Assembly (NCBI GenBank): GCA_012719125.1
Contig: JAAYAY010000013.1
Location: forward strand, 1 to 64,000
Source: Planctomycetaceae bacterium
Lineage (GTDB): Bacteria > Planctomycetota > Planctomycetia > Pirellulales > Thermoguttaceae
Reading direction: 5' to 3'
Length of the DNA stretch: 64,000 nucleotides
Of this stretch, positions 1 to 64,000 are shown one piece after another. The notes under the pieces were generated by a model that did no database searches, was not told the DNA's origin, and saw nothing but the letters and a program-made list of their open reading frames with translations. Numbering within the stretch: position 1 is the first letter of the stretch; each line of letters begins with the position of its first letter. The translations under genes were made by a program, and so were the position numbers.

Positions 1-2
1 TC

Positions 3-221
3 GAAAGCACACCGGGGGTCTGTGGGGGCGAGCCTTGCATCGTACGGACCAGGGTTCCCGTCTGGATTCTGGAGCAGATGCGGCGGCAGGGGGTCAACGA
101 GGCGGAGATTCTGCGAAGCTATCCCACCCTGCGGGCGGAAGATTTGGTGGCGGCCTGGGCGTTCGTCCGTGGCCACCGCGAGGATATCGATCGGCAGATT
201 CGCGAGAATGAGGAGGCCTGA
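3..221 (+). CDS. DUF433 domain protein, 5' partial (antitoxin-like partner of the DUF5615 protein)
   Basis: The ORF runs in from the left edge, so it has no M start in the track. C-terminus reads '...LEQMRRQGVNEAEILRSYPTLRAEDLVAAWAFVRGHREDIDRQIRENEEA*', typical of the DUF433 C-terminal region. Stop at 219-221, 3 nt before the GTG of the next gene. Confidence 0.55.
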   Translation, partial: ESTPGVCGGEPCIVRTRVPVWILEQMRRQGVNEAEILRSYPTLRAEDLVAAWAFVRGHREDIDRQIRENEEA

Positions 222-224
222 TCG

Positions 225-566
225 GTGGCGAGACTGTATGCCAACGAGAACTTCCCACTGCCCGTGGTGGAAGGATTGCGGCAGTTTGGCCACGATGTGA
301 TCACGATTCAGGAAACCGGCAAGGCCGAGCAACGAACGTCCGATGACGACGTACTTCAGTTCACCATGGCAGACGACCGCGCCGTATTGACCCTGAACCG
401 CAAGCATTTCATCCGTCTTCATCAAGAGCAGCCCGGTCATGCGGGGATCATCGTGTGCATCGTCGACCCGGACTTCGCGGGCCAAGCGGCCCGTATTCAC
501 GCGGCCGTCGAAACGGCTGCCGACCTTCAGGGTCAGCTCATTCGTGTCAATCGCCCCTCGATGTAG
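225..566 (+). CDS. DUF5615 (Mut7-C/PIN-like) domain protein, putative toxin partner of the DUF433 protein
   Basis: 113 aa with a GTG start 3 nt after the upstream stop. 'MARLYANENFPLPVVEGLRQFGHDVITIQETG' is the DUF5615 N-terminus; gene pairing with DUF433 is the common arrangement. Confidence 0.6.
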   Translation: MARLYANENFPLPVVEGLRQFGHDVITIQETGKAEQRTSDDDVLQFTMADDRAVLTLNRKHFIRLHQEQPGHAGIIVCIVDPDFAGQAARIHAAVETAADLQGQLIRVNRPSM

Positions 567-739
567 TACGCCTTCGGCGTACAGGTTGCGGGAAGAGAAC
601 AACACAGAGGCACAGGGGGCACGGAGAAAGAGGAGAGGAAAGGGTGGGGGCAACCGAAAAGCGGCGACGAGTCGCACGCACTCCAAATGATGTAGTACGT
701 CTTCGGCGTAGAGATTGGCGGGGGATGGGTAACGGAGGA

Positions 740-2161
740 TCAATGCTCCCGTGCCGTGCGGGCGGGGAGGAATCCTTTGAGGGCGGCTGCGTCGGACATG
801 CCGCGGATCTTGGCGAGGGCTGCTTGCTCGACCTGGCGGACGCGCTCGCGGGTGACGCCGAGGAAGGCGCCCACTTCTTTGAGGGTCTGGCTTTCGCGGA
901 TTCCGAGGCCGAACCGACGCCGGATGACCTCGCGTTCCTGCGTGTTGAGGTGGCTCATGATCCGGCCGATGTGCGTCTGGAGGATTTGGTGGTCCATCTG
1001 CGCTTCGAGATCGTCGGACGACTCGCAGGGGAGAATCCGGGAGAATTCGCCTTCGTCGTTCATGTCGGGATGGTTCAGCGACAAGGTCGGGGCGTCGATG
1101 CGGAGGAGGAGTTCCGTTTCCTTGGGAGCCAGGCCGACGGCGTCGGCGGCCTCTTCGAGGTTCGGCGCGTAGCCGTTGGCGTGGCCGACCGAGTGCAGGG
1201 TTGAGCGGATCCGGCCTGCCTTTTCGGCTTTCTGCGAGGGGACGTGGACGGTCCGCGAGTGTTCGCGAATGGCGCGGCTGATCCCCTGGCGGATCCACCA
1301 GGTGGCGTAGGTCGAGAATTTCAGGCCCCGGGCACTTTCGAACTTGTCGACGGCCTTCAGCAAGCCGCCGTTTCCCTCCTGGATCAGATCGAGGAAGCTC
1401 AGGCCTCGTTCGCGATAGCGTTTGGCGATGGAGATCACCAGCCGGAGGTTGGCGGCCGCCAGGTGGTGCCTCGCCTCGTGGTAGCGTTCCTGCCATTGCC
1501 TGGCTTCGTCCACTCGTCGCCGGAGGGAGCCGGGCGACTCCTGGAGGATCTCGATCAGGCGGCGGCGTCTTCGTTTCAGAGCGATCAGGCGTGGGGAGTT
1601 GCCGCCCGAGGTTCGGGCCGCCTGTTGCTGACGGGCGATCCGTTCGAAGCGGCGCAGGCCCCGGGCGAGCCGCGTCAGGAGGGGTTCCAGGTGTTCCATG
1701 CGGAACTGGATACGTTCCATGACGGCCGCCGCAACTTCGCGGTTGCGGGCCGAGTTCCGGAGGTAATTACGCCGCACCGGGAGCGACGCCCCCGGCGTCG
1801 CCGATCGAGCCAGTTGCGTCCGGCTGCGATTCATGTCGCGTTCGATCTCTTGGACGTTCCTGGTGAGTGCCCGGCGCAACCGGCATTTCTCGGCAACGTC
1901 GTTGAAGGGGACGTCGAGTAGGTGTTCGATCCGCAGCGTGCCCTCCTCGACTCGTTTTAATTGCCTGAGCAGAGACCGCTCGGCGAACCCGCTGTGGAGA
2001 ATCAGCCGGCACAGTTCCGCGCGGGATCGCTCCACGCGACGGGCTGTGGCCAGTTCTTCCTCTCGCGAGAGCATGGGGATCCTGTTGACTTCGGCCAGGT
2101 ATTCCCGAATTGTATCCGAAGGCGCAGCAACCATCGGCGGCCTCCTCTTCCTTTCGGACAA
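740..2161 (-). CDS. RNA polymerase sigma factor, sigma-70 family (RpoD/SigA-like, regions 1.2, 2, 3, 4)
   Basis: Region 1.2 '[25 protein letters not shown]', region 2 '[41 protein letters not shown]', region 4 '[28 protein letters not shown]'. Confidence 0.9.
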
Positions 2162-2245
2162 CTGGTTATCGGAGATGAGATCGTCGGTGAAAAGTGGGAA
2201 TGGCTCGGTTCCGGCGAGCCATTCCCTTGGACAACACTCACTCGC

Positions 2246-3769
2246 TCACTCACTCGCCTTGAGGACGACGAATCGCGATCCCTGTTCCGAGCGGACCAGG
2301 AGCAGGACGCTGCCGTCCTTTGCTTCTTCGACGGCTTTCTTCAGGTCGGCGACCGACTTGACGGGGGACCGGCCCGCCTCGACGATTACCATGCCGCTCT
2401 CCAGGCCGGCACGATCGGCTGGGCTGCCGGAGAGGACGTCACTAATTACTACGCCGTGATCGGCGTTGACGTTCAACTGCTCGGCAATCTCGGGGGTGAG
2501 CGTTTCGACTTCCAGCCCGAGGTTTTCCAGCCGAGACGGATTTGAGCGCTCCAATCTGGTTTCACCCGATTGGGCCGGTTGGTCATTCGACTCGCGGGGG
2601 ACCGCGTGCAGGGTTTGTTGCTTTCCGTCGCGCCAAATCTTCACTTCATGCTTGGCGCCGATCTCGGAGCGTTCGACGATTTCCTGAAGTTCGCGGGGGG
2701 TCGAGACCTTCTGCCCGCCGTACTCGAGGATCACGTCGCCCGCCTTGAGGCCTGCCTTGGCGGCGGGCGTGTTGTCCATGACGTCGCTCACGGCGACGCC
2801 CTCGGGGGCCTTCAAGCCGAACTGGGCGGCCAGTTCATGGGTCATGGGCTGGATCATGACGCCCAATTGGGCACGCTGGACGACGCCGTCTTTCATCAGC
2901 TCTCCGCTTACCCATTTGGCCAGATTCACCGGAATGGCGAACCCGACGCCCTGGTTTCCGCCATTGCTGGAGGAGATGGCTGTGTTGATGCCGACGACCT
3001 CGCCGTCGAGGTTGATCAGGGGGCCGCCGCTATTGCCGGGGTTGATGGCGGCATCGGTCTGGATGAAGGTCGCCCGGGCCGGCATGCCGATTCCGCGTCC
3101 TTTCGCGCTGACGATGCCCGAGGTGAGCGTGCCTTCGAGGCCGAAGGGATGGCCCAGGGCCAGCACCCAGTCGCCGACCTCGAGCAGGTCGCTGTCGCCG
3201 AGCCGGGCCGGTTTGAGGTCTTTGGCGCCCTCGATGCGAAGGATGGCCAGATCGGTATTGGGATCGGTCTGGACGCCGGTGGCTTTGAACTCGCGTCCGT
3301 CGTGCAAGCGGACCGTGATGTCGTTGCGTCCTTCAACCACGTGGTTGTTGGTGAGGATCACTCCGCCGGCGTCGATAATCACGCCCGAGCCGATTCCGCT
3401 ACGACCGCCGTGGGGTGACTGGGGCATCTGGGGCATGTCTTCGAAGAACCGCCTCAGTTCGGGGATGTTTCCGAAGGGCGTTCCTTCGAACGGATTCTCG
3501 GGTGCTTCACCTTTCGGCATCCTGCCGCGATCGTTCCATTGGACGGGCATGACCGGATCGGCCTTGATCAGCACGACCGAGTCCTGAACGTCTTGCGCGG
3601 CGTCGCGGAATGCCTGCGACAGGTTCTTCGCGTAGCTGGCGGCGGCGCTACGGTCGGTCTTCGGGGCGTCGGTGGGCAGTGTGGCGGCGGCCGCCACGGC
3701 GAGCACCAGGGGCACGACCGCCAAGGCCGCCCAGGTCTTCATTGATTTCCAGTACTTCATGTTTCTCAC
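2246..3769 (-). CDS. Periplasmic serine endoprotease DegP/HtrA family, two PDZ domains
   Basis: N-terminal signal peptide; trypsin-like motifs 'GSGVIIDAGGVILTNNHVV' and 'GNSGGPLINLDGEVVGINTAI'; C-terminal PDZ segments. Confidence 0.9.
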   Translation of the reverse strand: MRNMKYWKSMKTWAALAVVPLVLAVAAAATLPTDAPKTDRSAAASYAKNLSQAFRDAAQDVQDSVVLIKADPVMPVQWNDRGRMPKGEAPENPFEGTPFGNIPELRRFFEDMPQMPQSPHGGRSGIGSGVIIDAGGVILTNNHVVEGRNDITVRLHDGREFKATGVQTDPNTDLAILRIEGAKDLKPARLGDSDLLEVGDWVLALGHPFGLEGTLTSGIVSAKGRGIGMPARATFIQTDAAINPGNSGGPLINLDGEVVGINTAISSSNGGNQGVGFAIPVNLAKWVSGELMKDGVVQRAQLGVMIQPMTHELAAQFGLKAPEGVAVSDVMDNTPAAKAGLKAGDVILEYGGQKVSTPRELQEIVERSEIGAKHEVKIWRDGKQQTLHAVPRESNDQPAQSGETRLERSNPSRLENLGLEVETLTPEIAEQLNVNADHGVVISDVLSGSPADRAGLESGMVIVEAGRSPVKSVADLKKAVEEAKDGSVLLLVRSEQGSRFVVLKASE

Positions 3770-3914
3770 GACAGTTCTCCTCTTCTGTTAGTGCACATGA
3801 CCATGTCATGCAGGGCACGGGTTGGCGTCCCTGCTGCCGTTGGCGATAATGCACGTGCCGTGCCAATCCGGGTCGGCGTTTGGCGAGCCGTTTGCATTGC
3901 CAAAGATCGCGGAG

Positions 3915-4335
3915 GAAATGACTGTCGCCTTTCGCTTTGCGAAAGCGGCGATGCTTTCGCGGAGCGAAAGGCGACAATAATTCCGGCCTTCGCGGGAATG
4001 ACGGGCGAAGGAGCGCGGGGCAAGCCCACGGGGCTATTTGGATCGGATTGCGGAGAATTCGGCGGCGCCCGAATTCTCCGGACTAACGCGACGGACGAGC
4101 CAGACGGCAACGGCCGGGCGCGCCCCATAATTCCACGGTGTGGCAGAATGCCGCGCGCGGCATGGAGGCAGGCGGACGAAAGAAATCTACCCGTTAGACG
4201 CACAAATGGGGCTGGACAGTCGATGAGAGTGCGAAACGTCAAGCCGCAGCGAGCATCACCAGCAGTGGTCCATGTCTACGCCTTCTTCCTATCCTAGAGC
4301 GTCTAACGGGTAGATTTCTTTCGTCTGCCTGCCCG
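3915..4335. repeat. Repeat-dense structured intergenic region with nested hairpins and a 35-bp inverted repeat flanking about 99 bp
   Basis: Hairpin 3925-3976 (13-bp arms 'gtcgcctttcgct'/'agcgaaaggcgac' with inner 8-bp IR 'gcgaaagc'/'gctttcgc'). Hairpin 4051-4080 'cggagaattcgg..ccgaattctccg'. 35-bp inverted repeat arms at 4167-4201 and 4301-4335 with 1 mismatch. The 'PAFAGMTGEG' pseudo-ORF is typical of repeat elements. Confidence 0.55.
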
Positions 4336-4351
4336 ACAGGAGGCATGTTCC

Positions 4352-5818
4352 ATGAAACTCGCATTCAAACTCGTTTCGGTCTTCATGGTCTCGACGATCG
4401 TGCTGACTTCGGCGCACGCCTACTTCGTGATCCAGCGGCAATCGCGGGCTTTCGAACAAGAGGCGGAGGCAGACGCGGAGGCGCTTGCCGGATCGCTCGA
4501 GGGCCGAATTCCGCAGGTGTTGCAGCAGGAGGGCCCTGAAGGGCTGGCAAAGCTGGTTCACAACGCAGAGGTCTACTCGGTCACCACCCGCGTCCGCTGG
4601 GTCTGGTTCGACGCCCAGCCTGGTACTCCTCACAGCCCTTCGGTGCCTCCCGAACAACTTCAAGCCTTCGTCGTGGAACGGTTCGTGTCGATTCCCGCGC
4701 AGGGATCGGACGGTTCGCGTCACCTGTTCACCTACTGCCCGATCGCCGTTGATGCCGAACGGAAGGGGGGGCTGGAGGTGACCCATCCGATGACGAAGCT
4801 GGAGCAGGAGAAGCGAGAGGTCATTTGGCAGACGATCCGGCTCATGGTTTCGATGCTGGTGCTGACGGGCGGGGTGGCCGTGGTGCTGGGGGTGCGGATG
4901 ATCGGCCGCCCCTTGAACCGGCTGATCGAGAAGACCCACCGCATCTCCGCCGGAGATCTGAGCGGACCGATCGTTATGCGCACGGGCGATGAGCTGGCCC
5001 AGTTGGGGAACAGTCTTAACGAGATGTGCGACGCTCTCAGTGCGTCGAAACAGAGAGTTCGCGAGGAGACCGAGGCTCGAACGGCCGTCATGACGCAGCT
5101 TCGTCATGCCGATCGGCTGAAGACCGTGGGCCGGCTGGCTTCGGGCATGGCCCACGAGTTGGGGACTCCGCTGAACGTCGTGTCGGGTCGGGCGGGGCTG
5201 ATCGCTTCGGGGAAACTCTCGCCGGACGAGGTTGCGCGGAGTGCCTCGGCGATCCAGGCCGAGGCCAACAAGATGACTGCCATCATTCGCCAGCTTCTCG
5301 ATTTCGCCCGGCGGAATGCGCCCCACCGCGTCGAGGCCGACCTATGGCGGATCGTGGGCGATACGGTCGAACTGCTCGGGCCGCTGGCCCAGAAACAGAA
5401 TGTGGCGGTCCGCCTGCCCGGCGACCGGGAACCGATGACGGCCTTGGTCGATCCGGCCCAATTCCAGCAAGTTCTCACCAATCTGATCGTCAATGGGATC
5501 CAGGCCATGCCCGACGGCGGCGAGGTCAGGATCTCCGTCGAAACCGAGCTCGCTGCTCCTCCGGGCGACTCGGAGGTTGCTGCAAGGGAGTTCATTCGAA
5601 TCGATGTGGAGGATGGAGGGGTGGGTATCGCCGAATCGGATCTCGACCAGCTTTTCGAGCCATTCTTCACGACCAAGGACGTGGGCCAAGGCACCGGGCT
5701 GGGATTGTCGATCGCTTATGGAATCGTGCAAGAGCACGGCGGCTGGATTGCCGTTAGCAGTCAACTCGGCCAAGGGAGCCGCTTCTCCGTCTATCTGCCC
5801 AAGGAGCCCCGAGCGTGA
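4352..5818 (+). CDS. Sensor histidine kinase (TM–HAMP–HisKA–HATPase; NtrB/AtoS-like)
   Basis: N-terminal TM 'LVSVFMVSTIVLTSAHA'; H-box 'LASGMAHELGTPLNVVSGRAGLI'; HATPase G-boxes 'DGGVGI' and 'GQGTGLGLSIAYGIVQEHGG'. Confidence 0.9.
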   Translation: MKLAFKLVSVFMVSTIVLTSAHAYFVIQRQSRAFEQEAEADAEALAGSLEGRIPQVLQQEGPEGLAKLVHNAEVYSVTTRVRWVWFDAQPGTPHSPSVPPEQLQAFVVERFVSIPAQGSDGSRHLFTYCPIAVDAERKGGLEVTHPMTKLEQEKREVIWQTIRLMVSMLVLTGGVAVVLGVRMIGRPLNRLIEKTHRISAGDLSGPIVMRTGDELAQLGNSLNEMCDALSASKQRVREETEARTAVMTQLRHADRLKTVGRLASGMAHELGTPLNVVSGRAGLIASGKLSPDEVARSASAIQAEANKMTAIIRQLLDFARRNAPHRVEADLWRIVGDTVELLGPLAQKQNVAVRLPGDREPMTALVDPAQFQQVLTNLIVNGIQAMPDGGEVRISVETELAAPPGDSEVAAREFIRIDVEDGGVGIAESDLDQLFEPFFTTKDVGQGTGLGLSIAYGIVQEHGGWIAVSSQLGQGSRFSVYLPKEPRA

Positions 5819-7161
5819 GACCTCTCGTGCTGATTGTCGATGACGAACGCAGCATGTGCGAACTGCTGGAAACGGATCTCAAGTTGCGCCAGTTCGACGT
5901 GGTCTGGCACACGTCGGCGGAGGAGGGCATTCGCACGGTGCTCGAACAGCCGGTCGATACCGTGCTGACCGATCTGAAGATGCCGGGAATTGACGGGCTG
6001 GAGTTCTGCCGGCGGATCGTCGAGAACCGGCCCGACATTCCGGTGGTCGTGATGACGGCCTTCGGCAGTCTGGACACGGCCGTGGCCGCGATCCGGGCCG
6101 GGGCCTACGACTTCGTCACCAAACCGGTGGAGATGGACCTGCTTGCACTCACTCTGCAGCGGGCGGTCGATCACCGCGAACTTCAGGAGAAGGTCAAGAT
6201 TCTCAGCCAGGCGGCGGAGCGAGCGACCCGGTTCGAGGAGTTGATCGGAGCCAGCCCGGCCATGCAGAGGCTTTACGATCAGCTTGCCCGAGTGGCGGAC
6301 ACTGAGACGTCGATTCTCATTACCGGCGAGAGCGGGACGGGCAAGGAACTGGTGGCCCGCTCGCTGCATGCCCGGTCGCGGCGGCGGGACCGGCCTTTCG
6401 TGGCTGTCAATTGCGCTGCACTCCCCGACACGTTGCTCGAGAGCGAGCTGTTCGGGCACTCCAAAGGCGCCTTCACCGACGCGCGGAGCGACCGGAAGGG
6501 GCTGTTTGCCCAGGCGGAAGGCGGAACGCTGCTGCTCGACGAGATCGGCGAGATGCCGCTGGCCATGCAGCCGAAACTTCTGCGGGCCCTGGAGGAGGGC
6601 AAGGTGCGCCCGGTGGGCAGCGATCGGGAGTTGTCGTTCGACGTGCGGCTCGTGACGGCCACCAATCGGGACCTGGAGACGGCCGTCGAAGAAGGGCGAT
6701 TTCGCGAGGATCTGTTCTTTCGCATCAACGTCATCCAGCTCGACATGCCGCCGCTGCGGTCGCGAGGGACCGATACGCTGCTTCTGGCCCAGCATTACCT
6801 CGAGTTGTTCGCCGCGCGAGCGGGCAAGGCGGTCGAAGGGCTTTCAGGGGCGGTGGCCGAGAAGCTGCTCAACTACTCGTGGCCGGGGAACGTCCGCGAA
6901 TTGCGAAACGTCGTCGAGCGGGCCGTCGCCCTGACTCGGTTCAACAAGCTGGCGGTCGAGGATTTGCCCGAGAAGGTTCGCGAATACCGCAGTTCGCAGG
7001 TCTTCATCGGGGGCGACGATCCGAGCGAACTGGTGCCGCTTGAAGAGGTGGAACGCCGTTATATCGATCACGTGCTCCGAGCCGTCGACGGCAACAAGAC
7101 GGTTGCGGCACGCATTCTCGGGCTGGACCGGAAGACGCTTTATCGGAAGCTGCAGCACTGA
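5815..7161 (+). CDS. Sigma-54-dependent response regulator (NtrC family: REC–AAA+–Fis HTH)
   Basis: REC 'VLIVDDERSMCELL...DLKMPGIDG'; Walker A 'GESGTGKELVARSLH'; GAFTGA-type loop 'GAFTDA'; C-terminal HTH 'TVAARILGLDRKTLYRKL'. 4-bp overlap with the kinase gene. Confidence 0.92.
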   Translation: MRPLVLIVDDERSMCELLETDLKLRQFDVVWHTSAEEGIRTVLEQPVDTVLTDLKMPGIDGLEFCRRIVENRPDIPVVVMTAFGSLDTAVAAIRAGAYDFVTKPVEMDLLALTLQRAVDHRELQEKVKILSQAAERATRFEELIGASPAMQRLYDQLARVADTETSILITGESGTGKELVARSLHARSRRRDRPFVAVNCAALPDTLLESELFGHSKGAFTDARSDRKGLFAQAEGGTLLLDEIGEMPLAMQPKLLRALEEGKVRPVGSDRELSFDVRLVTATNRDLETAVEEGRFREDLFFRINVIQLDMPPLRSRGTDTLLLAQHYLELFAARAGKAVEGLSGAVAEKLLNYSWPGNVRELRNVVERAVALTRFNKLAVEDLPEKVREYRSSQVFIGGDDPSELVPLEEVERRYIDHVLRAVDGNKTVAARILGLDRKTLYRKLQH

Positions 7162-7166
7162 GGCGC

Positions 7167-7300
7167 GGGTGGCACGCCCAGAGCGGAGCGATGGGCGTGG
7201 ATACTCAGGTCACCACGCCCATCGCTCCGCTCTGGGCGTGCCACCCACGAGTGATGACCAGACCATCCACGCCCATCGCTCAGCTCTGGGCGTGCCACCC
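7167..7300. repeat. Three copies of a REP-like hairpin element (stem CACGCCCA/TGGGCGTG, 11-nt loop); one inverted, two direct
   Basis: Copy A 7167-7200 'gggtggcacgcccagagcggagcgatgggcgtgg'. Copies B (7213-7246) and C (7267-7300) are its reverse complement 'ccacgcccatcgctc[c/a]gctctgggcgtgccaccc'. They sit in the convergent gap between the NtrC-like gene and the MBL gene. Confidence 0.65.
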
Positions 7301-7314
7301 ACGAATAGTCGAGG

Positions 7315-8262
7315 TTAGAACAGCCGAGCCTGCCAGGGGCGGTCGAGGGGCCAGGCGTCGACGCCGCGCCGGCGGAGGCAATCGACGAAGGATTCCGGCC
7401 CGTGGGTGCAATAGACCTTCTTGGCGCCGACCCGTTGGACGGCTTCGAACAGATCGTCGTAATCGGCGTGGTCGGAGAGGGGCAGGGCGTGGTCGACCTT
7501 GAGGCGGTACTTGGCTCGCGGATCCTGGGCCCAGCCTGTCAGGGCAAACCGTACTACCGGGCCTTTTAGATCGACGCTATGGCCGGGCGGCACGACGACC
7601 ACTTCACCCGGTTCGAGTTGGCCCGCCCAGCGGCGATAATTGCCCAGGGGCACGCCAAGCTGTTCGTAGACCTGGCTGATCGGGTAGACCAGGCCGTGTT
7701 GGACGACGGGGAAGCCGGCGCCGGTGAGAATACGAGTGACCTCTTGGGATTTTCCCAAGGCGTAGGCGACGACCATGGGGGCGGCGCCGCCGGCGATCGT
7801 CTTCTCGACCAGTTCGAGGAACTGGGCGACGACCGAATCGCGATCGGGCAGCCGGTATTCGGGCGAGCCGAACGTGCTTTCGAGGACGAAGATGTCGGCG
7901 GGAACCAACTCAGCCGGTTCGGCGGTCAAGGAGGGCCGGAGTTGGAAGTCGCCCGAATAGAGCAGCGACTGGCCCGCGTCTTCGGCCAGCAGCATGGCCG
8001 AGCCGAGGCAATGTCCGGCGGGGTAGGTGGTGAGCCGCACGCCGCCCCAATCGACCGGCTCGCGGTACGGCAGTTCGCGAACGGGTCGTTTCCCCAGCCG
8101 CAGATGGTAGAGGGCCGCCGTAGCGGGCGTGCACAAGGCGTATTGATGGCGCGCCATGTGGTCGGCGTGGGCATGGGAGATGAAGGCCCGAGGCTGTCGC
8201 CGGCGAAAGTCGATCGCCAGGTCGGGTGTGGTCAGTTTGAGCCCGCCGTCCCAATGAAACAC
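7315..8262 (-). CDS. MBL-fold metallo-hydrolase (beta-CASP-like)
   Basis: Metallo-beta-lactamase motif 'ISHAHADHM'; C-terminal 'LSDHADYDDL...YCTHGPE' resembles beta-CASP motifs B/C. Confidence 0.75.
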   Translation of the reverse strand: MFHWDGGLKLTTPDLAIDFRRRQPRAFISHAHADHMARHQYALCTPATAALYHLRLGKRPVRELPYREPVDWGGVRLTTYPAGHCLGSAMLLAEDAGQSLLYSGDFQLRPSLTAEPAELVPADIFVLESTFGSPEYRLPDRDSVVAQFLELVEKTIAGGAAPMVVAYALGKSQEVTRILTGAGFPVVQHGLVYPISQVYEQLGVPLGNYRRWAGQLEPGEVVVVPPGHSVDLKGPVVRFALTGWAQDPRAKYRLKVDHALPLSDHADYDDLFEAVQRVGAKKVYCTHGPESFVDCLRRRGVDAWPLDRPWQARLF

Positions 8263-8264
8263 GT

Positions 8265-8954
8265 TTAGCAGGCCGACGCCGCAGGGGCTTCCTGTGTGGA
8301 CCTGATCATGTCGATCAACGGCATGGTCAACTGGACCAATTCGACCACGGAATTGACTTCCAGCTTGCGCATGAGCCGTGCGCGACGATCTTCGACGGTC
8401 CGGATACTCAGATTCAGTTGAGCGGCGATCTCTTTGTTGAACATCCCTTCCAGGATCAGGGCCAAGACTTCGCGTTCTCCCGGCGCGAGCTTGGATACTC
8501 GCTGCTCACCGTCGGTTCGGCCGACGCGTTCTTTTCGCCGTTTGCGATCCAGATCCAGGGCGTGGCGGACACTTTCCCAGAGTTCCTGTTCACGGAACGG
8601 CTTTTCCAGGAAATTGACGGCCCCGGCCTGCATCGCCCCCACCGCCATCTGCACGTTGGCGTGACCGGTGAGAAAAACGATAGGCAACTGAATACCCCTG
8701 TCGACAAGCGTTCTTTGCAGTTCGAGTCCACTCATGCCCGGCATGGCAACATCCAGGACCAGGCAACCCGGGCGACCATTTTCGTAGGCGTCCAGGAATT
8801 CGGCGGCCGATTCAAACGCCTGAACGTAAGGAAAAATCGCCTCCAAGAGACTCGCAATCAAACGTCGTGACGCAGCATCGTCATCGACCACATAGACCGT
8901 GGATGTCATCTCCTCGGTCATCCGCGCATGTTCGTTTGGCAGCAGCATCGCCAC
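8265..8954 (-). CDS. Response regulator, REC + LuxR/FixJ-type HTH
   Basis: REC 'VYVVDDDAASRRLIASLLE...LDVAMPGMSGLEL'; LuxR HTH 'LAPGEREVLALILEGMFNKEIAAQLNLSIRTVEDRRARLMRKL'. Start could be GTG 8954 or ATG 8948/8921. Confidence 0.85.
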   Translation of the reverse strand: MAMLLPNEHARMTEEMTSTVYVVDDDAASRRLIASLLEAIFPYVQAFESAAEFLDAYENGRPGCLVLDVAMPGMSGLELQRTLVDRGIQLPIVFLTGHANVQMAVGAMQAGAVNFLEKPFREQELWESVRHALDLDRKRRKERVGRTDGEQRVSKLAPGEREVLALILEGMFNKEIAAQLNLSIRTVEDRRARLMRKLEVNSVVELVQLTMPLIDMIRSTQEAPAASAC

Positions 8955-9741
8955 ACTCGTTCATCTGGGAAGAAAAGGTGTCCGATTTCGGGCAATCGTG
9001 ATGATGTGAAAAGGTGGATCCCAGTCGGCCCAAACCACCGCGACCCACAGACGCCGTTGAGCGTGAAAGCCCCATACCACGTGGTACGCACAGACACACC
9101 CGGACAACCTCTGTCCGACAGGTACGCCTCTGTTGCTTCGCTCGCCCCAAAAAGACTCTCTGCATCACGTCGCCATACGCAAAGGATCGCCTGCCCTACC
9201 AACGTGCCCTCGCCTGACTCGGCATCATCCCAGCCAAACGGGGCGGTGGCTCTCCCAAATCCTGATGGAATATAACAGATCGACGCGTCGGACGTAAACA
9301 CCGGCTATGGAAATTACTGCTTCCCTCCCTCTTCGTGCGGTTCCCATCGAGCAGCCGCCCTTCCCTTCGTCAACCGTTTGGAGTAAATTCGCGCAAACCG
9401 ACTCCGGGCGTAGTCTTGTTTCCGTTTTTCCGTGACGAATGCTGCGTGTAAACCATTCACCTCCAACGGGTTGCGGCCGAAACGAACCGAATTGCCGTGG
9501 GCGTGTGGAATCTGGGCTGGGATTTTTCTCCCCCCCTGGTGTGGCACTCACATGGACAGACCAACACAGTTACCTCCCCTATCATGGTGGAACGCCGCAA
9601 TCGCTAGCCGTGGTGTCTCCCGGCACGTTCAGTACCGTTTTTTCTTCTGACTGACAGTTGCCACATCCCTGCCGAAGACGTGAGAGGCAACCGCCAAGCG
9701 AATCGTCCCGCTTCTCCAACACTCTGTCAGAGGTCCAGCCA

Positions 9742-10716
9742 GTGCCAAAAATCAAGCGAATTCTCGTGACCGGCGGTGCCGGCTTTCTGGGTTCCCATCT
9801 CTGCGAACGATTGGTCGAGCGAGGCCACGACGTAATCTGCCTGGACAACTTCTTCACCAGCCAGAAATCAAACGTGGTACATCTTCTCGACTACCCCAAT
9901 TTCGAACTGATCCGCCACGACGTGACTCTGCCGATCTACCTCGAGGTGGACGAAATCTACAATCTGGCATGTCCGGCGGCCCCAGGCCACTACCAATACA
10001 ACCCGATCAAGACCCTCAAGACCTCGATGGCGGGCGCCATCAACGTCCTGGGAATGGCCAAGCGCTGCCGGGCTCGGGTCTTTCAGGCTTCCACCAGTGA
10101 GATTTACGGCGACCCTGAGGTTCACCCCCAACCGGAATCGTATCGCGGCTCCGTCAATCCCATCGGCCCAAGGGCCTGCTACGACGAAGGCAAGCGAGCC
10201 GCCGAATCGTTATTCATGGACTACCACCGCATGAACCGCGTGGATATTCGGATTGTACGGATTTTCAATACGTACGGGCCCCGAATGCATCCTTTCGACG
10301 GACGGGTGATATCGAACTTCATCCGTCAAGCTCTCCAGCGAGAGGACATCACCCTTTTCGGAGACGGCAGCCAGACTCGCTCATTCTGTTATCGGGACGA
10401 TATGGTGGACGGCTTCATTCGCATGATGGAAAACGAAGAGGGCTTTATCGGTCCGGTGAACTTAGGCAATCAAGGCGAGTATACCATTCGCCAACTGGCC
10501 GAAACCGTGCTGGAATTGACCTGCTCGAAGAGCAAGATCGTTTACCGCGACTTGCCGGCCGACGATCCGAAGAGACGACGTCCCGATATCAGCCTAGCCC
10601 GGGAGAAGCTTGGCTGGCAGCCGACGGTTTCCCTTGCCGACGGTTTGGCCAAGACAATCCAGTGGTTCCAGTCCATCGACATCGGCGACTACCGGCCGCC
10701 CACGCCAAGCTACTGA
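9742..10716 (+). CDS. UDP-glucuronate decarboxylase (UDP-xylose synthase), NAD-dependent epimerase/dehydratase family
   Basis: Rossmann '[34 protein letters not shown]' and catalytic 'YDEGKRAAE'. GTG start at 9742 (RBS 'gagg') gives 324 aa; the track ATG at 9658 adds an implausible R-rich 28 aa. Confidence 0.85.
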
Positions 10717-10728
10717 CGGCCGGCTGCT

Positions 10729-12054
10729 TCAGGTCAGCTCCGTGATCCCCGGTCGAGGAAGGGGATAGTTGCCGGTTTCGTCGGGTACTGTCGGCGGCTG
10801 GATGTCGAAACTGGCTTCTTCCGGTGCGGGGCCATATTGCAGGTTGGACTTGTGAGCGTCGTCCCAGGTGGTTGCCTTGCCGGAATAGCAGGCCATCTGG
10901 CCGAGCACGCCGATCATGGTGCTGTTGGCCATATAGCTGCCGCTGTTGATCGGCTTGCCGTCGCGGACCGAATCGATCAGCGCCTTCTGCTCAGCATCGT
11001 AGGGATTGTTGGGCTGGCCCTCGAACTGCCAGTTGGTTTCTCCCTCGAATCGCGGCTTCCTCGGGTCCAGATAGCACACGCCCTTCGTGCCCATGATGAT
11101 GTCGCTCGAGTTGCCGTAGCAGTTCTTCTGCGTGCGGCAGAGGGCGTATAGCCGGGTGCCGCTTTCGTATTCGTAGACGACCGTATGGTGGTCGAACATG
11201 TCGCCGTAGATCTCGCCGAAGGAGGCGGATCGCCCGCCCAGGCCGAAGGCCCATTTGGGCATTTCGCCTTGCATGATCCAGGAGATCCGGTCGACGTTAT
11301 GGACCAGGGATTGGGGCACGTCGTCGCCGGAAAGCCAGCAGAAATGATACCAGTTCCAGAAATGGAACTCGATCTCGCTCAACCCGGTACGCCGGGCTTC
11401 GAGTTGATAGGGACCGCGGAGGAACATCGACTGGGCGGCCACGATGTCGCCGATGGCGCCGTCGTGAATTCGCTTGACCGTTTCCTGCCATCCGGCGTGG
11501 TAGCGGCTTTGCAGCCCGGAAACCAGGCTCAGACCCTTCTGTTCCGCCAACTTGGCGGTTTCCTCCACACGGCGTACGCCCACCGGATCGATGGCGTGGG
11601 GTTTCTCGACAAAGCAGTGCTTGCCGGCCTTGACGGCTGCTTCGGAGTACATGGGATGGAACTTCGACGCGCAGGCGATCAGCACCACGTCGACCGAATC
11701 GATCACCTTTTGATAGCCGTCGAATCCCACGAAGCAATGATCGTCGTCGACGGCCACCTGGTCGCCGAACTGGGTCTTGAGATTCGTGCGGCTGGCTTGC
11801 AGGCGGCTGTCGAAGACGTCGCACATGGCGACGAGTTTGACGTCGGCGCCGGCCTTGAGGGCCTGGGCGGCCGCACCGGAGCAGCGCCCGCCGCAGCCGA
11901 TCATGCCGATCTTGATGCTGCCGTCGCCGGCCGCGTGAGCCGATCGGCCAAGGGTCAGACTGGCGGTACCGGCCAGCGAGGCGGCGACTGCCGATTGTCT
12001 GAGAAAACCGCGACGAGAAATCGTGCCGTTTGTTTTCGCTGGTTGCTGGGTCAT
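10729..12054 (-). CDS. Gfo/Idh/MocA family oxidoreductase with twin-arginine (Tat) signal peptide
   Basis: Tat motif 'SRRGFLRQSAVAASLAGTASLTLGRSAHA'; Rossmann 'KIGMIGCGGRCSGAAAQAL'; 'FVEKPHAIDP'. Start chosen at 'MTQQPAKTNG' (RBS aaagga). Paralog of 14972-16276. Confidence 0.85.
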   Translation of the reverse strand: MTQQPAKTNGTISRRGFLRQSAVAASLAGTASLTLGRSAHAAGDGSIKIGMIGCGGRCSGAAAQALKAGADVKLVAMCDVFDSRLQASRTNLKTQFGDQVAVDDDHCFVGFDGYQKVIDSVDVVLIACASKFHPMYSEAAVKAGKHCFVEKPHAIDPVGVRRVEETAKLAEQKGLSLVSGLQSRYHAGWQETVKRIHDGAIGDIVAAQSMFLRGPYQLEARRTGLSEIEFHFWNWYHFCWLSGDDVPQSLVHNVDRISWIMQGEMPKWAFGLGGRSASFGEIYGDMFDHHTVVYEYESGTRLYALCRTQKNCYGNSSDIIMGTKGVCYLDPRKPRFEGETNWQFEGQPNNPYDAEQKALIDSVRDGKPINSGSYMANSTMIGVLGQMACYSGKATTWDDAHKSNLQYGPAPEEASFDIQPPTVPDETGNYPLPRPGITELT

Positions 12055-12088
12055 GGTCGTGTCCTTTGCAGGTGGGGGACAGGAGTAA

Positions 12089-12166
12089 GGTGCGTCAAGA
12101 CGCACCCTATGTGCTGGGGGCCGTGTTGGCAAATCCTGGTGCGTCAAGACGCACCCTACGTGCTGG
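12089..12166. promoter_or_regulatory. Duplicated 29-bp motif with internal hairpin upstream of the Tat oxidoreductase gene (candidate operator pair)
   Basis: 'ggtgcgtcaagacgcaccctatgtgctgg' at 12089-12117 and 'ggtgcgtcaagacgcaccctacgtgctgg' at 12138-12166. Each contains the palindrome GGTGCGTC-aaga-CGCACC; they lie 35-110 nt upstream of the 12054 start. Confidence 0.45.
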
Positions 12167-12349
12167 AGGGGTGACAGGGGAATATCAGGTGGAATGGTGG
12201 GGTGGTGGAACGATGGAATAATGGAATGGCGGAATGGTGTCGACGGACAGGAACAGCTCGGAAGAGAAGACGAGGAAGCACAGCATCCTTCCAGTATTCC
12301 AACGTTCCAGTATTCCCTTTGACCGAGGGGGTTCTTGCTCTCGCCCCGT

Positions 12350-13222
12350 TCACTCCTTTTCTTCCGGGATGTGAAGCTCTTGCATGGTTCGTCGCAGCCA
12401 GGCCAGGGATTTCTCGATCAGCGGGCCGCCCTGGCCTTCGCATTCCATGCTCAAGACGCCGTCAAAGCCATGATCGCGAAGCATTTCCAGGCATTGGCGG
12501 ATGTTGTCGGCGTTGACGCCGTCGCCGATGGCGCAATGGCTGATGGCAATTCCGGTATCCTTGCCGCGCAGCGACTCGGCCAGCGACGGGCTGACGTCTT
12601 TGACATGCACGTGGTCGATCTTGTGGATGAAGCGGCGGCAGAACTCGACGGGGTCCTGGCCGGCGATGAAGGAATTGCCCGTGTCGAAGTTCATCCGCAG
12701 GTTCGGTGAATCGACAAAGCCGAGCATGGCTTCGGCCTTATCCGGATCGGTGGTGAAGTAGCCGTGGACCTCGATGGTTGCCGTCACTCCGTAGGCTTCG
12801 GCCGTTCTCACGATCTGCTCGTAGCACCGCTGCATCATCACCATGGCCTGATCGTCCGAGAGGCCCTCGGGCGCGTGGAGCCCGTCGGTCGTGGCCACGT
12901 GATCGCAGCCGGCGTGGGCGGCCCACGGAATCGACTTGAGCACGTAGGGCAGGCCGATCGACGGACCGTCCTTGCCGCTGAGCGGATAGGCCGCGTCGAC
13001 CTGGCTGAACCGAACGCCGTACTTTGCCATCTTCTGCCGCAACAGCGCGGGGTCCTGGTAGAGGGCTACGTGGGGAAAGTAGCCCAGGCCGTGGATCCAG
13101 CAAGCGCCGTCGATCAGGCCGGGCTCGATGAAGTGCACGTCGTTGCGTTGAGCCCAGGCCAGCGCTTTCTCGAAAGAGAACGCGAACGAGTTGAACGCGT
13201 CGGTGTGGAATCCGATTTTCAT
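12350..13222 (-). CDS. Sugar phosphate isomerase/epimerase (xylose isomerase-like TIM barrel)
   Basis: 'MKIGFHTDAFNSFAFSFEKALAWAQRNDVHFIEPG' and later 'HVHVKDV' are typical of the AP endonuclease 2/xylose isomerase-like TIM family. Start at MKIG (RBS ggga). Confidence 0.8.
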   Translation of the reverse strand: MKIGFHTDAFNSFAFSFEKALAWAQRNDVHFIEPGLIDGACWIHGLGYFPHVALYQDPALLRQKMAKYGVRFSQVDAAYPLSGKDGPSIGLPYVLKSIPWAAHAGCDHVATTDGLHAPEGLSDDQAMVMMQRCYEQIVRTAEAYGVTATIEVHGYFTTDPDKAEAMLGFVDSPNLRMNFDTGNSFIAGQDPVEFCRRFIHKIDHVHVKDVSPSLAESLRGKDTGIAISHCAIGDGVNADNIRQCLEMLRDHGFDGVLSMECEGQGGPLIEKSLAWLRRTMQELHIPEEKE

Positions 13223-13357
13223 GTTCACTTTCCCTCGTGATGAAGGGCCAGTTTCGCGAAACGGCGTATGTTGCAGCGTCCCTGGCGTGTTGGGTTCAGT
13301 TCCGGAAACTCGGTTCTTCCTGGTTCCAGTGACACTCGGCAAGAGTCAGCCGCGGGG

Positions 13358-14149
13358 TTACTTTCTGGGCCCGGGCTCCAACCCGGCGGTCCAGGCACAT
13401 CCGCGGCGGTGCAGTTCCGCGGGACCTTCGGCCGCAAAGGCCGCCGTGTCGTGGCCGAGAACGGAATGGAAGACGCGGCCTTTGCCGTACTGGAGTACGA
13501 AGACCATCGGATAGACCTTGTGGTCGACCTTGGAGACGGCGGTGGCCAGCACGGTGATGGGAGTCTCGCCTTCCAGGCAGGAGTAGAGTTCGTCGACCGT
13601 GGTGAAATCTTCCATTCCCTTCACGATCGGATGGTCGACCTTGGCGGTGTTCACGGTGAACTCGCCGTGAGGGTCATGGCCCCGCCTGCCGGGAGGCGTC
13701 TTCGCGCCGAACCACACGCGGCCGGCGAGCCTGGTGAAATCGTCCTTGAATTCCTCGAACGCCCCGCAACCGAAGTGGAGGATCGTCAACCCGCCGCCTT
13801 GTTCGACGAACCCGGCCAGGTTGTCGAATCCCTTCCTGCCGGGCACCTCGGGATCGTAGTTTTTGAAGTGCAGGACGGCTGCGTCGTAGTCGGAAAGCCG
13901 AACCGTGGCCAGCGATTTCAGGTCGGTTAGGACGTCGACCGTCAGTCGGGGATCCTTTTCGAGTTCGGCCTTGACGACCGGATAGGTTTCCTTCCATTTA
14001 TGGCCCGGATAGTCTTCGCCGGTGATGAGGAGGATGCGTGCGCTCTCCTTTGCAGCCTCTCCGGCAGATGACTGGGCGGCAGGGAGAGCTACCAGGGCAC
14101 AGAAGCCCAGCATGAACAAGGCGGTTGTTACGCATCGATTCGCAGCCAT
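13358..14149 (-). CDS. ThuA-like (trehalose-utilisation ThuA / GATase1-like) domain protein, secreted
   Basis: Signal peptide 'TALFMLGFCALVALPAAQSSA'; ThuA-like core 'ILLITGEDYPGHKW...LHFKNYD...GGGLTILHFGCGAF...HPIVKGMEDF...VLGHD'. Confidence 0.8.
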   Translation of the reverse strand: MAANRCVTTALFMLGFCALVALPAAQSSAGEAAKESARILLITGEDYPGHKWKETYPVVKAELEKDPRLTVDVLTDLKSLATVRLSDYDAAVLHFKNYDPEVPGRKGFDNLAGFVEQGGGLTILHFGCGAFEEFKDDFTRLAGRVWFGAKTPPGRRGHDPHGEFTVNTAKVDHPIVKGMEDFTTVDELYSCLEGETPITVLATAVSKVDHKVYPMVFVLQYGKGRVFHSVLGHDTAAFAAEGPAELHRRGCAWTAGLEPGPRK

Positions 14150-14153
14150 GATG

Positions 14154-14765
14154 TCACCTGTTGCCTGGTTGTGGACAAGTTTGCCCCTGAAGGATGCTCA
14201 TAAGACCTCCGACGATCGTTCGTTGTTCTGCCGGGCAGGCGATGTGCGGCTCGTAGACGGCCCGCAGTTTGACTCCTTCGATGGCTGCCAGCATCAAGTC
14301 GACGGCAGCACGCGGATCGTCGACATGGGCCTGGCCGGCAGCCTTGGCGGCCGCGAGCAGCCCAATGTACAGTTCGCGCACCGAGTCGTAGAACTGCAAC
14401 CAGCCGGAGCGGACCTGTTCGTCCTTGAGCGAAAGGGCGAAGATCTCGGTGGTGAAGACTCGCGTGCTCTGATCGACGACGCAAGTCCGCACCGACATCT
14501 CGACGATGGCACGCAAACGCTGCAAGGGATCTCTCAAGCCCGCAATCGCGCGGTGCGCATTCTGTTGGTAAGCTCGATAGTAGTGCTGGCATGCGGCCAG
14601 CACAATCTCTCGCTTCGACTTGTAGTGGCTGTAGAAACTGCCCTTGGTCACACCCGCCCTGGCGGCGATCTCGTCGATCGTCACGGCATCGAATCCGTTC
14701 CGCCCGAACAGCGCGAAGGCGTTTTCGGCCAGGACGGCGGGCATTTGGGGCGCCAGACGGGGCAT
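14154..14765 (-). CDS. TetR/AcrR family transcriptional regulator
   Basis: N-terminal HTH 'FGRNGFDAVTIDEIAARAGVTKGSFYSHYKSKREIV'. It lies 5 bp upstream of the ThuA-like gene on the same strand. Confidence 0.85.
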   Translation of the reverse strand: MPRLAPQMPAVLAENAFALFGRNGFDAVTIDEIAARAGVTKGSFYSHYKSKREIVLAACQHYYRAYQQNAHRAIAGLRDPLQRLRAIVEMSVRTCVVDQSTRVFTTEIFALSLKDEQVRSGWLQFYDSVRELYIGLLAAAKAAGQAHVDDPRAAVDLMLAAIEGVKLRAVYEPHIACPAEQRTIVGGLMSILQGQTCPQPGNR

Positions 14766-14811
14766 TCAGGTCTCCTTGGAACCGAAGGATCTATCGTACC
14801 GCGACGTTTAA

Positions 14812-14827
14812 GATACTCATGGGTATC
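14812..14827. promoter_or_regulatory. Imperfect 16-bp palindrome in the divergent TetR / Tat-oxidoreductase promoter region (candidate TetR operator)
   Basis: 'gatactcatgggtatc' (GATAC-N6-GTATC) between the TetR start (14765, minus) and the oxidoreductase start (14972, plus). Confidence 0.35.
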
Positions 14828-14971
14828 CTACATGTCAACAGGCGAGCCAGCAGCGGCCGCTGTGGAGTTCCGCAGGAATGGTTGACAGGGAACCTGCCGA
14901 GGGACTACGATCAGCCTCGTCGGTCCCGGTACAATACTGCCAGGTATGCCCATTGTTGTCAGGAGTCGGCC

Positions 14972-16276
14972 ATGGCAAACACGCATCGCATTCCATCGCG
15001 TCGGGACTTTTTGAAGGCGTCGGCCACGGCCGGAGTGGCCGCCTGCGGCCTGTCGGTCGTCCGTGGGGCCCATGCAGCCGGGAACGAATCGATCAAGGTC
15101 GGGATGATCGGCTGCGGCGGGCGGTGCAGCGGGGCGGGCGCCCAGGCCCTGAGTGCCGGCCCGGATGTGAAGTTGGCCGCCATGACCGACGTTTTCGAGA
15201 ACCGCATGCGGGCCAAGCAGCAGTACTTCAAGACGAAGTACCCCGACCAGTTCGTCGCCAAGGACGACGCTTGCGTGTTCGGTTTGGACGGGTACAAGCG
15301 GGTGATCGAGGAATCGGACGCGGTGCTCATTGCCTGCGCGTCGAAGTTTCATGCCTACTATGCCGAGAAGGCAATCGAGGCCGGCAAGCACGTGTTTATT
15401 GAAAAGCCCCACGCCATCGATCCGGGCGGCTGCCGGCGGCTGAAGCGGGTTGCCAGGATGGCTGCAGAGAAGGGGCTCTCCTTCGTGTCGGGCCACGAGA
15501 GCCGCTACAGTTTCCCGTACCAGGAACAGGTCAAACGGATTCACGACGGGGCGATCGGCGACGTGGTGGCGATCCAGTCGATGTTTCTTCGCGCGCCCTA
15601 TCGCGTGGTCGCCCGCGATCCGAAGCTGAGCGAGACGGAGTACCAGTTCTCCAATTTCTACCACTTCCGCTGGCTGTCGGGCGACGACGTGCCGCAGTCC
15701 TTGGTACACAACCTGGATCGCATGCGGTGGGTGCTCCACGAGGAGAATCCCACCTGGTGCTTCGGGCTCGGCGGCCGCTCGAGTTCCTTTGGCGAGGTGT
15801 TCGGCGACATGTTCGACCACGGCACGGTGGTTTACGAAATGCCCAGCGGGGTCCGCGTCTACGCCATGTGCCAGACGCAGGCCGGCTGTTATCCCAATTG
15901 GGACGACATCATCATGGGCACCAAGGGGACCTGCCACTGGACGGCCTGCAAGATCGAGGGCGAAACGAGTTGGCGGTACGAAGGTCCGAAGAACGATCCG
16001 CACACCGAAGAGCAGAAGATCCTCATCGGGTCGATCCGCGCCGGCCAGCCCGTCAATCACCAGGACACGATGATCGACAGCACCTACATGGGCGTGATGG
16101 GGCAGATTGCCGTCTACACGGGCAAACAGGTCACGTGGGACCAGGTGCAGGCCGCCGACTTCGAGTTCGGTCCCAAAGTGGATGAAGTCACGCTCGACAT
16201 GGCCCCGCCGACTGTGCCGGACGAGACGGGCAATTACCCGCTGCCGTTGCCGGGGATCACGAGCTTTGAGCTGTGA
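14972..16276 (+). CDS. Gfo/Idh/MocA family oxidoreductase with Tat signal peptide (paralog of 10729-12054)
   Basis: RBS 'aggag' 7 nt upstream of ATG 14972; Tat 'SRRDFLKASATAGVAACGLSVVRGAHA'; 'KVGMIGCGGRCSGAGAQAL'; C-terminus 'PDETGNYPLPLPGITSFEL' parallels the paralog. Confidence 0.85.
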   Translation: MANTHRIPSRRDFLKASATAGVAACGLSVVRGAHAAGNESIKVGMIGCGGRCSGAGAQALSAGPDVKLAAMTDVFENRMRAKQQYFKTKYPDQFVAKDDACVFGLDGYKRVIEESDAVLIACASKFHAYYAEKAIEAGKHVFIEKPHAIDPGGCRRLKRVARMAAEKGLSFVSGHESRYSFPYQEQVKRIHDGAIGDVVAIQSMFLRAPYRVVARDPKLSETEYQFSNFYHFRWLSGDDVPQSLVHNLDRMRWVLHEENPTWCFGLGGRSSSFGEVFGDMFDHGTVVYEMPSGVRVYAMCQTQAGCYPNWDDIIMGTKGTCHWTACKIEGETSWRYEGPKNDPHTEEQKILIGSIRAGQPVNHQDTMIDSTYMGVMGQIAVYTGKQVTWDQVQAADFEFGPKVDEVTLDMAPPTVPDETGNYPLPLPGITSFEL

Positions 16277-16321
16277 GCTATGAGCTGTGAGCTGTGAGGG
16301 AGCGGGGGATGGCAAGACCGG

Positions 16322-17356
16322 TCAGAGGATTTCGTCCATGGGGACGCGGCGGCCGGTCTTGACGGACATCTGGGTGGCCAGGCACATGGCGACGGACCAC
16401 TTGCCGTCTTCGCCCGTGCAGGGGGAGGGGGTCCCATCGCGGACGGCGGAAACCATGGCGGCGATCTGCTCCTCCAATTCGTAGAGTTCACCGGCGCCGC
16501 GGGTGACGGGGATCTCTTCGAGTTTTTCGCCGTCAAACGCCTTGAGGAAGAAGGAGGCCTTGCGCACCCGGTCCATGGCGCCGCTCCAACTGGCCCAGAT
16601 GGCGCCTTTCGTACCGGTCAGCTTGACGGTCTGGTGGTGTTCGAAGGCGGCCAGGGTTTGCGAGACGACGGCGTAGGCACCGCCGGTGAAGTGCATGATG
16701 GCGCTGCAGTTGTCCTGCAGTTCCGGATGGTCGGGCTGGCGGGAGTTGGCGGCGGCATAGACCGATTCGGGCTGCCCCACGCTGCTCAGGTACCAGCGGG
16801 CCAGATCGAAGAAGTGGATCGGCTCTTCCAGGATCCAGTCGCCGACACGATTGATGTCGAAACGCCAGCCATCGGAGCCCAGCCGATAGGGGTTTCGCGA
16901 CAGCTCGACCAGCACGTATTGAGGATCGCCCACGACGCCGTCGTCGATCAGTTTCTTCACCGTGCCCCAGAGAGACGAGAGGCGGAACTCGTGGTTGACG
17001 GCGATCCGCAGATTCTTCGCCTTGGCCAGTTGCAGGAGATCGTCGCACTCCTTCATGGTCAGGCACATCGGTTTTTCGAGCAACAGGTGCTTGCCCGAGG
17101 AGAGGACGGCCGAGGCGACTTCGTGGTGCAGGCGATTGGGCACGATGACGTCGACGACGTCGAGGTCGTCGCGCCCGACGAGTTCCCGATAGTCGGCCAC
17201 AACGGCTGCCTCGGGATGGGCCTGTTGGGCGGCGTTCCTGGATTCTTCCGACCGTTCGGCGATAGCGACGAGTTGGGCATCCTCCGCCTTGGCGATCGAG
17301 GCGGCATGGTGCTGTCCCCAGGCGCCGTAGCCGATGAGTCCGAAACGTATGGGCAT
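16322..17356 (-). CDS. Gfo/Idh/MocA family oxidoreductase (cytoplasmic, no signal peptide)
   Basis: 'MPIRFGLIGYGAWGQHHAASIAKAEDAQLVAIAER' Rossmann N-terminus; 'LLEKPMCLTMKECDDL'. Confidence 0.85.
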   Translation of the reverse strand: MPIRFGLIGYGAWGQHHAASIAKAEDAQLVAIAERSEESRNAAQQAHPEAAVVADYRELVGRDDLDVVDVIVPNRLHHEVASAVLSSGKHLLLEKPMCLTMKECDDLLQLAKAKNLRIAVNHEFRLSSLWGTVKKLIDDGVVGDPQYVLVELSRNPYRLGSDGWRFDINRVGDWILEEPIHFFDLARWYLSSVGQPESVYAAANSRQPDHPELQDNCSAIMHFTGGAYAVVSQTLAAFEHHQTVKLTGTKGAIWASWSGAMDRVRKASFFLKAFDGEKLEEIPVTRGAGELYELEEQIAAMVSAVRDGTPSPCTGEDGKWSVAMCLATQMSVKTGRRVPMDEIL

Positions 17357-17597
17357 GGTGTGGTCCTTTCTTCATCAACCGCTATTGGACGCCAATGTCC
17401 AAGATGGTGTCTGTACCGCCCTTTCAGGGCTGCTTTGGTGTTGGATTCGTGCCCCAGGGCGGCGCTTCGCTCTGCCCTGGGCTGATATGTTGCTGCCCCT
17501 GTCGGGGCGACGGACTTTGCAGAGGAAGAGGATCGGCTGTGATCGTGTCTATCCTCGTTTCTGTTTCTCTCCCCTTATCAGCGTCTATCAGCGTTCA

Positions 17598-19136
17598 TCA
17601 GCGGTGCCCTAGACGAACTTCGTCACGCCGGGCACGGCGAGGGGATAGCTCCCGTCGTCGTTGGGCAGGATGGGCGGATTGGCGCCAGGGATTCTCGCCC
17701 TCGATTCGGTTTTTCATCAGGTCGCAGGTGCCTTTGGTGCCGAGGATGATGTCGGACGTCTCGTTGGCGCAGCCGGCCATCCGGCGGCAGTGGGAGTAGA
17801 GCCGCCTTCCGCCGGCGAATTCGTAGGTCACGCAATGGTGGTCGAAGATATGGCCGATGGTGATCTCCGAACGAACCTGGCGGCCGCCGGTGCCCCAGAT
17901 TTTTTCGGGGAGCTGCTGGTTCAGCCAATCGCCGCCGGGGGCCAGGGGGTCCTGGACGTCGGGCTGAACCTTCGATGCGTAGAAGGCCGCCGTTCCACCG
18001 GCAATTCGCAGAACCGCCATATTGATCCCGAGCCGTTTCAACTCCGGCATCACCGTCTTGGGGTGTCGATCCTCGCGCACATGGAGCCAGACTCCACGGA
18101 CCTCCTCGTTCGGCGGTTCCGCATAGACGGCATTTACGTCGACCGTTTGTTCCAGAACGCTGTCGCCCAAGTGCGCACGCACGACGAGTTGGCGCCGGCC
18201 GTTCACCTTGGCCGCTGTCGGTACCTTGATCGAGAAATGCCGGACCGTGGCGCCGGCCATCGTCGCATCGGGTCGGTTCGCGTTCTCCACCTCGATCGTC
18301 GCGCCGTCGCATTCCAGGCGGACCTCCGGCGTGCCGGCACATCCGGCGGCGGCGTGATAGACGGCATCCAGTCCGGCAGCAACGAGGCATTCCGAGGGGG
18401 AAATGCACAGTTGAGGCGTCTTGATGATGGCGGCGATACGTTCTTCCGCCGGTACGTCGGGTCGCAGCCAGGCCAGGAACCCCTTGAGCAGTCTTGCGTC
18501 GTCGCCGCGCGGGGCCGCCGAAGCGCTGCCGCCCGGGATCGCCAAGGCCAGGCCGGTGCTGATCACCTTTCCGCGGCCCAATTGGCCGGCGACGGCCACG
18601 GGTTGGCCGTGTTCGTTTTCGATGAGGATTGCGCCTTTGGGACCGACGCGTTCGACGATGTGATCCTCATAGCTCGACTGGAAGTCCTTCATTCCCTTCA
18701 CAGCCGGATGGTCGGCTCGCACGTGCATCGCGCGACTGCCGTAGACCCGCTGCACCCCCGCGCCGACTTCCGAGAAGATGTGATGGTGCCAGGTTTGGAG
18801 GACGCTTCCACCGGCCTCGACGTAATCGTTGAGACTCTTTCGCCACTGCTTGTGCACGTTGCCCGGATTATGCATGTCGGAGAGATAGACCAGGTCGAAC
18901 ACGCACAACGTGACCGGCTGCAGATCGGCAATGCGCCGGGCATCGTATCCCTGCGATTGCAGCCCTTGCAGCAGGCCGTCGACGGCTGCGCCTTGTCCGC
19001 CCGCGGCCTGCTGGTCGAAAACGGCGATCTTCAGCCTCGTTTCCGCGTCTGCCGAAAACGCGTTCTCTTTGGCCGCAGCAACCAGGCCGACGAATGTCGA
19101 CAACAAGACAGCAAGCACGAATCGGATGGTTCTCAT
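17598..19136 (-). CDS. Secreted ThuA-like domain protein with truncated GHL10 (DUF4015-like) start, chimeric with the oxidoreductase remnant at its 3' end
   Basis: Signal 'MRTIRFVLAVLLSTFVGLVAAA'; ThuA-like/GATase1-like 'LKIAVFDQQAAGG...VFDLVYLSDMHN...GGSVLQTWHHH'. GHL10-like start 'EVRGVWLHVREDRHPKTVMPELKRLGINMAVL', then merges into the Gfo/Idh/MocA-like tail from about 17990 downwards. Confidence 0.6.
   Translation of the reverse strand: MRTIRFVLAVLLSTFVGLVAAAKENAFSADAETRLKIAVFDQQAAGGQGAAVDGLLQGLQSQGYDARRIADLQPVTLCVFDLVYLSDMHNPGNVHKQWRKSLNDYVEAGGSVLQTWHHHIFSEVGAGVQRVYGSRAMHVRADHPAVKGMKDFQSSYEDHIVERVGPKGAILIENEHGQPVAVAGQLGRGKVISTGLALAIPGGSASAAPRGDDARLLKGFLAWLRPDVPAEERIAAIIKTPQLCISPSECLVAAGLDAVYHAAAGCAGTPEVRLECDGATIEVENANRPDATMAGATVRHFSIKVPTAAKVNGRRQLVVRAHLGDSVLEQTVDVNAVYAEPPNEEVRGVWLHVREDRHPKTVMPELKRLGINMAVLRIAGGTAAFYASKVQPDVQDPLAPGGDWLNQQLPEKIWGTGGRQVRSEITIGHIFDHHCVTYEFAGGRRLYSHCRRMAGCANETSDIILGTKGTCDLMKNRIEGENPWRQSAHPAQRRRELSPRRARRDEVRLGHR
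17609..17990 (-). pseudogene. Frameshifted C-terminal remnant of a Tat-type Gfo/Idh/MocA oxidoreductase, read through by the upstream ORF
   Basis: In the 17598-19136 frame: 'WGTGGRQVRSEITIGHIFDHHCVTYEFAGGRRLYSHCRRMAGCANETSDIILGTKGTCDL..RIEGENPW' aligns with the paralog C-termini ('GLGGRSASFGEIYGDMFDHHTVVYE...IIMGTKG...FEGETNW'). The final 'PNDDGSYPLAVPGVTKFV*' lies in a different frame (stop 17609-17611), matching 'PDETGNYPLPRPGITELT*'. Confidence 0.5.
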
Positions 19137-19196
19137 GGGTGACTTTCCTGCTTTGCACGGCGTGGAAGTCCAGCAGCTTTCGTCAACGGTTTGCAG

Positions 19197-20111
19197 TCAA
19201 CCCGGTCTAGCGGCCGCCTTCTTCTGCACGGACAATTGCCATTCCATTCGAATTAGGATGGCCAGCGAAGCGAGGATGATCGCACCTCCGAGCCATTGCA
19301 GAGGCGACATGTTCATTCCCCAGAGGGGCCATTCCACGGCCGCGGTCAGGACGGGACCGGCGAGCATGAACATTCGCAACTTCCAGACGTCCAGGCGCCG
19401 CAGGGCGAAGTAGTACAAGGGGAGCGACAGCGCAACCAGTGCACCGAGGGTGAGGAAGGACAGGGCGGCCATTGGCGAGGCGAACACATCGGTCAGGCGG
19501 GCAAAGTCGCCGCCCACAAGGCCGAGGCCGATGAAGCCCAGCATGCTGCCGGCGTGGTTGTAGAATGCAACGGGCGATTCTTCCATCGTCCGCATGATGT
19601 GGCGGATGATGAAGGCGTTGACGGAGAATCCGAAGGCCGCGCCGACGGTCATGGCGTCGCCGAGAATATGCCCGCCCCAGTCGAACGCGTGAATCTCCAC
19701 GAGGAGAGCGAGCCCGACGGCCATCACCGGAATCAGAGCCAGTTGGCGCAGACCGATGCGTTCCAGCCCCAATGCGGACCCGATGAGGACGACAAAGACG
19801 ACATCGCATCGGATCAGCATGCCGACGTTCGTTGCCGTGGTCCATCGCACGGCGTTGAACCAGAGGAGGTTGATGAAGACGGCGATCAGCGCCATGAGAA
19901 TCAGCCAGCCGCCCTGGCCCCGCGGCCGCAGGCTTCGCCATCCCGCTCCGAATGCGGCGATCCAGAGGAGGAGCAGCGGCAACGACACGGCACGGGAAGA
20001 CGCGCCTACCAGCCCGACGGGCCACCCTTGGATGCTGATCAGCCAGCGCACCATGAGCGTCACGGCGACCCAGGGGACGATGGCGAGTGAGGCGTAGAAG
20101 GCGGTCTTCAT
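19197..20111 (-). CDS. DMT superfamily (EamA-like) transporter
   Basis: About 10 hydrophobic helices across 304 aa, EamA-like duplication; 'MKTAFYASLAIVPWVAVTLMV...'. Confidence 0.75.
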   Translation of the reverse strand: MKTAFYASLAIVPWVAVTLMVRWLISIQGWPVGLVGASSRAVSLPLLLLWIAAFGAGWRSLRPRGQGGWLILMALIAVFINLLWFNAVRWTTATNVGMLIRCDVVFVVLIGSALGLERIGLRQLALIPVMAVGLALLVEIHAFDWGGHILGDAMTVGAAFGFSVNAFIIRHIMRTMEESPVAFYNHAGSMLGFIGLGLVGGDFARLTDVFASPMAALSFLTLGALVALSLPLYYFALRRLDVWKLRMFMLAGPVLTAAVEWPLWGMNMSPLQWLGGAIILASLAILIRMEWQLSVQKKAAARPG

Positions 20112-20203
20112 ATTCGGGCATTCTGATTCCCGGTTCTGAATCGGTGTCGCATCTCGTGTTCTCGCGGCTCAAAGGACGCGTCTCGGCGCCGATCGCCGGT
20201 GCC

Positions 20204-21646
20204 CTACGCATCGACTCCCAGGCTGATGTGTTTCGTTTCCAGGTAGGCGTCGATCCCCTCGACGCCGAGTTCGCGTCCCCAGCCGCTCTCTTTCAGACCG
20301 CCGAAGGGGCACTGGCTGGTGGCGGGAACCGTGTCGTTGATCCCGATCGTGCCGGCCTCCAGTCCCTCGGCCAGCCGCCAGGAGCGCGACAGGTCTCGCG
20401 TGAATGCGTAAGCCGCCAGGCCGTATCGGGTGTCGTTGGCCTTGCGGATAACCTCCGCTTCTTCGTCGAAGACACAGACCGGGAGCACGGGCGCGAAGGT
20501 CTCTTCTCGCATGCAAAGGGCCTGGTCGGACATGTCGGCGAGAACGGTCGGTTCGAGGAAGTAGCCGGGGGCGCCCTCCCAACGCTTTCCGCCGCAGAGA
20601 ACCTGAGCACCGCGGCCGGTGGCATCTTCCAGGTGTTTCAGGGCGTTTTCGAGTGAGGGCTCGTCGATGAGAGGACCGATTTCGACGCCTTCTTCCAGGC
20701 CGGGGCCGACTTTCAATTGTCTCGCGGCATCGACCAACGCAGGAATGAACCGGTCGGCAACCGAACGCTGGACATAGACGCGGTTGGCGGCGATGCACGA
20801 CTGGCCCGTATTGCGGAATTTGGCGATGATCGTGCCCTGAACCGCCTTGTCGAGATCGGCGTCGTCGAAGACGATGACGGGCGCGTGGCCGCCCATTTCG
20901 AGGGAGAGCTTCGTCACGTTGTCGGCGGCGCCTCGAATGAGCTGTTTGCCGACGACCGTCGAACCGGTGAAACTGATCTTGCGGCACAGCGGATTGCCGA
21001 GCATTTCGGCGCCGATCTGGCTCGAACTGCCGACGACAAGCTGAAACACGCCGGCCGGAAGCTTTGCTTCGTCGACGGCTTCGGCCAGCATGACGGCGCT
21101 GAGCGGGGTGGCGCTAGCCGGCTTGAGAACGACCGGACAGCCGGCGGCCAGTGCGGGAGCAACCTTGCGGGCGGCGAGGACCAAAGGGAAGTTCCAGGGG
21201 GGAATCGCTCCGACAACGCCGATGGGCGAACGAATGACGAGGTGCCGCTTGCTGCCCGCCTGTTGGGGAACGACGCGGCCGTAGATGCGCTGGGCCTCGC
21301 CGGCAAACCAGCGGAAATGGTCGACCGTCATCGCCACTTCGCCGCGGCTCTGAGGGAGCGGTTTGCCGTTTTCGAGCGTGATCGTGTGAGCAATTTCCTC
21401 GCTTCGGCGCTCGAGGATGTCGGCGATCCCGGCGAGGTAGCGTCCCCGATCGCGACCGGGCGTGTTGCGCCAGGCGGGCCAGGCAGCGGCCGCGTCTTGA
21501 ATTGCCTGAGCGACGGTCTCGCGAGGGACGGTGCCCACATGGGCGAAGACCTCGGTGGTGGCCGGGTTTGTTACCGGGAGCGGGTCCTGGGGCTCCAGCC
21601 ACCGGCCGTTCAGATACAAGCGGCGAATGTCGGTGTTTCCTGACAT
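20204..21646 (-). CDS. NAD(P)-dependent aldehyde dehydrogenase (succinate/malonate-semialdehyde dehydrogenase-like)
   Basis: 'FTGSTVVGKQL', 'LEMGGHAPVIVFDDADLDKA', catalytic 'GQSCIAANRVYV'. Start at 'MSGNTDIRRLYLNGRW' with RBS aggag; the upstream 161 aa of the track ORF are an R-rich artefact. Confidence 0.85.
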   Translation of the reverse strand: MSGNTDIRRLYLNGRWLEPQDPLPVTNPATTEVFAHVGTVPRETVAQAIQDAAAAWPAWRNTPGRDRGRYLAGIADILERRSEEIAHTITLENGKPLPQSRGEVAMTVDHFRWFAGEAQRIYGRVVPQQAGSKRHLVIRSPIGVVGAIPPWNFPLVLAARKVAPALAAGCPVVLKPASATPLSAVMLAEAVDEAKLPAGVFQLVVGSSSQIGAEMLGNPLCRKISFTGSTVVGKQLIRGAADNVTKLSLEMGGHAPVIVFDDADLDKAVQGTIIAKFRNTGQSCIAANRVYVQRSVADRFIPALVDAARQLKVGPGLEEGVEIGPLIDEPSLENALKHLEDATGRGAQVLCGGKRWEGAPGYFLEPTVLADMSDQALCMREETFAPVLPVCVFDEEAEVIRKANDTRYGLAAYAFTRDLSRSWRLAEGLEAGTIGINDTVPATSQCPFGGLKESGWGRELGVEGIDAYLETKHISLGVDA

Positions 21647-21666
21647 GATGGAGGCTCCTTGCTCAA

Positions 21667-22329
21667 CTACTGTTCCGGAGTGGCGTTCCAGGCGTTCTGG
21701 AAGAGCTGTTCTCCCATGGTGGTGTAAGGGTTGCGGAAGCTGTCCTGGTAAACGGCCATACCGGCGGTGATGCAATGGGCGCCGGCCAGAGCGGCTTCGG
21801 CGATGTGGCGGCTGTTGCGGACGGCAGCGGCGATGATCTCGGCGCGATAGTCGTAGTTCTCGAGCATGACGGCCACCTCGGGGATCAGCGACTCGACCGG
21901 GTCGCCGTACTGTTCCTTCCAGCCGACGAACGGACTGACGAAGGCCGCACCGGCTCGGGCCGCCTGCCACGCCTGCGCCACGGAGAAGATCAGGGTCGCA
22001 TTGACCCGTACGCCCCGGTTGGTCAGTTCGCGAATCGCCTTGAAGCCCTGTTCGCTCACGCCGACCTTGATGACGAAGTTGGGCGAGATCTTCGACAGTT
22101 CCAGCCCTTGGTCGACCATTTTCTCCCAATCGGCGAGGTTCGGATCGACTTCGACGCTGACCTCCTTCGTCGTGCCGTCAAACAGTCCGGCGATTTCTTC
22201 GATCACCGTGCGGAAGGGTTTGCCCGAGTCTTTCACATGCTTGGGATTCGTGGTGATGCCGTCGATATCCCACAGATCGAGGGCGTAGCGAATCTCGTCC
22301 GTCTTCGCGCTGTCGAGAAACATCTTCAT
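21667..22329 (-). CDS. Transaldolase-family aldolase (fructose-6-phosphate aldolase / TalC-like, MipB family)
   Basis: 'MKMFLDSAKTDEIRYALDLWDIDGITTNPKHV' ... Schiff-base lysine context 'NFVIKVGVSEQG' ... 'NATLIFSVAQAW'. 220 aa. Confidence 0.85.
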   Translation of the reverse strand: MKMFLDSAKTDEIRYALDLWDIDGITTNPKHVKDSGKPFRTVIEEIAGLFDGTTKEVSVEVDPNLADWEKMVDQGLELSKISPNFVIKVGVSEQGFKAIRELTNRGVRVNATLIFSVAQAWQAARAGAAFVSPFVGWKEQYGDPVESLIPEVAVMLENYDYRAEIIAAAVRNSRHIAEAALAGAHCITAGMAVYQDSFRNPYTTMGEQLFQNAWNATPEQ

Positions 22330-23198
22330 GATTGGATCAGCCTCTGCAAGTATTGGTTGTTTTTCTTCGTATCTTCGATACAGTCTTCGATGCTGTCGTG
22401 GCCCGTCTCGTAGACGTACCAGCCGTCGTAGCCGATTTCGTGGAACGAGCGGAACGCCGCGGGCCAGTCGATCGGCCCCGGCTGTTCGATCAGGTCGTTG
22501 CCGTTCTTGACATGGACCATGGCGATCCGCTTCTTGCCGAGCAGTTCGATGCCGGGAACGGCCTGGTCGCCGTGTCCGTAGAAGTCCATGTTGTGAAGGT
22601 CGTAGTAGACGCCGACGCCCGGATGGTCGACCAGATCGACGAGCTTCTTGTTCTCGGCCGGGCTGAGCGAGTTCTCCAGGCCGATGACGACACCGGCGTC
22701 GGCGGCCTTTGGGGCCACCTTCTTGAGCATGGAGACGATCGGGCCATAGGACGCCTCGTCGGCCATATCGGGAGCGTCGCCGCGGAAGAAGGCAGCGAGG
22801 ATCACGCCGGCGCCGAGCATTTCGGCGGCGCGGATCGAGGCGAGGATGCTCTCGGCGGCGCCGGGGCTGTGGATCGTGACCCCGCGATCCAAGATCCCGG
22901 CCAGGGACGGGACCTTCATGCCGTGGCGTTCGGCCTCCTTCTTGTAGTGGCGAACGGTGTCCCAGTCGCGCAGGTTGGGTGAGCCGGCCGTGGCCTGCAG
23001 TTCGACGCCGCGAAGGCCGGGAATGCTGGCGGCCACCTTAAACACTTCGGGCGTGCCCGCCATCTTCATGCTGGCGGCCCGGATACCGATCTTCAACGGC
23101 TCCGGCTGTGCCGCAGACGCGCTGCGGACGAAACACGCCGAAACGGTTGTGAACGCGGTTGCCTGGAGGAATCTGCGACGCGTTAGCCTGGTTGACAT
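22326..23198 (-). CDS. Sugar phosphate isomerase/epimerase (xylose isomerase-like TIM barrel) with Tat signal peptide
   Basis: Tat 'TRRRFLQATAFTTVSACFVRSASAAQ'; TIM-barrel motifs 'GLRGVELQ', 'HVKNGND'. 4-bp ATGA overlap with the downstream aldolase gene. Confidence 0.8.
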   Translation of the reverse strand: MSTRLTRRRFLQATAFTTVSACFVRSASAAQPEPLKIGIRAASMKMAGTPEVFKVAASIPGLRGVELQATAGSPNLRDWDTVRHYKKEAERHGMKVPSLAGILDRGVTIHSPGAAESILASIRAAEMLGAGVILAAFFRGDAPDMADEASYGPIVSMLKKVAPKAADAGVVIGLENSLSPAENKKLVDLVDHPGVGVYYDLHNMDFYGHGDQAVPGIELLGKKRIAMVHVKNGNDLIEQPGPIDWPAAFRSFHEIGYDGWYVYETGHDSIEDCIEDTKKNNQYLQRLIQS

Positions 23199-23243
23199 TC
23201 CACACCTCCTGTTTCGAGCATTTGTAATTCGGGATTAGGGTTT

Positions 23244-23265
23244 GTTTCGTATTTCGAGATTCGGA
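23244..23265. promoter_or_regulatory. Conserved motif 'GTTTCGTATTTCG(A/G)GATT' upstream of the TIM-barrel/aldolase/ALDH operon; second copy at 24137-24154
   Basis: 'gtttcgtatttcgagattcgga' at 23244-23265 and 'gtttcgtatttcggattt' at 24137-24154, the latter preceded by the half-copy 'ggttcgtattgcgag'. They occur only in these two minus-strand promoter regions, directly downstream of the ROK regulator. Confidence 0.45.
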
Positions 23266-23306
23266 CATCGTCGTGCAAGATAAGGGAAAACTGCCCATGA
23301 CACAAC

Positions 23307-24113
23307 TCACGTGGTCAGCTCATCCACCGACGCATTCATGAACTCCTTGTGTTTGTCGCCGACCCAATACCGGGCGCCGGCAAGGCACCAGAGGAAGTGC
23401 AGCTCTTCCTCCTGGCTGAAGACGGGATGGTAGTTGAGCAGCGGAATCGTGGCCGCGTCCATCGTTTCCATGCTGTGCACGAAGGTCTTTGATTTTTCGT
23501 CGGCATAGACCTCGATCGCCCCGCGACCTTGGGTGAACAGATAGATCTCCTCCTGGTCGGTGTGGTTGTGGGGCGGCCAGGCCCGCGTGTAGGGCTCGTA
23601 GATCGTGTAGCCGGCCATCAGCCGGTCGGCCCCTTCGGTCACGTCGAACATGAGGAAGACGTCCTTGCCGTCGAGGTGGCGAATGCGTGCCTCGTTGGTG
23701 CGAAACTCGTTCCACACGGAGTGGAACACGGGATGACGCTTCTCCGCCGGCGCTCGGCAGACGACCAGCGATTGAGTCTCACTGGTTGGGTTCTGGATTC
23801 GGTAGGGCGTCGCCATGGGGACATAGAGCGTGTCGTAGTGCGCCATGGAATACCCTTGGCCATCGACTTCCACGGCGAGCGGTTCCGAGGTCATGCAGAA
23901 GAGGAGGGCCTCCTCGCTGCGGTGAAACAGTTCATCGGACGACGTCCCGGGCGCGACTCGATAAACGCCGTAGGTGAGCAGGTCGAGGTTCGAGTTGGCC
24001 GGGTTGGACTTCTGTCGGTATTCGAATTGCCAGTCGTCCGCCCGAAGCAGATTGGCCGGCTTGACCGCCGGTTCCGCTCCGGACGACGGGTCTGAGACAT
24101 TTGCGTTTTGCAT
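23307..24113 (-). CDS. KduI/IolB-family cupin isomerase (5-deoxy-glucuronate isomerase-like)
   Basis: 268 aa, two cupin-like halves; 'LAVEVDGQGYSMAHYDTLYVP' and 'HNHTDQEEIYLFTQGRGAIEVYADEKSKTF' resemble the KduI/IolB family. Family-level call only. Confidence 0.55.
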   Translation of the reverse strand: MQNANVSDPSSGAEPAVKPANLLRADDWQFEYRQKSNPANSNLDLLTYGVYRVAPGTSSDELFHRSEEALLFCMTSEPLAVEVDGQGYSMAHYDTLYVPMATPYRIQNPTSETQSLVVCRAPAEKRHPVFHSVWNEFRTNEARIRHLDGKDVFLMFDVTEGADRLMAGYTIYEPYTRAWPPHNHTDQEEIYLFTQGRGAIEVYADEKSKTFVHSMETMDAATIPLLNYHPVFSQEEELHFLWCLAGARYWVGDKHKEFMNASVDELTT

Positions 24114-24161
24114 TTTGGACTTGGTTCGTATTGCGAGTTTCGTATTTCGGATTTGAAGCGA

Positions 24162-25415
24162 CTACGGCGTTGCTCTGACCGGTTCCGCAACGCAAGCCGT
24201 TTCGTGGTGGTTGTTTCGCTGATCGACCAGCGTCGTTTCGTCTTCGGGGTGGAGCCTGGCGAAACCGAGGTACGCGACGCCCAGGGCTCCTGCGAAGCTG
24301 CCCAACGATCCGGTCTGCAGGGAGGTGACTTCGAGGATCTGCGGAAGGGTGAACTTCCGGAAGGTACGCTCCATCTTCCGGCTCACACGTTCGCAGCAAC
24401 TGGGGACCTCACCGGCCAGGATGATCGTTTCGGGTGAGAACAGGTTGGCCAGGTTGGCGGTGACCATTCCCAGGTGGGTGCCCAGCAGTTCCAGGCGATC
24501 TTGCAGCAGTTCGTCGCCGGCTTCCGCGGCCGCGATGATGTCGCCCAGCGAGAGATCGTCGGCTTTGTCGAGCAGGGCCTGACGCTTTGCCTCGCCTTGA
24601 CGGGAGCGGAGCAGCCGCAGTGTGTCTTCGACGAAACCCGTGGCCGAGATCAGGTCGGTCATGGCCTGGGGGCCGTCGCCCGATGGAAACACGGTGTAAC
24701 CAATTTCGCCCGCGAAGCTCCCAGCACCGGCGTAAAGCTTGCCGCTGATGACGATGCCGAGACCGACGCCGGACCGAACCGCCAGGCAGAGGAAGTTATG
24801 GCGACCGCGACCGGCCCCGCGCAACAGTTCGCCGTAGGCAACGGCGCGGATGTTGTCTTCGACGAACACGGGTACGTCGAAGGCCTGCTGGAAGTGCTGA
24901 AGCAGCGGCACGTCGTCGAAATCGGGGAGCAGCCCGTAGTGGAGTACCCGTCCGCCCAGACAATCGACCTGGCCGGGGGCAGCAACTCCAACGGACAGCA
25001 ACGGGCGATCGGCCCGCCCGGCGAGTTGCCGAGACAGGTCGACGATCCTCTGCAGGACGGTCTTGCGGGCGAGGTGCGAGCGAAAGGGAATTTCCTCCCG
25101 GCAGAGCGGGTTGCCGGCAAAGTCGCAGAGCACGGCGCGTGCCCGCAAGGCCTCGAAATCGAGCCCTAGAAAACAGCCGTGGTCCGGATTGAGTTGCAAG
25201 GGGACGGGTGTGCGTCCACGCCGCGTGGGCGACGATTCGCCTTCCAGCAGCACACACTCTCGGAGGAAGTCGCCCACATAGGTCCCCACCATGGCGGCAT
25301 TGATATTGAGCCGTCTTGCCAAGTCGAACCGCGAGCACCCACCGCCACGAAACAACTCGTTGAGGATGCGGTTTTTTTTGGCGGCAAGCTTGGTTTCGCG
25401 AGGTTTGGGACGCAT
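24162..25415 (-). CDS. ROK family transcriptional regulator (NagC/XylR-like; N-terminal wHTH + ROK sugar-kinase-like domain)
   Basis: wHTH 'RILNELFRGGGCSRFDLARRLNINAAMVGTYVGDFL'; ROK core 'LGLDFEALRARAVLCDFAGN', 'GSGVGLGIVISGKLYAGAGSFAGEIGY'. Confidence 0.85.
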   Translation of the reverse strand: MRPKPRETKLAAKKNRILNELFRGGGCSRFDLARRLNINAAMVGTYVGDFLRECVLLEGESSPTRRGRTPVPLQLNPDHGCFLGLDFEALRARAVLCDFAGNPLCREEIPFRSHLARKTVLQRIVDLSRQLAGRADRPLLSVGVAAPGQVDCLGGRVLHYGLLPDFDDVPLLQHFQQAFDVPVFVEDNIRAVAYGELLRGAGRGRHNFLCLAVRSGVGLGIVISGKLYAGAGSFAGEIGYTVFPSGDGPQAMTDLISATGFVEDTLRLLRSRQGEAKRQALLDKADDLSLGDIIAAAEAGDELLQDRLELLGTHLGMVTANLANLFSPETIILAGEVPSCCERVSRKMERTFRKFTLPQILEVTSLQTGSLGSFAGALGVAYLGFARLHPEDETTLVDQRNNHHETACVAEPVRATP

Positions 25416-25776
25416 GAGGCAACCTGGGGCGAGAACGTGAGCGGCGGCTATTTAATATGATAACAAAAATAATATTGTCAAGACGCCCGCTCAGGGGAAG
25501 CTGGGCGTGCGAAACCGAGAAGGGTGCAGAGAGGTGCCACCCAAACTCCCTGGGGCACCGAAGAGACACGTGGGCCGGAAGAGCTGCCACCGCCGCGAGG
25601 GATTCGGAGCGTATTACCCCTTTTCTGGTGGCAGGGTCAACACTATGGGTGTTGCCCTTCCGTTCTCGCCACGATGATGGGGGGCACCTTCCAGGGAAAC
25701 CGAGAGAGACGGCGCCCAGTTCCGGGGGCCGTTGCCCGAACGGCGGTTAGGGGGCTGATTAGCGATCGGGGAGAAT

Positions 25777-26211
25777 TCAGCAAGCGCCGGCCGTCGTTTG
25801 ACGCTGCCGGGCGCGATCCTCGGCCAGTTGCGGCATCCACAACGCCTTGTCGACCAGTTCGACCAGAACGCCGGGATCAAACGGCTTCCGCAGGTAGTAG
25901 GTGCCGCCCACTGCATGGCTGCGCCGGATGATGTCGGGGATCTGGGCTCCGGAGAGGAACATCACCGGCACGCTTTTCAGTTCAGCGTCTTCTTTGATCC
26001 GCTCGCACATTTCCAGTCCGCTGTGGCCGCCCAGATTGATGTCGGAGAGGATCATATCGGGCGTGTGCATGGCGGCAAACTCGATGGCCGCCTGGGCCGT
26101 GTCGCAGCACTGGCAATCGAACCCGGCCTCGGTCAACACATTGGCCACGTTCTCCAGCACTTCCTTCTCGTCATCCACGACCAGAATCAACGGGGCTTCT
26201 TGAGTCTTCAT
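25777..26211 (-). CDS. Stand-alone response regulator receiver (CheY-like)
   Basis: 'LILVVDDEKEVLENV...DMILSDINLGGHSGLEMCERIK...VMFLSGAQ'; 144 aa, no output domain. Confidence 0.8.
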   Translation of the reverse strand: MKTQEAPLILVVDDEKEVLENVANVLTEAGFDCQCCDTAQAAIEFAAMHTPDMILSDINLGGHSGLEMCERIKEDAELKSVPVMFLSGAQIPDIIRRSHAVGGTYYLRKPFDPGVLVELVDKALWMPQLAEDRARQRQTTAGAC

Positions 26212-26454
26212 CTGCCTGTTGTGTCTCCGAGAAAGAACGGGGGCCGAACACGGCGAGCAGCGTGTCTAGCTGCTCTGCCAATCGTTGTTTCGGTTCTCGA
26301 CCGCCGGACAAGTTAGCCTGGCTTGCCCTGCCCCCCTGATCAAAAAAGCCGGATCTTCCAGAACGGGATCGGCGGCACGATCTGCAGAATCGACCCCCTT
26401 GACGGAGGAGTCGTTTGTTTCTCCGCGAAGTCCGGAAGCCATCGTCTCAAACCG

Positions 26455-26485
26455 CAGATATTGATATCTGCCTCAATACTATTGA
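26455..26485. promoter_or_regulatory. Two adjacent palindromes upstream of the XRE regulator gene (candidate autoregulatory operators)
   Basis: 'cagatat-tg-atatctg' (26455-26470) and 'tcaata-c-tattga' (26473-26485); followed by TTGACT -35-like. Confidence 0.4.
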
Positions 26486-26530
26486 CTTCGACATCAATAT
26501 CGTGTAGGCTTGTTGTCTCGGAGGTGAGCG

Positions 26531-26947
26531 ATGAGCAAGAAAGTGCTGAAGACGCCGGATTACCGTCGCGTCGAACTGGACGGCGTTGAATATGTCATCC
26601 TGCGCGAGTCGATTTTCGAGGAGCTTTGTCGCCGGGCAGAAGTCGGGCTGGAAGCCACGGTCGAACCCGGTGCCGAGGCAGACGCGCTCGACGGGGCGAC
26701 GCTAGCCGAGAAGCTCGTTCGGCGACGTCGCGCGTCGGGGCTGAGCCAGGCTGAACTGGCCCGTCGTGCGGGCATCCGGCCGGAGACGCTCAACCGTATC
26801 GAACGAGGCCGGACGACCCCCGACTTCGCAACCGTTCGCAAACTGGTGCTCGCCATGAATGCGGCCGAAGAGGCCGCGGCACAGACCTCCCTGGCTGATG
26901 CGTCCCGAGAAAACGAGTCAACGAAACGAACCCAGAAGCAGGAGTGA
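26531..26947 (+). CDS. XRE-family HTH transcriptional regulator
   Basis: 'LVRRRRASGLSQAELARRAGIRPETLNRIERGRTTPDFATVRKLVLAM' is a Cro/C1-type HTH. Confidence 0.75.
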   Translation: MSKKVLKTPDYRRVELDGVEYVILRESIFEELCRRAEVGLEATVEPGAEADALDGATLAEKLVRRRRASGLSQAELARRAGIRPETLNRIERGRTTPDFATVRKLVLAMNAAEEAAAQTSLADASRENESTKRTQKQE

Positions 26948-26951
26948 TACG

Positions 26952-27242
26952 ATGAGTCAAGGCAATGCGTTTTCCACACGGCGCTCCCTTACGCGAGACG
27001 AGGTTGCCGCTCGTGTGATTCCCATTCTCGCCGAGCAGGCCGGGATGGCTCCAGAGGAGCTGCGTGATTCCCATTCGCTCATTGACGACCTGCTGTACGA
27101 CAGCCTTACGGTTGTGGAAACGGTCATGGAACTGGAGGAGGAATTCGACGTCGAGATCGCGGACGACGCTGCCGACGGAATGCGAACCGTGGGCGATGTG
27201 ATCGACGGGATGTGCCGATTGTTGGAAGATCGGGCTGACTGA
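26952..27242 (+). CDS. Acyl carrier protein (stand-alone ACP)
   Basis: Phosphopantetheine attachment motif 'LIDDLLYDSLTVVETVMELEEEFDVEI' (DSL). RBS 'ggagtga'; start 4 nt after the XRE stop. Confidence 0.75.
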   Translation: MSQGNAFSTRRSLTRDEVAARVIPILAEQAGMAPEELRDSHSLIDDLLYDSLTVVETVMELEEEFDVEIADDAADGMRTVGDVIDGMCRLLEDRAD

Positions 27243-27244
27243 AG

Positions 27245-27931
27245 TCAGCCGGATTGTCGGCCGGCCAGTTCGGCTATGCCGTCGCGAAGAAACTCGTTGA
27301 CTTCCTTGGCGTGGGTCATGGGCAGCACGTGGCCACCACCCGGGACGAGCCGATCCGGGGTCGTGAGCGTGTGGGGCAGCACGCGATCACGGTCCCCATG
27401 GATTTGCCTGATCGGAACCGTCAGGCCGTCGTTGTGAGGTTTCCAGCGCAGAAGGGCCATCGACGCCCAGCGCAGGAATCGGGCGTCGGCATCCGCCAGT
27501 TGTTGCAGGAGGTTCCTGGAGACGGGGCTGAGAAACCGACCACCCAGGAATAGAGCCGCTCTGGCGGCCAGGGGAGGCACGCCGCCGCTGCCGGGCGGAA
27601 GCAGCAAAGCCGCGGGCTTCATGACCCTTGCTCGCCAAGGCAATTCGTGAGGGGAACGGACACTCGCGATCAGAAAACAACCGCGGCAATCGAGATGCCG
27701 AGCCATTTCGACGGCGATCATCCCGCCGAGCGAAAGCCCGCCCACGAAACAAGGTTCGCCCGGATCGACTCGCTGAGCCATACGCCGGGCATAGCCAGGG
27801 AGGTCGTCGCCTGGTTGGGGAGCGCTCCAACCGGGCAGGATCAAATCGGGGAATTGCTCGCGTTGGAGCCGGAACACCCGCTCATCGGCTCCCATTCCCG
27901 ACAGCAGAATCAGCGGCAGCGAACGGGTCAC
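27245..27931 (-). CDS. Alpha/beta hydrolase (thioesterase-like)
   Basis: 'LILLSGMGADERVF' (HG-like), nucleophile elbow 'GGLSLGGMIAVEMARHL', C-terminal 'GGGHVLPMTHAKEV'. GTG start. Confidence 0.75.
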   Translation of the reverse strand: MTRSLPLILLSGMGADERVFRLQREQFPDLILPGWSAPQPGDDLPGYARRMAQRVDPGEPCFVGGLSLGGMIAVEMARHLDCRGCFLIASVRSPHELPWRARVMKPAALLLPPGSGGVPPLAARAALFLGGRFLSPVSRNLLQQLADADARFLRWASMALLRWKPHNDGLTVPIRQIHGDRDRVLPHTLTTPDRLVPGGGHVLPMTHAKEVNEFLRDGIAELAGRQSG

Positions 27932-28014
27932 TTGCGATGACGAATCTTGGACCGCATCCGACGCTTCTTACGACCGAGTTTACGACGACCTTTCCCAGAC
28001 TTCTTCGTTCCCAC
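27928..28014 (-). CDS. 28-aa Lys/Arg-rich small ORF translationally coupled (GTGA overlap) to the alpha/beta hydrolase gene
   Basis: GTG start 4 nt after 'aagggagga'; peptide 'MGTKKSGKGRRKLGRKKRRMRSKIRHRK'. Stop TGA shares GTGA with the hydrolase GTG start. Confidence 0.3.
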   Translation of the reverse strand: MGTKKSGKGRRKLGRKKRRMRSKIRHRK

Positions 28015-28284
28015 GCATTCCTCCCTTGTGTTGGTTGCGATCACGTTCAGTCAACAATGCACATAATTAGGTCGGCTGGCACGCGGGACGGCGGCCAGCG
28101 CAGCCGCTCAGTATAGCAGAAGGCGCCTTGGGGAGGCAACCGGGTGGCACCGGCCGCCCTCAACCGGCGGGGCAGCTAGGCTTATGGCGGGGCGACGCTC
28201 CCTTGGGGTTTGGAGTGCTGCCTCGCTCGTCCGATCTGACATTCGGATCGAGGGGTCAAGATGATTCTGGCGTGTCTCAGGGGA

Positions 28285-28326
28285 CTAAGAAACGAAGAAA
28301 GCCGGGAAGCTCTCGCTTCCCGGCTT
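28285..28326 (-). terminator. Rho-independent terminator downstream of the flotillin gene
   Basis: 12-bp stem 'aagccgggaagc'/'gcttcccggctt' (28299-28326) with tetraloop, followed on the minus strand by U-rich 'uucuucguuucuu'. Confidence 0.5.
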
Positions 28327-28356
28327 TCGGAGTCCGGCAAATCAAGGTTGACTGGT

Positions 28357-29970
28357 TCAGGCACCTTGACTGGCCGGTTTGGCTTGCTTGGAATTCTCCG
28401 AGGTCGAAGACTCCCGCGTGCCGTCGAGACTCGAGAGGATCTCCGGTATCTCGATTCCGCCGACATCTTTCATCACCTGCATCATGGGGGGGAGGGTGCG
28501 AGCCATGTTGTGGAGCCAGTTGGCGGTGGCGGTGGTGCCGTCCTTGCCGCCGCCTTCCCAAACCACCACCTTGTCGAACTTGATGTTCGAGATTGCCTTG
28601 GCGGAGGCGTCGACCAGATCGTCGAAGTGTTCGAGCATCATCATCTGGAAGGCTTCCTTGGCGCCGCCGCAGGCGTTGACAATCTCGCGAAGACCATCGC
28701 CCTTTTTCTTCAAGATCTCGTATTGTCCGCGAGCTTCGGCCTCGAGCCTGGCGTAGATTGCGGACGCTTCGCCTTCGGCCTCGATGCGGCGTTTGGCCGC
28801 TTCGGCTTCGGCTTCCACCTGGATCCGGGCCTTTTCGGCCTTGGCGGGAGCTTCCACCTCTGCACGGCGTTTCGCCTCGATGCGTTCGGCCTCCGCCAAA
28901 TTGGCCTTCGCCCGGGCGCGGTGTTCGATCTCGAGCACCGCGGCCTCGGCCTGACGCTTTCGTGCTTCACCCACTTGGTAGGCCTCTGCTTCCTTGACCT
29001 GCAGGGCGGCTTGCGAGGCGGCGATGACCGCCTTGGCTTCGTTCTCGCCCTCGACGGCCTTGGCCTCGGCGTCGGCAAGCCGCACACGCATCGCCCGTTG
29101 AGCGTCCTTGACCTGGGCGTCTCGTTCGAACTTGGCCGCCTCTTCGCGAACGGCCTGCTCGCGGTCCATGTCGGCGATGCTGATGGCTTGATCGCGGTGC
29201 GCCTCTCGGGTGCCGATTTCGCGGATCTTGGTGGCATTGGCGACCTGGACGGCCTTTTCCTTCTCCGCCTCGGCGACGCGGATCTCGCCCATCTTCTCGT
29301 TGTCGGCCACGTCGCCGCGGGCTTTCTGGATCGCCTGGGAGGCCGCCTTCTGCCCGATGGCTTCGATGTAGCCCGACTCGTCGGTGATGTCGGTGATATT
29401 CACATTGATCAGCACCAGGCCGATCTTGAGGAGTTCCGGTTCGAGCGACGCCTGAATGCTGGTGAGAAACTTGTCGCGATCGCGGTTGATGTCTTCGATC
29501 GCCATCGAGGCGATCACCTGGCGGAGTTGACCGAAGATGATATCCTCGGCCTGTTTCTTGATCTCGGAACTGGTCAAGTCGAGCAGACGGATGGCCGCGT
29601 TCTGCATCAATTCGGGCGTGGTCCCGATTGCCACGGTGAACACGCTAGGCACGTTGACGCGGATGTTTTCCATCGACAGGGCGCCGCGCAAGGGAATCTC
29701 GATCTGCATGGGTTCGAGACTCAACAACCTGCATTTCTGGAAGACCGGAAAGACCAGACGGGCACCGCCATGGAGGCACAGAGACGACCTTCCCTTGCCT
29801 CCTGCCCAACCATAAATCACCATAACGCGGTTGCTCGGGCATACGCGGTAACACTTCAGGGCCATCATGAAGACCATGAAGACCAAGCCAACGGCAATGA
29901 CAACACCCGCGATGACCGGAATGGCAAACTGAGGGTTGTCCAGAAGAGCTGCAAGCGGGAGACTAGTCAT
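28357..29970 (-). CDS. Flotillin-like SPFH/band-7 protein (FloT/YuaG-like)
   Basis: N-terminal TM, SPFH domain 'RVMVIYGWAGG...PMQIEIPLRGALSMENI', then a long EA-rich coiled-coil 'AEAEKEKAVQVANA...AEAKAVEGENEAKAV'. Confidence 0.9.
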   Translation of the reverse strand: MTSLPLAALLDNPQFAIPVIAGVVIAVGLVFMVFMMALKCYRVCPSNRVMVIYGWAGGKGRSSLCLHGGARLVFPVFQKCRLLSLEPMQIEIPLRGALSMENIRVNVPSVFTVAIGTTPELMQNAAIRLLDLTSSEIKKQAEDIIFGQLRQVIASMAIEDINRDRDKFLTSIQASLEPELLKIGLVLINVNITDITDESGYIEAIGQKAASQAIQKARGDVADNEKMGEIRVAEAEKEKAVQVANATKIREIGTREAHRDQAISIADMDREQAVREEAAKFERDAQVKDAQRAMRVRLADAEAKAVEGENEAKAVIAASQAALQVKEAEAYQVGEARKRQAEAAVLEIEHRARAKANLAEAERIEAKRRAEVEAPAKAEKARIQVEAEAEAAKRRIEAEGEASAIYARLEAEARGQYEILKKKGDGLREIVNACGGAKEAFQMMMLEHFDDLVDASAKAISNIKFDKVVVWEGGGKDGTTATANWLHNMARTLPPMMQVMKDVGGIEIPEILSSLDGTRESSTSENSKQAKPASQGA

Positions 29971-30643
29971 GGTCGCTCCTTTCCGGTTCGCAAACCGGTT
30001 CTACTTGAACGGTCGACGGCGTCAGCACGTCGACGACGATAATCTTGGTCCCTGTGGGCAGTTGCTCACCCTCGGTCATGGCCAGGTATTCCGCTGTTCG
30101 CGATTGTACGCACACATGGATCTTGCCTGCTCCTGCGTTGTTTCCTGGAACTCGAAGATAGACGGTTCCGCGACAACCGACTGCGTTTGTGATGTGAACA
30201 GTTCCATCATTTTTGAGCGTGTAAAGAACGCGAAACATCCAGTAGACCACATAGATCGCTGCGGTTCCGCAGCCGATCGCGACAAACCACACCATGAGGG
30301 GAGAGGCTTCCGTCGCATCAGCCGCCCGACCTCCCAGTCCGAAAAACGTCATACCGGCAATGACGGTCCGGAAGGACAAGACTCTTAAACCGGATGCTGC
30401 GTCGTCATGGCTGTGGCCATCTCCGCCCCCATGATCTCCACCGCCGTGAACATCGCTGCTCACGTCGCCACCGGCGTCCACGTGCACGTCGCCGCCAACG
30501 TCCAAGTCTAGGTCACCGACATCCCCCATGTCGCCGGATACGTCCACGTGGCCGTCGCCACCCATCCCCACCAAGGTCATGATGATCTGGCAGGCGAGAA
30601 AAGTCCCGCCGATGACTGCACAGAACAGAAACACGGTAGACAT
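29963..30643 (-). CDS. NfeD-like membrane protein (flotillin partner) with Asp/Gly/His-rich insert
   Basis: RBS aaggag before 'MSTVFLFCAVIGGTF'; TM segments; C-terminal OB-like 'GTVYLRVPGNNAGAGKIHV...TGTKIIVVDV'. 8-bp overlap with the flotillin start. Insert 'GDGHVDVSGDMGDVGDLDLDVGGDVHVDAGGDVSSDVHGGGDHGGGDGHSHDD'. Confidence 0.8.
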   Translation of the reverse strand: MSTVFLFCAVIGGTFLACQIIMTLVGMGGDGHVDVSGDMGDVGDLDLDVGGDVHVDAGGDVSSDVHGGGDHGGGDGHSHDDAASGLRVLSFRTVIAGMTFFGLGGRAADATEASPLMVWFVAIGCGTAAIYVVYWMFRVLYTLKNDGTVHITNAVGCRGTVYLRVPGNNAGAGKIHVCVQSRTAEYLAMTEGEQLPTGTKIIVVDVLTPSTVQVEPVCEPERSDHD

Positions 30644-30983
30644 GGCGATCACTCCTTCAGGATCAACCGGAATTTCGGGATCGACCGGCATGGCAATGCT
30701 TCGTGCCGATCCGGTAGGGGGAAGTCCGGTCGCAGCATACCAGGCGGGACACCGGAAATGCACCCGGTCCGCGCTATTTGTTCGCCGGGCTCGGGGAGTT
30801 CTTGGTCGTTGCCCCGGGAGTCGATTGGATTGCCGCTGTGCGGCCCCTGGATGGCGGGGTGCTAAAGGCGAGCAGCTCCCTAGTTCTAGGGGTTCTGTCG
30901 GAAGTCAGCGAGGAGCGGCGAACAAAGATTCAGGGCACCTGGCAGTGCACACCACGTACTCGACGTGGATTCCCGCATAGAAT

Positions 30984-31400
30984 TCACCGGAGTCTCTTCT
31001 CAGCGAGCGGCTCCAGGAGGTCAGTCAGCTTGATCTCCTCTAGTCGGGCGCGAACGCCTTCGGTGATTCCCTCGAGTGCCGTACGCACTTGCCGATCCGT
31101 TTCGCCGGGGAAGTTTATCCGTGAAGGCAATCCGCTGGTGATCGGACCGTCGATTGCCTCCATGACCTGGAGCAGGGAGATTTCGCTCGGCGAGCGGGCG
31201 AGCATGAAGCCTCCTCCTCCTCCTCGCGTCGATTGCAGAATCCGTTGCTTCGACAAGTCGCGGAGAATTTGCAGCAGGAACCTTTCCGGCATGTTTCCGT
31301 CAGCGGCCAAATGGTTGCAGGAAACGGGTTGTTGTTCCCTCATCTCGGCGAGCCGCAGGACCGCCTGGAGGGCATAAGTGACACTCTGCGATAGTCTCAT
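30984..31400 (-). CDS. Rrf2 family transcriptional regulator (single Cys; not an IscR-type Fe-S form)
   Basis: 'MRLSQSVTYALQAVLRLAEMREQQPVSCNHLAADGNMPERFLLQILRDLSKQRILQSTRGGGGGFMLARSP' is the Rrf2 wHTH. Confidence 0.8.
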   Translation of the reverse strand: MRLSQSVTYALQAVLRLAEMREQQPVSCNHLAADGNMPERFLLQILRDLSKQRILQSTRGGGGGFMLARSPSEISLLQVMEAIDGPITSGLPSRINFPGETDRQVRTALEGITEGVRARLEEIKLTDLLEPLAEKRLR

Positions 31401-31584
31401 CTCAACGGACCTTCCGAAACAAGATCGCTCAAGCCGACGTCCCGACGGCCTGCCGCTGCCACACGGCAACGGGCTTGCCTGTTCAATGCACCTGAAGCGA
31501 GTCAAACCCGCAACCCAATCTGCCCGAGAATATGTGCGCACCGCTTGCACAAGTCTTAGACTACGCCTCGAAAACGCTGTTCGC

Positions 31585-31640
31585 ACGCAAAAAAAAGGCC
31601 CCCAAGAAATGCGCACACTCGCGCATCGCGGGGGCTTTCA
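31585..31640 (-). terminator. Terminator-like GC hairpin followed by U8 (minus-strand sense) in the Rrf2 upstream region
   Basis: Plus strand 'aaaaaaaaggcccccaagaaatgcgcacactcgcgcatcgcgggggcttt': stem GCCCCC...GGGGGC with inner ATGCGC/GCGCAT hairpin, A8 on plus = U8 on minus. Confidence 0.45.
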
Positions 31641-31855
31641 TAGCCGATTTCGCTGCCGGCGTGCCTCTTAGGCCCGGTGTGATAAACCGCGGAGAATCGC
31701 CCGCCGTCCCCTCCGGTCGGCGGGCAACGACGCTAGCAGCGAAAGCATCATACCTAATCAACCGGACGCTGTTAAGCCAATCCCGAAAAATCCAGGAAAA
31801 ACACGATTTTTTCGGCGTGGACCCAGGTTGCCCGAGCAGCCGTCCGTGGTGAAAA

Positions 31856-31907
31856 GACATGTGGTTGACGGTAACACCCACATGTCAAGAGCATGTAGAC
31901 CATGCTC
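31856..31907. promoter_or_regulatory. Two tandem palindromes in the Rrf2 / ANTAR-regulator intergenic region
   Basis: 'gacatgtgg-N13-ccacatgtc' (31856-31886) and 'gagcatg-tagac-catgctc' (31889-31907). Confidence 0.4.
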
Positions 31908-32267
31908 GTCCTGGCACTTCCAGCGAGAGAAACCTCAATTCTCGTGCGAAAATTGCCGGGGGCGGCCGCTGGAACACGTCCTTCGTGCCTCCCCGTCCGG
32001 CCTCAGCCAAGCGTGACTACCTCTACAATGGGGGAAAACGTGCCGAGATTGTTTCCAATACAATCATGCGCAATTAGGATAGAACTTGGGATTGGGGCAT
32101 CGGTCGGCGGAGAATTGTGCTCGGTTGGTCGCTCTCCCCTCCCTCCGCCTTCTGCCGGGGATGGCTTGGGGCTGCATGTTGGCGATACGGTCTGCCTGGA
32201 CACATCCAGTCGCTCCGTTTGCTTCCGTGCGTTGCCCGGCAACCAGCGCTTGATATTGCGAACGTTG

Positions 32268-32861
32268 ATGGTCCACGCTCTGAGAATAGCTGTTGCTGAC
32301 GACGACGCCGACATGCGGACTCTGCTGGACCGGATACTGTCGCGTCTGGGGCACACGATCGTGGCCTCGGTGGGTGACGGAGATGCCCTGGTGGAGCAGT
32401 GTTGCCTGCATCATCCGGACTTGGTGATCAGTGATATCCGCATGCCTCGCCGCGACGGGTTGAGCGCTGCGTCGAATCTGTGCAAGATCGATCCCGTGCC
32501 CGTCATTGTGGTAACGGCATACACAGATCGCGAACTGATGCGACGCGCGTGCGAGAGCGACGTCATGGCTTATCTTGTCAAGCCACTGAAGGTGCCGGAA
32601 GTCGAGGCGGCAATCGCCATCGTAACGGCGAGATTCTCCGAGTTTGTGAGACTCCGAAAAGAGGCGAACGACCTTCGCCAGGCGTTGGAAGACCGCAAGA
32701 CAATCGAAAGGGCCAAGGGCATACTGATGAAACGAGTTTCGCTGGACGAACCGGACGCCTTTCGGCGTCTGCAGAAGCTGGCCAGCGCGCGGAACATGCG
32801 GCTGGCCGAACTGGCCAAACGTGTGTGCGAAGCCGAGGAAACCGTCGATTGGTCCGAGTAG
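32268..32861 (+). CDS. ANTAR-domain response regulator (REC + ANTAR; AmiR/NasT-like RNA-binding antiterminator)
   Basis: REC 'LRIAVADDDADMRTLLDRILSRLGHTIV...LVISDIRMPRRDGL'; ANTAR 'EDRKTIERAKGILMKRVSLDEPDAFRRLQKLASARNMRLAELAKRV'. Confidence 0.8.
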   Translation: MVHALRIAVADDDADMRTLLDRILSRLGHTIVASVGDGDALVEQCCLHHPDLVISDIRMPRRDGLSAASNLCKIDPVPVIVVTAYTDRELMRRACESDVMAYLVKPLKVPEVEAAIAIVTARFSEFVRLRKEANDLRQALEDRKTIERAKGILMKRVSLDEPDAFRRLQKLASARNMRLAELAKRVCEAEETVDWSE

Positions 32862-32879
32862 TAGCGGCTGGCAGCCGGC

Positions 32880-33836
32880 TCATTTCCGCCTCCACAGCAC
32901 GTCGTCATTGATCCCCAACCGGCGCTGTCTGTCGGCGATCTCCCTCTTGAATCGCCTGGCATCCTGCGGATAGCCGGCCGTGGGCCGAAGGCCTTCGATC
33001 TGACTGCACCAGAAGCGGTTAAACGCACGCATGGATAGCTCGCGAAGGTACTTCGAGACCATCGAGGCGAGACCGACGGCCAAGACACTCTCCGCTCTGG
33101 TGCGGAAGCAGACGTCGATCCGCCGATCTTCTCGCCCGAAGGCATAAATGCTTCGTTCGCGGCACTCCCCATGAATCTCGATGAAGGCGTCGGGGAAGTG
33201 CTCAGCAAGCAAATCGGCGTAACGATTTCGCCCGCCGTGCTTGTCGCAGATGATCGAAACGGCGCCCTCCAACGGCGCCGCCAGGTCCGCTGCCAGGCTG
33301 AGGGTGACGTGGGAGAGCAGTTCGCCTTTGCCCCAAGAAGCGAGCATGCCGTTGAACTCGGGCGGATAGACGACCCGGCTCTGCATCCCGTGAAGCTGGA
33401 CTCCATGGTTTCTTGTGACCTCCAGGAATCGCCGGCACAACGGCTCTAATTCCTCGTCGGATGCGTCGAGCGGAATCGGTTCGTCGTAGCCCGCGTACCA
33501 GGGAATGGAATCACGATATTCGGAGGAACAGGGATCCAATCCGTCGAACAGGGCTCGCCAGTTCTGCGGACATTTCTGAAGCGAACGGAGGGCAACGAGC
33601 ACTCCCCGTTCGAGGTGCAGTCGACCACCCCCGGGCCGGTAGAGTTGTTTGGAGTCGGCCACAGCAAACCGATCGGCGTCGGCCTCGGCGGCCGTAGAAA
33701 CGATCGAGTCGCCCAGAACCTCAGAGAGGTCGCCCGCAGCCATCCCTTCCGGCAGTTCCCAGACCGTGGCCGACACGACCAGCGGCCCCAGGTTGGGCCC
33801 CAGCCCGGCTTCGTCGGTGGCAATCAGGTACGGCAT
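32880..33836 (-). CDS. RNase HII-like (RNase H2 family) protein, divergent, with long insertion
   Basis: RBS gaaggag; 'MPYLIATDEAGLGPNLGPLVVSATV' matches the RNase HII 'DEAGRGPLAGPVV' motif, 'VADSKQL' matches 'DSK', and the C-terminus 'AVGLASMVSKYLRELSM' matches 'AASIIAKVTRDRLM'. At 318 aa it is longer than canonical RNase HII. Confidence 0.45.
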   Translation of the reverse strand: MPYLIATDEAGLGPNLGPLVVSATVWELPEGMAAGDLSEVLGDSIVSTAAEADADRFAVADSKQLYRPGGGRLHLERGVLVALRSLQKCPQNWRALFDGLDPCSSEYRDSIPWYAGYDEPIPLDASDEELEPLCRRFLEVTRNHGVQLHGMQSRVVYPPEFNGMLASWGKGELLSHVTLSLAADLAAPLEGAVSIICDKHGGRNRYADLLAEHFPDAFIEIHGECRERSIYAFGREDRRIDVCFRTRAESVLAVGLASMVSKYLRELSMRAFNRFWCSQIEGLRPTAGYPQDARRFKREIADRQRRLGINDDVLWRRK

Positions 33837-33985
33837 CAGAACTCCTTCGACGTCAGACAAGCGGGCCTCATTGTAGCGGAATGCGGAAGAAGTACGCCAC
33901 ACGTTACAATGGGGCCGGCGAATACCTGCCGCTCGGAAACTGGTACCACAAACACGAATCCCGCAAACGCATTGGAGTGTCCAAG

Positions 33986-36325
33986 ATGCTCACCGTTGTC
34001 TGCCGGAATAGTCGCTCGCTGACGAGCATGCTTCTGTTGACGGCACTATCTCTCACGGCCGCGACGGCCCAGGAGATTCCGTTTACCATCTCCAATCCGG
34101 CCTCCGTGCCGGCAACCACGGTGGCAAGAGTTTCCCTGCCGGTTCCTGCGGGTGTTATGCTCGGAGAACCGCGGGCGTACGCTTGGCTCGGCGGCGAGAC
34201 CGTGGCGGTGCAGGCCAAGGCGGTCACCCGCCATGGGGACGGCTCGCTGCGTCGTGTCATGCTCAGTATTCCGGTGAGTCTGAACGCCCGCGACACCGTC
34301 GAGGGCGTCTACCCAGCCGGCGGCTCGGCGGTGTCGCCGGGTAAGCAAGATCTTGCCGCCATCACGACCGACCACTGGAAAGTCGTGCCTGGCATGGACC
34401 GAATTGAGATACGCGGCGACGGCGGGAAGCTGTTGGCGGCCGTGGAGACCTTTGGGCCGCAAACCGGTCAAGCGGAAGACGTTCTCAGTGTGATTGACAG
34501 CGGACCTCAGTTTGTCTGGCTGCGATACGACCGTGCGGGCAAGGAATGGGGTCGCCAGTGCGACGTCCAGGTCTTTCGCACCGGCGAAGTGCGTCTTGTC
34601 CACCGCATCCAGGCGAAGCTCGACGGCGATCACTGGACGCCCGACTTCGGTTGGACGCTCACTGCCCCAGGCGCACGAGTTTCGAACGTGCCCCCCGGGC
34701 CGGTGCACGTGCTGGGCCGCGATCCAAATTCACACTTCAGCGACGACGGTAACGCCGACCTGCTTGCAGAGATCACTGCCAACGACAGCCGAACGGTTTG
34801 CGTCGCCAATCCCGTAGCGCTGCGGCAGAACCGAGGCACGTTCGAGGTGACGCAGGCCCCCGAGGCGGTGACGGTGCGTTCGAACCGGAACGAGCCGGTG
34901 GACGATCTCGAGACACAAGGTCTGATGATTCAGGAGGGGGCATGGCGGTTCAGCGAACTGGTCATCGCGCCGCTCGGCCGAGCCGAACTTGCCGCGCAAC
35001 TCGATGCGCCCGTCTACGGCCATGCCGGCTGGCAGGCCTACGACGCGGTCTATCACACCGGTCCGCCGCTGCAGCTTCAACATCCTGTTTTGCGCGACTG
35101 TGTGGAGAAGACGACTCGTGCTCTGCAGGACATGCAGATGAAGGGCGACGACCTCGGTTCCATGCCGTGGCACTGGTCGCCCGGGCAGACCAAGCCCGAC
35201 TACACGTCCGCGGTGCGGCTGAACCATGCACTCTATGTCTGGGAGGATTGGTTCCGCGGCGGCGATCCGAGAATGAGGGGAGTGGCCCACGACTGGTGCC
35301 GCAACTATTTCGACTTGGGAATGTATTGGGGACCGGACCCGAAATACGTCGGTGCGTGCCGCCGCGGCAATGCCTGGCGCGACAGACCCGGCCACGGTCC
35401 GGGAACCTTCAATCCGCGTTTCGACAACGCGCCCATCTACGTCCACAAGGGCTGGAGCAACTTCTGGCTGATGTATGAGGAGACCGGCGACCCGCGATAC
35501 CGCCGGGCAGCCGAGGCGGCCGCCGATTGGTCGATCCGCGAGCAGAATGCCGGGCTGAGCTACACGCGAACCATCGGCGTGGTGACCGACGCGGTGAAAA
35601 TGTACGAGTATGCGGGCGATCGCAAGCATCTGGAGAATGCCGTCCGCCTATGGAAGACCTTCCAACCGACACAGGGCGAGGACCTGCTGTTCACCGAGAG
35701 CGGCAAGCCGGCAGTAGGCAACGATCTCTACATCAGCAACGACAAGCTCGGCTACAAGACCCCGTTCGTGAAACCTTACATCGTGCAGTATGCCACCAAT
35801 GCCTTGCCTTATCTGCTGAGCCACACGCCGGAGGACCAGCGGCTGCACGACACGATCCTGGCTCTGAACGATTGGATGGCACGGGTGCAGCAGCCCGGCG
35901 GCGGCTGGGGCTATCCTCACCCGGCGACGGCCGGAGCCGCGTGGAACCTGGAGTATGTGCATGGACTGCTGCTGGCCTATGAGGTTGCGGCCAAGGCGGA
36001 GTATCTGGATGCGGCGGCACGCAATCTTCGGCCGACGGTGCAACTCTGCGCACTGCACGGCTGGCCCGCATCGGGACTTGATCCGTGGGAGTTCGGAGCG
36101 AGAATTGACGCCGATCAGCGGCAGCAGCAATACCGGCTGGCGGCCGATCGCGATCCGGCGCGAGACTATGCGGAGGGCCGCATCAGGTTTGGCAGAGGGC
36201 CAGACAATACCGTCTACTTCCCGGTCGTTCTGCGCGATTACCTGAGACACCGATCCGAAGCATCGCTGCTGGAGGCCGATGAGATCATGGAGCAGCTCAA
36301 ACGGCTGCCGGCCACCTTGCCGTGA
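33986..36325 (+). CDS. Secreted hypothetical protein, possible alpha/alpha-toroid polysaccharide lyase/hydrolase-like C-terminal domain
   Basis: Signal peptide 'MLTVVCRNSRSLTSMLLLTALSLTAATAQE'; C-terminal half is rich in W/Y/H/D ('WHWSPGQTKPDYTS', 'HKGWSNFWLMYEETGDPRYRRAAEAAADW'). The function call is inference. Confidence 0.55.
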   Translation: MLTVVCRNSRSLTSMLLLTALSLTAATAQEIPFTISNPASVPATTVARVSLPVPAGVMLGEPRAYAWLGGETVAVQAKAVTRHGDGSLRRVMLSIPVSLNARDTVEGVYPAGGSAVSPGKQDLAAITTDHWKVVPGMDRIEIRGDGGKLLAAVETFGPQTGQAEDVLSVIDSGPQFVWLRYDRAGKEWGRQCDVQVFRTGEVRLVHRIQAKLDGDHWTPDFGWTLTAPGARVSNVPPGPVHVLGRDPNSHFSDDGNADLLAEITANDSRTVCVANPVALRQNRGTFEVTQAPEAVTVRSNRNEPVDDLETQGLMIQEGAWRFSELVIAPLGRAELAAQLDAPVYGHAGWQAYDAVYHTGPPLQLQHPVLRDCVEKTTRALQDMQMKGDDLGSMPWHWSPGQTKPDYTSAVRLNHALYVWEDWFRGGDPRMRGVAHDWCRNYFDLGMYWGPDPKYVGACRRGNAWRDRPGHGPGTFNPRFDNAPIYVHKGWSNFWLMYEETGDPRYRRAAEAAADWSIREQNAGLSYTRTIGVVTDAVKMYEYAGDRKHLENAVRLWKTFQPTQGEDLLFTESGKPAVGNDLYISNDKLGYKTPFVKPYIVQYATNALPYLLSHTPEDQRLHDTILALNDWMARVQQPGGGWGYPHPATAGAAWNLEYVHGLLLAYEVAAKAEYLDAAARNLRPTVQLCALHGWPASGLDPWEFGARIDADQRQQQYRLAADRDPARDYAEGRIRFGRGPDNTVYFPVVLRDYLRHRSEASLLEADEIMEQLKRLPATLP

Positions 36326-36334
36326 GTACTTCGA

Positions 36335-39061
36335 TCAGGTCGACTCGGCGACCAGCTTTCGAAGGACCGTCTGAAGGATCCCGCCGTTGCGGTAGTATTG
36401 CAGCTCGACCGGTGTGTCGATCCGGACCTTCACCTCGAATCGGATGCTCGAACCATCGGCCGCGGCCGCAGTGACCGTCAGAGCCCCGCCGGGTTTGAGC
36501 GTCACGTCGGACTGGGGAATGTCGAAGACCTCCTCGCCCGTCAAACCGAGTGATTGCCACGTGGCCCCGCCGGTCAGTTCGAGCGGCAAGACCCCCATGC
36601 CCACCAGGTTGCTGCGGTGAATCCTTTCGAAGCTGCCGGCAATCACGGCCCGAACGCCAAGCAACTGGGTCCCCTTGGCGGCCCAATCCCGGCTGCTGCC
36701 CGTGCCGTATTCGCTGCCGGCCAGCACGATGAGCGGCACTCCCTCCTCCGCGTACTGCATGGCGGCTTCGTAAATCGTCGTTTCCGTGCCGTCGGGCAGA
36801 TGGCGGGTAAGGCCCCCTTCCGTACCCGGCGCCAGCAGGTTGCGTATGCGGATGTTGGCGAAGGTGCCGCGCGTCATCACCCGATCGTTGCCGCGGCGAG
36901 ATCCGTAACTGTTGAAGTCCACCGGCCCAACGCCGTGCTCCTGCAAGTACTTGCCGGCCGGCCCGTCGGGCTTGATGGCGCCCGCCGGCGAAATGTGGTC
37001 GGTGGTCACCGAGTCGCCCAAGGCAGCCAGCACGCGAGCGCCTTGGATGGGCTCGATCGGCCCCGGTTCGGACGCCAGATCCAGAAGGAAAGGCGGTTCC
37101 TGAATGTATGTGCTGGCCTCGTCCCAGGCGAACAGGCTTCCGCCTGTCACCTGGATGGCGTTCCAGCGAGGATTCGACGAGAAGACGTCGGCATACTGCT
37201 TGCCGAACATCTCGGCCCGCACGACTCGGGCGGCAACCTCGTTCACCTCTTCCGCGCTCGGCCAGATGTCCTTGAGATAAACGGGCCGGCCGTCGTTGCC
37301 GGTACCCAGAGGGGAACTCGTCAGGTCGATATCGACCGTGCCGGCCAGGGCGTAGACGACGACCAGCGGGGGGCTGGCCAGATAGTTTGCCTTGACCAGC
37401 GGGTTGACCCGCCCTTCAAAGTTGCGATTTCCGCTTAGAACGGCCGAGGCCACAAGATTACCCTCGGTGACGGCCTTGGCGACGGGGTCCGGAAGCGGAC
37501 CGCTGTTGCCAATGCACGTCATGCAACCATAACCGACCGTGGCGAACCCCAGAGCGTCGAGCGGCCTGTCCAGTCCGGCCGCCTCCAGATAGTCGGTGAC
37601 CACCCGGGATCCGGGGGCCAGGCTGGTCTTCACGTGGCACGGAACCCGCAATCCCTTCTCGACCGCCTTCCGGGCAACAAGCCCCGCGGCAAGCATCACG
37701 CTTGGATTGCTCGTGTTCGTGCAACTGGTGATCGATGCAATGACCACCGCCCCGTGCCCGATCCGGCTCACTTCGCCGTCCGTCTTGACCTCCGCCTCGG
37801 CATCCAGTGCTGCATCTGCCAGGGCGAATCCTCGCTGGGCAACCGGGGCACGAAGCGACTTGTGGAACGCCGACTGCATTTGCGAGAGCGGCACGCGATC
37901 CTGGGGGCGTTTCGGACCGGCCAGACTCGGCTCGATCCGCCCGAGGTCGAGACTCAGGATCTTGGTATACTTGGGAGTCGGGCTCGCAGGGGTGCGGAAG
38001 AGTCCCTGCTCCCTCGTGTAGCGCTCGACCAGTTCAAGCTCTGCTGCTGTGCGACCGGTTTCGCGAAGGTATTCGATTGTCTGACGATCCACTGGGAAGA
38101 ACCCCATGGTGGCGCCGTATTCGGGGCCCATGTTCGCCAGCGTCGCCCGGTCCGCCAGCTTCATGAAATCGACGCCCTCGCCGAAGTACTCGACGAACTT
38201 GCCGACCACCCCTTCTTTTCGAAGCAGTTCCACCACGGTCAAGACAAGATCCGTGGCATTGGCGCCGGCGGGCAACTGCCCGGAGAGTTCCAGGCCCACA
38301 ACGTCGGGCATCAGCATGTAGAGCGGCTGACCGAGCATCATCGCCTCGGCCTCGATGCCGCCGACCCCCCAGCCAAGCACTCCGAGACCGTTGATCATGG
38401 TGGTGTGGCTGTCGGTGCCGACCAACGAATCCGGGAAGGCGACGGGGCCCTGAGCATCCTCGCGCACGAAGACGCCCTTCGCCAGAAACTCCAGGTTGAC
38501 CTGGTGAATGATCCCGACCGAGGGGGGGACGACACGGAAATTGTCGAAGGCGCTCTGCGCCCAGCGGAGCAGTTCGTAGCGTTCCCGATTCCGCTCGAAT
38601 TCCAGGGCCACATTCGCCTCCAAAGCATCGGCCGTGCCGAAGCGATCGGTTTGGATCGAGTGGTCGATCACCAGATCGACGGGGATCAGAGGATTGATCT
38701 TCGTCGGGTTCCCCCCCAGTCGCTGCATGGCGCTCCGCATGGCGGCCAGATCGACGACGGCCGGAACCCCGGTGAAATCCTGGAGGATCACCCGTGCCGG
38801 CTTGAAGGGAATCTCCAACGGCTCACCCGAACGAGAGGCCCAGCCCGCCAGGTTGCGAACGTCCTCTTCCCGCACGGCGAACCCGTCGCAGTTTCGCAGC
38901 ACCGATTCGAGAAGCACCCGGATGGAATAGGGAAGATCGTCGATCCGGGTCAGGCCGGCCCGCTCCAGGGCCGAGAGCCGGTAGATCCCCATCGGACCCG
39001 ATGAAGTCTGGAAAGTGTCACGTGCCCCAAAGGGGTCTGCTGTTGCCTGCGTCGATGTCAT
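36335..39061 (-). CDS. acnA: Aconitate hydratase A
   Basis: 908 aa; '[23 protein letters not shown]', Fe-S ligand region '[11 protein letters not shown]', 'CMTCIGNSG', C-terminal swivel domain. Confidence 0.95.
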
Positions 39062-39534
39062 CGGTGGGACGATCTCCAGGGAAGAATTCGTGGTGTTTCA
39101 AGGTCCTGCAGGTACCGGGTGCTGCACAGCTCCTCTGTTCGGTGGGTACCGGGCGCCCGGTACCTACGAAAATCCTATCCGCCGAGAGGATTTCATGGAA
39201 CCGGTGTGAGGCGGGAGCGTTCGTCGGCGTGAATCCTGTGGGGTTGGGAGTTGGTCAACGGAGAGTGATTTCTGCCAATATCACTGGCCGAGGCTTCGTC
39301 CGAAGTGGGGGTTGTGTTGTCTAGATTCTCTGCTCCATAGATTTCCATTGATGTCATTGATTTCACCGAATATTTCGTACACTTCCGGCTCACAAGAGGG
39401 GGTGGCGACTTGAGGGCGCCATCGGCCCAGGGCGACCGTGCGTAAGTATACATATTTACAGTATTCTGTCAAGGGGAAAACTGAACACCTTGGGAGAATT
39501 GCTGCTGCGTCCGCCTGTCATGCAGCGAGTGGAT

Positions 39535-40236
39535 TCACGGGTTGACGCCGGTGGCGATCCAGGGCCGCGGCAGGGGAGCTACGTACGACATTGGCAGATG
39601 CGTCATCGGGTGGTCGAAGGCCAAAAACCGGGAGTGCAGGGCGATGGCGCGAAGTCGCTGATCTTCGTATTGTTCGCCAAAAGCGGTGGTGGCCCCGTAT
39701 TGCACGTCGCCCAGCAAGGGATGGCCCCGCGAGGCGCACTGGATACGGATCTGGTGCATCCTTCCCGTTTCCAGGCGGATCTCCAGCCAAGAGAACGCGG
39801 CAGACTGATCGAGGGTGCGGTAATGCATCACGGCCTCGCGAGCATCCGCGTGGTCTGCGGGCACGATCTCGGCCTGGGCGACGTCGGGGATCTTTCGGAG
39901 GTGGTCGAGCCAGGTGCCTTCTCTCGGAGTGACATGGCCTTCCAAGAGGGCCCAGTAGACCTTCTCCACACGTCGCGACTCGAACTGCTCGGACAACCTC
40001 CGGGCTGCCCGAGCGTGCTTGGCGAACACCATGGCCCCGCTCACCGGCCGGTCGAGTCGCTGGGGGACACCCAGATAGACGCCGCCGGGTTTCTGATCGC
40101 GGACCTTGATGAACTGTTTGATACGCGTCTCCAGGCTGTCGATTCCCTGCGGAGCTTGCGTCAGTAGGCCGGGGGGCTTTGAGACCACCAAGCAAGGGCC
40201 GATTTCTCCCAGGATTTCAAAATCAGGCTCGATCAT
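39535..40236 (-). CDS. RluA-family pseudouridine synthase
   Basis: 'CLVVSKPPGLLTQ', catalytic Asp 'VPQRLDRPVSGAMVFAK', 'HQIRIQCASRGHPLLGDVQYGA'. Start at 'MIEPDFEIL'. Confidence 0.85.
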   Translation of the reverse strand: MIEPDFEILGEIGPCLVVSKPPGLLTQAPQGIDSLETRIKQFIKVRDQKPGGVYLGVPQRLDRPVSGAMVFAKHARAARRLSEQFESRRVEKVYWALLEGHVTPREGTWLDHLRKIPDVAQAEIVPADHADAREAVMHYRTLDQSAAFSWLEIRLETGRMHQIRIQCASRGHPLLGDVQYGATTAFGEQYEDQRLRAIALHSRFLAFDHPMTHLPMSYVAPLPRPWIATGVNP

Positions 40237-40376
40237 AGTCCAACCATTGTACTCCACAGCCCGAAGGTTGCAGCGGCGCGGGGCGGATTCTAAATTGGGG
40301 TGTCTGGGCAATACCGGCTCGGCACACCGTATTGGCTTTCGGCGTTGTCGCTTCTGGTAACACGGTGAGGAAGAAC

Positions 40377-41063
40377 ATGAACTTCTTGTACTCAGCGTCG
40401 GCATCGATGTTCACGGCCTGTTTGGCTTCTTCGTTGCTTCTGGCCGCCGAGCCGAAAACACCAGCGGTCGACATGTTCGGCCCGGAGGCCGCCAAGACGG
40501 TCACTTGGACGGCCTTCAGTGAAGACAAAGCCGCGAAGCAGGACGACGTCTGGCAGATCGGTCCGGAGTTGATCCTCTGCAAGGGTACGCCCCGCGGCTA
40601 TCTGCGAACGGTCGAGGATTTCACCGATTTCACTCTGGAGTTGGACTGGCGCTGGCCCAAAGACCGACCCGGAAAGGGCGGGGTCTTGATCCGGACCACG
40701 GGCGACGACAAGATCTGGCCGAAGAGCCTGGAGGCTCAGATCAATGCGGGCGATGCCGGCGACTTCTGGGGATTGGGCGGCTATCGGCTGGCCGGACCTG
40801 CGGAGCGAATGAAAACGCTCGAAAGCGAGCAGTTCGGAACGCTGACCAATTTGAAGAAGAACGAGTCGTGTGAGCGCGAACCCGGTGAGTGGAACCATTA
40901 TGAGATTGTCGCCCGGGGCGGCGAAGTCACGCTGAAGATCAACGGTCGACTGGTCAACAAGACCACATCCAGCGACGTCGCTGCCGGCAAGATCTGTCTG
41001 ACGTCAGAAGGGAGCGAGATCCATTTCCGCAACGTGAAAATTACCGTGCCGAACAAGCCGTGA
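40377..41063 (+). CDS. DUF1080 (3-keto-disaccharide hydrolase-like, LamG fold) secreted protein
   Basis: Signal 'MNFLYSASASMFTACLASSLLLAA'; 'FTLELDWRW...GGVLIRT', 'NAGDAGDFWGLGG', 'NHYEIVARGGEVTLKINGRLVNK', 'GKICLTSEGSEIHFRNVKI'. Confidence 0.85.
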   Translation: MNFLYSASASMFTACLASSLLLAAEPKTPAVDMFGPEAAKTVTWTAFSEDKAAKQDDVWQIGPELILCKGTPRGYLRTVEDFTDFTLELDWRWPKDRPGKGGVLIRTTGDDKIWPKSLEAQINAGDAGDFWGLGGYRLAGPAERMKTLESEQFGTLTNLKKNESCEREPGEWNHYEIVARGGEVTLKINGRLVNKTTSSDVAAGKICLTSEGSEIHFRNVKITVPNKP

Positions 41064-41158
41064 GCTTTGAGCCATGAACAGTGAGCGTTCGGCAGAGTTG
41101 CGGAATTCTCACTTTGAGCTCAACGCTTCCGTTTCTGAACCCTGTCTTGGAGAGAACC

Positions 41159-41851
41159 ATGCGAAGACGATCGATGTATAGCAGCCTGATTGCCCTGTTG
41201 GTCCTGACGGGCGCACCGCTCTCGGCGGAAGAGAAGTGCGTGGCCGATGTGAAAGAACCCGTCGAACTGTTCAACGGCAAGGACCTGAGCGGGTGGAGTT
41301 GCTTCCTCGTGGATGCAAATGCCAAGATGGAAGACGTCTGGAGCGTCAAGGACGGCATCCTGATCTGCAAGGGCGAGCCCCACGGCTACCTGGCCACGGA
41401 GAACCGGTACGAGAACTTCAAACTGATCGTGGAGTGGCGCTGGGCGCCGGGCAAAGAACCGGGCAACAGCGGTGTGCTGATGCGGATCACGGGCGAAGAG
41501 ATGATGCTGCCCAACTGCGTCGAAGCCCAATTGAAGAGCGGCGACGCCGGTGCCATGTACGGTTTCCAAGGCTTCAAGATCGACGGACCGGCCGAACGCA
41601 AGACGGAAACCAAGGGCCACAAGCTGGGCGGCGACTTGACGGGCCTGAAGAAGCTGGAGGCCGCCGAGAACACGCCTCCCGAGTGGAACCGCTACGAGAT
41701 CACGGCCAGCGGCGACAAGATCGCGGTCAAGGTGAACGGCAAGAAGGTCAATGAAGCGTTCGGCTGTGACGTGCGCTGCGGCAAGATCGCCGTCCAGTCG
41801 GAAGGCGGCGAGATTCACTTCCGCAAGATCTCGCTCCAGCCCGTCAATTGA
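41159..41851 (+). CDS. DUF1080 (3-keto-disaccharide hydrolase-like) secreted protein, tandem paralog
   Basis: RBS ggagag; signal 'MRRRSMYSSLIALLVLTGAPLSA'; 'FKLIVEWRW...SGVLMRI', 'KSGDAGAMYGFQG', 'NRYEITASGDKIAVKVNGKKVNE', 'GKIAVQSEGGEIHFRKISL'. Confidence 0.85.
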   Translation: MRRRSMYSSLIALLVLTGAPLSAEEKCVADVKEPVELFNGKDLSGWSCFLVDANAKMEDVWSVKDGILICKGEPHGYLATENRYENFKLIVEWRWAPGKEPGNSGVLMRITGEEMMLPNCVEAQLKSGDAGAMYGFQGFKIDGPAERKTETKGHKLGGDLTGLKKLEAAENTPPEWNRYEITASGDKIAVKVNGKKVNEAFGCDVRCGKIAVQSEGGEIHFRKISLQPVN

Positions 41852-42237
41852 CGCCCCGTCCTGCCTGAGTCTTCTATCCGAAACGGCCCCGGTTTCGTCC
41901 GCTCGAAGCCGGGGCCGGCTTGCATTGAGAGACGATCGCCAAGACGCGACCCATATCCCCCGAAAGAGCTAGATTTGCGATTGTGTTGCCGAAACGCAAC
42001 GCGGCAAGAATTCCCCATCTACTCTGATCGTAAAATCCTGCGCCGAAATCTCTCCGCAGCAGCCAAGAATGTCCCTTTCGGCTGATCCAATTTCGTGCGA
42101 GTTCGATTACACTCGGAACTATCGGACGCTGGATTTCGTCCTTAGGGACAGTGTAGGATTGTTATGGCTCTGCGCCAGTTGGCGGGCGATCGGTGGGTTC
42201 TGCAAGCCCGAACAGACACTCAGGTACGGCAGAAGAG

Positions 42238-45200
42238 ATGAGTACAGTCCAAGGTTTTCGTTTTCCGCAGCAGCGTACAAAGAAAGCCACGACAGCCCGG
42301 TCTTCCCGCGTCGAGGCCCTCGAACCTCGGCGGGTCCTGGCGGCGCCGACGCTGGCAGATCTCCCCAGCGAGATCAACATCTACGCGGGTGCTCCCGTCC
42401 ACCTCGCTCTGGGCGGCGCGGATGCGGACGGCGACAGTCTTACCTATACGGTTTCCAGCACGAATCCCCAGATCAGCGCATCGATCCCCAAGCAGGAGGC
42501 CCCCAACGGCAACCGGAGCATGCGGATTACGGTGCAGGGGTACGGGCAAATGGTGTTCGAATTGTTCGAAGGCCGCGCTCCCGAGACGACCTCGCGCATC
42601 ATCGAGATCGCCGAATCCGACTGGTACGACGACCGGATCTTCCACCGCGTCATCGACGGTTTCATGATTCAGGGCGGTTCCCGCGACGGGCTGGGCATCA
42701 ACGGAACGGGCACCCAGTTCGACGACGAATACGACGTGGAACTCCAGTTCACCTCCTCGGGGCTTCTGGCGATGGCCAAGGCCGGCGACGACACGAACGA
42801 TTCCCAATTCTTTATCACCGACGTGCCCTCGGGCGGCTATTCCTATCCGCGCTGGCTGGACTTCAACCACACGATCTTCGGCAAGCTGACTTCCGGCGAC
42901 AACGTTCGCGAAGCCATTTCGGCCGCCGCGACCAATTCGAGCGATCGTCCGACCACAGACATCGTCATCGAGTCGGTCGAGATCTTTCAAGACACCCAGA
43001 ATGCCGTGATGATGATTGCGGCGCCGCACGGCACCTACGACACGGGCAATATCACGGTCACCGTGAGCGACGGAAAAGGAGGTACGGCCAGCAAGACGGT
43101 CCAGGTCAACGTCCTGCCGGACGGCAACAACAACAACCCGTTCCTCGGCCCGATCGATCCCATTCGACTGGCGATCGACCAGCCTTACAGTTTCCAACTC
43201 AACGCCACGGACGTCGAAGGCGACAAGATCTACTACCAGGCCGAATTGCTCACCGACACGGACGATATCACGGTCGAGGTTTCGGAGTCCGGGCTGGTGA
43301 CGATCACGCCCAAGAACGAAGTCGTCGGCGTGGCCGAAATCGCCTTCCGCGTGGGTCCCACTGCCGCGTCGCTCGTTCCCGACGAATACGGGGACTATGA
43401 AGAGGCAACGATCGACGCGCAAATCGTGACGATTGAGATCCCCCCGGCAAAACCCGTCATCAGCTTTGCGCCCGGGGCGGACACGGGCGTTCTGGACGGC
43501 AACACCTCCAAAGACAATTCCTCGGGCAAGGAACTCTTCTTTGAGGTCAAGAACCTCCAGGCCACGTCGGAACTGGCCATCTATCTCCAGGGGGTGCAGG
43601 TGGGTTACGAGCAAATCGCCCGGATTCCCCAAGGGGACGGCACCAGCAATTTCGTGGCGACCATCCGCTTGCGATCGGAGATGGTGCTGGACGACGGGAA
43701 CTACACCCTCCACATCCAGCAACTTCTGCCGCTCGACTCGGAACTGTATGGCGACCAGAAGTTGGCAAGCGACGTGTCGGAACCTCTCGAGTTCTCCGTC
43801 GACACCGCGCCCCCCGTCATCACTTCCGAGGCGGTGGATGTCGCCTTCCAGGGAGAAGAGTACTTCTACGACGTCGACTCCGACGACGAAGGCGACGACG
43901 ACGTCTACTACGAACTGCAGATTCCGTTTCCCGCGGGGATGACCATCGATTCCGCCACCGGTGAGATCCGCTGGACTCCCGCAGCGACGGCCGGTTTCAC
44001 CGAGGAAGTCGTCGTCCGAGTGACCGACGGTGCGGGAAACAAGGGCGAGCAATCCTTCGAGATCACGGTTTACGCTCCCCTCGAGATCAGTCTCGAAGAA
44101 GGCGACACCAGCGTCGACGAACTGCAGACCGTGACCCTGATCCTCGAGGCCTCCAATCCCGCGGATTCGGCCTCGTCGCTGGTCATCACCTTGCAGGACG
44201 GGGTGTTGCCGGCCGAGGCCTATACCCTCGAACAACTGGACGGAAATCGTGCCCGCTTCACCTGGACGACCGGGGAAGCGGACGGACCCGGGGTCTACGA
44301 TCTGGTGTTCGGCGCCAACGACGGCGCCGATGCGCGCGGCAGTGAGACCATTCGAATCACGGTGAGCGAAGTCAACCAGGCACCCGAGTTCACCGAGGTC
44401 TTCGACGAGTGGACCGGGGCGGAAGAAGAACGAATCGATCTGCAATTCGTGGCGTCTGACGGCGATCTGCCCGCCAACGAATTGCTCTTCAACCTGTTTG
44501 GCGAAGTCCCCGACGGAGCGGTGATCGACGAAACCAGCGGCCTCCTCTCCTGGACCCCGGATGAGATCGACGGTGGGCGGACCTTCGAGTTCGGGGTCCG
44601 CGTGACCGATTCGGGCGGCCTGTCGGACGAACACACCATCGTCATCACCGTCGTCGAGAACCAGAAGGCGCCTGTCTTCGATCCCACGCCTCCTCAGCGA
44701 GTGACCGAAGGGGAGGTCCTTGATTTCGTCGTCGCGGCGCACGATCCCGACGTCCCCGCCCACGCCCTTGAGTATCAACTCGAAGGGGATGTGCCGGCGG
44801 GCCTTACCATCGACGCGCAAACGGGCCGCATCCGTTGGGATGTGCCGGAGGGGTATCTTCCCGGCACGACTCTGGAAGGCACTCTCGAACTGACCGTCGT
44901 CGCACGCGAAGTCGTGGCGGCCACGGAAGTTGGGCAGATCGCTCGGCAAACCGTGGAAATCACGGTGGTCGACGGCCTGGCCGATCTCGTCGCTGCCACA
45001 CTCACGCTGGCAGAGACGGCAATCTCCGATCCATTGGCCGGGCCGACAACCGTCTCGCTCACCGCGTTGACGCTCGATCGAGGATCGGAAGTACCCACGG
45101 TCTCGCAGAAGGCCGAGTTCTATGACGATCGAGGGTTCTTCGGGACCCTGTTCGGTCCGATCGGCACCGGCGGTGGAATCGAGCCTGGGACCAAGGAGAA

Positions 45201-45534
45201 GTCGGATTCCGAGGGCGAGACCGATCCCGGGGCAAACGGCGAGGGAGAACAAACCTCGGCCCTCGAACGACTGCTCGACGAGATCGCGGGCGACGTGAGC
45301 ACCAGCGTCTTCGACGCCCTCCTCTACGCCAAGACTGTTCCCGCCGACGCGCGCGAAGAACCGCCGGTTCCCGCTGACGAATCCCAGCCGGTTCCCCTGC
45401 CCACCGAGGAAGCGGCTCCTCCTGCTGAAGCCTCTGGGGCCGGGCAAACCCAGTCGGCTGCGGAGACCGAACTGGCCTCTGAGAAGCCCGAGAAGCCCGA
45501 AAAGGCTCCGCAAGGAGAGACCGTCAACTCCTAG
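42238..45534 (+). CDS. Giant secreted protein: N-terminal cyclophilin-type PPIase domain fused to multiple He_PIG/cadherin-like Ig repeats, acidic C-terminal tail
   Basis: Planctomycete-type N-terminal motif 'RVEALEPRRVLAAP'. Cyclophilin core 'MVFELFEGRAPETTSRIIEIAESDWYDDRIFHRVIDGFMIQGG...SGLLAMAKAG..NDSQFFIT...HTIFGKL'. Repeated 'PAGMTIDSATGEIRWTP', 'VIDETSGLLSWTP', 'PAGLTIDAQTGRIRWDVP' (He_PIG-like). Acidic tail rich in E/P/A. Confidence 0.8.
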   Translation: MSTVQGFRFPQQRTKKATTARSSRVEALEPRRVLAAPTLADLPSEINIYAGAPVHLALGGADADGDSLTYTVSSTNPQISASIPKQEAPNGNRSMRITVQGYGQMVFELFEGRAPETTSRIIEIAESDWYDDRIFHRVIDGFMIQGGSRDGLGINGTGTQFDDEYDVELQFTSSGLLAMAKAGDDTNDSQFFITDVPSGGYSYPRWLDFNHTIFGKLTSGDNVREAISAAATNSSDRPTTDIVIESVEIFQDTQNAVMMIAAPHGTYDTGNITVTVSDGKGGTASKTVQVNVLPDGNNNNPFLGPIDPIRLAIDQPYSFQLNATDVEGDKIYYQAELLTDTDDITVEVSESGLVTITPKNEVVGVAEIAFRVGPTAASLVPDEYGDYEEATIDAQIVTIEIPPAKPVISFAPGADTGVLDGNTSKDNSSGKELFFEVKNLQATSELAIYLQGVQVGYEQIARIPQGDGTSNFVATIRLRSEMVLDDGNYTLHIQQLLPLDSELYGDQKLASDVSEPLEFSVDTAPPVITSEAVDVAFQGEEYFYDVDSDDEGDDDVYYELQIPFPAGMTIDSATGEIRWTPAATAGFTEEVVVRVTDGAGNKGEQSFEITVYAPLEISLEEGDTSVDELQTVTLILEASNPADSASSLVITLQDGVLPAEAYTLEQLDGNRARFTWTTGEADGPGVYDLVFGANDGADARGSETIRITVSEVNQAPEFTEVFDEWTGAEEERIDLQFVASDGDLPANELLFNLFGEVPDGAVIDETSGLLSWTPDEIDGGRTFEFGVRVTDSGGLSDEHTIVITVVENQKAPVFDPTPPQRVTEGEVLDFVVAAHDPDVPAHALEYQLEGDVPAGLTIDAQTGRIRWDVPEGYLPGTTLEGTLELTVVAREVVAATEVGQIARQTVEITVVDGLADLVAATLTLAETAISDPLAGPTTVSLTALTLDRGSEVPTVSQKAEFYDDRGFFGTLFGPIGTGGGIEPGTKEKSDSEGETDPGANGEGEQTSALERLLDEIAGDVSTSVFDALLYAKTVPADAREEPPVPADESQPVPLPTEEAAPPAEASGAGQTQSAAETELASEKPEKPEKAPQGETVNS

Positions 45535-45741
45535 CATCTCGCACCGGAAACACGCCGGGATCATCGGCCGGTCTCCAGCTTTCTATCATTCCAAGTTCTT
45601 GTCGGGGAATAGGTTGCGCTTCCTGATCCAGGACCGGCAGCCTGCAAGACGCTTGATCTAGTGGCATACCACGCCCGACCTGAGAGGGAGTTTTTTTGGG
45701 GATCGGGCTGAAGGTCTGGATAAAGTTTGTCGATTATTCCT

Positions 45742-45751
45742 ATCACGTGAT
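45742..45751. promoter_or_regulatory. Perfect 10-bp palindrome ATCACGTGAT upstream of the secretin gene
   Basis: 'atcacgtgat' lies in an AT-richer stretch about 70 nt upstream of the secretin start at 45820. Confidence 0.3.
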
Positions 45752-45819
45752 CTTTGCGGATTGCGCTCAGATTTCGTGTTGACCCCCAAACATGGTGATG
45801 GGTTCCGGGAAACCAGACA

Positions 45820-48800
45820 ATGACCAGACCGCTAACGTGCGCTTCAGACAGGGTAGTTGGTGTTCGTTGGTGGGCCTTGGCAGCAACAGCGTTGGCAGTT
45901 GTGCCTTGGAGTTGCCCAGGATTGCACGCTGCGGAGTATCAGCGGCCGGTCTACCCGGCCACTCAAGGCGCGTATCAGGCACAGGTCCCTGTTTCGCGAG
46001 CGGCGACGCCCGTGCAGCGGATCCCGGCCTACGCCTCGAATCCTCCTCAGGGAATGCAGCAGGCCACGTACTCAGACGCGTTGGCCGGTGGGACGGAGCC
46101 GGTCCTGCGGGCCTATTCCTGCACGCCGGCCCAGGGTGCCGTGCTCGACGCCACTCTGAACGAGCAGTTCAGAGGCCAAGGCAATGTGCGGATCGTCCTC
46201 GACCGCGGAGCCAGCCAACTTTTGGTCATGGCGCCCGAGCCGATCCAGCAACAGATCGCGGCCCAGATTCGAGCGGTGACCGCGGTCGCGGCAACGGTGC
46301 CCCAGCCCATGCCCGTGCAGCCGGTCGGCACCACTCCCATCGCGGCGCCTGCGAATGCTCAACGCCGCGAGTATCAACTCAGATATCTGACGGCAGCACG
46401 GCTGGAGGCGATTCTCCAGACCGCACTCGGGAATCGTTGGAGCCCGCTCCAGCAACCTGCCGGGGCACCGCCGGCTTATCACCTCCTGGTCGGGGGACGA
46501 CCCGATTTCACCATCTGGCTCGACCACGGTCGGAACCGATTGCTGCTCCAAGGCCCCGGGGGAAAGCCCTATGAGTCCTGTGCTCGACTGATCGAGTTGC
46601 TTGACACGCCCAACTCTTCGGACGGCTCGAGCCGCTGCCTGGTGTCGCTCACTACGGTCAGCACCGACGATCTCACTGCGGTCGTCAACGCCATTCATAC
46701 GACCAACGGTCCGGTGTCGCCCCGCAGGAGTGCGATCGGGCCCGCCAATGTCGTTCTGGCGCAGGCTACCGGACCGGCCGAGCAGCCGGCTGCTCTCGCG
46801 GCGCCGGGCGACCGCGAAGAAGTCACGGCCACCGTACCGTTTCCGGGCGGCGCCGAGCCTTCTGCCGGCACCGGGTTGATGGGGCCCGTTCAGATCGAAA
46901 TGGTCGAAGGCCTCGGTGTGCTCGTCATCAAGGGCGACAAACGCGACGTGGCCCAGGTGGTGAAACTGATCCAGGAAATCCAACAGATGAGCGATTTGAC
47001 CGAACCATCGGTCGTCGTGCACCCGCTCACTCACGTGAACTGCGAAGCGCTGGCCACTTTGGTGAGCACCCTCTACAGCGAAGTCTTCTCCACCCGGCAG
47101 GGGACGGTGAGCATCACCGCCCTGGTGAAGCCGAACGCCCTGCTGTTGATCGGACGCCCCGAGAACGTCGATACGGTCGTCAACCTGGTCAAACGCCTGG
47201 ACCGCCCGGTCCCACCGGAATCGCAGTTCAAAGTGTTTCGTCTCCGCCACGCCGCGGCGGCGACTGCCCAGGAAACGATCGAGCAGTTCTTCCAGGACAG
47301 CGAAGGGGAGCAACTGGCCGGATTGGGAACGCGGGTCCATGTGCTTGCCGATTTCCGCTCCAACTCGCTGATCGTCCGGGCGAGCCCCCGCGATATGCTC
47401 GAAGTCGAGCGCATGATCAACGAGATCGACACGCGCGACGCTACGGCCGTCAACGATCTGCGCGTCTTCAAATTGAAGAACTCCCTGGCCGAAGACCTGG
47501 AACCCATCCTGCAAAACGCCATCGCCGGGCAGCAAACGGGGCAGGCCCAACAGAACGTCGAGCAGAAATCGATCGGTCTGCGGCTAGTGACCATCGATTC
47601 GGCCGGGCAGAAACTGCTCAGTTCGGGTATCCTCACCGACGTGCGCGTGACCGCGGATCCGCGAGCCAACGCCCTGTTGATCTCGGCCCCGGCCGAAAGC
47701 ATGCCGCTGATCGAGGCCCTGATCAACCAGCTCGATCAACTGCCCGTCGCCGAAGCCCAGTTGAAGGTCTTCACGATCGTTAATGGCGATGCGGCCGCCC
47801 TGGTCGACATGCTCGAAGCCCTGTTCGGCCAGACCACCACGAACCAGAGCGAACCGCCGGTTCGCACCGGGGCTGCTGAGGGCGACAGCTCGCTCGTCTC
47901 GCTGCGATTTGCCACCGACGTCCGCACCAACAGCATCATCGCATCGGGCAGCCTGGGCGATCTGGCCGTGGTCGAGGCCATTCTGTTGCGGCTGGACGAA
48001 AGCGATGTTCGCGAGCGGAAGACCACGGTCTATCGCTTGAAGAACGCGCCGGCTCCCGACGTGGAGACCGCCATCAACGAATACCTCGATCAGGAGCAGC
48101 AGCTTCCCAACATCGGCGAAGGCCTGTTCAGCACCTTCGAGCTTCTCGATCGGGAAGTCATCGTGGTCGCCGAAACGGTCAGCAACAGCCTGATCGTCAG
48201 CGCCACGCCCAAGTACTACGACGAAATCAAATCCCTGGTCGAACAGCTCGACGAACGGCCCGGCATGGTCATGATCCAGGTGCTGATCGCCGAGGTCTAC
48301 CTCAACGACACTGAAGAGTTCGGCATCGAACTCGGCTTGCAGGACTCCGTTCTGTTCGATCGCAGCCTGCTGGGCGATATCACGACCATTAGCCGCACCA
48401 CCCAGGAGCCTGGCCTGGCGCAGGTCGTCACCCAGCAGATCGTCACTGCCACGAACGAACCGGGCTTTCTGTTCAACGACCTGACAAGTCCCCTGGGCAA
48501 CAGCGGGGCGTCGAACGCACTGGCCCAGTCTAATGTGGTCGGAGGTCAAGGCCTCTCCAACTTCGGCGTGGGGCGAATCAACAGCGAGCTCGGATTCGGC
48601 GGGCTGGTCATGTCGGCTTCGAGCGAGTCGGTGAGCGTGCTTCTGAGAGCCCTCAAGGAAGACCGGCGGATCAACATCCTCAGCCGGCCCCAGGTCATGA
48701 CCCTCGACAATCAGCCCGCCTCCATCCAGGTCGGCGAACGCGTTCCCACCATTAGCGGCAGCGAGACCAACGATGCGGGCGGGTTGACCAACCAGATCGA

Positions 48801-49602
48801 TTTCCAGGACGTCGGCCTGATTGTCGGGGTGACGCCCCGCATCAGCCCCGACGGGCTGGTGGTGATGGAGATCGACGCCGAGAAGTCGGAAGTCGGCCCC
48901 GAAGCCGAAGGCATTCCCGTTTCGGTCTCCGAAGGGGTGACCATTCGCAGCCCGCGAATCAAAACAATCACCGCCGCGACAACGGTCAGTGCGTTGGACG
49001 GGCAGACGGTGGTGCTCGGCGGTCTGATCACGTCGAACAAGACCAAGGTCGATCGGCGCGTGCCCTGGCTGTGCGAGATTCCGATCCTCGGTCAACTCTT
49101 CCGCTACCAAGGGTATACGTCCAAGAGGAGCGAACTGCTGATCATCATGACGCCGCGAATTGTGAAAAACGAGCAGGATGCCGAAATCGTCATGCAAACG
49201 GAAGCCGCTCGCATGAGTTGGTGTCTCAACGACGTGCTCGAACTTCACGAAGACGTCGCTCTCCGCCCACGCGGCGGCGAGTGGAAAGACGACGAAACGA
49301 CCACGATCTATCCCGACGGAAAGCCGACACCCGAGGAACTCGACAGCCTCGACAAGACTCCTCTCGATCCCCCCGCCTCGCCCACCGTGGCGCCTCCGGC
49401 GGATCCCTCGGCCGGCGCCCAACGCGGACGTTTCACGCCGGCAAACCGCCCCGGGACTTCCTATGTCGCCCCGGCCAACTATGAATCGAACCTGGACGCC
49501 GCGGCCCGCCCAACCGGCGGGGTTTATCCGGCCACGGGTTCCTACAGTTCCGCCGGACAAGCCTCTCCAACCGCCTCGTCCTATCCGTCAACAGGCTATT
49601 GA
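45820..49602 (+). CDS. Type II/III secretion-system secretin family protein (GspD/PilQ-like), unusually long (1,260 aa) with Pro/Ser/Tyr-rich C-terminal extension
   Basis: Signal 'WWALAATALAVVPWSCPGLHA'; repeated N-domains ('LRVFKLKNSLAEDLEPIL', 'LKVFTIVNGDAAALVDML', 'TVYRLKNAPAPDVETAI'). Secretin domain 'TTVSALDGQTVVLGGLITSNKTKVDRRVPWLCEIPILGQLFRYQGYTSKRSELLIIMTPRIV'. Confidence 0.9.
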   Translation: MTRPLTCASDRVVGVRWWALAATALAVVPWSCPGLHAAEYQRPVYPATQGAYQAQVPVSRAATPVQRIPAYASNPPQGMQQATYSDALAGGTEPVLRAYSCTPAQGAVLDATLNEQFRGQGNVRIVLDRGASQLLVMAPEPIQQQIAAQIRAVTAVAATVPQPMPVQPVGTTPIAAPANAQRREYQLRYLTAARLEAILQTALGNRWSPLQQPAGAPPAYHLLVGGRPDFTIWLDHGRNRLLLQGPGGKPYESCARLIELLDTPNSSDGSSRCLVSLTTVSTDDLTAVVNAIHTTNGPVSPRRSAIGPANVVLAQATGPAEQPAALAAPGDREEVTATVPFPGGAEPSAGTGLMGPVQIEMVEGLGVLVIKGDKRDVAQVVKLIQEIQQMSDLTEPSVVVHPLTHVNCEALATLVSTLYSEVFSTRQGTVSITALVKPNALLLIGRPENVDTVVNLVKRLDRPVPPESQFKVFRLRHAAAATAQETIEQFFQDSEGEQLAGLGTRVHVLADFRSNSLIVRASPRDMLEVERMINEIDTRDATAVNDLRVFKLKNSLAEDLEPILQNAIAGQQTGQAQQNVEQKSIGLRLVTIDSAGQKLLSSGILTDVRVTADPRANALLISAPAESMPLIEALINQLDQLPVAEAQLKVFTIVNGDAAALVDMLEALFGQTTTNQSEPPVRTGAAEGDSSLVSLRFATDVRTNSIIASGSLGDLAVVEAILLRLDESDVRERKTTVYRLKNAPAPDVETAINEYLDQEQQLPNIGEGLFSTFELLDREVIVVAETVSNSLIVSATPKYYDEIKSLVEQLDERPGMVMIQVLIAEVYLNDTEEFGIELGLQDSVLFDRSLLGDITTISRTTQEPGLAQVVTQQIVTATNEPGFLFNDLTSPLGNSGASNALAQSNVVGGQGLSNFGVGRINSELGFGGLVMSASSESVSVLLRALKEDRRINILSRPQVMTLDNQPASIQVGERVPTISGSETNDAGGLTNQIDFQDVGLIVGVTPRISPDGLVVMEIDAEKSEVGPEAEGIPVSVSEGVTIRSPRIKTITAATTVSALDGQTVVLGGLITSNKTKVDRRVPWLCEIPILGQLFRYQGYTSKRSELLIIMTPRIVKNEQDAEIVMQTEAARMSWCLNDVLELHEDVALRPRGGEWKDDETTTIYPDGKPTPEELDSLDKTPLDPPASPTVAPPADPSAGAQRGRFTPANRPGTSYVAPANYESNLDAAARPTGGVYPATGSYSSAGQASPTASSYPSTGY

Positions 49603-49631
49603 TGCACTTTCGCTGCAAGGATATCGTTCCA

Positions 49632-50585
49632 ATGACACTCCGGATTCGTGAAACGGCGGTCCGCTCTTGGTGCGTGCTTCTGGTGGTCACGGCCTGTCTG
49701 GCAAGCGGCTGTGCCCAATGGGACTTGAAGAAGTCCTGGACGCCCTCCCTGTTCGGTGACGGCAACGACAAGCCTCAGATACCTAACCGGGTCGTTGCCG
49801 TGTGGGTCGACACGATCCGCTACACCCAGGGCCAACCTCCCACGCGAGGATTCGGCGGTCGCTTGATGTTCTACCAGAAGGACGAAGAGAAGCCGGTCAA
49901 GGTCGAAGGCGAACTGGTGGTCTACGCCTTTGACGAAGAAGATCGGAAGCCCACCGATCCGCGCCCGACACGCAAGTATGTCTTCCCGGCCGACCAAATC
50001 GACGCGTACTACAGCGAGTCGAAGATCGGGCACTCCTACAGCTTCTTTGTGCCCTGGGACGAAGTGGGCGGATATCGCAAGAACATCAGTCTGATTGCTC
50101 GCTTCCAGCCGAAACTGGGACCGGTCGTTGTCGGCGAGCAGACCCACCACATCCTGCCCGGCAAACCGTTGCCGGAGGATCTGCAGAACGCGAGTGCGGA
50201 AACAGACTACGCAGGCTCGGTACGGGCAGCCTCATTCAGTTCGCCCACGCCGGAGGAAAAGCCATACGACCCGAACCGCGCGCGAATGAAATCGACCACC
50301 ATCCCGCTGTCGCCCTCGTTCGGCCGGCAGACGCCTAAGGCCGAGGTCCGGCGCCGCTCGGTGGGCTCGCAGACTAGGGCGTCGGTTCCAGCAACGCAGG
50401 CGCTTCCTGAGAATCCGGACTCGCCGCAACCTTCAACTGATTCTCAACTTTCCAGATCCCGGCCTCAAGCATCGCCAATCGTTCGGCGAGAAGGCGATCG
50501 TGCTCTGTCGACACCACGCCTCGCAGCGTGGCGGTCCCCTGGTCGACCGACACTTCCAAAGGCGTCCGGTTCTGAATCCAAGTAG
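49632..50585 (+). CDS. Lipoprotein of unknown function immediately downstream of the secretin (pilotin-like position), low-complexity C-terminus
   Basis: Lipobox 'LLVVTACLASGCAQ'; starts about 30 nt after the secretin stop. Conserved-looking core 'VVAVWVDTIRYTQG...RLMFYQKDEEKPVKVEGELVVYAFDE'; the C-terminal S/P/R-rich tail overlaps a convergent gene. Confidence 0.6.
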   Translation: MTLRIRETAVRSWCVLLVVTACLASGCAQWDLKKSWTPSLFGDGNDKPQIPNRVVAVWVDTIRYTQGQPPTRGFGGRLMFYQKDEEKPVKVEGELVVYAFDEEDRKPTDPRPTRKYVFPADQIDAYYSESKIGHSYSFFVPWDEVGGYRKNISLIARFQPKLGPVVVGEQTHHILPGKPLPEDLQNASAETDYAGSVRAASFSSPTPEEKPYDPNRARMKSTTIPLSPSFGRQTPKAEVRRRSVGSQTRASVPATQALPENPDSPQPSTDSQLSRSRPQASPIVRREGDRALSTPRLAAWRSPGRPTLPKASGSESK

Positions 50586-51072
50586 AGTTCGTCATCCGTT
50601 CGGCAAGCCGCGAGGCAACCGCAGACGGCGCCCGTGACGGCGCAATCGTGCTGGGCTTGGGCGGAGTGAAGCCGAGTTGCAGGACAACGCGAACCTCGTC
50701 CCGCTGTCGCCCGCGTCCGCCGCTCCGATTGACGTTGGCGCTGCTCGCGCCGCCACCCCGGCGGATATTGCGACTGCGAGAACTCTGGTTTCCTCCGTCG
50801 GCGGAAGCGGCGCCGACAAAACCCGCGTCCGCCGAATCGGCCCCCACGAAGGCGTTTTGGCGGTTGTCGCGCATGAACCGCGCATTCGTGTCGACCTGAC
50901 CCGCGCTGCCGACGCCAAAGCTGCCCGCGCTGCCCTGACCGCCTGTCTGGCCACTGACCTGGAACCCGGCCTGATTGCTTCGCGCGCCGCCCGCTCGCTG
51001 CTGGGCAAACGACTCCTGCCCCACAAAACCGGCGACTGATACAACGGCTGCAATGATCAGATAGCGACGCAT
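50374..51072 (-). CDS. Secreted BON-domain protein with Gly/Ser/Ala-rich linker
   Basis: Signal 'MRRYLIIAAVVSVAGFVGQESFA'; C-terminal BON domain 'LEVSVDQGTATLRGVVSTEHDRLLAERLAMLEAGIWKVENQLKV'. Confidence 0.65.
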   Translation of the reverse strand: MRRYLIIAAVVSVAGFVGQESFAQQRAGGARSNQAGFQVSGQTGGQGSAGSFGVGSAGQVDTNARFMRDNRQNAFVGADSADAGFVGAASADGGNQSSRSRNIRRGGGASSANVNRSGGRGRQRDEVRVVLQLGFTPPKPSTIAPSRAPSAVASRLAERMTNSTWIQNRTPLEVSVDQGTATLRGVVSTEHDRLLAERLAMLEAGIWKVENQLKVAASPDSQEAPALLEPTP

Positions 51073-51394
51073 CGGATTCTCCCCTCGGAAACTCATCCTT
51101 CGGAAAGGCGGTGATCCTTACCTACATCGTACACCTCGGCCAGCAAAGCACAATATGCACCCGGGCTTCAGCACAACGGGAGCGACCGACGAACCTTGCC
51201 GAACCTACCACCGATGGGTGTCAACGATCGTAACGGCCATGCAGATGGTCGGGGTAATCCGTGCCATGGCGAAGGTGACGCCTTTCCGGTCGGCACCGTC
51301 GTCAAACCCCGCATATTCCTACGTAGCCGAGTCTCTCCAAGACTCAACACCGATCCGATCGCGAAGTCTCGCCACGCTTTTTCGGGGGCCAACG

Positions 51395-52753
51395 TCACAT
51401 GGCCCTCGTCGACGGGTAGATCGGAATCGAACCGCCGGTCAGGGGGGAGAAAACCGGGACTCGCACGGATCGGTCGACCGGCGGCAAGGGCGCGAACCCG
51501 GGCGGCGCAGAAGACGCCATAGAACGGCGATTCTGCCCGGAGTAGCCGGTGGAGACGGAACTGCGGCCATAGCCGTCGTCTGATCGGGAGTAGCCCCAGC
51601 TCTCCGTCGACCGGGGTTCATTCTCAACCGGCACAAGTCCCAGATTGCTGCTGGCGGGAACGGCGCCGGCGGAGGCTGCTGCCGAGTCCTCATACGAGGG
51701 GGGACTGTACGCGTAAGGGCCCGACGGCAGCGCGGTAACGGATTCGCCGCCCGGCCAGGTGCTGGAATCGTCGGCAGCAGCCTCCTGCCGTTCGCCGTAG
51801 CGAGTGGGAGAACGGTCGTTGTCGAACGATGAGTCGTTCCCGTAGGAATCACTCAGAGAGTTGTCCCGAGAGTTGTTGTTGCCGTAGGTGTTTTCGTCGG
51901 TGTTGCTATAGGTGTTGCCGTAGCTGTCGGAACTGTCGCCATAGGACGAGTCATCCCGGTGGGAGTAGCTGTCGTCGGCATAGGAATTCGTTCCATACGG
52001 ATCGTATTCTGAATCCCCGTTCGACTCGTCCCTGCTCGAGTCGTTCCAGGAATAGTCGTTTCCCGTCTCTGTGTCGTCCCCGGCCAGAGTCGCCCGCGAT
52101 TTCCCGCTGCTCCCCCCCGAACCATAAGTGTCGGACTTGGCTCGGCTCTTGTTGCGACGATTGCGTTTGGCACTTGCAGAATCGTCCTGGTTGGACGAAT
52201 CCTTGCTCCCGTAGCCGTCGTACCCGTCCTTGGAGGACGTGGAATCCTCGTCGCAGTAACCATAGGAATCGCCGCGGCTGTCCGAAGCGTCTTCGTCCGA
52301 GCTGTCTTCTTCCTCGTGGCTCTTTCCAGACGAGTAGCGATTACTCGCGTAGCTGGAGCCGTATAACGAAGAGTACTTGCTTGACGACTCCTCTTCATTC
52401 AACTCGTCCGATTCTTCTTCCTCTTCTTCCCCGTAGGAACGATGCGAACCGTAGGAATACGAACTGTATTCGGATTTTCCCTCCGAATCGTCGTTCCCGT
52501 AGCTCGACCAACTGGAGCGGCAGCCGGACGACGATACCTCCGCGGCTTCATCGGTGTCGGCCCCGTAACGGCCCCCTGCCTTGTCCGAATCTGTCGCATC
52601 GCCGGTCGATTCGGCACAAACCACCACCCGCGTCGAAGAAGACGCTTCCGGGACTGCAGCCATCTCGAGGACCACGGGGAATCGGGCCGTATTGAACCCG
52701 ATACACGTGGCCACGAGCATCACGACGGCGATGGCGGCAGGGATTCTTGGCAT
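51395..52753 (-). CDS. Secreted, strongly acidic Ser/Asp/Tyr/Gly-rich low-complexity protein (452 aa)
   Basis: Signal/TM 'MPRIPAAIAVVMLVATCIGF'; then near-continuous S/D/Y/G/E/N repeats ('SEYSSYSYGSHRSYGEEEEEESDELNEEESSSKYSSLYGSSYASNRYSSGKS', 'DSSYGDSSDSYGNTYSNTDENTYGNNNSRDNSLSDSYGNDSSFDND'). Uninterrupted 1.36-kb ORF despite lower local GC. Confidence 0.55.
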   Translation of the reverse strand: MPRIPAAIAVVMLVATCIGFNTARFPVVLEMAAVPEASSSTRVVVCAESTGDATDSDKAGGRYGADTDEAAEVSSSGCRSSWSSYGNDDSEGKSEYSSYSYGSHRSYGEEEEEESDELNEEESSSKYSSLYGSSYASNRYSSGKSHEEEDSSDEDASDSRGDSYGYCDEDSTSSKDGYDGYGSKDSSNQDDSASAKRNRRNKSRAKSDTYGSGGSSGKSRATLAGDDTETGNDYSWNDSSRDESNGDSEYDPYGTNSYADDSYSHRDDSSYGDSSDSYGNTYSNTDENTYGNNNSRDNSLSDSYGNDSSFDNDRSPTRYGERQEAAADDSSTWPGGESVTALPSGPYAYSPPSYEDSAAASAGAVPASSNLGLVPVENEPRSTESWGYSRSDDGYGRSSVSTGYSGQNRRSMASSAPPGFAPLPPVDRSVRVPVFSPLTGGSIPIYPSTRAM

Positions 52754-53183
52754 GGTCTTGTTTTCTCGTTTCCGTCGCTCCAAGCGACCGAGAAAACATA
52801 CACGCCGAGCCGAGCGCTGCAAGCGCGGAACAGACCAAATCGCAGGGTTTTTCTCCGCCCTGGCACGGCACGAGTCGGTTAGCGAAACCTTGCCGTTTTT
52901 CGGCGGAGGTTCACATCGAAAGCACCAGGAATTCGGGCAAGGCAAGAGAGAGAAGAGACGTAATCACGGCACTGTGAACCGATGAATCCGTACGGTAAGG
53001 CTGTAGCAGATGGGCGCTCTCCGGGGTAGGACTCTGCCGAGTTTGTGGGTGGGACCGTCGCGGCGGTTCTCTCGGATATCTACGTAGCCTTGATCTCCTC
53101 CGGGCTCGTTCCGATGGACAGCGTCACCTCGCCCCATTCCTCGGGCGCAAGGCGTTCCACAAGAACGGACCAGATCAGATCGT

Positions 53184-55700
53184 TCACTCCTTCAGTTCCA
53201 CTACATCTTTCCCCTGGGAACGCACGCCGATGATGCGGCGGCCGTCGACAATCACCTGGTACGTCACGCCGTTTTCGCCCTCGATGATGGCCTGGTCGCC
53301 CTGAAGGGTGACGGGAAACGGTGCTGCCACCCGGTGCGTCTTGTCGGCCGCCACCGAAATCGCGTCGAGTTTGCCCTCCAGCACGAGGCGCAAGCTGACC
53401 AGCGCGCAGGGATTGATCGTCCAGGGACGACGTTCCTGGGTCTCCAGCGCCAACGCGTCCGGAAGAAGGCCCGCGTAGTCGCCGTCGGGATACTGCATCT
53501 GCTCGCCCGCAATCAGAATCCCCCAGGCGAGGTGTTTCCAGTCGAGCGTGTCGTCGTAGGGTGCCAGCTTCGTGAGGGCATAGGCATACACTAGTCCGAC
53601 CCATTGGACCGGGAGTCCGAACCAGACGGGGGCTCGCCAGTTGGTCGCTCCCAGAACGGGAACCGTCCCGTAGACCATGATCGGTTGATTGCCCCACTGG
53701 TAGACGAACGGTACTCCGGAAATCGCCCACCGGCGCGCCTCGTCGAGATAGCTCTTGTCGCCCGTCAGTTCATAGCCTCGCACGTAGGCCCAGACGAGAT
53801 AGGCCGACGCCAGTTGGTCGGGAGTGTGCAAGGGAATCTCCCAAACTTGGGCGCCGCGAGGCGTGCGGAACCGCTTCATGTACTCCAACGTGCGGACACC
53901 AGCCTCCAGGGCGCGGGGGTCCGCCGTAATCCAGGCGTATTCCAGCAGGCCGGCCGCCGGCCTGGCGCAAACGCCGCTTGCCGTGTCTTCGTGGTGGCCC
54001 TGGGCGAACTTGCCCTGATAGCGAAAAGAACCGTCCTCCTGCTGCTGTTTCAGCAATCCGTCGATCTGCGCAAGCTGCTTCTCCTTCCATTCGAAGGCCT
54101 GATTGGTCAGGAAGAAAATCGATTCGTTGGCGATATGGGCGCCGCGCATCGTGAAGTCGCGCCGTCTGGGCACCTGGCCCGTGAGTCGGAAAAGCGTGGA
54201 AACCATGTCGGCGAAGTACTGCCTCGGCCAGCGGTCTTCGACGCAATGGCCCCATCCCTCGGTGGATCGCAGGGGACCATTGAGCGCTTGCAGGCAGAGT
54301 CGGTACTGGGCCTCGGAGCTGCGTGGGGCGTCTGGTAAGGGAGGAAGCCCGCGGCGCTTCACCGCCCAAACGATCTGATCCTCCAGAGAGCCGCCGGCCA
54401 CTCGCAGGACCGCCTTGATCGTGGAACCCTGCAAGGCCATGCGGTGATCGTCGGCCGCGTCGAAGAAATTGGGTGTGGCAAAGATCGGTTGCAGGCCCAT
54501 GTCGTCCCAGGTCAGCGAGACCGACGCTCGGTCGGTGACAAACGACATGAGCGGCATGGTCACGTCGAGCGGCTTGGGGGCGAAGCGGAGGTGGGCTTCT
54601 GTTTCCACGTCGAGCTTGGTGGAACTGTGTTCTCCCTTTCCGAGGTGTTCCAGGCCGGCGAGCAGGCCCTGCTCCAGGCCGCCCAAGACTCGGACCACCG
54701 GGCCTTCACACACGCTCTCGCTCTCGATGACGATATGAATCTCGTTGCCGGCGGTCGAAAGCGTCAACGCAACTCCCTCACCGCGAAACTGAAGGGATTG
54801 AGGCGTGGACGTCAAGTTGAACGACGGGATCCGGTAATCGCAGTGAACCAGCGGCGCCAACAGGGCGACCACCTGGTCGTTCCGAAAAACGCGAGCCGCC
54901 TTGCCGTCCGGAGCGACCTGCAGCTTTCCGCCCTCCAAGGGCATGTCCAGCCACTGGACCGGCGCCTCCGGATGCACGACGAAAAGCGAGCGGCTCACGT
55001 CGGGCAGACCCTCGGCCTGAAGGTCGATCCGAATCGGTTCGATGAGTTGCTTGGCGTCGGTGCCGATCGCGATCACCTTCTCGGTCCCGGGCTGCAGCAA
55101 GAGTACCTGCCCGGCGGCGGTGAACTGTCTCGGTGAGGTCCCATGATTCTTGATCGTGAATTCCGCCCCCGCCTCCGTTAACGCGATACGATCAATCGAC
55201 AACGGGTGCTCGCCCAGGTGGACGAGGCGAATCCAGTCGATCTCGATTTCCCCGGCGCCGTCGGCCGGATCAAGCCGGATGTCGGTCAAATGCCCGGGAG
55301 CGTGGAAGTCGACCTTGTATTCGTGCCACTCATTGTCGGGAATCACTTCGAGGGAACGCGCCTTGTCGTCGCCCCGGCGCGGCGACTCCCGGGTGATCCA
55401 ATAGACCTGGGCAGGCCCTGGAGCCGTGCCGCGGGCGCGGTACTCGAGAGCCATCTGCCCCCCGGAAGTGTCAACGCGGGCGTGCATGTAGGGATCCTTG
55501 CCGGTTGTGTGGACGAGCAGATTGCCGTCGCGGGTCGTCAGCTCGCAACGAGCTTCCGCAAACCAGCCCTTCGTCCCCTCGGAGAAGTCCCACTCCGCCA
55601 CCACTTCGCGGAGTGTTGGACGTGGCATCGGATTGATCTGAGGCAACGGTTCGTCGAACCCCGGCAAGCAGAGCAGACAGATAATGGCGGCGTGGTGCAT
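53184..55700 (-). CDS. Large secreted hypothetical protein (839 aa), possible glycan-active alpha/alpha-toroid-like C-terminal region
   Basis: RBS ggagg before 'MHHAAIICLLCLPGFDEP'; no named motif recognised. C-terminal third is W/Y-rich ('YLVWAYVRGYELTGDKSYLDEARRWAISGVPFVYQWGNQ'). The function is inference only. Confidence 0.55.
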   Translation of the reverse strand: MHHAAIICLLCLPGFDEPLPQINPMPRPTLREVVAEWDFSEGTKGWFAEARCELTTRDGNLLVHTTGKDPYMHARVDTSGGQMALEYRARGTAPGPAQVYWITRESPRRGDDKARSLEVIPDNEWHEYKVDFHAPGHLTDIRLDPADGAGEIEIDWIRLVHLGEHPLSIDRIALTEAGAEFTIKNHGTSPRQFTAAGQVLLLQPGTEKVIAIGTDAKQLIEPIRIDLQAEGLPDVSRSLFVVHPEAPVQWLDMPLEGGKLQVAPDGKAARVFRNDQVVALLAPLVHCDYRIPSFNLTSTPQSLQFRGEGVALTLSTAGNEIHIVIESESVCEGPVVRVLGGLEQGLLAGLEHLGKGEHSSTKLDVETEAHLRFAPKPLDVTMPLMSFVTDRASVSLTWDDMGLQPIFATPNFFDAADDHRMALQGSTIKAVLRVAGGSLEDQIVWAVKRRGLPPLPDAPRSSEAQYRLCLQALNGPLRSTEGWGHCVEDRWPRQYFADMVSTLFRLTGQVPRRRDFTMRGAHIANESIFFLTNQAFEWKEKQLAQIDGLLKQQQEDGSFRYQGKFAQGHHEDTASGVCARPAAGLLEYAWITADPRALEAGVRTLEYMKRFRTPRGAQVWEIPLHTPDQLASAYLVWAYVRGYELTGDKSYLDEARRWAISGVPFVYQWGNQPIMVYGTVPVLGATNWRAPVWFGLPVQWVGLVYAYALTKLAPYDDTLDWKHLAWGILIAGEQMQYPDGDYAGLLPDALALETQERRPWTINPCALVSLRLVLEGKLDAISVAADKTHRVAAPFPVTLQGDQAIIEGENGVTYQVIVDGRRIIGVRSQGKDVVELKE

Positions 55701-56146
55701 CGGTTCCTCCAGACATCCCTGTTGGGCAGTCGGCCGCCCGCCACAGAGCCCGACGCGGACGGCGAAAACGCCAGTGTAGCAGATCCCCCGGCAAGCCGCG
55801 CACCGGCCGACGGGCTCTCGAAGAGAATCTGCGGGCTGACGGGCCCAGCGTTGGGCTGATGGACGGACTCCATGCGTCCCAAGGGCCCTGGCTGACCCAC
55901 TGGACGCCGAAATTCTGTCTCGCCTTGTGGCGAACGCGGTGAGCCAATTACGATAGGAGATATCACCGGCCATCCATCGGCGATTGGAGTCGGATCGTCT
56001 GTCTTGTGCTTGCCCTACTCCGTCTGGGTTCCAGCTTCTCGTTCGATCGGGGGGCAAAAACCGCCGGAGCCCCCAACCCCACTGGTTGGGCGGATTGGGT
56101 GGCCGGAGGCGGGAATCGGAACCTCGCAACCCCTCGGAGTGCGGCA

Positions 56147-57469
56147 ATGCCCCGACGCAATCTACGCGTTCTCGTCCTGGCGTTGCTGGTGTGCCTCCTC
56201 TGCGCGCCACGCGTCTCCCGATCCGGTCGCGTCCTCTGGTTTGCCATGCGCCACATCGAGGCCCACTACCTCACCTCCGTCGACGAAGAAAAACTGTTTC
56301 AAGGGGCCATGGACGGGATGACGAAGGCATTGGGCGACCCCTATTCAGCCTATATTCCCCCCGAAGTTCTCCCCGAATTCAATGAGCAAATCGATCGCCA
56401 GTTCGGCGGGCTGGGAATCGAGATCCGGATCGACCACGATACCAAGTACCTTACCGTCGCCAGCCCACTCGTTGGCACGCCGGCAGCCGAGGCCGGTCTG
56501 CTTGCCGGCGATCGAATCCTGCGAATCGATGATGAAAGCACTCAAGGCCTTTCCATCGAGGACGCCGCCAAACTGCTTCGCGGCCTGCCCGGGGAACCGG
56601 TGACGCTGACCATCTCGAGGAAGGGTGCGAAAGAGACTCGCCAGGTTGAGGTCGTTCGTGCCGAGATTCAGGTCGGTACGGTGTTGGGAGACACGCGCGA
56701 TGCGGACGGCTCCTGGAACTACTACCTCGACGGGTATCCCGGAATCGGATACCTGCGACTCGATTCTTTCGGCGAGAACACCGGGGCGCAGATGCGCGAG
56801 GTGATCGCCGATCTGAAGAAACAGGGCCTGAAAGGTCTGATTCTGGACATGCGGGGCAACCCGGGCGGCCTGCTGCCCGCGGCAATCGACGTCTGCGACC
56901 TGTTCGTTTCTCCCGACGATCCCCCCTCGACCGGGCCCGGCGGTGAACACATTTCGTCCGGCCTGATCCTCACGACACGCGATCGCCGGGGACAGGTGAT
57001 CCAGGAATTCTACGCCCATGACGACGGAACCGTGAACGGCTTTCCCATGGCCGTGCTTGTCAACGGGGAGAGTGCCTCGGCCGCCGAGATCGTGGCCGCT
57101 TGCCTTCAGGATCACGGCAAGGCGATCGTCGTGGGGGAACGCTCGTTCGGAAAGGGCACCGTCCAGGAGATTCTCGACTTTCACCCGGACCAGGGGCTCC
57201 TCAAGCTGACCATGGCCAGTTATTGGCGTCCCAGCGGACGGAACATCAACCGCAGCGAAGGCGCGCAGGAATGGGGCGTATCGCCTAATGCCGGTTTTGC
57301 GGTCGCCCTCAACGATGAGGAACGGGTCAATCTTGCCGTCGCGCGGCGGATGCGCGACGTAGCCGAGTCCTACACCGACGAAGAACTGGCCGCAGAAGAA
57401 GTCCCCGAGTTCAACGATCGCCAGCGCAATGCGGCCGTCGAGTGGATCGAGGATCAGATCTCGAACTGA
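56147..57469 (+). CDS. Carboxyl-terminal processing protease (S41 family, CtpA/Prc-like) with PDZ domain
   Basis: Signal 'LVLALLVCLLCAPRVS'; PDZ 'LAGDRILRIDDESTQGLSIEDAAKLLRGLPGEPVTLTI'; S41 'GLILDMRGNPGGLL', catalytic Ser 'VLVNGESASAAEIVAACLQDHGKAIVVGERSFGKGTVQ'. Confidence 0.9.
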   Translation: MPRRNLRVLVLALLVCLLCAPRVSRSGRVLWFAMRHIEAHYLTSVDEEKLFQGAMDGMTKALGDPYSAYIPPEVLPEFNEQIDRQFGGLGIEIRIDHDTKYLTVASPLVGTPAAEAGLLAGDRILRIDDESTQGLSIEDAAKLLRGLPGEPVTLTISRKGAKETRQVEVVRAEIQVGTVLGDTRDADGSWNYYLDGYPGIGYLRLDSFGENTGAQMREVIADLKKQGLKGLILDMRGNPGGLLPAAIDVCDLFVSPDDPPSTGPGGEHISSGLILTTRDRRGQVIQEFYAHDDGTVNGFPMAVLVNGESASAAEIVAACLQDHGKAIVVGERSFGKGTVQEILDFHPDQGLLKLTMASYWRPSGRNINRSEGAQEWGVSPNAGFAVALNDEERVNLAVARRMRDVAESYTDEELAAEEVPEFNDRQRNAAVEWIEDQISN

Positions 57470-60315
57470 ACGCTGCCGACGTTGTCGGCTACGATCGTGG
57501 TGATCCCGGTGATGTAGAACCCGCCTTCCAGGTTACCCGAAGCGTCGTTGCCCACGATCAGGTTGTCGTTGGCCGTGCCGTACTCCGACACGCCAAACTT
57601 CTGCGTCGTCCGGCTGCCGCCCGTCCCGATTGTGTTGTCGGCGACAAGGACAAACGTGCAATTGACCAGCAAGATACCGCTGAAATCCCCCGTTCGACGC
57701 AGGGAATTGTCGACGACGGTGTTCCGGTAAATCGCGTTGTCGCTGCCTCCGTTGACCAGGATGCCTTCCCGGGCATTTCCGCGGATGAGATTGTCGGCCA
57801 CGGTATTGAACATGTCGGCGAAGGAGCCACCCAGACCCAGGCCGCCCACGCCGTACCTCCCGTTGTCTTCCAGCACGTTGCCGGTGACGAGAATGTCGAA
57901 ATTGTCGAAGCAGAAATGGAAGCCGTTGTCGCCGTTGTTACGGCTGACGTTGTTGATCCAGAGCCCGCCGCGATTCAAGTCGCCTCCGGGGTGCAAACCG
58001 TGGCGACGGCTCCCTACGACCAGTGAATTCTCCACGATCACGTCGCTGCTTCCCGCGACTAGAATCCCGTCGCCGGAATCCCCCCGGGTCGCGTAGCCCG
58101 CCTGGCGGATGGTCGCTCCGGAAATCACGGCGTCGGCTTCCACGTTGACGAGGATGCCGTGTCCCCGGACCTTCTCGATGGTAACGTTCTCGATGCGATT
58201 GTCGTGTCCGCCCGTGAGATAGATCCCGCCGCCGTTGGATTCGCGGACGGTCACGTTGCGAACCGCGCCGTCGACCGCCTTTTCCAGATGAATGAGCGCT
58301 GGACTGGCGAGACGCCAGGCCTCGGAGAGTTCGTCCAGGTTCCCGTCGAGAGTCAGGTCCTCCACGACCACGTCCGCCGTCGAGCCGGCTTCGTAGTACC
58401 AGGCGGTGCGGACCAGCGGGAAGTAGTTGACCACGCTGGCCGTGGCGACCGGCGCGTACGTTCCGACAACGGCAATCGGACTGTCAAGATAGAGCTTGCC
58501 GGACTCGATCTTCACGATCGTGTGGCATGCCACAGCACTCTGCCCGTAGGCCAGAATCGCAATGTCGTCGCCGACCGTGAAACCCTTGGTTGATTCCACT
58601 TGCACAAACGTCGCGCCGGTGGCTGCCGTGACCGTGAGCCGCGTCTCGACGTGGTCGGGACGCTCGAGGATCGTCTTCTCCCCTGCTCCGCGCAGGGTCA
58701 CGCCGTCGCGTAGCACAAGCCCCTGCCGCAGGGTAAACGTTCCCTCGGGAAGAACCACCACGCCCCCTTCCTCGGGCAAGGCGTCGATCGCAGCCTGGAA
58801 GCCCCAGGCGGGGTCGCTCGAGTCAAGGAATGCGCTGGCGTAGATCGTCGTTTCCGCTCCCGGACGCTCGACCACAAGCGCGATCCCCGGCTCGGCAACG
58901 TCGACCGTCTGGTCGCCCTCCTCACTCAACCTGGCCGTGACGACGTTAAACCCCTGGGCCCGGCGCACCGTGCCGGACGGATCCTCCGTGAGGGTCACGC
59001 AACGTTCCTCGACCGTAAGGGTGTCGGTGCCGTCCGAATCGTAGACCAGGGCCTCGTCGACCCCCACACTTGCCTTGGCCTGAACGAAGTCAAAGCCTCC
59101 CACTCGGTGCTCGTACCCGGCGCCCCGGAGCCAACTGTGAGTCGAACGGCTTTCGAACGAGTCGGCTCCCGCGGTCCCGCGCAGTTCCGCCTCGTCGTTT
59201 CCGCCCGAGTCGGCATAGGCGTGAACGGAGTCGAACAGCTTGGCGCGGATGAAGTAGTCCTCGCCCAGAAGCTTCCCCCATTCAGAAGTACCGATATAGC
59301 GGTCGTCGCCGGCCGAATCGTGAAGGTTGGCGATATCGTATCCGCCGCCTCGCGCATAGGCGTTGACGACGTCGAATCCATCGGCCCGGTTGATGTACCC
59401 GCTGCCATACAGCGTGGTTTGAGCCGGCGTGCCATGGAGAACGTCGTTACCCGCCGAGTCGACCAGTTCCGCGCAATCGAATCCGCGGCTCGCATAGGCG
59501 GTTACCGAATCGAAACCCACGGCCGCGTTGGAGAAGCCCCGGCCCGACAGGGTCGCACTCTCCGGCGTGGCGCTCAAGTAGTCGTCGCCCGCCGAATCGT
59601 AGATTCTCGCATGGTCGCTGCCGCCGCCCGCATACGCCACCACCTCGCCAAAGAACTTGACTCGGATCGCGTAATTCTCGCCCGACAATCGGCTCCAAGT
59701 TTCCCTTCCCACGAACAGTTCATCGGCATCCGAGCCGGAGATCTCGGCTCGATCGTTACCCCCGGATCGAGCATAGGCGTGCACGTACTCGACCGATTCG
59801 ACGCGAAACGCGAAGCCGTCGCCCGACAGGGTGGAAACGTCCGGGCTGCCGGTGAAAACGTCGTCACCCGCCGAGTCGTTCAGGTACGCTTCGTCAATGC
59901 CGCCGGCATCGGCGACGACCGTCACTTCGCCCGCTCCGGTGGCGACCACCGTCAAACCGTCGGCAACCAGGCGAGTCTCGGCGGGATCGGCGTAGATTGT
60001 GTCGTTGCCGGCCGTATCGTGAAGGACGACGGTGTCGTCTTCTCCGGCGATCAAGGTGATCTCATCAATCGAGTCAACGGCAAACTGCCGGCTGACTCCG
60101 TTCAGCGTGACTCGATATTCGCCGTCGGTGGCGAACTCGAACGCATCCTCCCCGTCCGTGCTGCGGACGGTCAAATGCGTTCCTTCCACGGTGATCTGGT
60201 CGTCGATCGACCACGGCGAAACGGCCAGCAGCAGTCGCGACTCGAGGGGTTCGATCGAGAGCCGCTGGCCGAGGCCCGACCGGCGGGGACGACGGGAATC
60301 CGGGTGCATTCTCAT
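57454..60315 (-). CDS. Secreted repeat protein: planctomycete N-terminal motif, about 7 tandem 37-aa 'DSAGDD' repeats, C-terminal right-handed parallel beta-helix
   Basis: N-terminal 'LSIEPLESRLLLAVSPW'; repeats such as 'AYARSGGNDRAEISGSDADELF', 'AYAGGGSDHARIYDSAGDDYLSATPESATLSGRGF', 'AYASRGFDCAELVDSAGNDVLHGTPAQTTLYGSGY'. Beta-helix 'NVTVRESNGGGIYLTGGHDNRIENVTIEKVRGHGILV...NNGDNGFHF...LIRGNAREGILVNGGSDNAIYRNTV'. Confidence 0.75.
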   Translation of the reverse strand: MRMHPDSRRPRRSGLGQRLSIEPLESRLLLAVSPWSIDDQITVEGTHLTVRSTDGEDAFEFATDGEYRVTLNGVSRQFAVDSIDEITLIAGEDDTVVLHDTAGNDTIYADPAETRLVADGLTVVATGAGEVTVVADAGGIDEAYLNDSAGDDVFTGSPDVSTLSGDGFAFRVESVEYVHAYARSGGNDRAEISGSDADELFVGRETWSRLSGENYAIRVKFFGEVVAYAGGGSDHARIYDSAGDDYLSATPESATLSGRGFSNAAVGFDSVTAYASRGFDCAELVDSAGNDVLHGTPAQTTLYGSGYINRADGFDVVNAYARGGGYDIANLHDSAGDDRYIGTSEWGKLLGEDYFIRAKLFDSVHAYADSGGNDEAELRGTAGADSFESRSTHSWLRGAGYEHRVGGFDFVQAKASVGVDEALVYDSDGTDTLTVEERCVTLTEDPSGTVRRAQGFNVVTARLSEEGDQTVDVAEPGIALVVERPGAETTIYASAFLDSSDPAWGFQAAIDALPEEGGVVVLPEGTFTLRQGLVLRDGVTLRGAGEKTILERPDHVETRLTVTAATGATFVQVESTKGFTVGDDIAILAYGQSAVACHTIVKIESGKLYLDSPIAVVGTYAPVATASVVNYFPLVRTAWYYEAGSTADVVVEDLTLDGNLDELSEAWRLASPALIHLEKAVDGAVRNVTVRESNGGGIYLTGGHDNRIENVTIEKVRGHGILVNVEADAVISGATIRQAGYATRGDSGDGILVAGSSDVIVENSLVVGSRRHGLHPGGDLNRGGLWINNVSRNNGDNGFHFCFDNFDILVTGNVLEDNGRYGVGGLGLGGSFADMFNTVADNLIRGNAREGILVNGGSDNAIYRNTVVDNSLRRTGDFSGILLVNCTFVLVADNTIGTGGSRTTQKFGVSEYGTANDNLIVGNDASGNLEGGFYITGITTIVADNVGSVQFEI

Positions 60316-60824
60316 GGCTGCAATCGCTGAAGTGCCGAAGGGAGGAGCTCTCGCGGGTTCCTTCCCGACTGGCCGCCGCACTCTCCATTCTGATTGGAGC
60401 GCGCAGGAATCTCCAAGGTTTTGTACTGGAGGATGCAAACTCGGGACCGAACAAGAAAGATCCGCCCGTCACCGACTCAGATGCCTAGCCGTTTTGAGGG
60501 GTGAGCAGCCGTGTGCCCGGAAGCAATCGGCACAATCCGCATATTTCGAACCGCAACATCCGAGCAATCGTTCGAATGCCAGCCGTGCGGTCCGTCCCGT
60601 GCCGCGGGCTTTTCGCATACCGGCTCTGCCCGCGAAGCAAGAAGGCAGCGTACTCCGTCCTTGTGTTGCCAAAAGACAACACGCCGCGAAATTCATGCCG
60701 CAGAAGGACTCCCGATTATCCGACCTGCGGCACGGAAACGTTCTATGTTTACTCAGATAGTGGCGTTGTTTCCTCCGCCAGCCAACAAGCAAACACCAAC
60801 CAGTCCCACCACGCGAGGACGGCC

Positions 60825-61385
60825 ATGAAGCCGACAATCATCATCGCAGTATCGCTCATCACCGTGACCGTCATTGCCGTCGGCAGCCTGCAATTCCACC
60901 GAAGCCAGCCGTCCGAAGATCCTGGAATGCCCAAATACGTTCCCTTCTCCGAATCGGCCGCTCCAGTTGCAGACGCGCCGGCACCAGCACCAGCGGACTC
61001 GACTCCAAACCGTCCGACACCTGAAACGCCGGCCGAGACAGACACCAGTCCCATTTCGCCGGCTACCAGCCGGACAGGCCAAAAAGACTGTCTCACGCTC
61101 CTGAGCGTTGCCGAGCGGAGACTGGGGCAATTCGACGACCACGACAAGCGGGCGTGGCGGGTCGAAGTGAAAAACGAGAGCGATCAGAACCGCTATTGCT
61201 ACGTGGAAGTGGAGTGGCTCGATGAAGCCGGATCGCACGTCGACGGCGCCCATACGCTGAGACGGATCGCCCCCGGCACCTGCTCCATTTCCGTGGTCCA
61301 TCCGATGGCCCCGGAAACCGCCGCCAGGGCCAAGTCGATTCGGGTTGTCGAACTTCAAACGCGATCGACGCCCGCGGACGAGTAG
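60825..61385 (+). CDS. Membrane-anchored hypothetical protein (single N-terminal TM, Pro/Ala/Thr-rich linker, small C-terminal domain)
   Basis: 'MKPTIIIAVSLITVTVIAVGSL' TM; linker 'APVADAPAPAPADSTPNRPTPETPAETDTSP'; C-terminal 'WRVEVKNESDQNRYCYVEVEWLDEAGSHVDG'. Confidence 0.5.
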   Translation: MKPTIIIAVSLITVTVIAVGSLQFHRSQPSEDPGMPKYVPFSESAAPVADAPAPAPADSTPNRPTPETPAETDTSPISPATSRTGQKDCLTLLSVAERRLGQFDDHDKRAWRVEVKNESDQNRYCYVEVEWLDEAGSHVDGAHTLRRIAPGTCSISVVHPMAPETAARAKSIRVVELQTRSTPADE

Positions 61386-61762
61386 AACAAGACGGCGGTT
61401 CATGCCCTGTCCTCCTGCGACTGCTCTCCGAACACCTTGCGGTCTTCACAGCGGCCCTCTCGTCGGCGTTTGTATTCTCACGCCGCGCGGAGTTTCAGAC
61501 CGACATTAGCCTCCCGGAACCGCGCGACCGCACCCGAGATTTGTCGGATGACTGTTCGGGTAGCGGACAAACCTGATCGCCGCGCTGCAAGAGTCGCCCT
61601 CGCCATCGTCCGCAGGCGGTTGGCAGCCTGATGCGATTGAGAAACTCGCATCTCGGGGAGAAGGCTAGTGCAGTGGAAGGGGTCGCTTGCTCTCCGCAGG
61701 TCGTTTGGTATCGTAAGACCTTGTACAGTAACACGTTATAGTGTCTTGCGCCGTCCTTTTGC

Positions 61763-61791
61763 TTGACAGATTTCCTGTATTATTGTATTTT
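61763..61791 (+). promoter_or_regulatory. Sigma-70-like promoter (TTGACA-17 nt-TATTTT) for the islet's first gene
   Basis: 'ttgaca gatttcctgtattattg tatttt' in an AT-rich stretch, followed by RBS 'aggaaa' and ATG 61805. Confidence 0.45.
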
Positions 61792-61804
61792 CCAAAATAG
61801 GAAA

Positions 61805-62914
61805 ATGAGTAATTTCAGGAAAACACCTACCGAATCGGACATCCTTGAGCGACTTCGCCGTGGCGAAGTCGCCCTGCCACCGTTGCGTCTGGAAATCGTC
61901 GAAACAGGAAAATGGTCCGACCGGGGATCGGCCGTGTGGGACGCTGTTGTTGTTGCGTCGTACAACGACCAACAGGCTGAATTCGTCGTCGAGTGCAAAG
62001 CCCTGTCGACTCCAAAGGGATTTGACGACGCCGTTCGGCAGTTTCAAGGCCAGCCATTGCCGTCTGACGCCCTGCCGATGGTGATCATGCCCTATCTGCG
62101 TGAATCTCAACTCCGAGAGCTGGAGGCACTGGGGATCAGCGGCGTGGATCTGTGTGGTAACGGCATCGTCGTGGCCCCGGGGCGTTTCACCGTGTCTCGG
62201 ACTGGTGAAAAGAACCAGTTTTCGACGTATTCGCCGATTAAGAATATCTACCGCAAGAACTCCTCGATGGTCGGCCGAGTGTTTCTTGCAACGCCTTTCT
62301 TTGAGAGCGTTCAGCAGATCCGTGAGTCGATCAACGCCAGAAACCTGCTTCTGTCGCGTTGGAGGAAGACACCAATGGGGCTGAGCACCGTCTCAAAGGT
62401 GCTCAAGGTGCTTGAGGAGGATCTCATTGTCGAACGAAGCCAACGAATTCGGCTCCTCCAGCCGGATAAGCTGTTGGAATCCTTGAAAGACAATTTTGTT
62501 CAGCCAAGCGACCCGCCTCGGATTCGGCTAAAACTCGAAGGTGATAGGGCAACCTTGTTGCGGCTGCTGACGGAGCAAGCCAACGCGGCCTCGGTTCCCA
62601 TGGTAGCGACTGGCTTGTCGTCCGTTTCGCGGTATGCCGTCATGCAGCGAGAAGACATACTGTCGGTCTACTGCCCACGAATTGCAGCCTTGCGAGAACG
62701 CCTGGACGGCAAGGCGACCGACCGATTCCACAATGTCGAGTTGATCGAGACCGACGAGCAGCCCCTGTATTTCGACACGCGGGAAGCGGACGGGTTTCAT
62801 TGGGCGTCACCAGTGCAAACGTTCCTTGAACTCACGGCGGGCGACAAACGCGACAAGGAAACCGCTGAACAGGTGAAAGCCCATCTTCTCCGCAGCTTGG
62901 GAGTCACGGATTGA
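61805..62914 (+). CDS. Hypothetical protein with N-terminal PD-(D/E)xK nuclease-like motif and central wHTH-like segment; upstream partner of the AbiEii-like gene
   Basis: 'GSAVWDAVVVASYNDQQAEFVVECKAL' shows D...E-x-K spacing typical of the PD-(D/E)xK fold. 'LSTVSKVLKVLEEDLIVER' is wHTH-like. 4-bp ATGA overlap with the next gene. Lower GC than the rest of the window. Confidence 0.55.
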   Translation: MSNFRKTPTESDILERLRRGEVALPPLRLEIVETGKWSDRGSAVWDAVVVASYNDQQAEFVVECKALSTPKGFDDAVRQFQGQPLPSDALPMVIMPYLRESQLRELEALGISGVDLCGNGIVVAPGRFTVSRTGEKNQFSTYSPIKNIYRKNSSMVGRVFLATPFFESVQQIRESINARNLLLSRWRKTPMGLSTVSKVLKVLEEDLIVERSQRIRLLQPDKLLESLKDNFVQPSDPPRIRLKLEGDRATLLRLLTEQANAASVPMVATGLSSVSRYAVMQREDILSVYCPRIAALRERLDGKATDRFHNVELIETDEQPLYFDTREADGFHWASPVQTFLELTAGDKRDKETAEQVKAHLLRSLGVTD

Positions 62915-63780
62915 TGAACCTCATGCCGACGCTTCAGAGGGCGCTGACCGACGTCCTCTACGAGACAAAGGACGAGGCACTGCGACTGATCGTTGGCGGC
63001 GGTTACGGCATCTACCTCAAACGAGAATACGTCCGAGACAATGGGATTCGGACACTACTGCGTGAGTGGCCGGAAGCCCAATCCACGAACGATCTCGATC
63101 TCTTCTTGCCGCCGGAGTTGCTCGTCGATTCAGCACGATTGAAGCCGCTTGGGTCGGCGCTCCAGCGTCTCGGTTACAAAGTCATCCGTGGAGCGGAGAA
63201 ATTCCAGTTTGCCAAACTGGGACCGGACGGGGGACAGGCGGGTAGCCTCAAAATCGACCTATTGACAGGCCCCAGAAGCAGTTTCGCAGGGACTTCCGCC
63301 CGAGTCGACGAAAGGCGAGTTCGGCCACGTCCGTCAGTCGATGTCCATGCACACCCGGTCGATGAAGCATTGACACTCGAAGAAGGACTGTTGCCCCTGA
63401 CGCTCCATGGCGTCACGAGCGGCGGCATCGCCCATGATGCGACGGTGTACGTCCCGCATCCGCTGACATTCACCATGATGAAGCTGTTCGCATTTCGCGA
63501 CCGGCTGAACGACGAAAGCAAGGATTTCGCTCGCTATCATGCGCTGGACATCTATACGGTGCTGGCCACCACCACAGAGAAGGAGTGGGATGAGGCATTG
63601 GAGCTGAGTGAGACCTACCATGCGGCACCCGTCGTCATCGAAGCTGCCCAAGTCGTGAAAGACCATTTCGCCGGCCAGGACAGCCTGGGAATGCTGCGGC
63701 TCCGAGAGAGTCCATACGCCAGGCCGGAACTGCAACTGGGAGAATTCCTCGATGCGTTGCAAGAGCTTCTTCTGTCGTAG
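62911..63780 (+). CDS. Nucleotidyltransferase-fold protein, AbiEii/AbiGii toxin-like
   Basis: 'IVGGGYGIYLK...(about 25 aa)...NDLDLFL' fits the NTase 'hGG...DhDh' motif of the AbiEii family. 'KLFAFRDRLNDESKDFARYHALDIYTV' matches the AbiEii C-terminal 'K..R...aRDlYDl' motif. Confidence 0.6.
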   Translation: MMNLMPTLQRALTDVLYETKDEALRLIVGGGYGIYLKREYVRDNGIRTLLREWPEAQSTNDLDLFLPPELLVDSARLKPLGSALQRLGYKVIRGAEKFQFAKLGPDGGQAGSLKIDLLTGPRSSFAGTSARVDERRVRPRPSVDVHAHPVDEALTLEEGLLPLTLHGVTSGGIAHDATVYVPHPLTFTMMKLFAFRDRLNDESKDFARYHALDIYTVLATTTEKEWDEALELSETYHAAPVVIEAAQVVKDHFAGQDSLGMLRLRESPYARPELQLGEFLDALQELLLS

Positions 63781-63922
63781 ATCGGCTGGAACATCAAGTT
63801 AACCGGCTCCTCCCGAGGCATCATCGTACCCAAGCAGACCCGCTCTCCTCGCACTCGCTGAAGACCGTAGAAGTCCACTGCGTCGCACGGAATTGCTCCT
63901 CATGTCTCGGGTTACCTGCCTC

Positions 63923-64000
63923 TCACCCCGTCTCCAGGATGTAGGTGGGCAGGTTCACGCCTCGATAGGGTTGATGAGGACCGAGGGTCTGGCCGAAGTG
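63923..64000 (-). CDS. 3' end of an unidentified minus-strand gene running off the window edge
   Basis: Open frame from the window edge ending '...VNLPTYILETG*'; GC returns to the high background. Too short to identify. Confidence 0.25.
   Translation of the reverse strand, partial: HFGQTLGPHQPYRGVNLPTYILETG

What the first reader, a model, noticed from the sequence alone, without database searches (positions are those of the whole stretch)
45820..52753. Candidate novel envelope assembly/secretion module: giant secretin, pilotin-like lipoprotein, BON protein, acidic S/D/Y/G-rich cargo-like protein
A 1,260-aa secretin with at least three N-domains and a Pro/Ser/Tyr tail is followed 30 nt later by a lipoprotein in the position of a pilotin. 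Next come a convergent BON-domain protein (BON domains are associated with outer-membrane/secretin complexes) and a 452-aa secreted, extremely acidic Ser/Asp/Tyr/Gly-repeat protein. The window contains no cognate ATPase, inner-membrane platform or pseudopilin genes. The secretin may therefore serve a dedicated, non-T2SS/T4P export or surface-fibre/holdfast system with the low-complexity protein and the cyclophilin–He_PIG giant as candidate substrates or partners. This combination is not a described system.
Basis: inference. Interest (0 to 1): 0.7.

Follow-up and report, generated by a model that had tools for sequence, protein, structure and literature searches.

The report
Split type II secretion outer-membrane module
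The giant secretin is the outer-membrane pore of an ordinary type II secretion system whose other genes lie outside this window; it always travels with two little-known helper genes (a lipoprotein and a BON-domain protein), while the acidic protein and the cyclophilin giant are just local neighbours.

Summary
The proposed new non-T2SS system is not supported.

**What holds up**
- The secretin scores best as GspD by sequence and by fold.
- In 85 related loci plus Pirellula staleyi, a homologue of the lipoprotein follows the secretin in 67 of 67 loci with enough downstream DNA.
- A convergent BON gene follows in 52 of 58 such loci.
- In P. staleyi and 12 of 77 distinct loci, this trio sits directly beside a canonical T2SS cluster (GspE-F-G-pseudopilins-J-K plus two platform-like genes). 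It does so in three different arrangements.
- T2SS-linked secretins are scattered through the secretin tree rather than forming a separate branch.

**What does not**
- The acidic Ser/Asp/Tyr protein is found only in relatives with 73–78% identical secretins.
- The cyclophilin–He_PIG protein is found in full only in one relative (secretin 65% identical).

**What is new**
- The lipoprotein belongs to a large unannotated family (about 2,300 clusters at 50% identity). It has a β-sandwich fold and resembles no known pilotin.
- Its 3′ end overlaps the BON gene convergently in 63 of 67 loci, always in the same phase. I cannot explain this.

**Verdict:** a T2SS outer-membrane module separated from its operon, a new variant of a known kind. 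The roles of the lipoprotein and BON protein are inferred, not shown.

The parts
45820..49602 (+). GspD-type secretin, 1260 aa. It has a signal peptide, two N-terminal alpha/beta domains (res ~90-296), a disordered linker (300-348), an array of Secretin_N domains (res ~355-830), the secretin core (res 944-1116), a conserved post-core segment (res ~1125-1166) and a Pro/Ala/Ser/Tyr tail (res 1171-1260).
   Evidence: Pfam. NCBIfam TIGR02517 GspD 347.5 bits, cut-off 351.35. AF2 model of res 1-640, whose best Foldseek hits are T2SS secretins. Conservation in alignment A1.
48649..49167 (+). Secretin pore-forming core domain (PF00263), residues 944-1116.
49192..49317 (+). Conserved segment after the secretin core (EAARMSWCL..DV..LH....W.D.ET..IYPD). 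It sits where the S-domain lies in other secretins, so it is a candidate docking site for the lipoprotein (inference).
   Evidence: Nearly invariant columns W1134, C1135, D1138, V1139, W1155, E1159, Y1164, P1165, D1166 in A1.
49632..50585 (+). Secretin-linked lipoprotein, 317 aa. Signal peptide with lipobox Cys27 (nt 49710-49712). Beta-sandwich domain at nt ~49776-50168. Disordered tail with a conserved RMxTTTI motif at nt ~50283-50303.
   Evidence: Homologue directly downstream of the secretin in 67/67 loci. Alignment A2. AF2 pLDDT >94 for res 50-180. Lipobox in 164/221 complete homologues.
50374..51096 (-). Secreted single-BON-domain protein, 240 aa (the start may be the Met at 51072). Signal peptide, Gly/Ser/Ala-rich low-complexity region, BON domain at nt 50425-50619.
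   Evidence: Pfam BON. Convergent homologue present in 52/58 loci.
50374..50585 (.). Convergent 3' overlap of 212 nt between the lipoprotein and BON ORFs. The lipoprotein tail is encoded opposite most of the BON domain.
   Evidence: Overlap present in 63/67 loci, always in the same phase (2 mod 3), 38-182 codons, median 78. Chance expectation is a median of 20 codons.

Best explanation
Positions 45820-51096 encode the outer-membrane part of a planctomycetal type II secretion system. It consists of a long, multi-N-domain GspD-type secretin and two dedicated accessory envelope proteins inherited with it as a block.

The ATPase, inner-membrane platform and pseudopilins (GspE/F/G/H-K and two GspL/M-like proteins) are presumably encoded elsewhere in this genome, as in most relatives. 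I could not check this.

Proposed mechanism:
- The secretin multimer forms the gated outer-membrane pore. Its unusually long stack of N-domains (about seven small domains) spans the wide planctomycetal periplasm.
- The lipoprotein is co-transcribed 30 nt downstream. It is lipid-anchored, and its beta-sandwich and/or short RMxTTTI motif dock on the secretin. It would act as a pilotin or stabilising collar for outer-membrane targeting and assembly.
- The BON protein supplies in trans the membrane- or envelope-binding BON module that other secretins carry fused in cis.

Shown: the identity and type of the secretin, the co-conservation of the three genes, and their physical linkage to T2SS operons in relatives.
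Inferred: the roles of the lipoprotein and the BON protein, and the presence of the remaining T2SS genes elsewhere in this genome.

The acidic Ser/Asp/Tyr protein, the cyclophilin-He_PIG protein and the 1008-aa protein are lineage-specific neighbours, not parts of the module.
For: **Secretin type**
- Pfam Secretin_N x5 plus Secretin.
- Best NCBIfam model is GspD TIGR02517 at 347.5 bits, against PilQ 217, SctC 148 and MshL 145.
- The AF2 N-terminal model hits ExeD, EpsD, GspD, PulD and XcpQ (E 5e-9 to 3e-7), ahead of InvG (2e-4) and PilQ (5e-3).

**Linkage to T2SS**
- L003, Pirellulales MAG: GspE-F-G-pseudopilins-J-K-511aa-304aa-secretin-lipoprotein-BON.
- Pirellula staleyi DSM 6068: T2SSJ-T2SSK-529aa-399aa-secretin-lipoprotein-BON-DUF3352.
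- In 12 of 77 distinct loci T2SS genes adjoin the trio: upstream, downstream of BON, or downstream and inverted.
- T2SS-linked secretins are interspersed with unlinked ones in an NJ tree. One T2SS-linked clade (L046/49/50/63) lies in the same major branch as the window's clade.

**Co-conservation**
- Lipoprotein 67/67, BON 52/58, down to about 42% secretin identity with unrelated flanks.

**BON and secretins**
- 'BON + secretin' fusion is a catalogued architecture (PMC7806268).

**Non-members**
- The acidic protein occurs only in L001 and L007. A full-length cyclophilin-He_PIG occurs only in L006. No compositionally similar ORF occupies that slot elsewhere.
Against: - No T2SS ATPase, platform or pseudopilin gene lies within the 64 kb window. 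I could not check the rest of the genome.
- The GspD equivalog score falls 4 bits short of NCBI's cut-off.
- The lipoprotein has no sequence or fold similarity to any known pilotin. It gives only generic FN3/Ig-like hits. About a quarter of homologues lack a recognisable lipobox. A pilotin role is therefore positional inference.
- BON is missing from 6 of 58 loci even with an HMM search, so it is not strictly obligatory.
- In genomes where the trio is separate, it could in principle serve another filament system.
Confidence: 0.72

Rival explanations
1. One reading: a dedicated, non-T2SS/T4P export or surface-fibre/holdfast system. The secretin, pilotin-like lipoprotein and BON protein would export the acidic Ser/Asp/Tyr protein and/or the cyclophilin-He_PIG giant.
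For: - No ATPase, platform or pseudopilin genes in the window.
- The acidic protein has a hydrophobic N-terminus and lies next to the trio.
- The cyclophilin-He_PIG protein carries an N-terminal LEPRRVLAA motif typical of exported planctomycetal proteins (the motif's meaning is from memory).
Against: - The same trio is embedded in canonical T2SS clusters in relatives.
- The acidic protein is conserved only at 73-78% secretin identity. The cyclophilin giant occurs only in L006 and is absent from the otherwise syntenic L001.
- No similar low-complexity ORF sits in that slot in other loci.
Confidence: 0.05
2. The module belongs to a T2SS, but the lipoprotein is not a pilotin. It would be a GspC/PilP-like connector (a beta-sandwich binding the secretin N-domains and linking to the inner-membrane platform) or a periplasmic belt around the secretin, as described for the Deinococcus T2SS.
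For: - Beta-sandwich fold, like the HR domains of GspC and PilP (from memory).
- No Pfam-recognisable GspC in the planctomycetal T2SS operons.
- Accessory belt and cap proteins around a non-proteobacterial GspD are reported for D. radiodurans (PMC10828601 abstract).
Against: - The operons already contain two unassigned platform-like proteins just upstream of the secretin. One of them has an Ig-like domain and could be the GspC analogue.
- The gene stays with the secretin, not with the platform genes, whenever the cluster is split.
Confidence: 0.15
3. In genomes where the trio is separated from T2SS genes, as here, the secretin serves another type IV filament machine (T4P, Tad or MSH-like) or several machines. 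It would not specifically be a T2SS part.
For: - Most loci (15 of 18 with at least 9 kb on both sides) have no T2SS genes nearby.
- The GspD equivalog score is just below the cut-off.
Against: - No pilus genes were found next to the trio in any of the 85 loci.
- The tree shows no separate paralogous clade of unlinked secretins.
- Scores for PilQ, MshL and SctC models are far below their cut-offs.
Confidence: 0.08

Closest known systems
Type II secretion system secretin GspD (PulD, EpsD, XcpQ; TIGR02517, PF00263 + PF03958)
   Same: - Secretin core and repeated N-domains.
- Best sequence and fold matches are GspD-type secretins.
- Orthologues close canonical GspE-K operons.
   Different: - About twice as long (1260 aa), with roughly seven small periplasmic domains, a disordered internal linker and a Pro-rich tail.
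- Scores 4 bits below the equivalog cut-off.
- Here it is separated from the other gsp genes.
Pilotins of secretins (PulS/OutS, AspS, PilF/PilW/Tgl, MxiM/YscW/ExsB, TadD)
   Same: - Small lipoprotein.
- Encoded right next to its secretin, here 30 nt downstream.
- Strictly co-inherited with it.
   Different: - No sequence or fold relation to any of these families.
- Beta-sandwich plus a long disordered tail with a short conserved motif.
- About 25% of homologues lack a lipobox.
- Function untested.
BON-domain envelope proteins (OsmY, DolP/YraP) and BON-secretin fusions (Tad/CpaC-type)
   Same: - A BON domain, which is a membrane/phospholipid-binding module in DolP.
- BON fused to secretins is a catalogued architecture (PMC7806268).
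   Different: - A single BON domain on a separate secreted protein with a Gly/Ser-rich spacer.
- No lipobox.
- Encoded convergently and overlapping the lipoprotein gene.
Deinococcus radiodurans T2SS secretin complex with belt (DR_1364) and cap (DR_0940)
   Same: A non-proteobacterial GspD that carries extra, lineage-specific structural partners (PMC10828601, abstract).
   Different: No homology was tested or claimed. The resemblance is only in concept.

Membership tests
T2SS secretin GspD | C-terminal secretin pore domain (PF00263) | tested here: met
   E 2.8e-46, residues 944-1116
T2SS secretin GspD | Periplasmic N-domains (N0 plus repeated Secretin_N) | tested here: met
   Five Secretin_N stretches. 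AF2 model of res 1-640 best matches GspD/XcpQ N0-N2 and full GspD structures. No Pfam N0 model hit.
T2SS secretin GspD | Score above NCBIfam equivalog cut-off (TIGR02517) | tested here: not met
   347.5 bits against a cut-off of 351.35. It is the best of all secretin models by 130 bits.
T2SS secretin GspD | Encoded with GspE/F/G/J/K | tested here: inconclusive
   Not in this window. Met for orthologues in L003, L070, L083, L046, L049, L050, P. staleyi and others. The rest of this genome could not be searched.
T2SS secretin GspD | Required for secretion of folded exoproteins | not testable with these tools
   Needs genetics or proteomics.
Pilotin (secretin-targeting lipoprotein) | Lipoprotein signal peptide with lipobox cysteine | tested here: met
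   LASG-C27 fits the PROSITE lipobox pattern. 164 of 221 complete homologues fit it.
Pilotin (secretin-targeting lipoprotein) | Homology or fold of a known pilotin family (PulS_OutS, AspS, TPR PilF/PilW, MxiM/ExsB) | tested here: not met
Pilotin (secretin-targeting lipoprotein) | Binds the secretin C-terminal S-domain and is needed for outer-membrane assembly | not testable with these tools
   Only genomic linkage (67/67) speaks for an interaction.
BON-domain protein (PF04972) | BON domain above the Pfam gathering score | tested here: met
   40.5 bits against 27, residues 160-224
OsmY/DolP type | Two BON domains (DolP also has a lipobox) | tested here: not met
   One BON stretch only. Signal peptide without a lipobox cysteine.
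   T2SS adjacency in 12 of 77 loci and in P. staleyi. Acidic protein and cyclophilin giant not co-conserved.

The most novel reading that the evidence does not exclude
The secretin-lipoprotein-BON trio is an undescribed outer-membrane sub-complex of the T2SS, conserved widely among Pirellulales and other Planctomycetia. It would include a new pilotin-like or collar protein family (over 2,000 sequence clusters, no annotation) and a trans-acting BON module. Its two accessory genes would be held in a selected, phase-locked convergent overlap that couples their expression or demands a long lipoprotein tail.
Probability: 0.45. Interest if true: 0.55.

Novelty: new variant of a known kind. Interest (0 to 1): 0.42.

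Why it matters
Planctomycetes secrete many polysaccharide-degrading enzymes. Yet a 2025 century review of the phylum does not use the terms 'secretion system', 'T2SS' or 'secretin' at all. The TXSScan survey listed no T2SS for the phylum.

This work does three things:
- It shows that the orphan giant secretins of these genomes belong to a T2SS.
- It shows that they always travel with an unannotated lipoprotein family and usually with a BON protein. That gives concrete candidates for how a secretin is targeted and braced in an envelope with an enlarged periplasm.
- It gives annotators a rule for finding split T2SS parts.

The phase-locked 3' gene overlap is a clean natural case for studying the constraints on antisense-overlapping genes.

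Tried and rejected
- The genome-contig scan with the single secretin gave only one close relative (L001). General synteny there could not separate linkage from recent common descent. I therefore used the metagenome scan with a profile.
- Looking beyond the window ends failed. The sigma-factor ORF as I delimited it is not on record, so I could not test whether the same contig carries gspE-K.
- I searched for a compositionally similar acidic ORF beyond BON in other loci and found none.
- I tested whether the lipoprotein tail's sequence is constrained in the overlap, using synonymous-site entropy of BON. It is not. Only the open frame is conserved.
- An NCBIfam scan for a LEPR-XLL signal in the cyclophilin giant gave no hit.
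- I considered a fused-chain prediction of the lipoprotein-secretin complex. I did not run it because chimeric sequences are not accepted, and a single sequence without a paired alignment would be uninformative.
Full report
**1. Observation**

The window is high-GC (about 62%) and looks planctomycetal. The closest database proteins are labelled Planctomycetaceae, Thermoguttaceae or Pirellulales.

- **Secretin**, 45820-49602 (+), 1260 aa. Pfam finds five Secretin_N stretches and a C-terminal Secretin domain. The last 90 residues are Pro/Ala/Ser/Tyr-rich.
- **Lipoprotein**, 317 aa, starting 30 nt downstream at 49632. It has a signal peptide and the lipobox LASG-C. It has no Pfam or NCBIfam match.
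- **BON protein**, 50374-51096 (-), 240 aa and convergent. It has a signal peptide, a Gly/Ser/Ala-rich spacer and one BON domain.
- **Acidic protein**, 51395-52753 (-), 452 aa, pI 4.2, with Ser 21%, Asp 10%, Gly 9.5% and Tyr 7%.

Pfam scans of all substantial ORFs in the window found no ATPase, platform or pseudopilin genes. A tblastn search with a complete planctomycetal T2SS gene set also found none.

The lipoprotein and BON ORFs overlap by 212 nt at their 3' ends.

**2. What the secretin is**

- Among NCBIfam models, GspD (TIGR02517) is far the best at 347.5 bits. That is 4 bits under its equivalog cut-off. PilQ scores 217, SctC 148 and MshL 145.
- An AlphaFold model of residues 1-640 shows two N-terminal alpha/beta domains (about 90-296), a disordered linker, and then a string of beta-alpha-beta-beta-alpha N-domains.
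- Its best Foldseek matches are T2SS secretins: ExeD, EpsD, GspD, PulD and XcpQ, at E 5e-9 to 3e-7. These come ahead of T3SS InvG (2e-4) and PilQ (5e-3).
- About 1,250-1,450-aa homologues are common. At least 220 clusters score E <= 1e-20 among the 8,000 candidates scored, and several are labelled 'type II secretion system protein D' by JGI. 'Giant' is therefore the norm for this lineage.

**3. Context in relatives**

The only genome-collection hit, L001 (73% identity), is syntenic across the whole neighbourhood. It lacks the cyclophilin-He_PIG gene. That is not informative about function, so I went further out.

Look-ups for three distant homologues gave the following.
- L002 (54% identity) and L004/5 (47%) keep secretin, then a lipoprotein homologue, then a convergent BON gene. 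Their flanks are otherwise unrelated.
- L003, a 1-Mb Pirellulales contig, has the trio at the end of a canonical cluster. The order is GspE (MshEN+T2SSE), GspF, GspG, N-methyl pseudopilins, GspJ, GspK, a 511-aa and a 304-aa protein, and then the secretin.

A profile scan of metagenome contigs gave 80 more loci. Counting over 77 non-redundant loci:
- The lipoprotein homologue lies directly downstream on the same strand in 67 of 67 loci with at least 1.2 kb of downstream DNA.
- A convergent BON gene follows in 52 of 58 loci with at least 2.5 kb. The six exceptions also lack BON in an HMM search. In L027 the next genes are housekeeping ORFs, by my reading dapB and threonine synthase.
- T2SS genes adjoin the trio in 12 loci, in three arrangements:
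  - an upstream operon ending in the secretin (L003, L070, L083, L072, L078, L068);
  - an operon starting after BON (L046, L049, L050, L063);
  - downstream and inverted (L030, L084).
- Of 18 loci with at least 9 kb on both sides, 15 have no T2SS genes. That matches the window.

The cultured type strain Pirellula staleyi DSM 6068 has T2SSJ-T2SSK-529aa-399aa-secretin(1314 aa)-lipoprotein homologue-BON-DUF3352.

In a neighbour-joining tree of 86 secretins, the T2SS-linked ones are scattered among the unlinked ones. One linked clade lies in the same major branch as the window's own clade. So the unlinked genes are not a separate paralogue with a different job. The cluster has been split repeatedly, which fits the weak operon structure generally attributed to planctomycetal genomes (my own knowledge).

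**4. What is not part of it**

- The acidic protein has homologues only in L001 and L007, where the secretin is 73-78% identical.
- A full-length cyclophilin-He_PIG orthologue occurs only in L006. The other hits are single Ig or cyclophilin domains.
- The 1008-aa protein, the S41 protease and the beta-helix protein follow general synteny only.
- No similarly acidic Ser/Asp/Tyr ORF occupies the slot beyond BON in any other locus.

These genes are lineage-specific neighbours. Whether any of them is a T2SS substrate cannot be tested here.

**5. The two accessory proteins**

*Lipoprotein.*
- The family is large: 2,321 clusters at 50% identity with E <= 1e-3, and 2,011 at 1e-10.
- Every member that a source names is called 'hypothetical protein', and none has a Pfam domain.
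- The conserved part is residues about 45-180, with the motifs RGFGGRLMFY, VVYAFDE, DRKYVF, GHSYS and PWD. A variable disordered tail follows, carrying one short conserved motif, RMxTTTI.
- AlphaFold gives a confident beta-sandwich, with pLDDT above 94 for residues 50-180.
- A lipobox is present in 164 of 221 complete homologues.

*BON protein.* It has a single C-terminal BON domain. 'BON + secretin' fusions are a catalogued architecture (PMC7806268). A BON module working with a secretin therefore has precedent, but here it is supplied in trans.

*The secretin's possible docking site.* The secretin has a strongly conserved 40-residue segment after the pore domain (W1134, C1135, D1138, V1139 ... 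Y1164, P1165, D1166). It lies where S-domains bind pilotins in other systems.

**6. Mechanism proposed**

*Shown:*
- a GspD-type secretin;
- a three-gene block inherited together;
- physical linkage of that block to complete T2SS clusters in relatives.

*Inferred:*
- The secretin forms the outer-membrane pore of a T2SS whose inner components are encoded elsewhere in this genome.
- The many N-domains span the enlarged periplasm.
- The co-transcribed lipoprotein docks on the secretin and pilots or stabilises it in the outer membrane. The docking site could be the post-core segment or, alternatively, the N-domains, in which case it would act as a connector or belt.
- The BON protein anchors the assembly to a membrane leaflet or the envelope.

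**7. An unexplained feature**

- The lipoprotein and BON ORFs overlap convergently in 63 of 67 loci, by 38-182 codons (median 78).
- There are 40 different overlap lengths, but every one is in the same phase (overlap = 2 mod 3).
- In that antisense phase, real genes of this window carry a stop every 31 codons or so. Open runs have a median of 20 codons. P(>=40 codons) is about 0.28 and P(>=78) about 0.08 per independent lineage. The frame therefore appears to be kept open by selection.
- Yet BON's synonymous third positions, which are the lipoprotein's second positions, vary as freely in the overlap as elsewhere. The tail's sequence is not conserved; only its continuation is.
- Possible reasons are a need for a long disordered tail, or antisense coupling of the two mRNAs. 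Neither was tested.

**8. Comparison and novelty**

The secretin is a member of the GspD kind, with a borderline score on the strict equivalog model. The system is a T2SS, not a new class.

The new elements are the obligatory partnership with an unannotated lipoprotein family, the frequent BON partner in trans, and the phase-locked overlap.

In the searchable literature I found no description of a planctomycetal T2SS or of this trio.
- No paper combined 'Planctomycetes', 'T2SS' and 'GspD'.
- A 2025 review of the phylum does not use the terms 'secretion system', 'T2SS' or 'secretin'.
- TXSScan reported only T1SS for the phylum.

I rate this as a new variant of a known kind, of moderate interest.

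**9. Limits**

- The rest of this genome could not be searched, so the presence of gspE-K elsewhere is an inference from relatives.
- The loci are phylogenetically related, so the counts are not independent events.
- The tree is a quick NJ tree.
- The roles of the lipoprotein and the BON protein rest on linkage, fold and analogy only.

Noticed in passing
window 50374-50585; also L001-L086: The lipoprotein and BON genes overlap convergently at their 3' ends in 63 of 67 loci. The phase is always the same and the overlap is 38-182 codons, far longer than the chance expectation (median 20 codons). The overlapped lipoprotein tail is not sequence-conserved.
   Followed up: partly
window 42193-45534 (+) and 57454-60438 (-): Both large surface-type proteins flanking the module carry an N-terminal LE[PS]RxLLA motif (LEPRRVLAA, LESRLLLAV). 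One is cyclophilin + He_PIG + cadherin-like, the other a beta-helix/NosD-like protein. The motif resembles the 'LEPR-XLL' signal that I recall from planctomycetal exported proteins. NCBIfam gave no hit, and no such proteins flank the trio in other loci.
   Followed up: partly
L003 15952-17879; L086 7886-9820; also L036, L040, L044, L056, L067: In several loci a DUF3352 protein follows the BON gene, often preceded by a ~170-aa protein. This includes Pirellula staleyi. It may be a fourth, clade-restricted accessory gene. It is absent from the window.
   Followed up: no
L003 7193-9664; L086 15971-18756: Two proteins sit between GspK and the secretin in planctomycetal T2SS operons (~511-529 aa and ~304-399 aa). 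They have no confident Pfam match, only weak PilM_2 and weak Ig-like (He_PIG/Big_9) hits. They are probably divergent GspL/M/C-like platform parts.
   Followed up: partly
window 53184-56210 (-): A 1008-aa ORF has good coding statistics but no Pfam or NCBIfam match. It is conserved (77% identity) only in the close relative L001.
   Followed up: no
window 40332-41063 and 41081-41851 (+): Two tandem 3-keto-disaccharide hydrolase (PF06439) paralogues. L001 has only one at this position.
   Followed up: no
L027 9746-13723: In this relative the secretin ORF runs on beyond the usual C-terminus into an extra ~100-residue segment. The locus lacks a BON gene.
   Followed up: no

Follow-up and report, generated by a model that had tools for sequence, protein, structure and literature searches.

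The 452-residue protein encoded on the minus strand at positions 51395-52753 of the window, by which we mean the whole 64,000-nucleotide stretch of DNA analyzed, belongs to what sequence searches identify as an undescribed, Pirellulales-restricted protein family. We have named it the 'IGFN-anchor / IPIYP-tail' family, a name coined here for its plan of a conserved N-terminal module, a hypervariable disordered linker and short C-terminal motifs. The acidic Ser/Asp/Tyr/Gly tract that gives the window protein its odd appearance is the family's variable linker, expanded and recomposed in the window clade. Weighing this architecture, we predict with roughly even confidence that the protein is a tether anchored in the inner membrane, facing the periplasm and ending in a docking peptide. 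The features of the gene and its product are as follows.

51395..52753, minus strand: complete gene, 452 aa (MPRI start in all homologues; GC3 0.72)
52655..52753, minus strand: N-terminal module, aa 1-33 (83-sequence conservation, dN/dS, AlphaFold2)
51806..52648, minus strand: acidic low-complexity linker, aa 36-316 (composition, pLDDT < 50, dN/dS 0.35-0.54)
51755..51805, minus strand: conserved motif TRYGERQEAAADDSSTW, aa 317-333 (alignment of homologues)
51668..51721, minus strand: clade-conserved GPYAYxxxSYEDSAAASA, aa 345-362 (alignment of homologues)
51626..51643, minus strand: LGLVPV, aa 371-376, family-wide LVPV (83-sequence counts)
51473..51493, minus strand: APLPPVD, aa 421-427, family-wide [VI]RRLPPVD (83-sequence counts)
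51407..51436, minus strand: GGSIPIYPST, aa 440-449, family-wide G[ST]IPIYP[ST]TG (83-sequence counts)

The open reading frame, 452 codons plus a stop, runs from an ATG at 52753 to a stop at 51395-51397, as a sequence-only reading of this DNA had drawn it, and is a real, conserved gene. Homologues spanning 22-76% identity were found, compositionally similar ones among them, and in relatives at 40-76% identity the frame is intact, with indels in frame only, in the linker too; this is the opposite of what that reading had named as grounds for refutation. A longer frame starting from a TTG at 52945 (516 aa) was rejected: homologues begin with MPRI, and the DNA upstream is conserved in the manner of non-coding sequence, its indels breaking the reading frame. 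An antisense frame at 51829-52695 on the plus strand (288 aa, Cys/Arg-rich) was taken as a mirror artefact of low-complexity sequence, the minus-strand frame being favored because it is conserved and has a dN/dS below 1. The gene had also been described as visibly lower in GC than its surroundings. The dip is real but small, with GC at 0.56-0.58 locally, 0.606 across the whole gene and 0.619 across the window. It lies in codon position 1 (GC1 0.53), while the gene's GC3 of 0.72 is typical (0.66-0.85 in neighboring genes), and the dip is thus a by-product of Ser, Asp, Tyr and Asn codons. A foreign origin or low-GC island was rejected, since the GC3 is in line with that of the genome.

Searching 1.84 billion proteins with a profile (E <= 1e-3) recovered 156 family representatives at 50% identity. 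All 156 come from Pirellulales/Thermoguttaceae-type MAGs and metagenomes, and many of them match in two stretches, profile positions 1-40 and 412-449. A second search yielded 180 clusters at 90% identity. The window protein carries the N-terminal module, the C-terminal motifs and a variable disordered linker, placing it within the family. Neither it nor 83 family members, over which we counted per-position conservation, matched Pfam, NCBIfam or PDB sequence profiles, and literature searches using the motif strings and the topics of Thermoguttaceae disorder and secretins returned nothing relevant.

Conservation is highest in residues 1-33, which are under very strong purifying selection, with a dN/dS of 0-0.15. 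This module opens with MPR and continues as a transmembrane helix over aa 4-23, followed by a juxtamembrane helix over aa 26-32; its family signature is MPRIxAAxAV..[C/S]IGFNTxR[Y/F]PxV[W/L]EM. The window protein, which reads MPRIPAAIAVVMLVATCIGFNTARFPVVLEM, matches the module pattern MPR-x(13)-[CS]IGFN-x2-R[YF]P-x-V-x-[ED]M. Across the 83 sequences G19, N21 and V28 are invariant, and P2, I18, F20, R24, P26 and M31 are at least 90% conserved. The N-terminal hydrophobic anchor proposed from sequence alone is borne out by this conserved module and by its uncharged run, which is 17 residues long in 81/83 sequences. A rule-based search of aa 1-33 in the 83 sequences found no conserved AxA cleavage site or lipobox. 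Conserved small residues are missing at -1/-3, where position 31 is Met in 79/83 and position 30 is Glu. The candidate that these are bacterial lipoproteins was likewise rejected, as position 17 is Cys in 51/83, Ser in 31/83 and Ala in 1/83, and the lipobox position -1 of the window protein is Thr. The coincidence of the strongest conservation with the lack of a conserved cleavage site fits a retained anchor and not a cleaved signal peptide.

Conserved sequence returns in the C-terminal third of the protein as four short linear motifs; dN/dS is 0.28-0.56 for the C-terminal part. The motif TRYGERQEAAADDSSTW corresponds to the [KR]Y[AG] motif (..AAKKYASS..) of other members. The last ~85 residues hold all of LVPV, [R/P]LPPVD and G[ST]IPIYP[ST]T. 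LVPV is retained at L in 72/83, V in 72/83, P in 77/83 and V in 67/83 sequences. L423 and P424 are invariant, followed by P425 (72/83), V426 (62/83) and D427 (59/83), and in the final motif P444 and Y446 are invariant, with P447 in 82/83 and T449 in 80/83. AlphaFold2 run with the 83 sequences places the helices at 4-23 and 26-32 with pLDDT 87-92 and predicts aa 411-445 as coil with pLDDT 70-83, so that the APLPPVD region is modeled at this level without secondary structure. Residues 38-410 have pLDDT below 50 except for short stretches. Altogether, AlphaFold2 leaves 311-395 of the 452 residues below 50, in agreement with the earlier suggestion that the protein is intrinsically disordered after its anchor.

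The composition of the window protein is extreme: S 21.2%, D 10.2%, G 9.5%, E 7.3%, Y 7.3% and N 5.1%, with 79 acidic (D+E) and 37 basic (K+R) residues. Measured against the window's 35 other likely genes (16,907 residues), Ser is enriched 3.5-fold (binomial p = 4e-27), Tyr 3.0-fold (p = 4e-8) and Asp 1.7-fold (p = 2.5e-4), and Leu, Ile and Val are 2- to 4-fold rarer. Together S, D, Y, G, E and N account for 61% of all its residues and 73% of aa 36-330; the background value is 32.5%, and the window's next most biased protein reaches 42%. Nearly half (49%) of its 40-aa windows have an entropy below 3.2 bits. Some of this bias is ordered into micro-motifs. YG dipeptides occur 14 times where 2.5 are expected (5.6-fold, a count reached in 0/2000 shuffles) and [S/D]YG triplets 7 times where 1.0 is expected (7-fold over shuffles). 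DS is mildly enriched (17 versus 10.4), SD is not (7 versus 10.4), and a run of six Glu occupies aa 109-114. The short repeats are irregular, as had been described. Tandem Repeats Finder reported four tiny arrays only in the gene, and a recent tandem-repeat origin of the tract was rejected on this ground. The sequence-only reading had extended the biased region over more than 400 residues; the strong bias is real, but the tract measures ~280-295 aa (aa 36-316 or 36-330), and the last ~120 aa are rich in S/P/G/A/V and carry conserved motifs. Residues 36-316, in which the [S/D]YG micro-motifs recur and which are predicted to be disordered, contain S 25%, D 14%, G 10%, E 9%, Y 9% and N 7%, with Pro at only ~3% and a net charge of -40 over 281 residues. 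Binding of Ca or mineral by such a tract is a physicochemical possibility.

This composition is not that of the family at large. Linkers range from 54 to 437 aa (median 152 aa) and vary freely in sequence. The usual linker is Pro/Ala-rich and near neutral, the median type having ~12% Pro, 1% Tyr and a net charge of -6, and Pro reaches 26%. In the window clade, linkers are 340-440 aa long with 7-11% Tyr and a net charge of -26 to -66. Sequence comparison thus marks the acidic linker as a state derived within the family. Within their linkers, 11 members carry a C-x4-C mini-motif.

The genomic neighborhood is variable. A 1260-aa secretin lies ~1.8 kb from the gene, which is transcribed towards the secretin operon in a convergent arrangement. 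The sequence-only reading had suggested looking in relatives for similar proteins beside secretins; a secretin adjoins the gene in the closest clade (the window, L001, L002 and L016) and is absent at L003, L004, L006, L012, L014, L018 and L019. At six of these (L003, L004, L006, L012, L018 and L019) the gene sits in a CsrA/ferrochelatase/aldo-keto-reductase neighborhood. There is no conserved neighbor gene that points to a partner. An operon with the downstream BON gene was considered doubtful, as the two are separated by a gap of 298-409 nt with its own conserved block and the BON neighbor is absent outside the clade. More constant than the neighbors are two elements upstream of the gene.

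52785..52823, minus strand: promoter-like element CTTGCAG-N16-CGTGTATGTTTTCTCGGTCG, starting 70 nt upstream of the ATG (conserved across loci)
52847..52900, minus strand: upstream non-coding block AAAACGGCAAGGTTTCGCTAACCGA..GTGCC..GAGAAAAAC (conserved between loci)

The first, a candidate promoter, is found at -70 to -74 (-177 in L004 and L005) in 12/12 Thermoguttaceae-type loci and in the window, with looser versions in L012, L018 and L019; a simple sigma-70 scan gave it no score. The second is kept in the window, L001, L002, L003, L006 and L008 despite differing upstream genes and may be a regulator-binding or UP-like region. An Rfam search of the region, this block included, gave no match.

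Taken together, we propose that the N-terminal module would serve as an uncleaved signal-anchor (N-in, C-out), keeping the protein fixed in the inner membrane. The module's conservation suggests that it may also contact a conserved integral-membrane partner. The disordered linker would then be a flexible spacer reaching into the enlarged planctomycete periplasm, and the proline-rich C-terminal motifs could dock as extended peptides on a periplasmic, peptidoglycan or outer-membrane partner. Such a protein would resemble a TonB/TolA/FtsN-like tether without a folded C-terminal domain. In the window clade, the spacer would be a polyanionic, Tyr-studded brush that may bind divalent cations and swell. 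This tether reading draws on architecture, not on homology to a characterized tether.

How much function to assign to the acidic tract itself is a matter on which the evidence divides. The tract may have none of its own, being the product of slippage-driven, near-neutral expansion of a linker that needs only to be disordered and hydrophilic. We consider this account unlikely. In its favor, linker length varies 7-fold across the family, P0009 and P0012 differ by the copy number of an 18-aa in-frame repeat, the micro-motif differs between Tyr-rich lineages, and the linker dN/dS of 0.35-0.54 is rated the highest in the gene. That dN/dS also fits weak constraint on composition alone. Yet it remains below 1, the DNA tandem repeats left are only tiny, relatives at only 40-50% identity keep the tract composition (S 23-28%, D 13-17%, Y 9-12%), and Tyr-rich acidic linkers turn up repeatedly, in at least six clusters of N-terminal sequences. 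At the other extreme, linkers in several branches of the family may have evolved repeatedly to a Tyr-studded polyanion with a sticker-and-spacer layout, forming in the unusually large planctomycete periplasm a gel, condensate or matrix that responds to divalent cations (Ca2+/Mg2+/metals) and is tied by the invariant transmembrane module to a conserved membrane machine. We regard this more ambitious idea as a long shot. Were the tract a neutral expansion, the family would simply be a new set of hypothetical proteins with a noisy linker; were the cation-responsive reading true, the tract would be the bacterial, extracytoplasmic equivalent of acidic biomineralization proteins or of FUS-type low-complexity domains.

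The orientation and destination of the protein raise further alternatives. With the opposite topology (N-out, C-in), it would be a ZipA-like cytoplasmic scaffold whose acidic linker and C-terminal motifs recruit cytoplasmic partners. The helix is preceded by only three residues, Arg24 just beyond it is 94% conserved and leaves the positive-inside signal ambiguous, and ZipA shares the plan of anchor, disordered linker and C-terminal binding element. Against this, the N-flank carries +2 in 79/83 sequences and the C-flank 0 in 48/83, with charge near 0 over the 15 residues beyond the helix. A start of MPR leading into a hydrophobic run is typical of Sec signal-anchors, and the paired cysteines of the 11 C-x4-C members hint at an oxidizing compartment. 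Given the conserved Arg24, the charge difference argues weakly for N-in/C-out, and we think the reversed arrangement rather improbable. Release from the cell is less credible still. The sequence-only reading had cast the protein as a candidate matrix, holdfast or mineral-binding component that is secreted, and as plausible cargo of the adjacent secretin. On such a model it would be exported by Sec, cleaved, and released through the secretin to act outside the cell as a Ca2+- or mineral-binding matrix or holdfast component. The highly acidic, Ser/Asp/Tyr-rich composition and a secretin kept close by in L001, L002 and L016 invite this scenario, but we find it scarcely tenable. The gene is convergent with the secretin operon and is preceded by a separate conserved promoter-like element. 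Beyond the secretin, the window was found to contain no gene for type II secretion (GspE/F/G-type included) or for a type IV pilus, and most family members are encoded far from any secretin. No stretch of the protein is better conserved than the would-be signal, which has no conserved AxA site or lipobox, and the short, near-neutral Pro/Ala linkers of most members would not bind minerals. T2SS substrates are folded, whereas the window protein is predicted to be disordered; it shows neither a cleavable signal (by rule), nor a secretin association, nor a folded domain (AlphaFold2, Pfam), and is not a substrate of the neighboring secretin. A retained protein could instead be a divergent TonB-type energy transducer, with its helix coupled to an ExbB/ExbD-like motor and its linker spanning the periplasm to outer-membrane transporters. 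The TonB transmembrane helix contacts ExbB/ExbD, and the strongly conserved helix of this family recalls it; moreover, many members pair the N-terminal anchor with a Pro-rich spacer, such as KPAPKPPAPK in P0205, a protein labeled 'TonB' by one JGI automatic annotation. However, TonB_C (PF03544) and all other Pfam domains are missing from 83+5 members even at E <= 0.1-1, the His-containing SHLS-type helix motif is absent, and the C-terminus consists of peptide motifs, not a fold. exbB and exbD are not beside the gene in the window or at most loci, a MotA_ExbB gene occurring ~7 kb away in L004 only. We therefore judge a TonB-type transducer very unlikely.

Planctomycetes have an atypical, enlarged periplasm and are missing many canonical envelope and division proteins, and to our knowledge most of their conserved envelope proteins are without known function. 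What began as a compositional oddity becomes a testable, family-wide single-copy membrane protein with a near-invariant transmembrane module and docking peptides, which together offer handles for tracking down a new envelope machine. That Tyr-rich acidic linkers have appeared repeatedly within one family also makes it a natural setting in which to ask whether selection outside the cytoplasm acts on what a disordered linker is made of as well as on its length.

Several known systems share parts of this design. The enrichment of DS, [S/D]YG and YG and the strong disorder of the window protein recall acidic biomineralization phosphoproteins of eukaryotes, such as dentin phosphophoryn (DSS repeats), and FUS-type [G/S]Y[G/S] low-complexity domains. 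This resemblance is compositional only, without homology, and most family members do not have such a composition; the FUS low-complexity domain is near-neutral, unlike the window tract with its net charge of -40. RTX GGxGxD repeats (PF00353) gave no Pfam match in the window protein. In the Sdr/Clf surface proteins of staphylococci, too, a long disordered stalk, acidic and rich in Ser/Asp, separates an anchor from a functional end, but these proteins have regular SD repeats, folded domains that bind ligands and an LPXTG sortase signal. The window protein lacks these, LPXTG being absent from its sequence, and its anchor is N-terminal and its organism diderm. With T2SS substrates and the secretin-associated GspC/PilP connectors the window protein shares a secretin neighbor, in this clade, and with GspC an N-terminal anchor, but it has no folded HR or PDZ domain, no conserved secretin linkage and no other T2SS gene nearby. 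ZipA, with an N-terminal anchor, a charged P/Q-rich linker and a folded C-terminal FtsZ-binding domain, follows the same order of parts; it is N-out/C-in, whereas the charge bias of the window family favors N-in/C-out and no fold is predicted. From TonB, TolA and FtsN, which form one architectural class of bitopic proteins spanning the periplasm, the family differs in having no TonB_C, TolA_C or SPOR domain, its C-terminal element being short peptide motifs, in the lack of linkage of the gene to exbBD or tolQR, in showing no sequence similarity to solved structures, and, in the window protein, in an acidic, Ser/Asp/Tyr/Gly-rich spacer with ~3% Pro. With these proteins it nonetheless shares a very short cytoplasmic N-terminus (given the predicted topology), a single conserved transmembrane anchor, a long non-globular spacer that is Pro-rich in most family members (median 12%, up to 26%) and a conserved C-terminal interaction element.

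The window has a GC content of 0.62 and a planctomycete-type gene content, and the target gene within it encodes an acidic protein that opens with MPR followed by a hydrophobic stretch:

51395-52753, minus strand: target ORF, ATG at 52753, stop at 51395-51397, 452 aa

Ser accounts for 21% of its residues, Asp for 10%, Gly for 9.5%, Glu and Tyr for 7% each and Asn for 5%, with 79 acidic versus 37 basic residues. Relative to 35 further probable genes in the window, the protein is 3.5-fold richer in Ser (p = 4e-27), 3-fold in Tyr and 1.7-fold in Asp, and 2- to 4-fold poorer in Leu, Ile and Val. Together S, D, Y, G, E and N make up 73% of residues 36-330, compared with a background of 32.5%. The YG dipeptide occurs 14 times where composition predicts 2.5, a count that none of 2000 shuffles reached, and the repeats are irregular at the DNA level. 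The extreme compositional bias and short irregular repeats described in a sequence-only reading are thus real, but the biased tract, which that reading had extended beyond 400 residues, covers about 280-295. The lower GC it remarked on is also present, with local GC falling to 0.56-0.58; because the dip lies in codon position 1 (GC1 0.53) and GC3 is ordinary (0.72, neighbouring genes spanning 0.66-0.85), it follows from the amino-acid composition. A Cys/Arg-rich antisense ORF of 288 aa overlying the gene (51829-52695, plus strand) most likely arises as an artefact, mirroring the low-complexity coding sequence.

The target protein is a member of a conserved, undescribed family of planctomycete membrane proteins. 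A word-indexed search recovered 13 relatives, whose alignment has a near-invariant first 34 residues (MPRIPAAIAVVMLVATCIGFNTARFPVVLEMAAV), a middle region hypervariable in sequence that keeps its composition, and conserved motifs in the C-terminal third. Searching 1.84 billion representative proteins with a profile yielded 156 family sequences at E <= 1e-3, many matching in two parts at the N-terminus and extreme C-terminus, and a second, word-indexed profile search gave 180 clusters at 90% identity. Across an 83-sequence alignment G19, N21, V28, L423, P424, P444 and Y446 are invariant, and the consensus reads MPRIAAAxAV...[C/S]IGFNTxRYPVVWEM - linker - LVPV - [VI]RRLPPVD - G[ST]IPIYP[ST]TGIE. 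All named members are 'hypothetical protein' entries from MAGs of Pirellulales, Thermoguttaceae, 'Planctomycetaceae' or Planctomycetota. The family had no match in Pfam, NCBIfam, PDB sequences or Rfam, and its motif strings were not found in the literature.

Comparison with 97 complete family members identifies the acidic tract as a derived linker, specific to the clade of the target and its closest relatives (the window clade) and compositionally extreme.

Linker statistics, family versus window clade
Protein length: family median 229 aa; window clade 408-497 aa
Linker length: family median 152 aa; window clade 340-440 aa
Linker Pro: family about 12%; window clade about 3-4%
Linker Tyr: family about 1%; window clade 7-11%
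Linker Ser: family about 11%; window clade 23-25%
Linker net charge: family -6; window clade -26 to -66

At least six other N-terminal sequence clusters likewise include proteins with Tyr-rich acidic linkers, beside relatives without them; the family proteins P0033 and P0048 have one, for example, and P0022 does not. Since the micro-motif differs by lineage (YG in the window clade, SY in P0033 and P0048, YS in P0096), these linkers appear to have expanded independently and repeatedly, a provisional suggestion given that the clusters were built on only 34 residues.

AlphaFold2, run with 83-sequence and 13-sequence alignments, gave models in agreement. With 83 sequences, a helix at residues 4-23 and a short helix at 26-32 have pLDDT 87-92, residues 411-445, from the RLPPVD to the IPIYP motifs, form coil at pLDDT 70-83, and almost all remaining residues fall below 50. 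The protein is accordingly modelled as anchored and intrinsically disordered, with short linear motifs. A retained type II signal-anchor, N-in/C-out, is favoured over a lipoprotein or a cleaved signal by several features: 81/83 members have an uncharged run of 17 residues; at position 17, 51 of the 83 sequences carry Cys and 31 carry Ser, a mixture that is not a lipobox, so we rejected a lipoprotein; Glu-Met at positions 30-31 offers poor -3/-1 residues for signal peptidase; no other part of the protein is as strongly conserved as the N-terminal segment; and the helix is flanked by a charge of +2 on its N-side in 79/83 members and about 0 on its C-side. A weak hint of an oxidising compartment comes from the C-x4-C mini-motif present in 11 members.

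In a codon-level comparison with four relatives, dN/dS was 0-0.15 over the N-terminal 35 codons, 0.35-0.54 in the acidic linker and 0.28-0.56 in the C-terminal part; all indels are in frame and the ORF is intact in 4/4. The N-terminal codons have a dS of 0.04-0.57, below that of the rest of the gene (0.04 versus 0.39 for relative locus L015; 0.43 versus 1.55 for L016), and about 150 nt 5' of the gene (flanking 52655-52753, minus strand) are conserved even across loci with differing upstream genes. Together these suggest nucleotide- or mRNA-level constraint at the 5' end on top of protein-level constraint. Among more distant members, P0012 (compared with L003, 10001-11413) differs from its allele P0009 by an 18-aa repeat inserted in frame and then, starting near residue 185, by a +1 frameshift. 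P0012 may represent a pseudogene or an assembly error, and the pair displays repeat copy-number variation within the linker.

The protein had been proposed as cargo of the adjacent secretin, whose surroundings are as follows:

45820-49602, plus strand: secretin, 1260 aa, five Secretin_N repeats
49599-50585, plus strand: lipoprotein-like ORF, 328 aa
50374-51096, minus strand: BON-domain gene

The secretin, just under the GspD equivalog cut-off (347.5 versus 351.35 bits), is translationally coupled to the lipoprotein-like ORF by an ATGA overlap (49599-49602). As the 64-kb window contains no ATPase, platform or pseudopilin gene of a type II secretion system or type IV pilus, the two form an 'orphan' pair, toward which the target and BON genes are transcribed. 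The order S41 peptidase / 837-aa protein / target / BON / secretin recurs only in the close relatives L001, L002, L015 and L016. In other Thermoguttaceae-type and more distant loci (L003, L004, L006, L012, L018, L019) the family gene follows CsrA-ferrochelatase(-Band_7)(-aldo/keto reductase), and in L014 it has yet another context. An element, CTTGC[AG]G-N16-CGTGTATGTTT..CTCGGTYG, is conserved about 70 nt 5' of the ATG in 12/12 Thermoguttaceae-type loci, with looser versions in distant loci; we read it as a putative promoter of the gene's own, although a simple sigma-70 scan did not flag it. With convergent genes, linkage limited to close relatives and its own upstream element, the cargo idea lacks comparative support, and we conclude that the target protein is not secretin cargo.

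Other features of the neighbourhood were recorded. A non-coding block of about 130 nt between the target and BON genes (51111-51242, minus strand; invariant core GGTGTACGATGTAGGTAAGGA) is conserved 5' of the BON gene in the window, L015, L001, L002 and L016/L017. Rfam contains no match to it and RNAalifold lends no covariation support (covariation term +0.88); it could be a promoter, leader or unknown RNA. The BON-domain protein begins with a signal-peptide-like segment and contains a low-complexity region rich in G, S, Q and N; its alignment suggests a true start at ATG 51072 (MRRYLII) rather than 51096. The 3' end of its gene shares about 210 nt with the convergent ORF 49599-50585, a similar overlap being called in L001. 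Directly 3' of the family gene, and convergent with it, a membrane protein of about 170 aa is encoded on the minus strand of L012 (8544-9062), L013 (1835-2353) and L014 (8531-9040). The L012/L013 and L014 copies are about 62% identical, the latter with a weak bPH_2 match, and a 170-aa ORF in L018 (8591-9103, minus strand) is likened to them by position alone. Neither the window nor the Thermoguttaceae loci yielded a homologue; possibly the protein is a conserved neighbour from the ancestral locus. Two large window proteins (33881-36325, plus strand, 814 aa; 53184-56210, minus strand, up to 1008 aa) match the GH127 beta-L-arabinofuranosidase catalytic domain only weakly and below threshold; the second is the target's immediate 5' neighbour, a position kept in L001, L002, L015 and L016. 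Immediately 5' of the secretin, and syntenic in L001, L002 and L016, are two tandem 3-keto-disaccharide hydrolase genes (40332-41851, plus strand), followed by the gene for an 1113-aa protein (42193-45534, plus strand) in which a cyclophilin-type peptidyl-prolyl isomerase is joined to He_PIG/Big_9/cadherin-like Ig repeats.

The finding is therefore real, more structured than the sequence-only reading saw and less exotic in function. Most likely, the target is an inner-membrane-anchored periplasmic tether. Its invariant transmembrane and juxtamembrane module would be the membrane anchor, probably in contact with a conserved partner in the membrane, the disordered linker would serve as a flexible spacer, and the proline-rich C-terminal motifs would dock on an envelope partner as extended peptides. 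In the window clade the spacer is a polyanionic brush studded with Tyr residues and would bind divalent cations. What sets the family apart is its lack of annotation, its remarkably invariant transmembrane module and its apparently recurrent Tyr-rich acidic linker expansions.

The tether has rivals. A secreted matrix protein, as originally proposed, would fit the extreme composition; the favoured signal-anchor would instead hold the protein in the membrane. A reverse, ZipA-like topology would keep the anchor and turn it round; the flanking charges favour N-in/C-out, but only weakly, since Arg24 beyond the helix is conserved too. The acidic linker might be a functionless slippage expansion, a reading favoured by the copy-number variation in P0009/P0012 and by the linker dN/dS of 0.35-0.54, though these values stay below 1. 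A divergent TonB is suggested by a 'TonB' label on one member, a JGI automatic annotation without Pfam support; the target lacks the TonB_C domain and fails the test for TonB family membership, as it does those for Sdr proteins, RTX proteins and T2SS substrates. In architecture, the tether we favour works like TonB, TolA and FtsN.

Follow-up and report, generated by a model that had tools for sequence, protein, structure and literature searches.

The gene at positions 57454–60315 of the window (the whole 64-kb stretch of DNA analysed here) encodes a protein of two modules, a cassette of tandem repeats (aa 35–486) followed by a right-handed beta-helix (aa 487–953). We put at roughly 0.55 the probability that it is a secreted protein of a Thermoguttaceae-like planctomycete in which a Ca2+-stabilised scaffold or anchor rod is joined to a polysaccharide-acting beta-helix. 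Sequence comparison places the cassette, a portable module, in a large, uncatalogued planctomycete repeat family whose arrays are normally located at the C-terminus of unrelated secreted proteins (features in Table 1).

Table 1. Features of the two-module gene and its neighbours, in window coordinates
Feature	Position	Strand	Basis
838-aa protein without family assignment, third of the conserved triad, its gene divergent from that of the S41 peptidase	53184..55700	-	Synteny
Exported S41 C-terminal processing peptidase with PDZ, 440 aa, convergent	56147..57469	+	Pfam, NCBIfam
Whole CDS, secreted two-module protein (probable), 953 aa	57454..60315, stop included	-	ORF list
Planctomycete export-type motif, aa 18-34, RLSIEPLESRLLLAVSP	60214..60264	-	Pfam Planc_extracel PF07595, sub-threshold
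Small all-beta leader (N-cap) of the repeat cassette, aa 35-84	60064..60213	-	AF2, homologue consensus
Eight tandem 46-48-aa repeats, aa 85-459	58939..60063	-	Repeat alignment, family profile, strand pattern
Repeat R1	59923-60063	-	
Repeat R2	59782-59922	-	
Repeat R3	59641-59781	-	
Repeat R4	59503-59640	-	
Repeat R5	59365-59502	-	
Repeat R6	59224-59364	-	
Repeat R7	59083-59223	-	
Repeat R8	58939-59082	-	
C-cap, aa 460-486, half repeat ending IALVVERPG	58858..58938	-	DSSP, tail comparison
Right-handed parallel beta-helix, aa 487-953, polysaccharide-active type	57457..58857	-	Pfam, AF2, Foldseek

The open reading frame starts with ATG, and at least 22 metagenome contigs carry a gene call with the identical 953-aa product. 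A full-length orthologue with 57% identity is present in a Thermoguttaceae MAG. The sequence-only reading that preceded this analysis had placed a planctomycete export motif at the N-terminus, and the recurrence of LESRLLLA in homologues favours it: the L-E-x-R-x-L-L motif is also N-terminal in P0001, P0011, P0027 and P0069, and P0013 and P0053 have precomputed PF07595 annotations. However, the Planc_extracel model (PF07595) itself stays below the Pfam threshold at aa 18–34 (E 0.039, 14.1 bits, cutoff 25.5). Motifs of the PF07595 type have been named planctomycete cell-surface signal peptides (PMC8567305).

The repeat period is 46–48 aa and not the 37 aa originally proposed, the consensus string given with that figure being itself 46 characters long, and the copies number eight instead of about seven, with an N-cap and a half-repeat C-cap in addition. 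Consecutive repeats with an Asp/Gly-rich core are present as described, with DSAGDD at aa 147, 240 and 333, DSAGND at aa 286 and AYA at aa 180, 227, 273, 319 and 366. The window protein conforms to the family consensus, h-A-Y-A-x-x-G-G-x-D-x-A-x-L-x-D-S-x-G-x-D-x-F...F-[DE]-x-V with both caps, and each copy (8/8) scores 30–61 bits with the family profile, which finds no further copies in the 64 kb. An HMM of the eight repeats recovered 1–11 copies in each of 82 independent homologues (27–300 bits), against 9.4 bits for the best of 200 shuffled sequences; the window repeats are far beyond chance. Because tandem repetition was not found at the DNA level, the copies, which are 23–50% identical to the reference copy, are old and diverged. 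The N-cap leader GTxGxD...V..NG is conserved ahead of arrays in homologues. Similarly, the C-cap repeats the b1-loop-b2-loop-b3 pattern of full units (DSSP) and, on comparison with 163 C-terminal tails, is equivalent to the ...DFxLxLxGxW cap that closes C-terminal arrays.

Neither Pfam-A, NCBIfam nor PDB sequences gave a match over the window repeat region, Pfam was equally silent for the repeats of eight other family members, and a full-text literature search found no published description of this repeat. The repeats therefore lie outside recognised domains, as had been stated, and can be called novel in that no library model or paper was found, but they are not rare. A profile search of 1.84 billion protein clusters showed the family to comprise 3,199 or more clusters at E ≤ 1e-3 (1,423 at E ≤ 1e-30), and all of its named sources are Planctomycetota. 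Modal repeat spacing across the family is 47 aa (63 of 116 spacings, with 82 of 116 at 45–48 aa). A single protein contains up to 33 matched stretches, and the longest reaches 7,237 aa. Among the top 147 family clusters the array is C-terminal in 133 and N-terminal in seven, and a conserved C-terminal tail of ~25–35 aa follows the arrays. The array is usually attached to other enzymes, and its passengers include subtilisins, C25 and matrixin peptidases, SASA esterases, CAP, alkaline phosphatase, cyclophilin, Ig-like domains and giant adhesin-like proteins.

The AF2 model of the cassette has a pLDDT of 88.7 (~98 over the repeats) and a pTM of 0.85, and its single low-confidence stretch coincides with zero alignment coverage. 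The N-cap is modelled with five short strands (pLDDT 86–98), and each repeat is likewise predicted to form five short strands in a regular pattern (AF2/DSSP). In the proposed mechanism, two of the turns linking the strands of a repeat would be long Gly/Asp turns (x-x-G-G-x-D and D-S-x-G-x-D) and the other three tight, the copies would stack into a solenoid-like rod, and the N-cap, eight repeats and C-cap would together form a self-contained, non-catalytic all-beta cassette. The near-invariant residues (G8 97%, D10 98%, D21 94%) are all Gly or Asp and lie in two turns six to seven residues long, and the other highly conserved positions are buried Ala and Phe. The array is very acidic, with a pI of 4.16, a net charge of -52 and about -5 per repeat (family medians, pI 4.21 and -3.8 per repeat). 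From this charge and the G-x-D-x-hydrophobic core in both long turns we infer a Ca2+-rigidified rod, in which Ca2+ outside the cytoplasm would neutralise and stiffen the structure as it does in RTX rolls. The array probably forms such a calcium-stabilised rod, and the earlier impression of Ca-binding loops is plausible from the sequence.

RTX rolls (PF00353; CyaA, alkaline protease, LipA) are the best structural matches of the array, though weak. The top Foldseek match is the CyaA RTX (E 5.6e-5), and the better-ranked neighbours, all weak, are mostly Ca2+-binding RTX rolls and Ca2+-dependent beta-helices; the Ca2+-dependent beta-helical repeats of MpAFP/MpIBP region IV (3p4g) and the RsaA S-layer protein are among the closest known systems. 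Both RTX and the window family are acidic tandem Gly/Asp-rich repeats of secreted proteins, with turns that close with G-x-D and lead into x-hydrophobic-x strands, a usually C-terminal location, a capping tail and variable copy number. However, a repeat of the window family has 47 aa and five strands whereas an RTX repeat has 9 aa, and each 47-aa unit holds only two RTX-like turns, which lack the leading GG of RTX. The 47-aa period, the 11-residue distance between the GxD turns (9 residues in RTX) and the silence of the RTX Pfam model speak against the Ca2+/RTX analogy. With HemolysinCabind (PF00353), neither the whole protein (E ≤ 1) nor the repeat region (relaxed to E ≤ 10) gave a match, and the best RTX-block match of the repeat profile among PDB sequences had an E of 9.1. 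Identity with the canonical RTX nonapeptide (GGxGxDxUx) is ruled out by the 46–48-aa period and the missing PF00353 match, in agreement with the first reading.

A tentative alternative is that the cassette is a cell-surface retention domain which binds a polymer of the cell's own envelope or matrix multivalently, with calcium incidental or absent. Its terminal placement on many unrelated secreted enzymes in 3–33 copies, its lineage-restricted distribution, its autonomous caps and the existence of array-only proteins are all consistent with retention. However, the most conserved residues are turn Gly/Asp and buried Ala/Phe, which points to a structural or metal role more than to a ligand site. 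Retention also overlaps with the calcium-stabilised scaffold or anchor, from which it differs mainly in emphasis.

The pectate-lyase-like right-handed beta-helix reported downstream of the repeats is well supported. Pfam Beta_helix (PF13229; E 9.8e-20, 71.2 bits, cutoff 25.9) and NosD (PF05048; E 1.7e-14, 54.2 bits, cutoff 23.6) score above their cutoffs, Pect-lyase_RHGA_epim is at threshold (E 2.1e-6, 28.1 bits, cutoff 27), and the TIGR03804 repeat scores 31 bits (cutoff 19.45). AF2 folds aa 487–953 with a pLDDT of 93.6 and a pTM of 0.93. Foldseek returned 187 PDB matches at E ≤ 1e-3, and among the matches listed all are beta-helix proteins, mostly enzymes. The best are phage capsule depolymerases, tailspikes and polysaccharide lyases (E 7e-15 to 1e-12), namely a Klebsiella phage depolymerase (9k4a, 6.9e-15), a K1 capsule lyase (7w1c) and a tailspike (4ru4). 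Identity to these is only 11–14%, and the window protein lacks their trimerisation or virion-attachment domains; its gene is chromosomal and sits in a conserved bacterial gene order. A phage-like contig carries one relative of the domain with 41% identity; tblastn in 50,697 phage records gave no match. The family-invariant positions include H294-P295, D176-G177 and D268-G269 (domain numbering) and a G-x-H-P-G motif. The AlgG and NosD family-specific models are far below their cutoffs (AlgG equivalog 9.3 bits against 700). Capsule depolymerases, polysaccharide lyases and alginate epimerases use the modelled type of fold, and on this basis aa 487–953 are likely to be the catalytic, polysaccharide-acting part.

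The AlgE mannuronan C-5 epimerases follow the same design, a polysaccharide-active right-handed beta-helix combined with an acidic Gly/Asp repeat module, and carry a YG(F/I)DPH(D/E) motif. The array could by analogy target the beta-helix enzyme to its substrate, as do the RTX-like R-modules, which bind Ca2+ and the polymer and tune the AlgE A-modules. The resemblance of the beta-helix to the A-modules of AlgE6 and AlgE4 (5lw3, 2pyg; TMt 0.63–0.65, 19% identity), the RTX-type rolls among the array's best structural neighbours and a weak glycoside-hydrolase-like signal in the conserved 838-aa neighbour lend themselves to this idea. We nevertheless consider it unlikely, given that the passengers of most members are proteases, phosphatase, cyclophilin, CAP or Ig-like domains rather than carbohydrate-active enzymes, that the closest relatives are array-only and that the module order is opposite to that of AlgE, with window repeats unrelated to R-modules in sequence and period. 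The array-only relatives are the positional orthologues P0004, P0011 and P0012, which have no beta-helix; judging from these sequences, either an array-only gene gained the beta-helix in the window lineage or its relatives lost it.

The neighbouring peptidase gene overlaps the two-module gene convergently by 16 bp (57454–57469), as the first reading had it. The product contains Peptidase_S41 (PF03572; E 1.9e-44, 151.6 bits) and PDZ_6 (51.4 bits) and passes TIGR00225 prc (265.6 bits, cutoff 218.6), which makes it a C-terminal processing peptidase. However, its assignment to CtpA proper does not hold, since the CtpA-specific NF045588 gives 221.4 bits against a cutoff of 625, and the CtpB, CtpC and CtpZ models are also below their cutoffs. 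Convergent adjacency of array and S41 genes was found in seven loci, among which S41 identity falls as low as 52–55% and the outer flanks differ, and is kept in L004, L005, L006, L014, L016 and L017; this conserved adjacency gives some evidence of linkage between the two genes. It holds in the ortholog group and fails in the wider family, where no S41 gene was found beside the other members inspected. Further, counterparts of the 838-aa protein, 56–79% identical, come after the S41 gene in L004, L014, L016 and L017. That protein has no Pfam or NCBIfam match and only a weak GH127-like one (E 0.007).

The convergent overlap had suggested processing by the protease, and the adjacency and the export signals on both products would be in line with the S41 peptidase maturing, releasing or degrading the window protein or its array-only orthologues. 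Such processing is improbable in our assessment, because convergent genes are neither an operon nor co-transcribed and the overlap is not conserved (16–19 bp only in the window's contigs and L004, gaps of 33–149 bp elsewhere). The beta-helix orthologues end in different residues (FEI, EDD, APD, DDS, KAD, VRA), unlike a conserved recognition tail, family members elsewhere do without an S41 neighbour, and the equally conserved 838-aa gene alongside implies that the arrangement may be mere retained synteny. Lastly, an RTX-equivalent secretion domain, with type I-like export and Ca2+-driven folding as a ratchet, would fit the prevalent C-terminal position, conserved tail, acidity and RTX-like turns of the arrays but is very unlikely, as the window array is N-terminal with 467 aa after it, members bear an N-terminal export motif, the conserved tail resembles a structural cap, and no ABC transporter, membrane-fusion or TolC genes occur in the six contexts inspected (within ±10 kb of the window gene and adjoining five other family members).

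The diversity of unrelated partners implies that the job of the cassette is generic rather than partner-specific. Choline-binding, CWB2 and SLH-type repeats tether diverse enzymes in other phyla, and they are likewise terminal, variable-number repeats on unrelated secreted enzymes of one lineage; the analogy is functional only, as no sequence or fold relation to the array was found. Array-only proteins argue against a scaffold-only role, and the cassette may have an independent function. From the domain-fusion pattern and this analogy, the putatively Ca2+-stabilised cassette would act as a scaffold or anchor, working as a rigid spacer or an attachment device so that the domain fused to it is displayed or held at the planctomycete cell surface or in the matrix.

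The gene is read from a minus-strand open reading frame (57454-60438), in which an in-frame ATG at 60315 gives a 953-aa product. The identical protein of 953 aa is called in several samples, on at least 22 metagenome contigs, and a full-length orthologue with 57% identity is present in a Thermoguttaceae MAG; these observations indicate that the gene is real and its host a Thermoguttaceae-like planctomycete. In two long-read assemblies (L004 and L005), the orthologue is split or truncated, with a 262-aa or 239-aa ORF directly upstream of a 591-aa or 742-aa product without an N-terminus. These cases are probably frameshift errors rather than true gene fission. The planctomycete export motif claimed in the sequence-only reading corresponds to a Planc_extracel match in Pfam, which scores below threshold. 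Between this motif and the beta-helix, aa 35-500 match nothing in Pfam/NCBIfam, even at E ≤ 10 when the region is searched alone, in line with the earlier remark that the repeats resemble no recognised domain.

The repeats in this region are approximately 47 aa long. AYA anchors recur at aa 180, 227, 273, 319 and 366 (intervals of 46-47 residues), DSAGDD or DSAGND anchors lie at aa 147, 240, 286 and 333, and the modal spacing across homologues is 47. The 37-aa period first proposed is an error, as the consensus given with it already runs to 46 characters, and eight units can be aligned rather than about seven. An HMM built from the eight window copies only detects between 1 and 11 copies per protein in 82 independent homologues at 27-300 bits, as compared to 9.4 bits for the top-scoring of 200 shuffled versions of the repeat region. 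The family consensus is h-A-Y-A-t-a-G-G-x-D-x-A-x-L-y-D-S-a-G-d-D-x-F-v-a-x-P-x-x-a-x-L-x-G-x-G-[YF]-x-n-R-A-k-g-F-[DE]-x-V, with conservation of 94% or more at G8, D10, A12, D21 and F44. The repetition is visible at the protein level only, with no DNA-level tandem repeat detected by Tandem Repeats Finder, and the family profile finds no further copies elsewhere in the 64-kb window. The repeat, flanked by caps, is genuine and ancient.

Beyond the 82 homologues of the repeat region found by word-indexed search, a profile of 96 repeats was searched against 1.84 billion cluster representatives and matched 3,199 proteins at E ≤ 1e-3, 2,501 at ≤ 1e-10 and 1,423 at ≤ 1e-30, with up to 33 matched stretches per protein and lengths up to 7,237 aa. 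Every named source belongs to the Planctomycetota (Thermoguttaceae, Pirellulales, Planctomycetaceae, Novipirellula aureliae and Rubripirellula tenax); the last two, both cultured, carry subtilisins (P0064 and P0066) that end in such arrays. In 133 of the best 147 representatives the array stands at the C-terminus; it is N-terminal in seven, as in the window protein, internal in four and the whole protein in three. The passenger domains are mutually unrelated and include subtilisin, C25, matrixin, SASA esterase, CAP, alkaline phosphatase, cyclophilin, Ig/cadherin-like, PKD and beta-helix domains; in none of the passenger-bearing members examined does a Pfam family cover the repeats. C-terminal arrays end 25-35 residues past the last detected unit with a conserved cap (...D-F-x-L-x-L-x-G-x-W-[QE]), and the equivalent segment, IALVVERPG, stands immediately before the beta-helix in the window protein. 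The cassette of N-cap, repeats and C-cap is thus a complete, portable domain. A literature search found no description of the repeat. It defines a very large planctomycete family of modular use, with no model in Pfam/NCBIfam.

The AF2 model of aa 33-500, built from a 57-row alignment, has a pLDDT of 88.7 (approximately 98 over the repeats) and a pTM of 0.85. The single poorly scored stretch, at aa 262-304, was considered as a real disordered insert and ruled out, because it combines zero alignment coverage with canonical repeat sequence and is therefore an artefact. DSSP assignments are strikingly regular, each unit running b1(5), a 7-residue loop (A-x-x-G-G-x-D), b2(5), a 6-residue loop (D-S-A-G-D-D), b3(4), 3, b4(6), 2, b5(6), 3. 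Structure comparison across the PDB gave no close fold match to the cassette: Foldseek ranked CyaA RTX first at E 5.6e-5, but with a TM of 0.20-0.29, and further useful hits were the RTX rolls of LipA and alkaline protease, RsaA from an S-layer, and 3p4g, an antifreeze beta-helix that depends on Ca2+. PDB sequences searched with the whole protein, the repeat profile and the cassette profile gave no meaningful match, only strays (an RTX block at E 9.1 and a spurious flavodoxin at E 0.01). The cassette is a confidently predicted, regular all-beta fold without a close solved relative, best classed with Gly/Asp-rich extracellular beta-solenoid repeats.

Both long turns of the repeat end in G-x-D followed by x-hydrophobic-x (G8-x-D10-x-A12 and G19-x-D21-x-F23). 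They keep the core of the RTX turn, commonly given as GGxGxDxUx (see also PMC6891781), but differ from it in their spacing of 11 rather than 9 residues and in having no leading GG. The window array is also acidic (pI 4.16, net charge -52), and 204 family arrays have a median pI of 4.21 and a charge of -3.8 per repeat. Given the RTX-like turn cores, this acidity and the identity of the best structural neighbours, stabilisation by Ca2+ would be the most economical reading of the modelled array, and Ca2+ may thereby make it rigid. As to role, the fusion pattern and the variable copy number suggest a generic scaffold, spacer or attachment function. A rival reading keeps the attachment and dispenses with the metal, making the cassette an envelope-binding anchor without Ca2+.

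The partner domain is a bona fide beta-helix. The pectate-lyase-like fold proposed from sequence is borne out by Pfam models and by an AF2 model that folds as such (pLDDT 93.6, pTM 0.93). This model matches a Klebsiella phage depolymerase (9k4a, 6.9e-15), K1 capsule lyase, Pseudomonas phage tailspikes, the A-modules of AlgE6/AlgE4 (TMt 0.63-0.65 at 19% identity), and AlgG, GH28, GH87 and GH110 enzymes. These matches are consistent with an activity on polysaccharides, and the window protein can be read concretely as a polysaccharide-acting beta-helix presented on a repeat rod. Its nearest architectural analogue is the AlgE type of enzyme, in which Ca2+-binding RTX-like R-modules accompany a beta-helix, though in the reverse module order; in a rival reading the cassette would target substrate as an R-module does. 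The beta-helix domain has invariant H-P-G and D-G motifs. The 40 homologues of aa 481-953 are mostly stand-alone proteins of ~440 aa, annotated solely as right-handed parallel beta-helix repeat proteins. One 41%-identical relative (P0240) lies in a phage-like contig (L011) beside genes for RtcB, thymidylate synthase, a radical SAM protein, a sigma-70 region 4 protein and a T7 Gp5.9-like product, a setting which suggests that phages and planctomycetes have exchanged the domain. With both modules as queries, tblastn matched none of 50,697 phage records.

The predominance of C-terminal arrays recalls a type I-like secretion domain, yet no type I secretion genes lie near the examined members with such arrays. 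The convergent neighbour had been taken for a CtpA protease that may process the protein. Its orientation, 16-bp overlap and nature as a C-terminal processing peptidase hold; it passes the prc subfamily model but not the CtpA-specific one. A metagenome scan with the S41 protein returned two poor fragments only. Close orthologues keep the arrangement within broad synteny, and adjacency was at first attributed to this alone. That view was revised, as the nearest relatives of the window array (P0004, P0011 and P0012; 38-40% identity, array-only, 447-523 aa) are likewise convergent to an S41 gene (52-55% identity), followed by a gene for an 840-844-aa protein (56-57% identity). The order of array gene, S41 peptidase and 838-844-aa gene is kept in five loci (third gene 56-79% identity) while the outer flanks differ, which marks a conserved three-gene block. 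The third protein, 838 aa in the window, has no Pfam or NCBIfam family. Because the closest array relatives are array-only at the same genomic position (L014, L016 and L017, with their own conserved tail ...AFEAVFVMNDNGGFDPIY...), either a fusion event joined the beta-helix to the window gene or the relatives lost it. Several points speak against the rival reading of an S41 substrate: convergent genes are not co-transcribed, gaps of 33-149 bp replace the overlap elsewhere, the extreme C-termini of beta-helix orthologues are not conserved, and no S41 gene lies near the examined members with C-terminal arrays. We regard a functional link between peptidase and array gene as rather unlikely.

Other features were observed around the locus (see table). 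A secretin gene ~8 kb past the S41 gene on contig L001, at or outside the edge of the studied region, might serve neighbouring secreted proteins as a route of export through the outer membrane. Upstream of the window gene, a plus-strand ORF (MKPTIIIAVSLITV...) looks more like the real gene than the called minus-strand ORF, which appears non-coding. Further along, two genes overlapping by 4 bp in a lower-GC patch (0.55-0.59 vs 0.62-0.64) have sub-threshold matches only and nothing in PADLOC or NCBIfam; they may form an uncatalogued HTH and nucleotidyltransferase module of toxin-antitoxin or defence-like type.

Coordinates of the window gene, its domains, its neighbours and related loci
Feature	Location	Strand	Description
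Window gene	57454-60315	-	953 aa
Planc_extracel-type motif	aa 18-34		N-terminal; Pfam
N-cap	aa 35-84		small, all-beta, ahead of array
Repeat units	aa 85-459		eight
C-cap	aa 460-486		half-repeat, after array
Right-handed beta-helix	aa ~506-930		Beta_helix E 9.8e-20, NosD, Pect-lyase_RHGA_epim at threshold (Pfam/NCBIfam)
S41/PDZ C-terminal processing peptidase	56147-57469	+	exported
838-aa protein	53184-55700	-	weak GH127-like match, E 0.007
Called ORF	60753-61403	-	216 aa, Arg/Gly-rich
Alternative ORF	60810-61385	+	TM helix, Pro/Thr-rich linker, C-terminal domain
Gene pair, first	61763-62914	+	383 aa
Gene pair, second	62911-63780	+	289 aa
Gene pair, whole	61763-63780	+	HTH_Crp_2 E 0.0027, NTP_transf_8 (nucleotidyltransferase) E 0.0012
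Secretin	L001 20714-22862		1,226 aa, Secretin_N + Secretin
Split or truncated orthologue	L004 7060-9776		
Split or truncated orthologue	L005 990-4017		
P0240	L011 5001-6740		
Array-only relative	L014 7001-8344		
Array-only relative	L016 7001-8572		
Array-only relative	L017 7001-8422		

Planctomycetes secrete very many poorly annotated proteins, and to our knowledge little is understood of how their unusual envelope retains these or lets them go. A bolder reading would make the cassette the signature of a display system that spans the planctomycetes and had gone unrecognised, in which a Ca2+-dependent beta-solenoid of new geometry would tether thousands of diverse secreted enzymes and giant adhesins to the envelope, with the conserved array-only gene beside an S41 peptidase as its assembly or release machinery. 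Its role would then resemble that of RTX/T1SS, T9SS C-terminal domains or SLH repeats elsewhere; we give this reading as a whole a probability of roughly 0.12. Calcium-switched beta-solenoids are a small set, comprising RTX rolls and antifreeze/ice-binding proteins, and are relevant to secretion mechanisms and protein engineering. The window repeat opens the testable hypothesis of a Ca2+-dependent rod, which, if correct, would add a new repeat geometry to this set. The annotation gap itself is sizeable, as a portable cassette spread over 3,199 protein clusters or more is without a Pfam/NCBIfam model or a close solved structure. Once the family is defined, thousands of regions now called 'hypothetical' would at once receive a label, among them the tails of proteins as long as ~7,000 residues.
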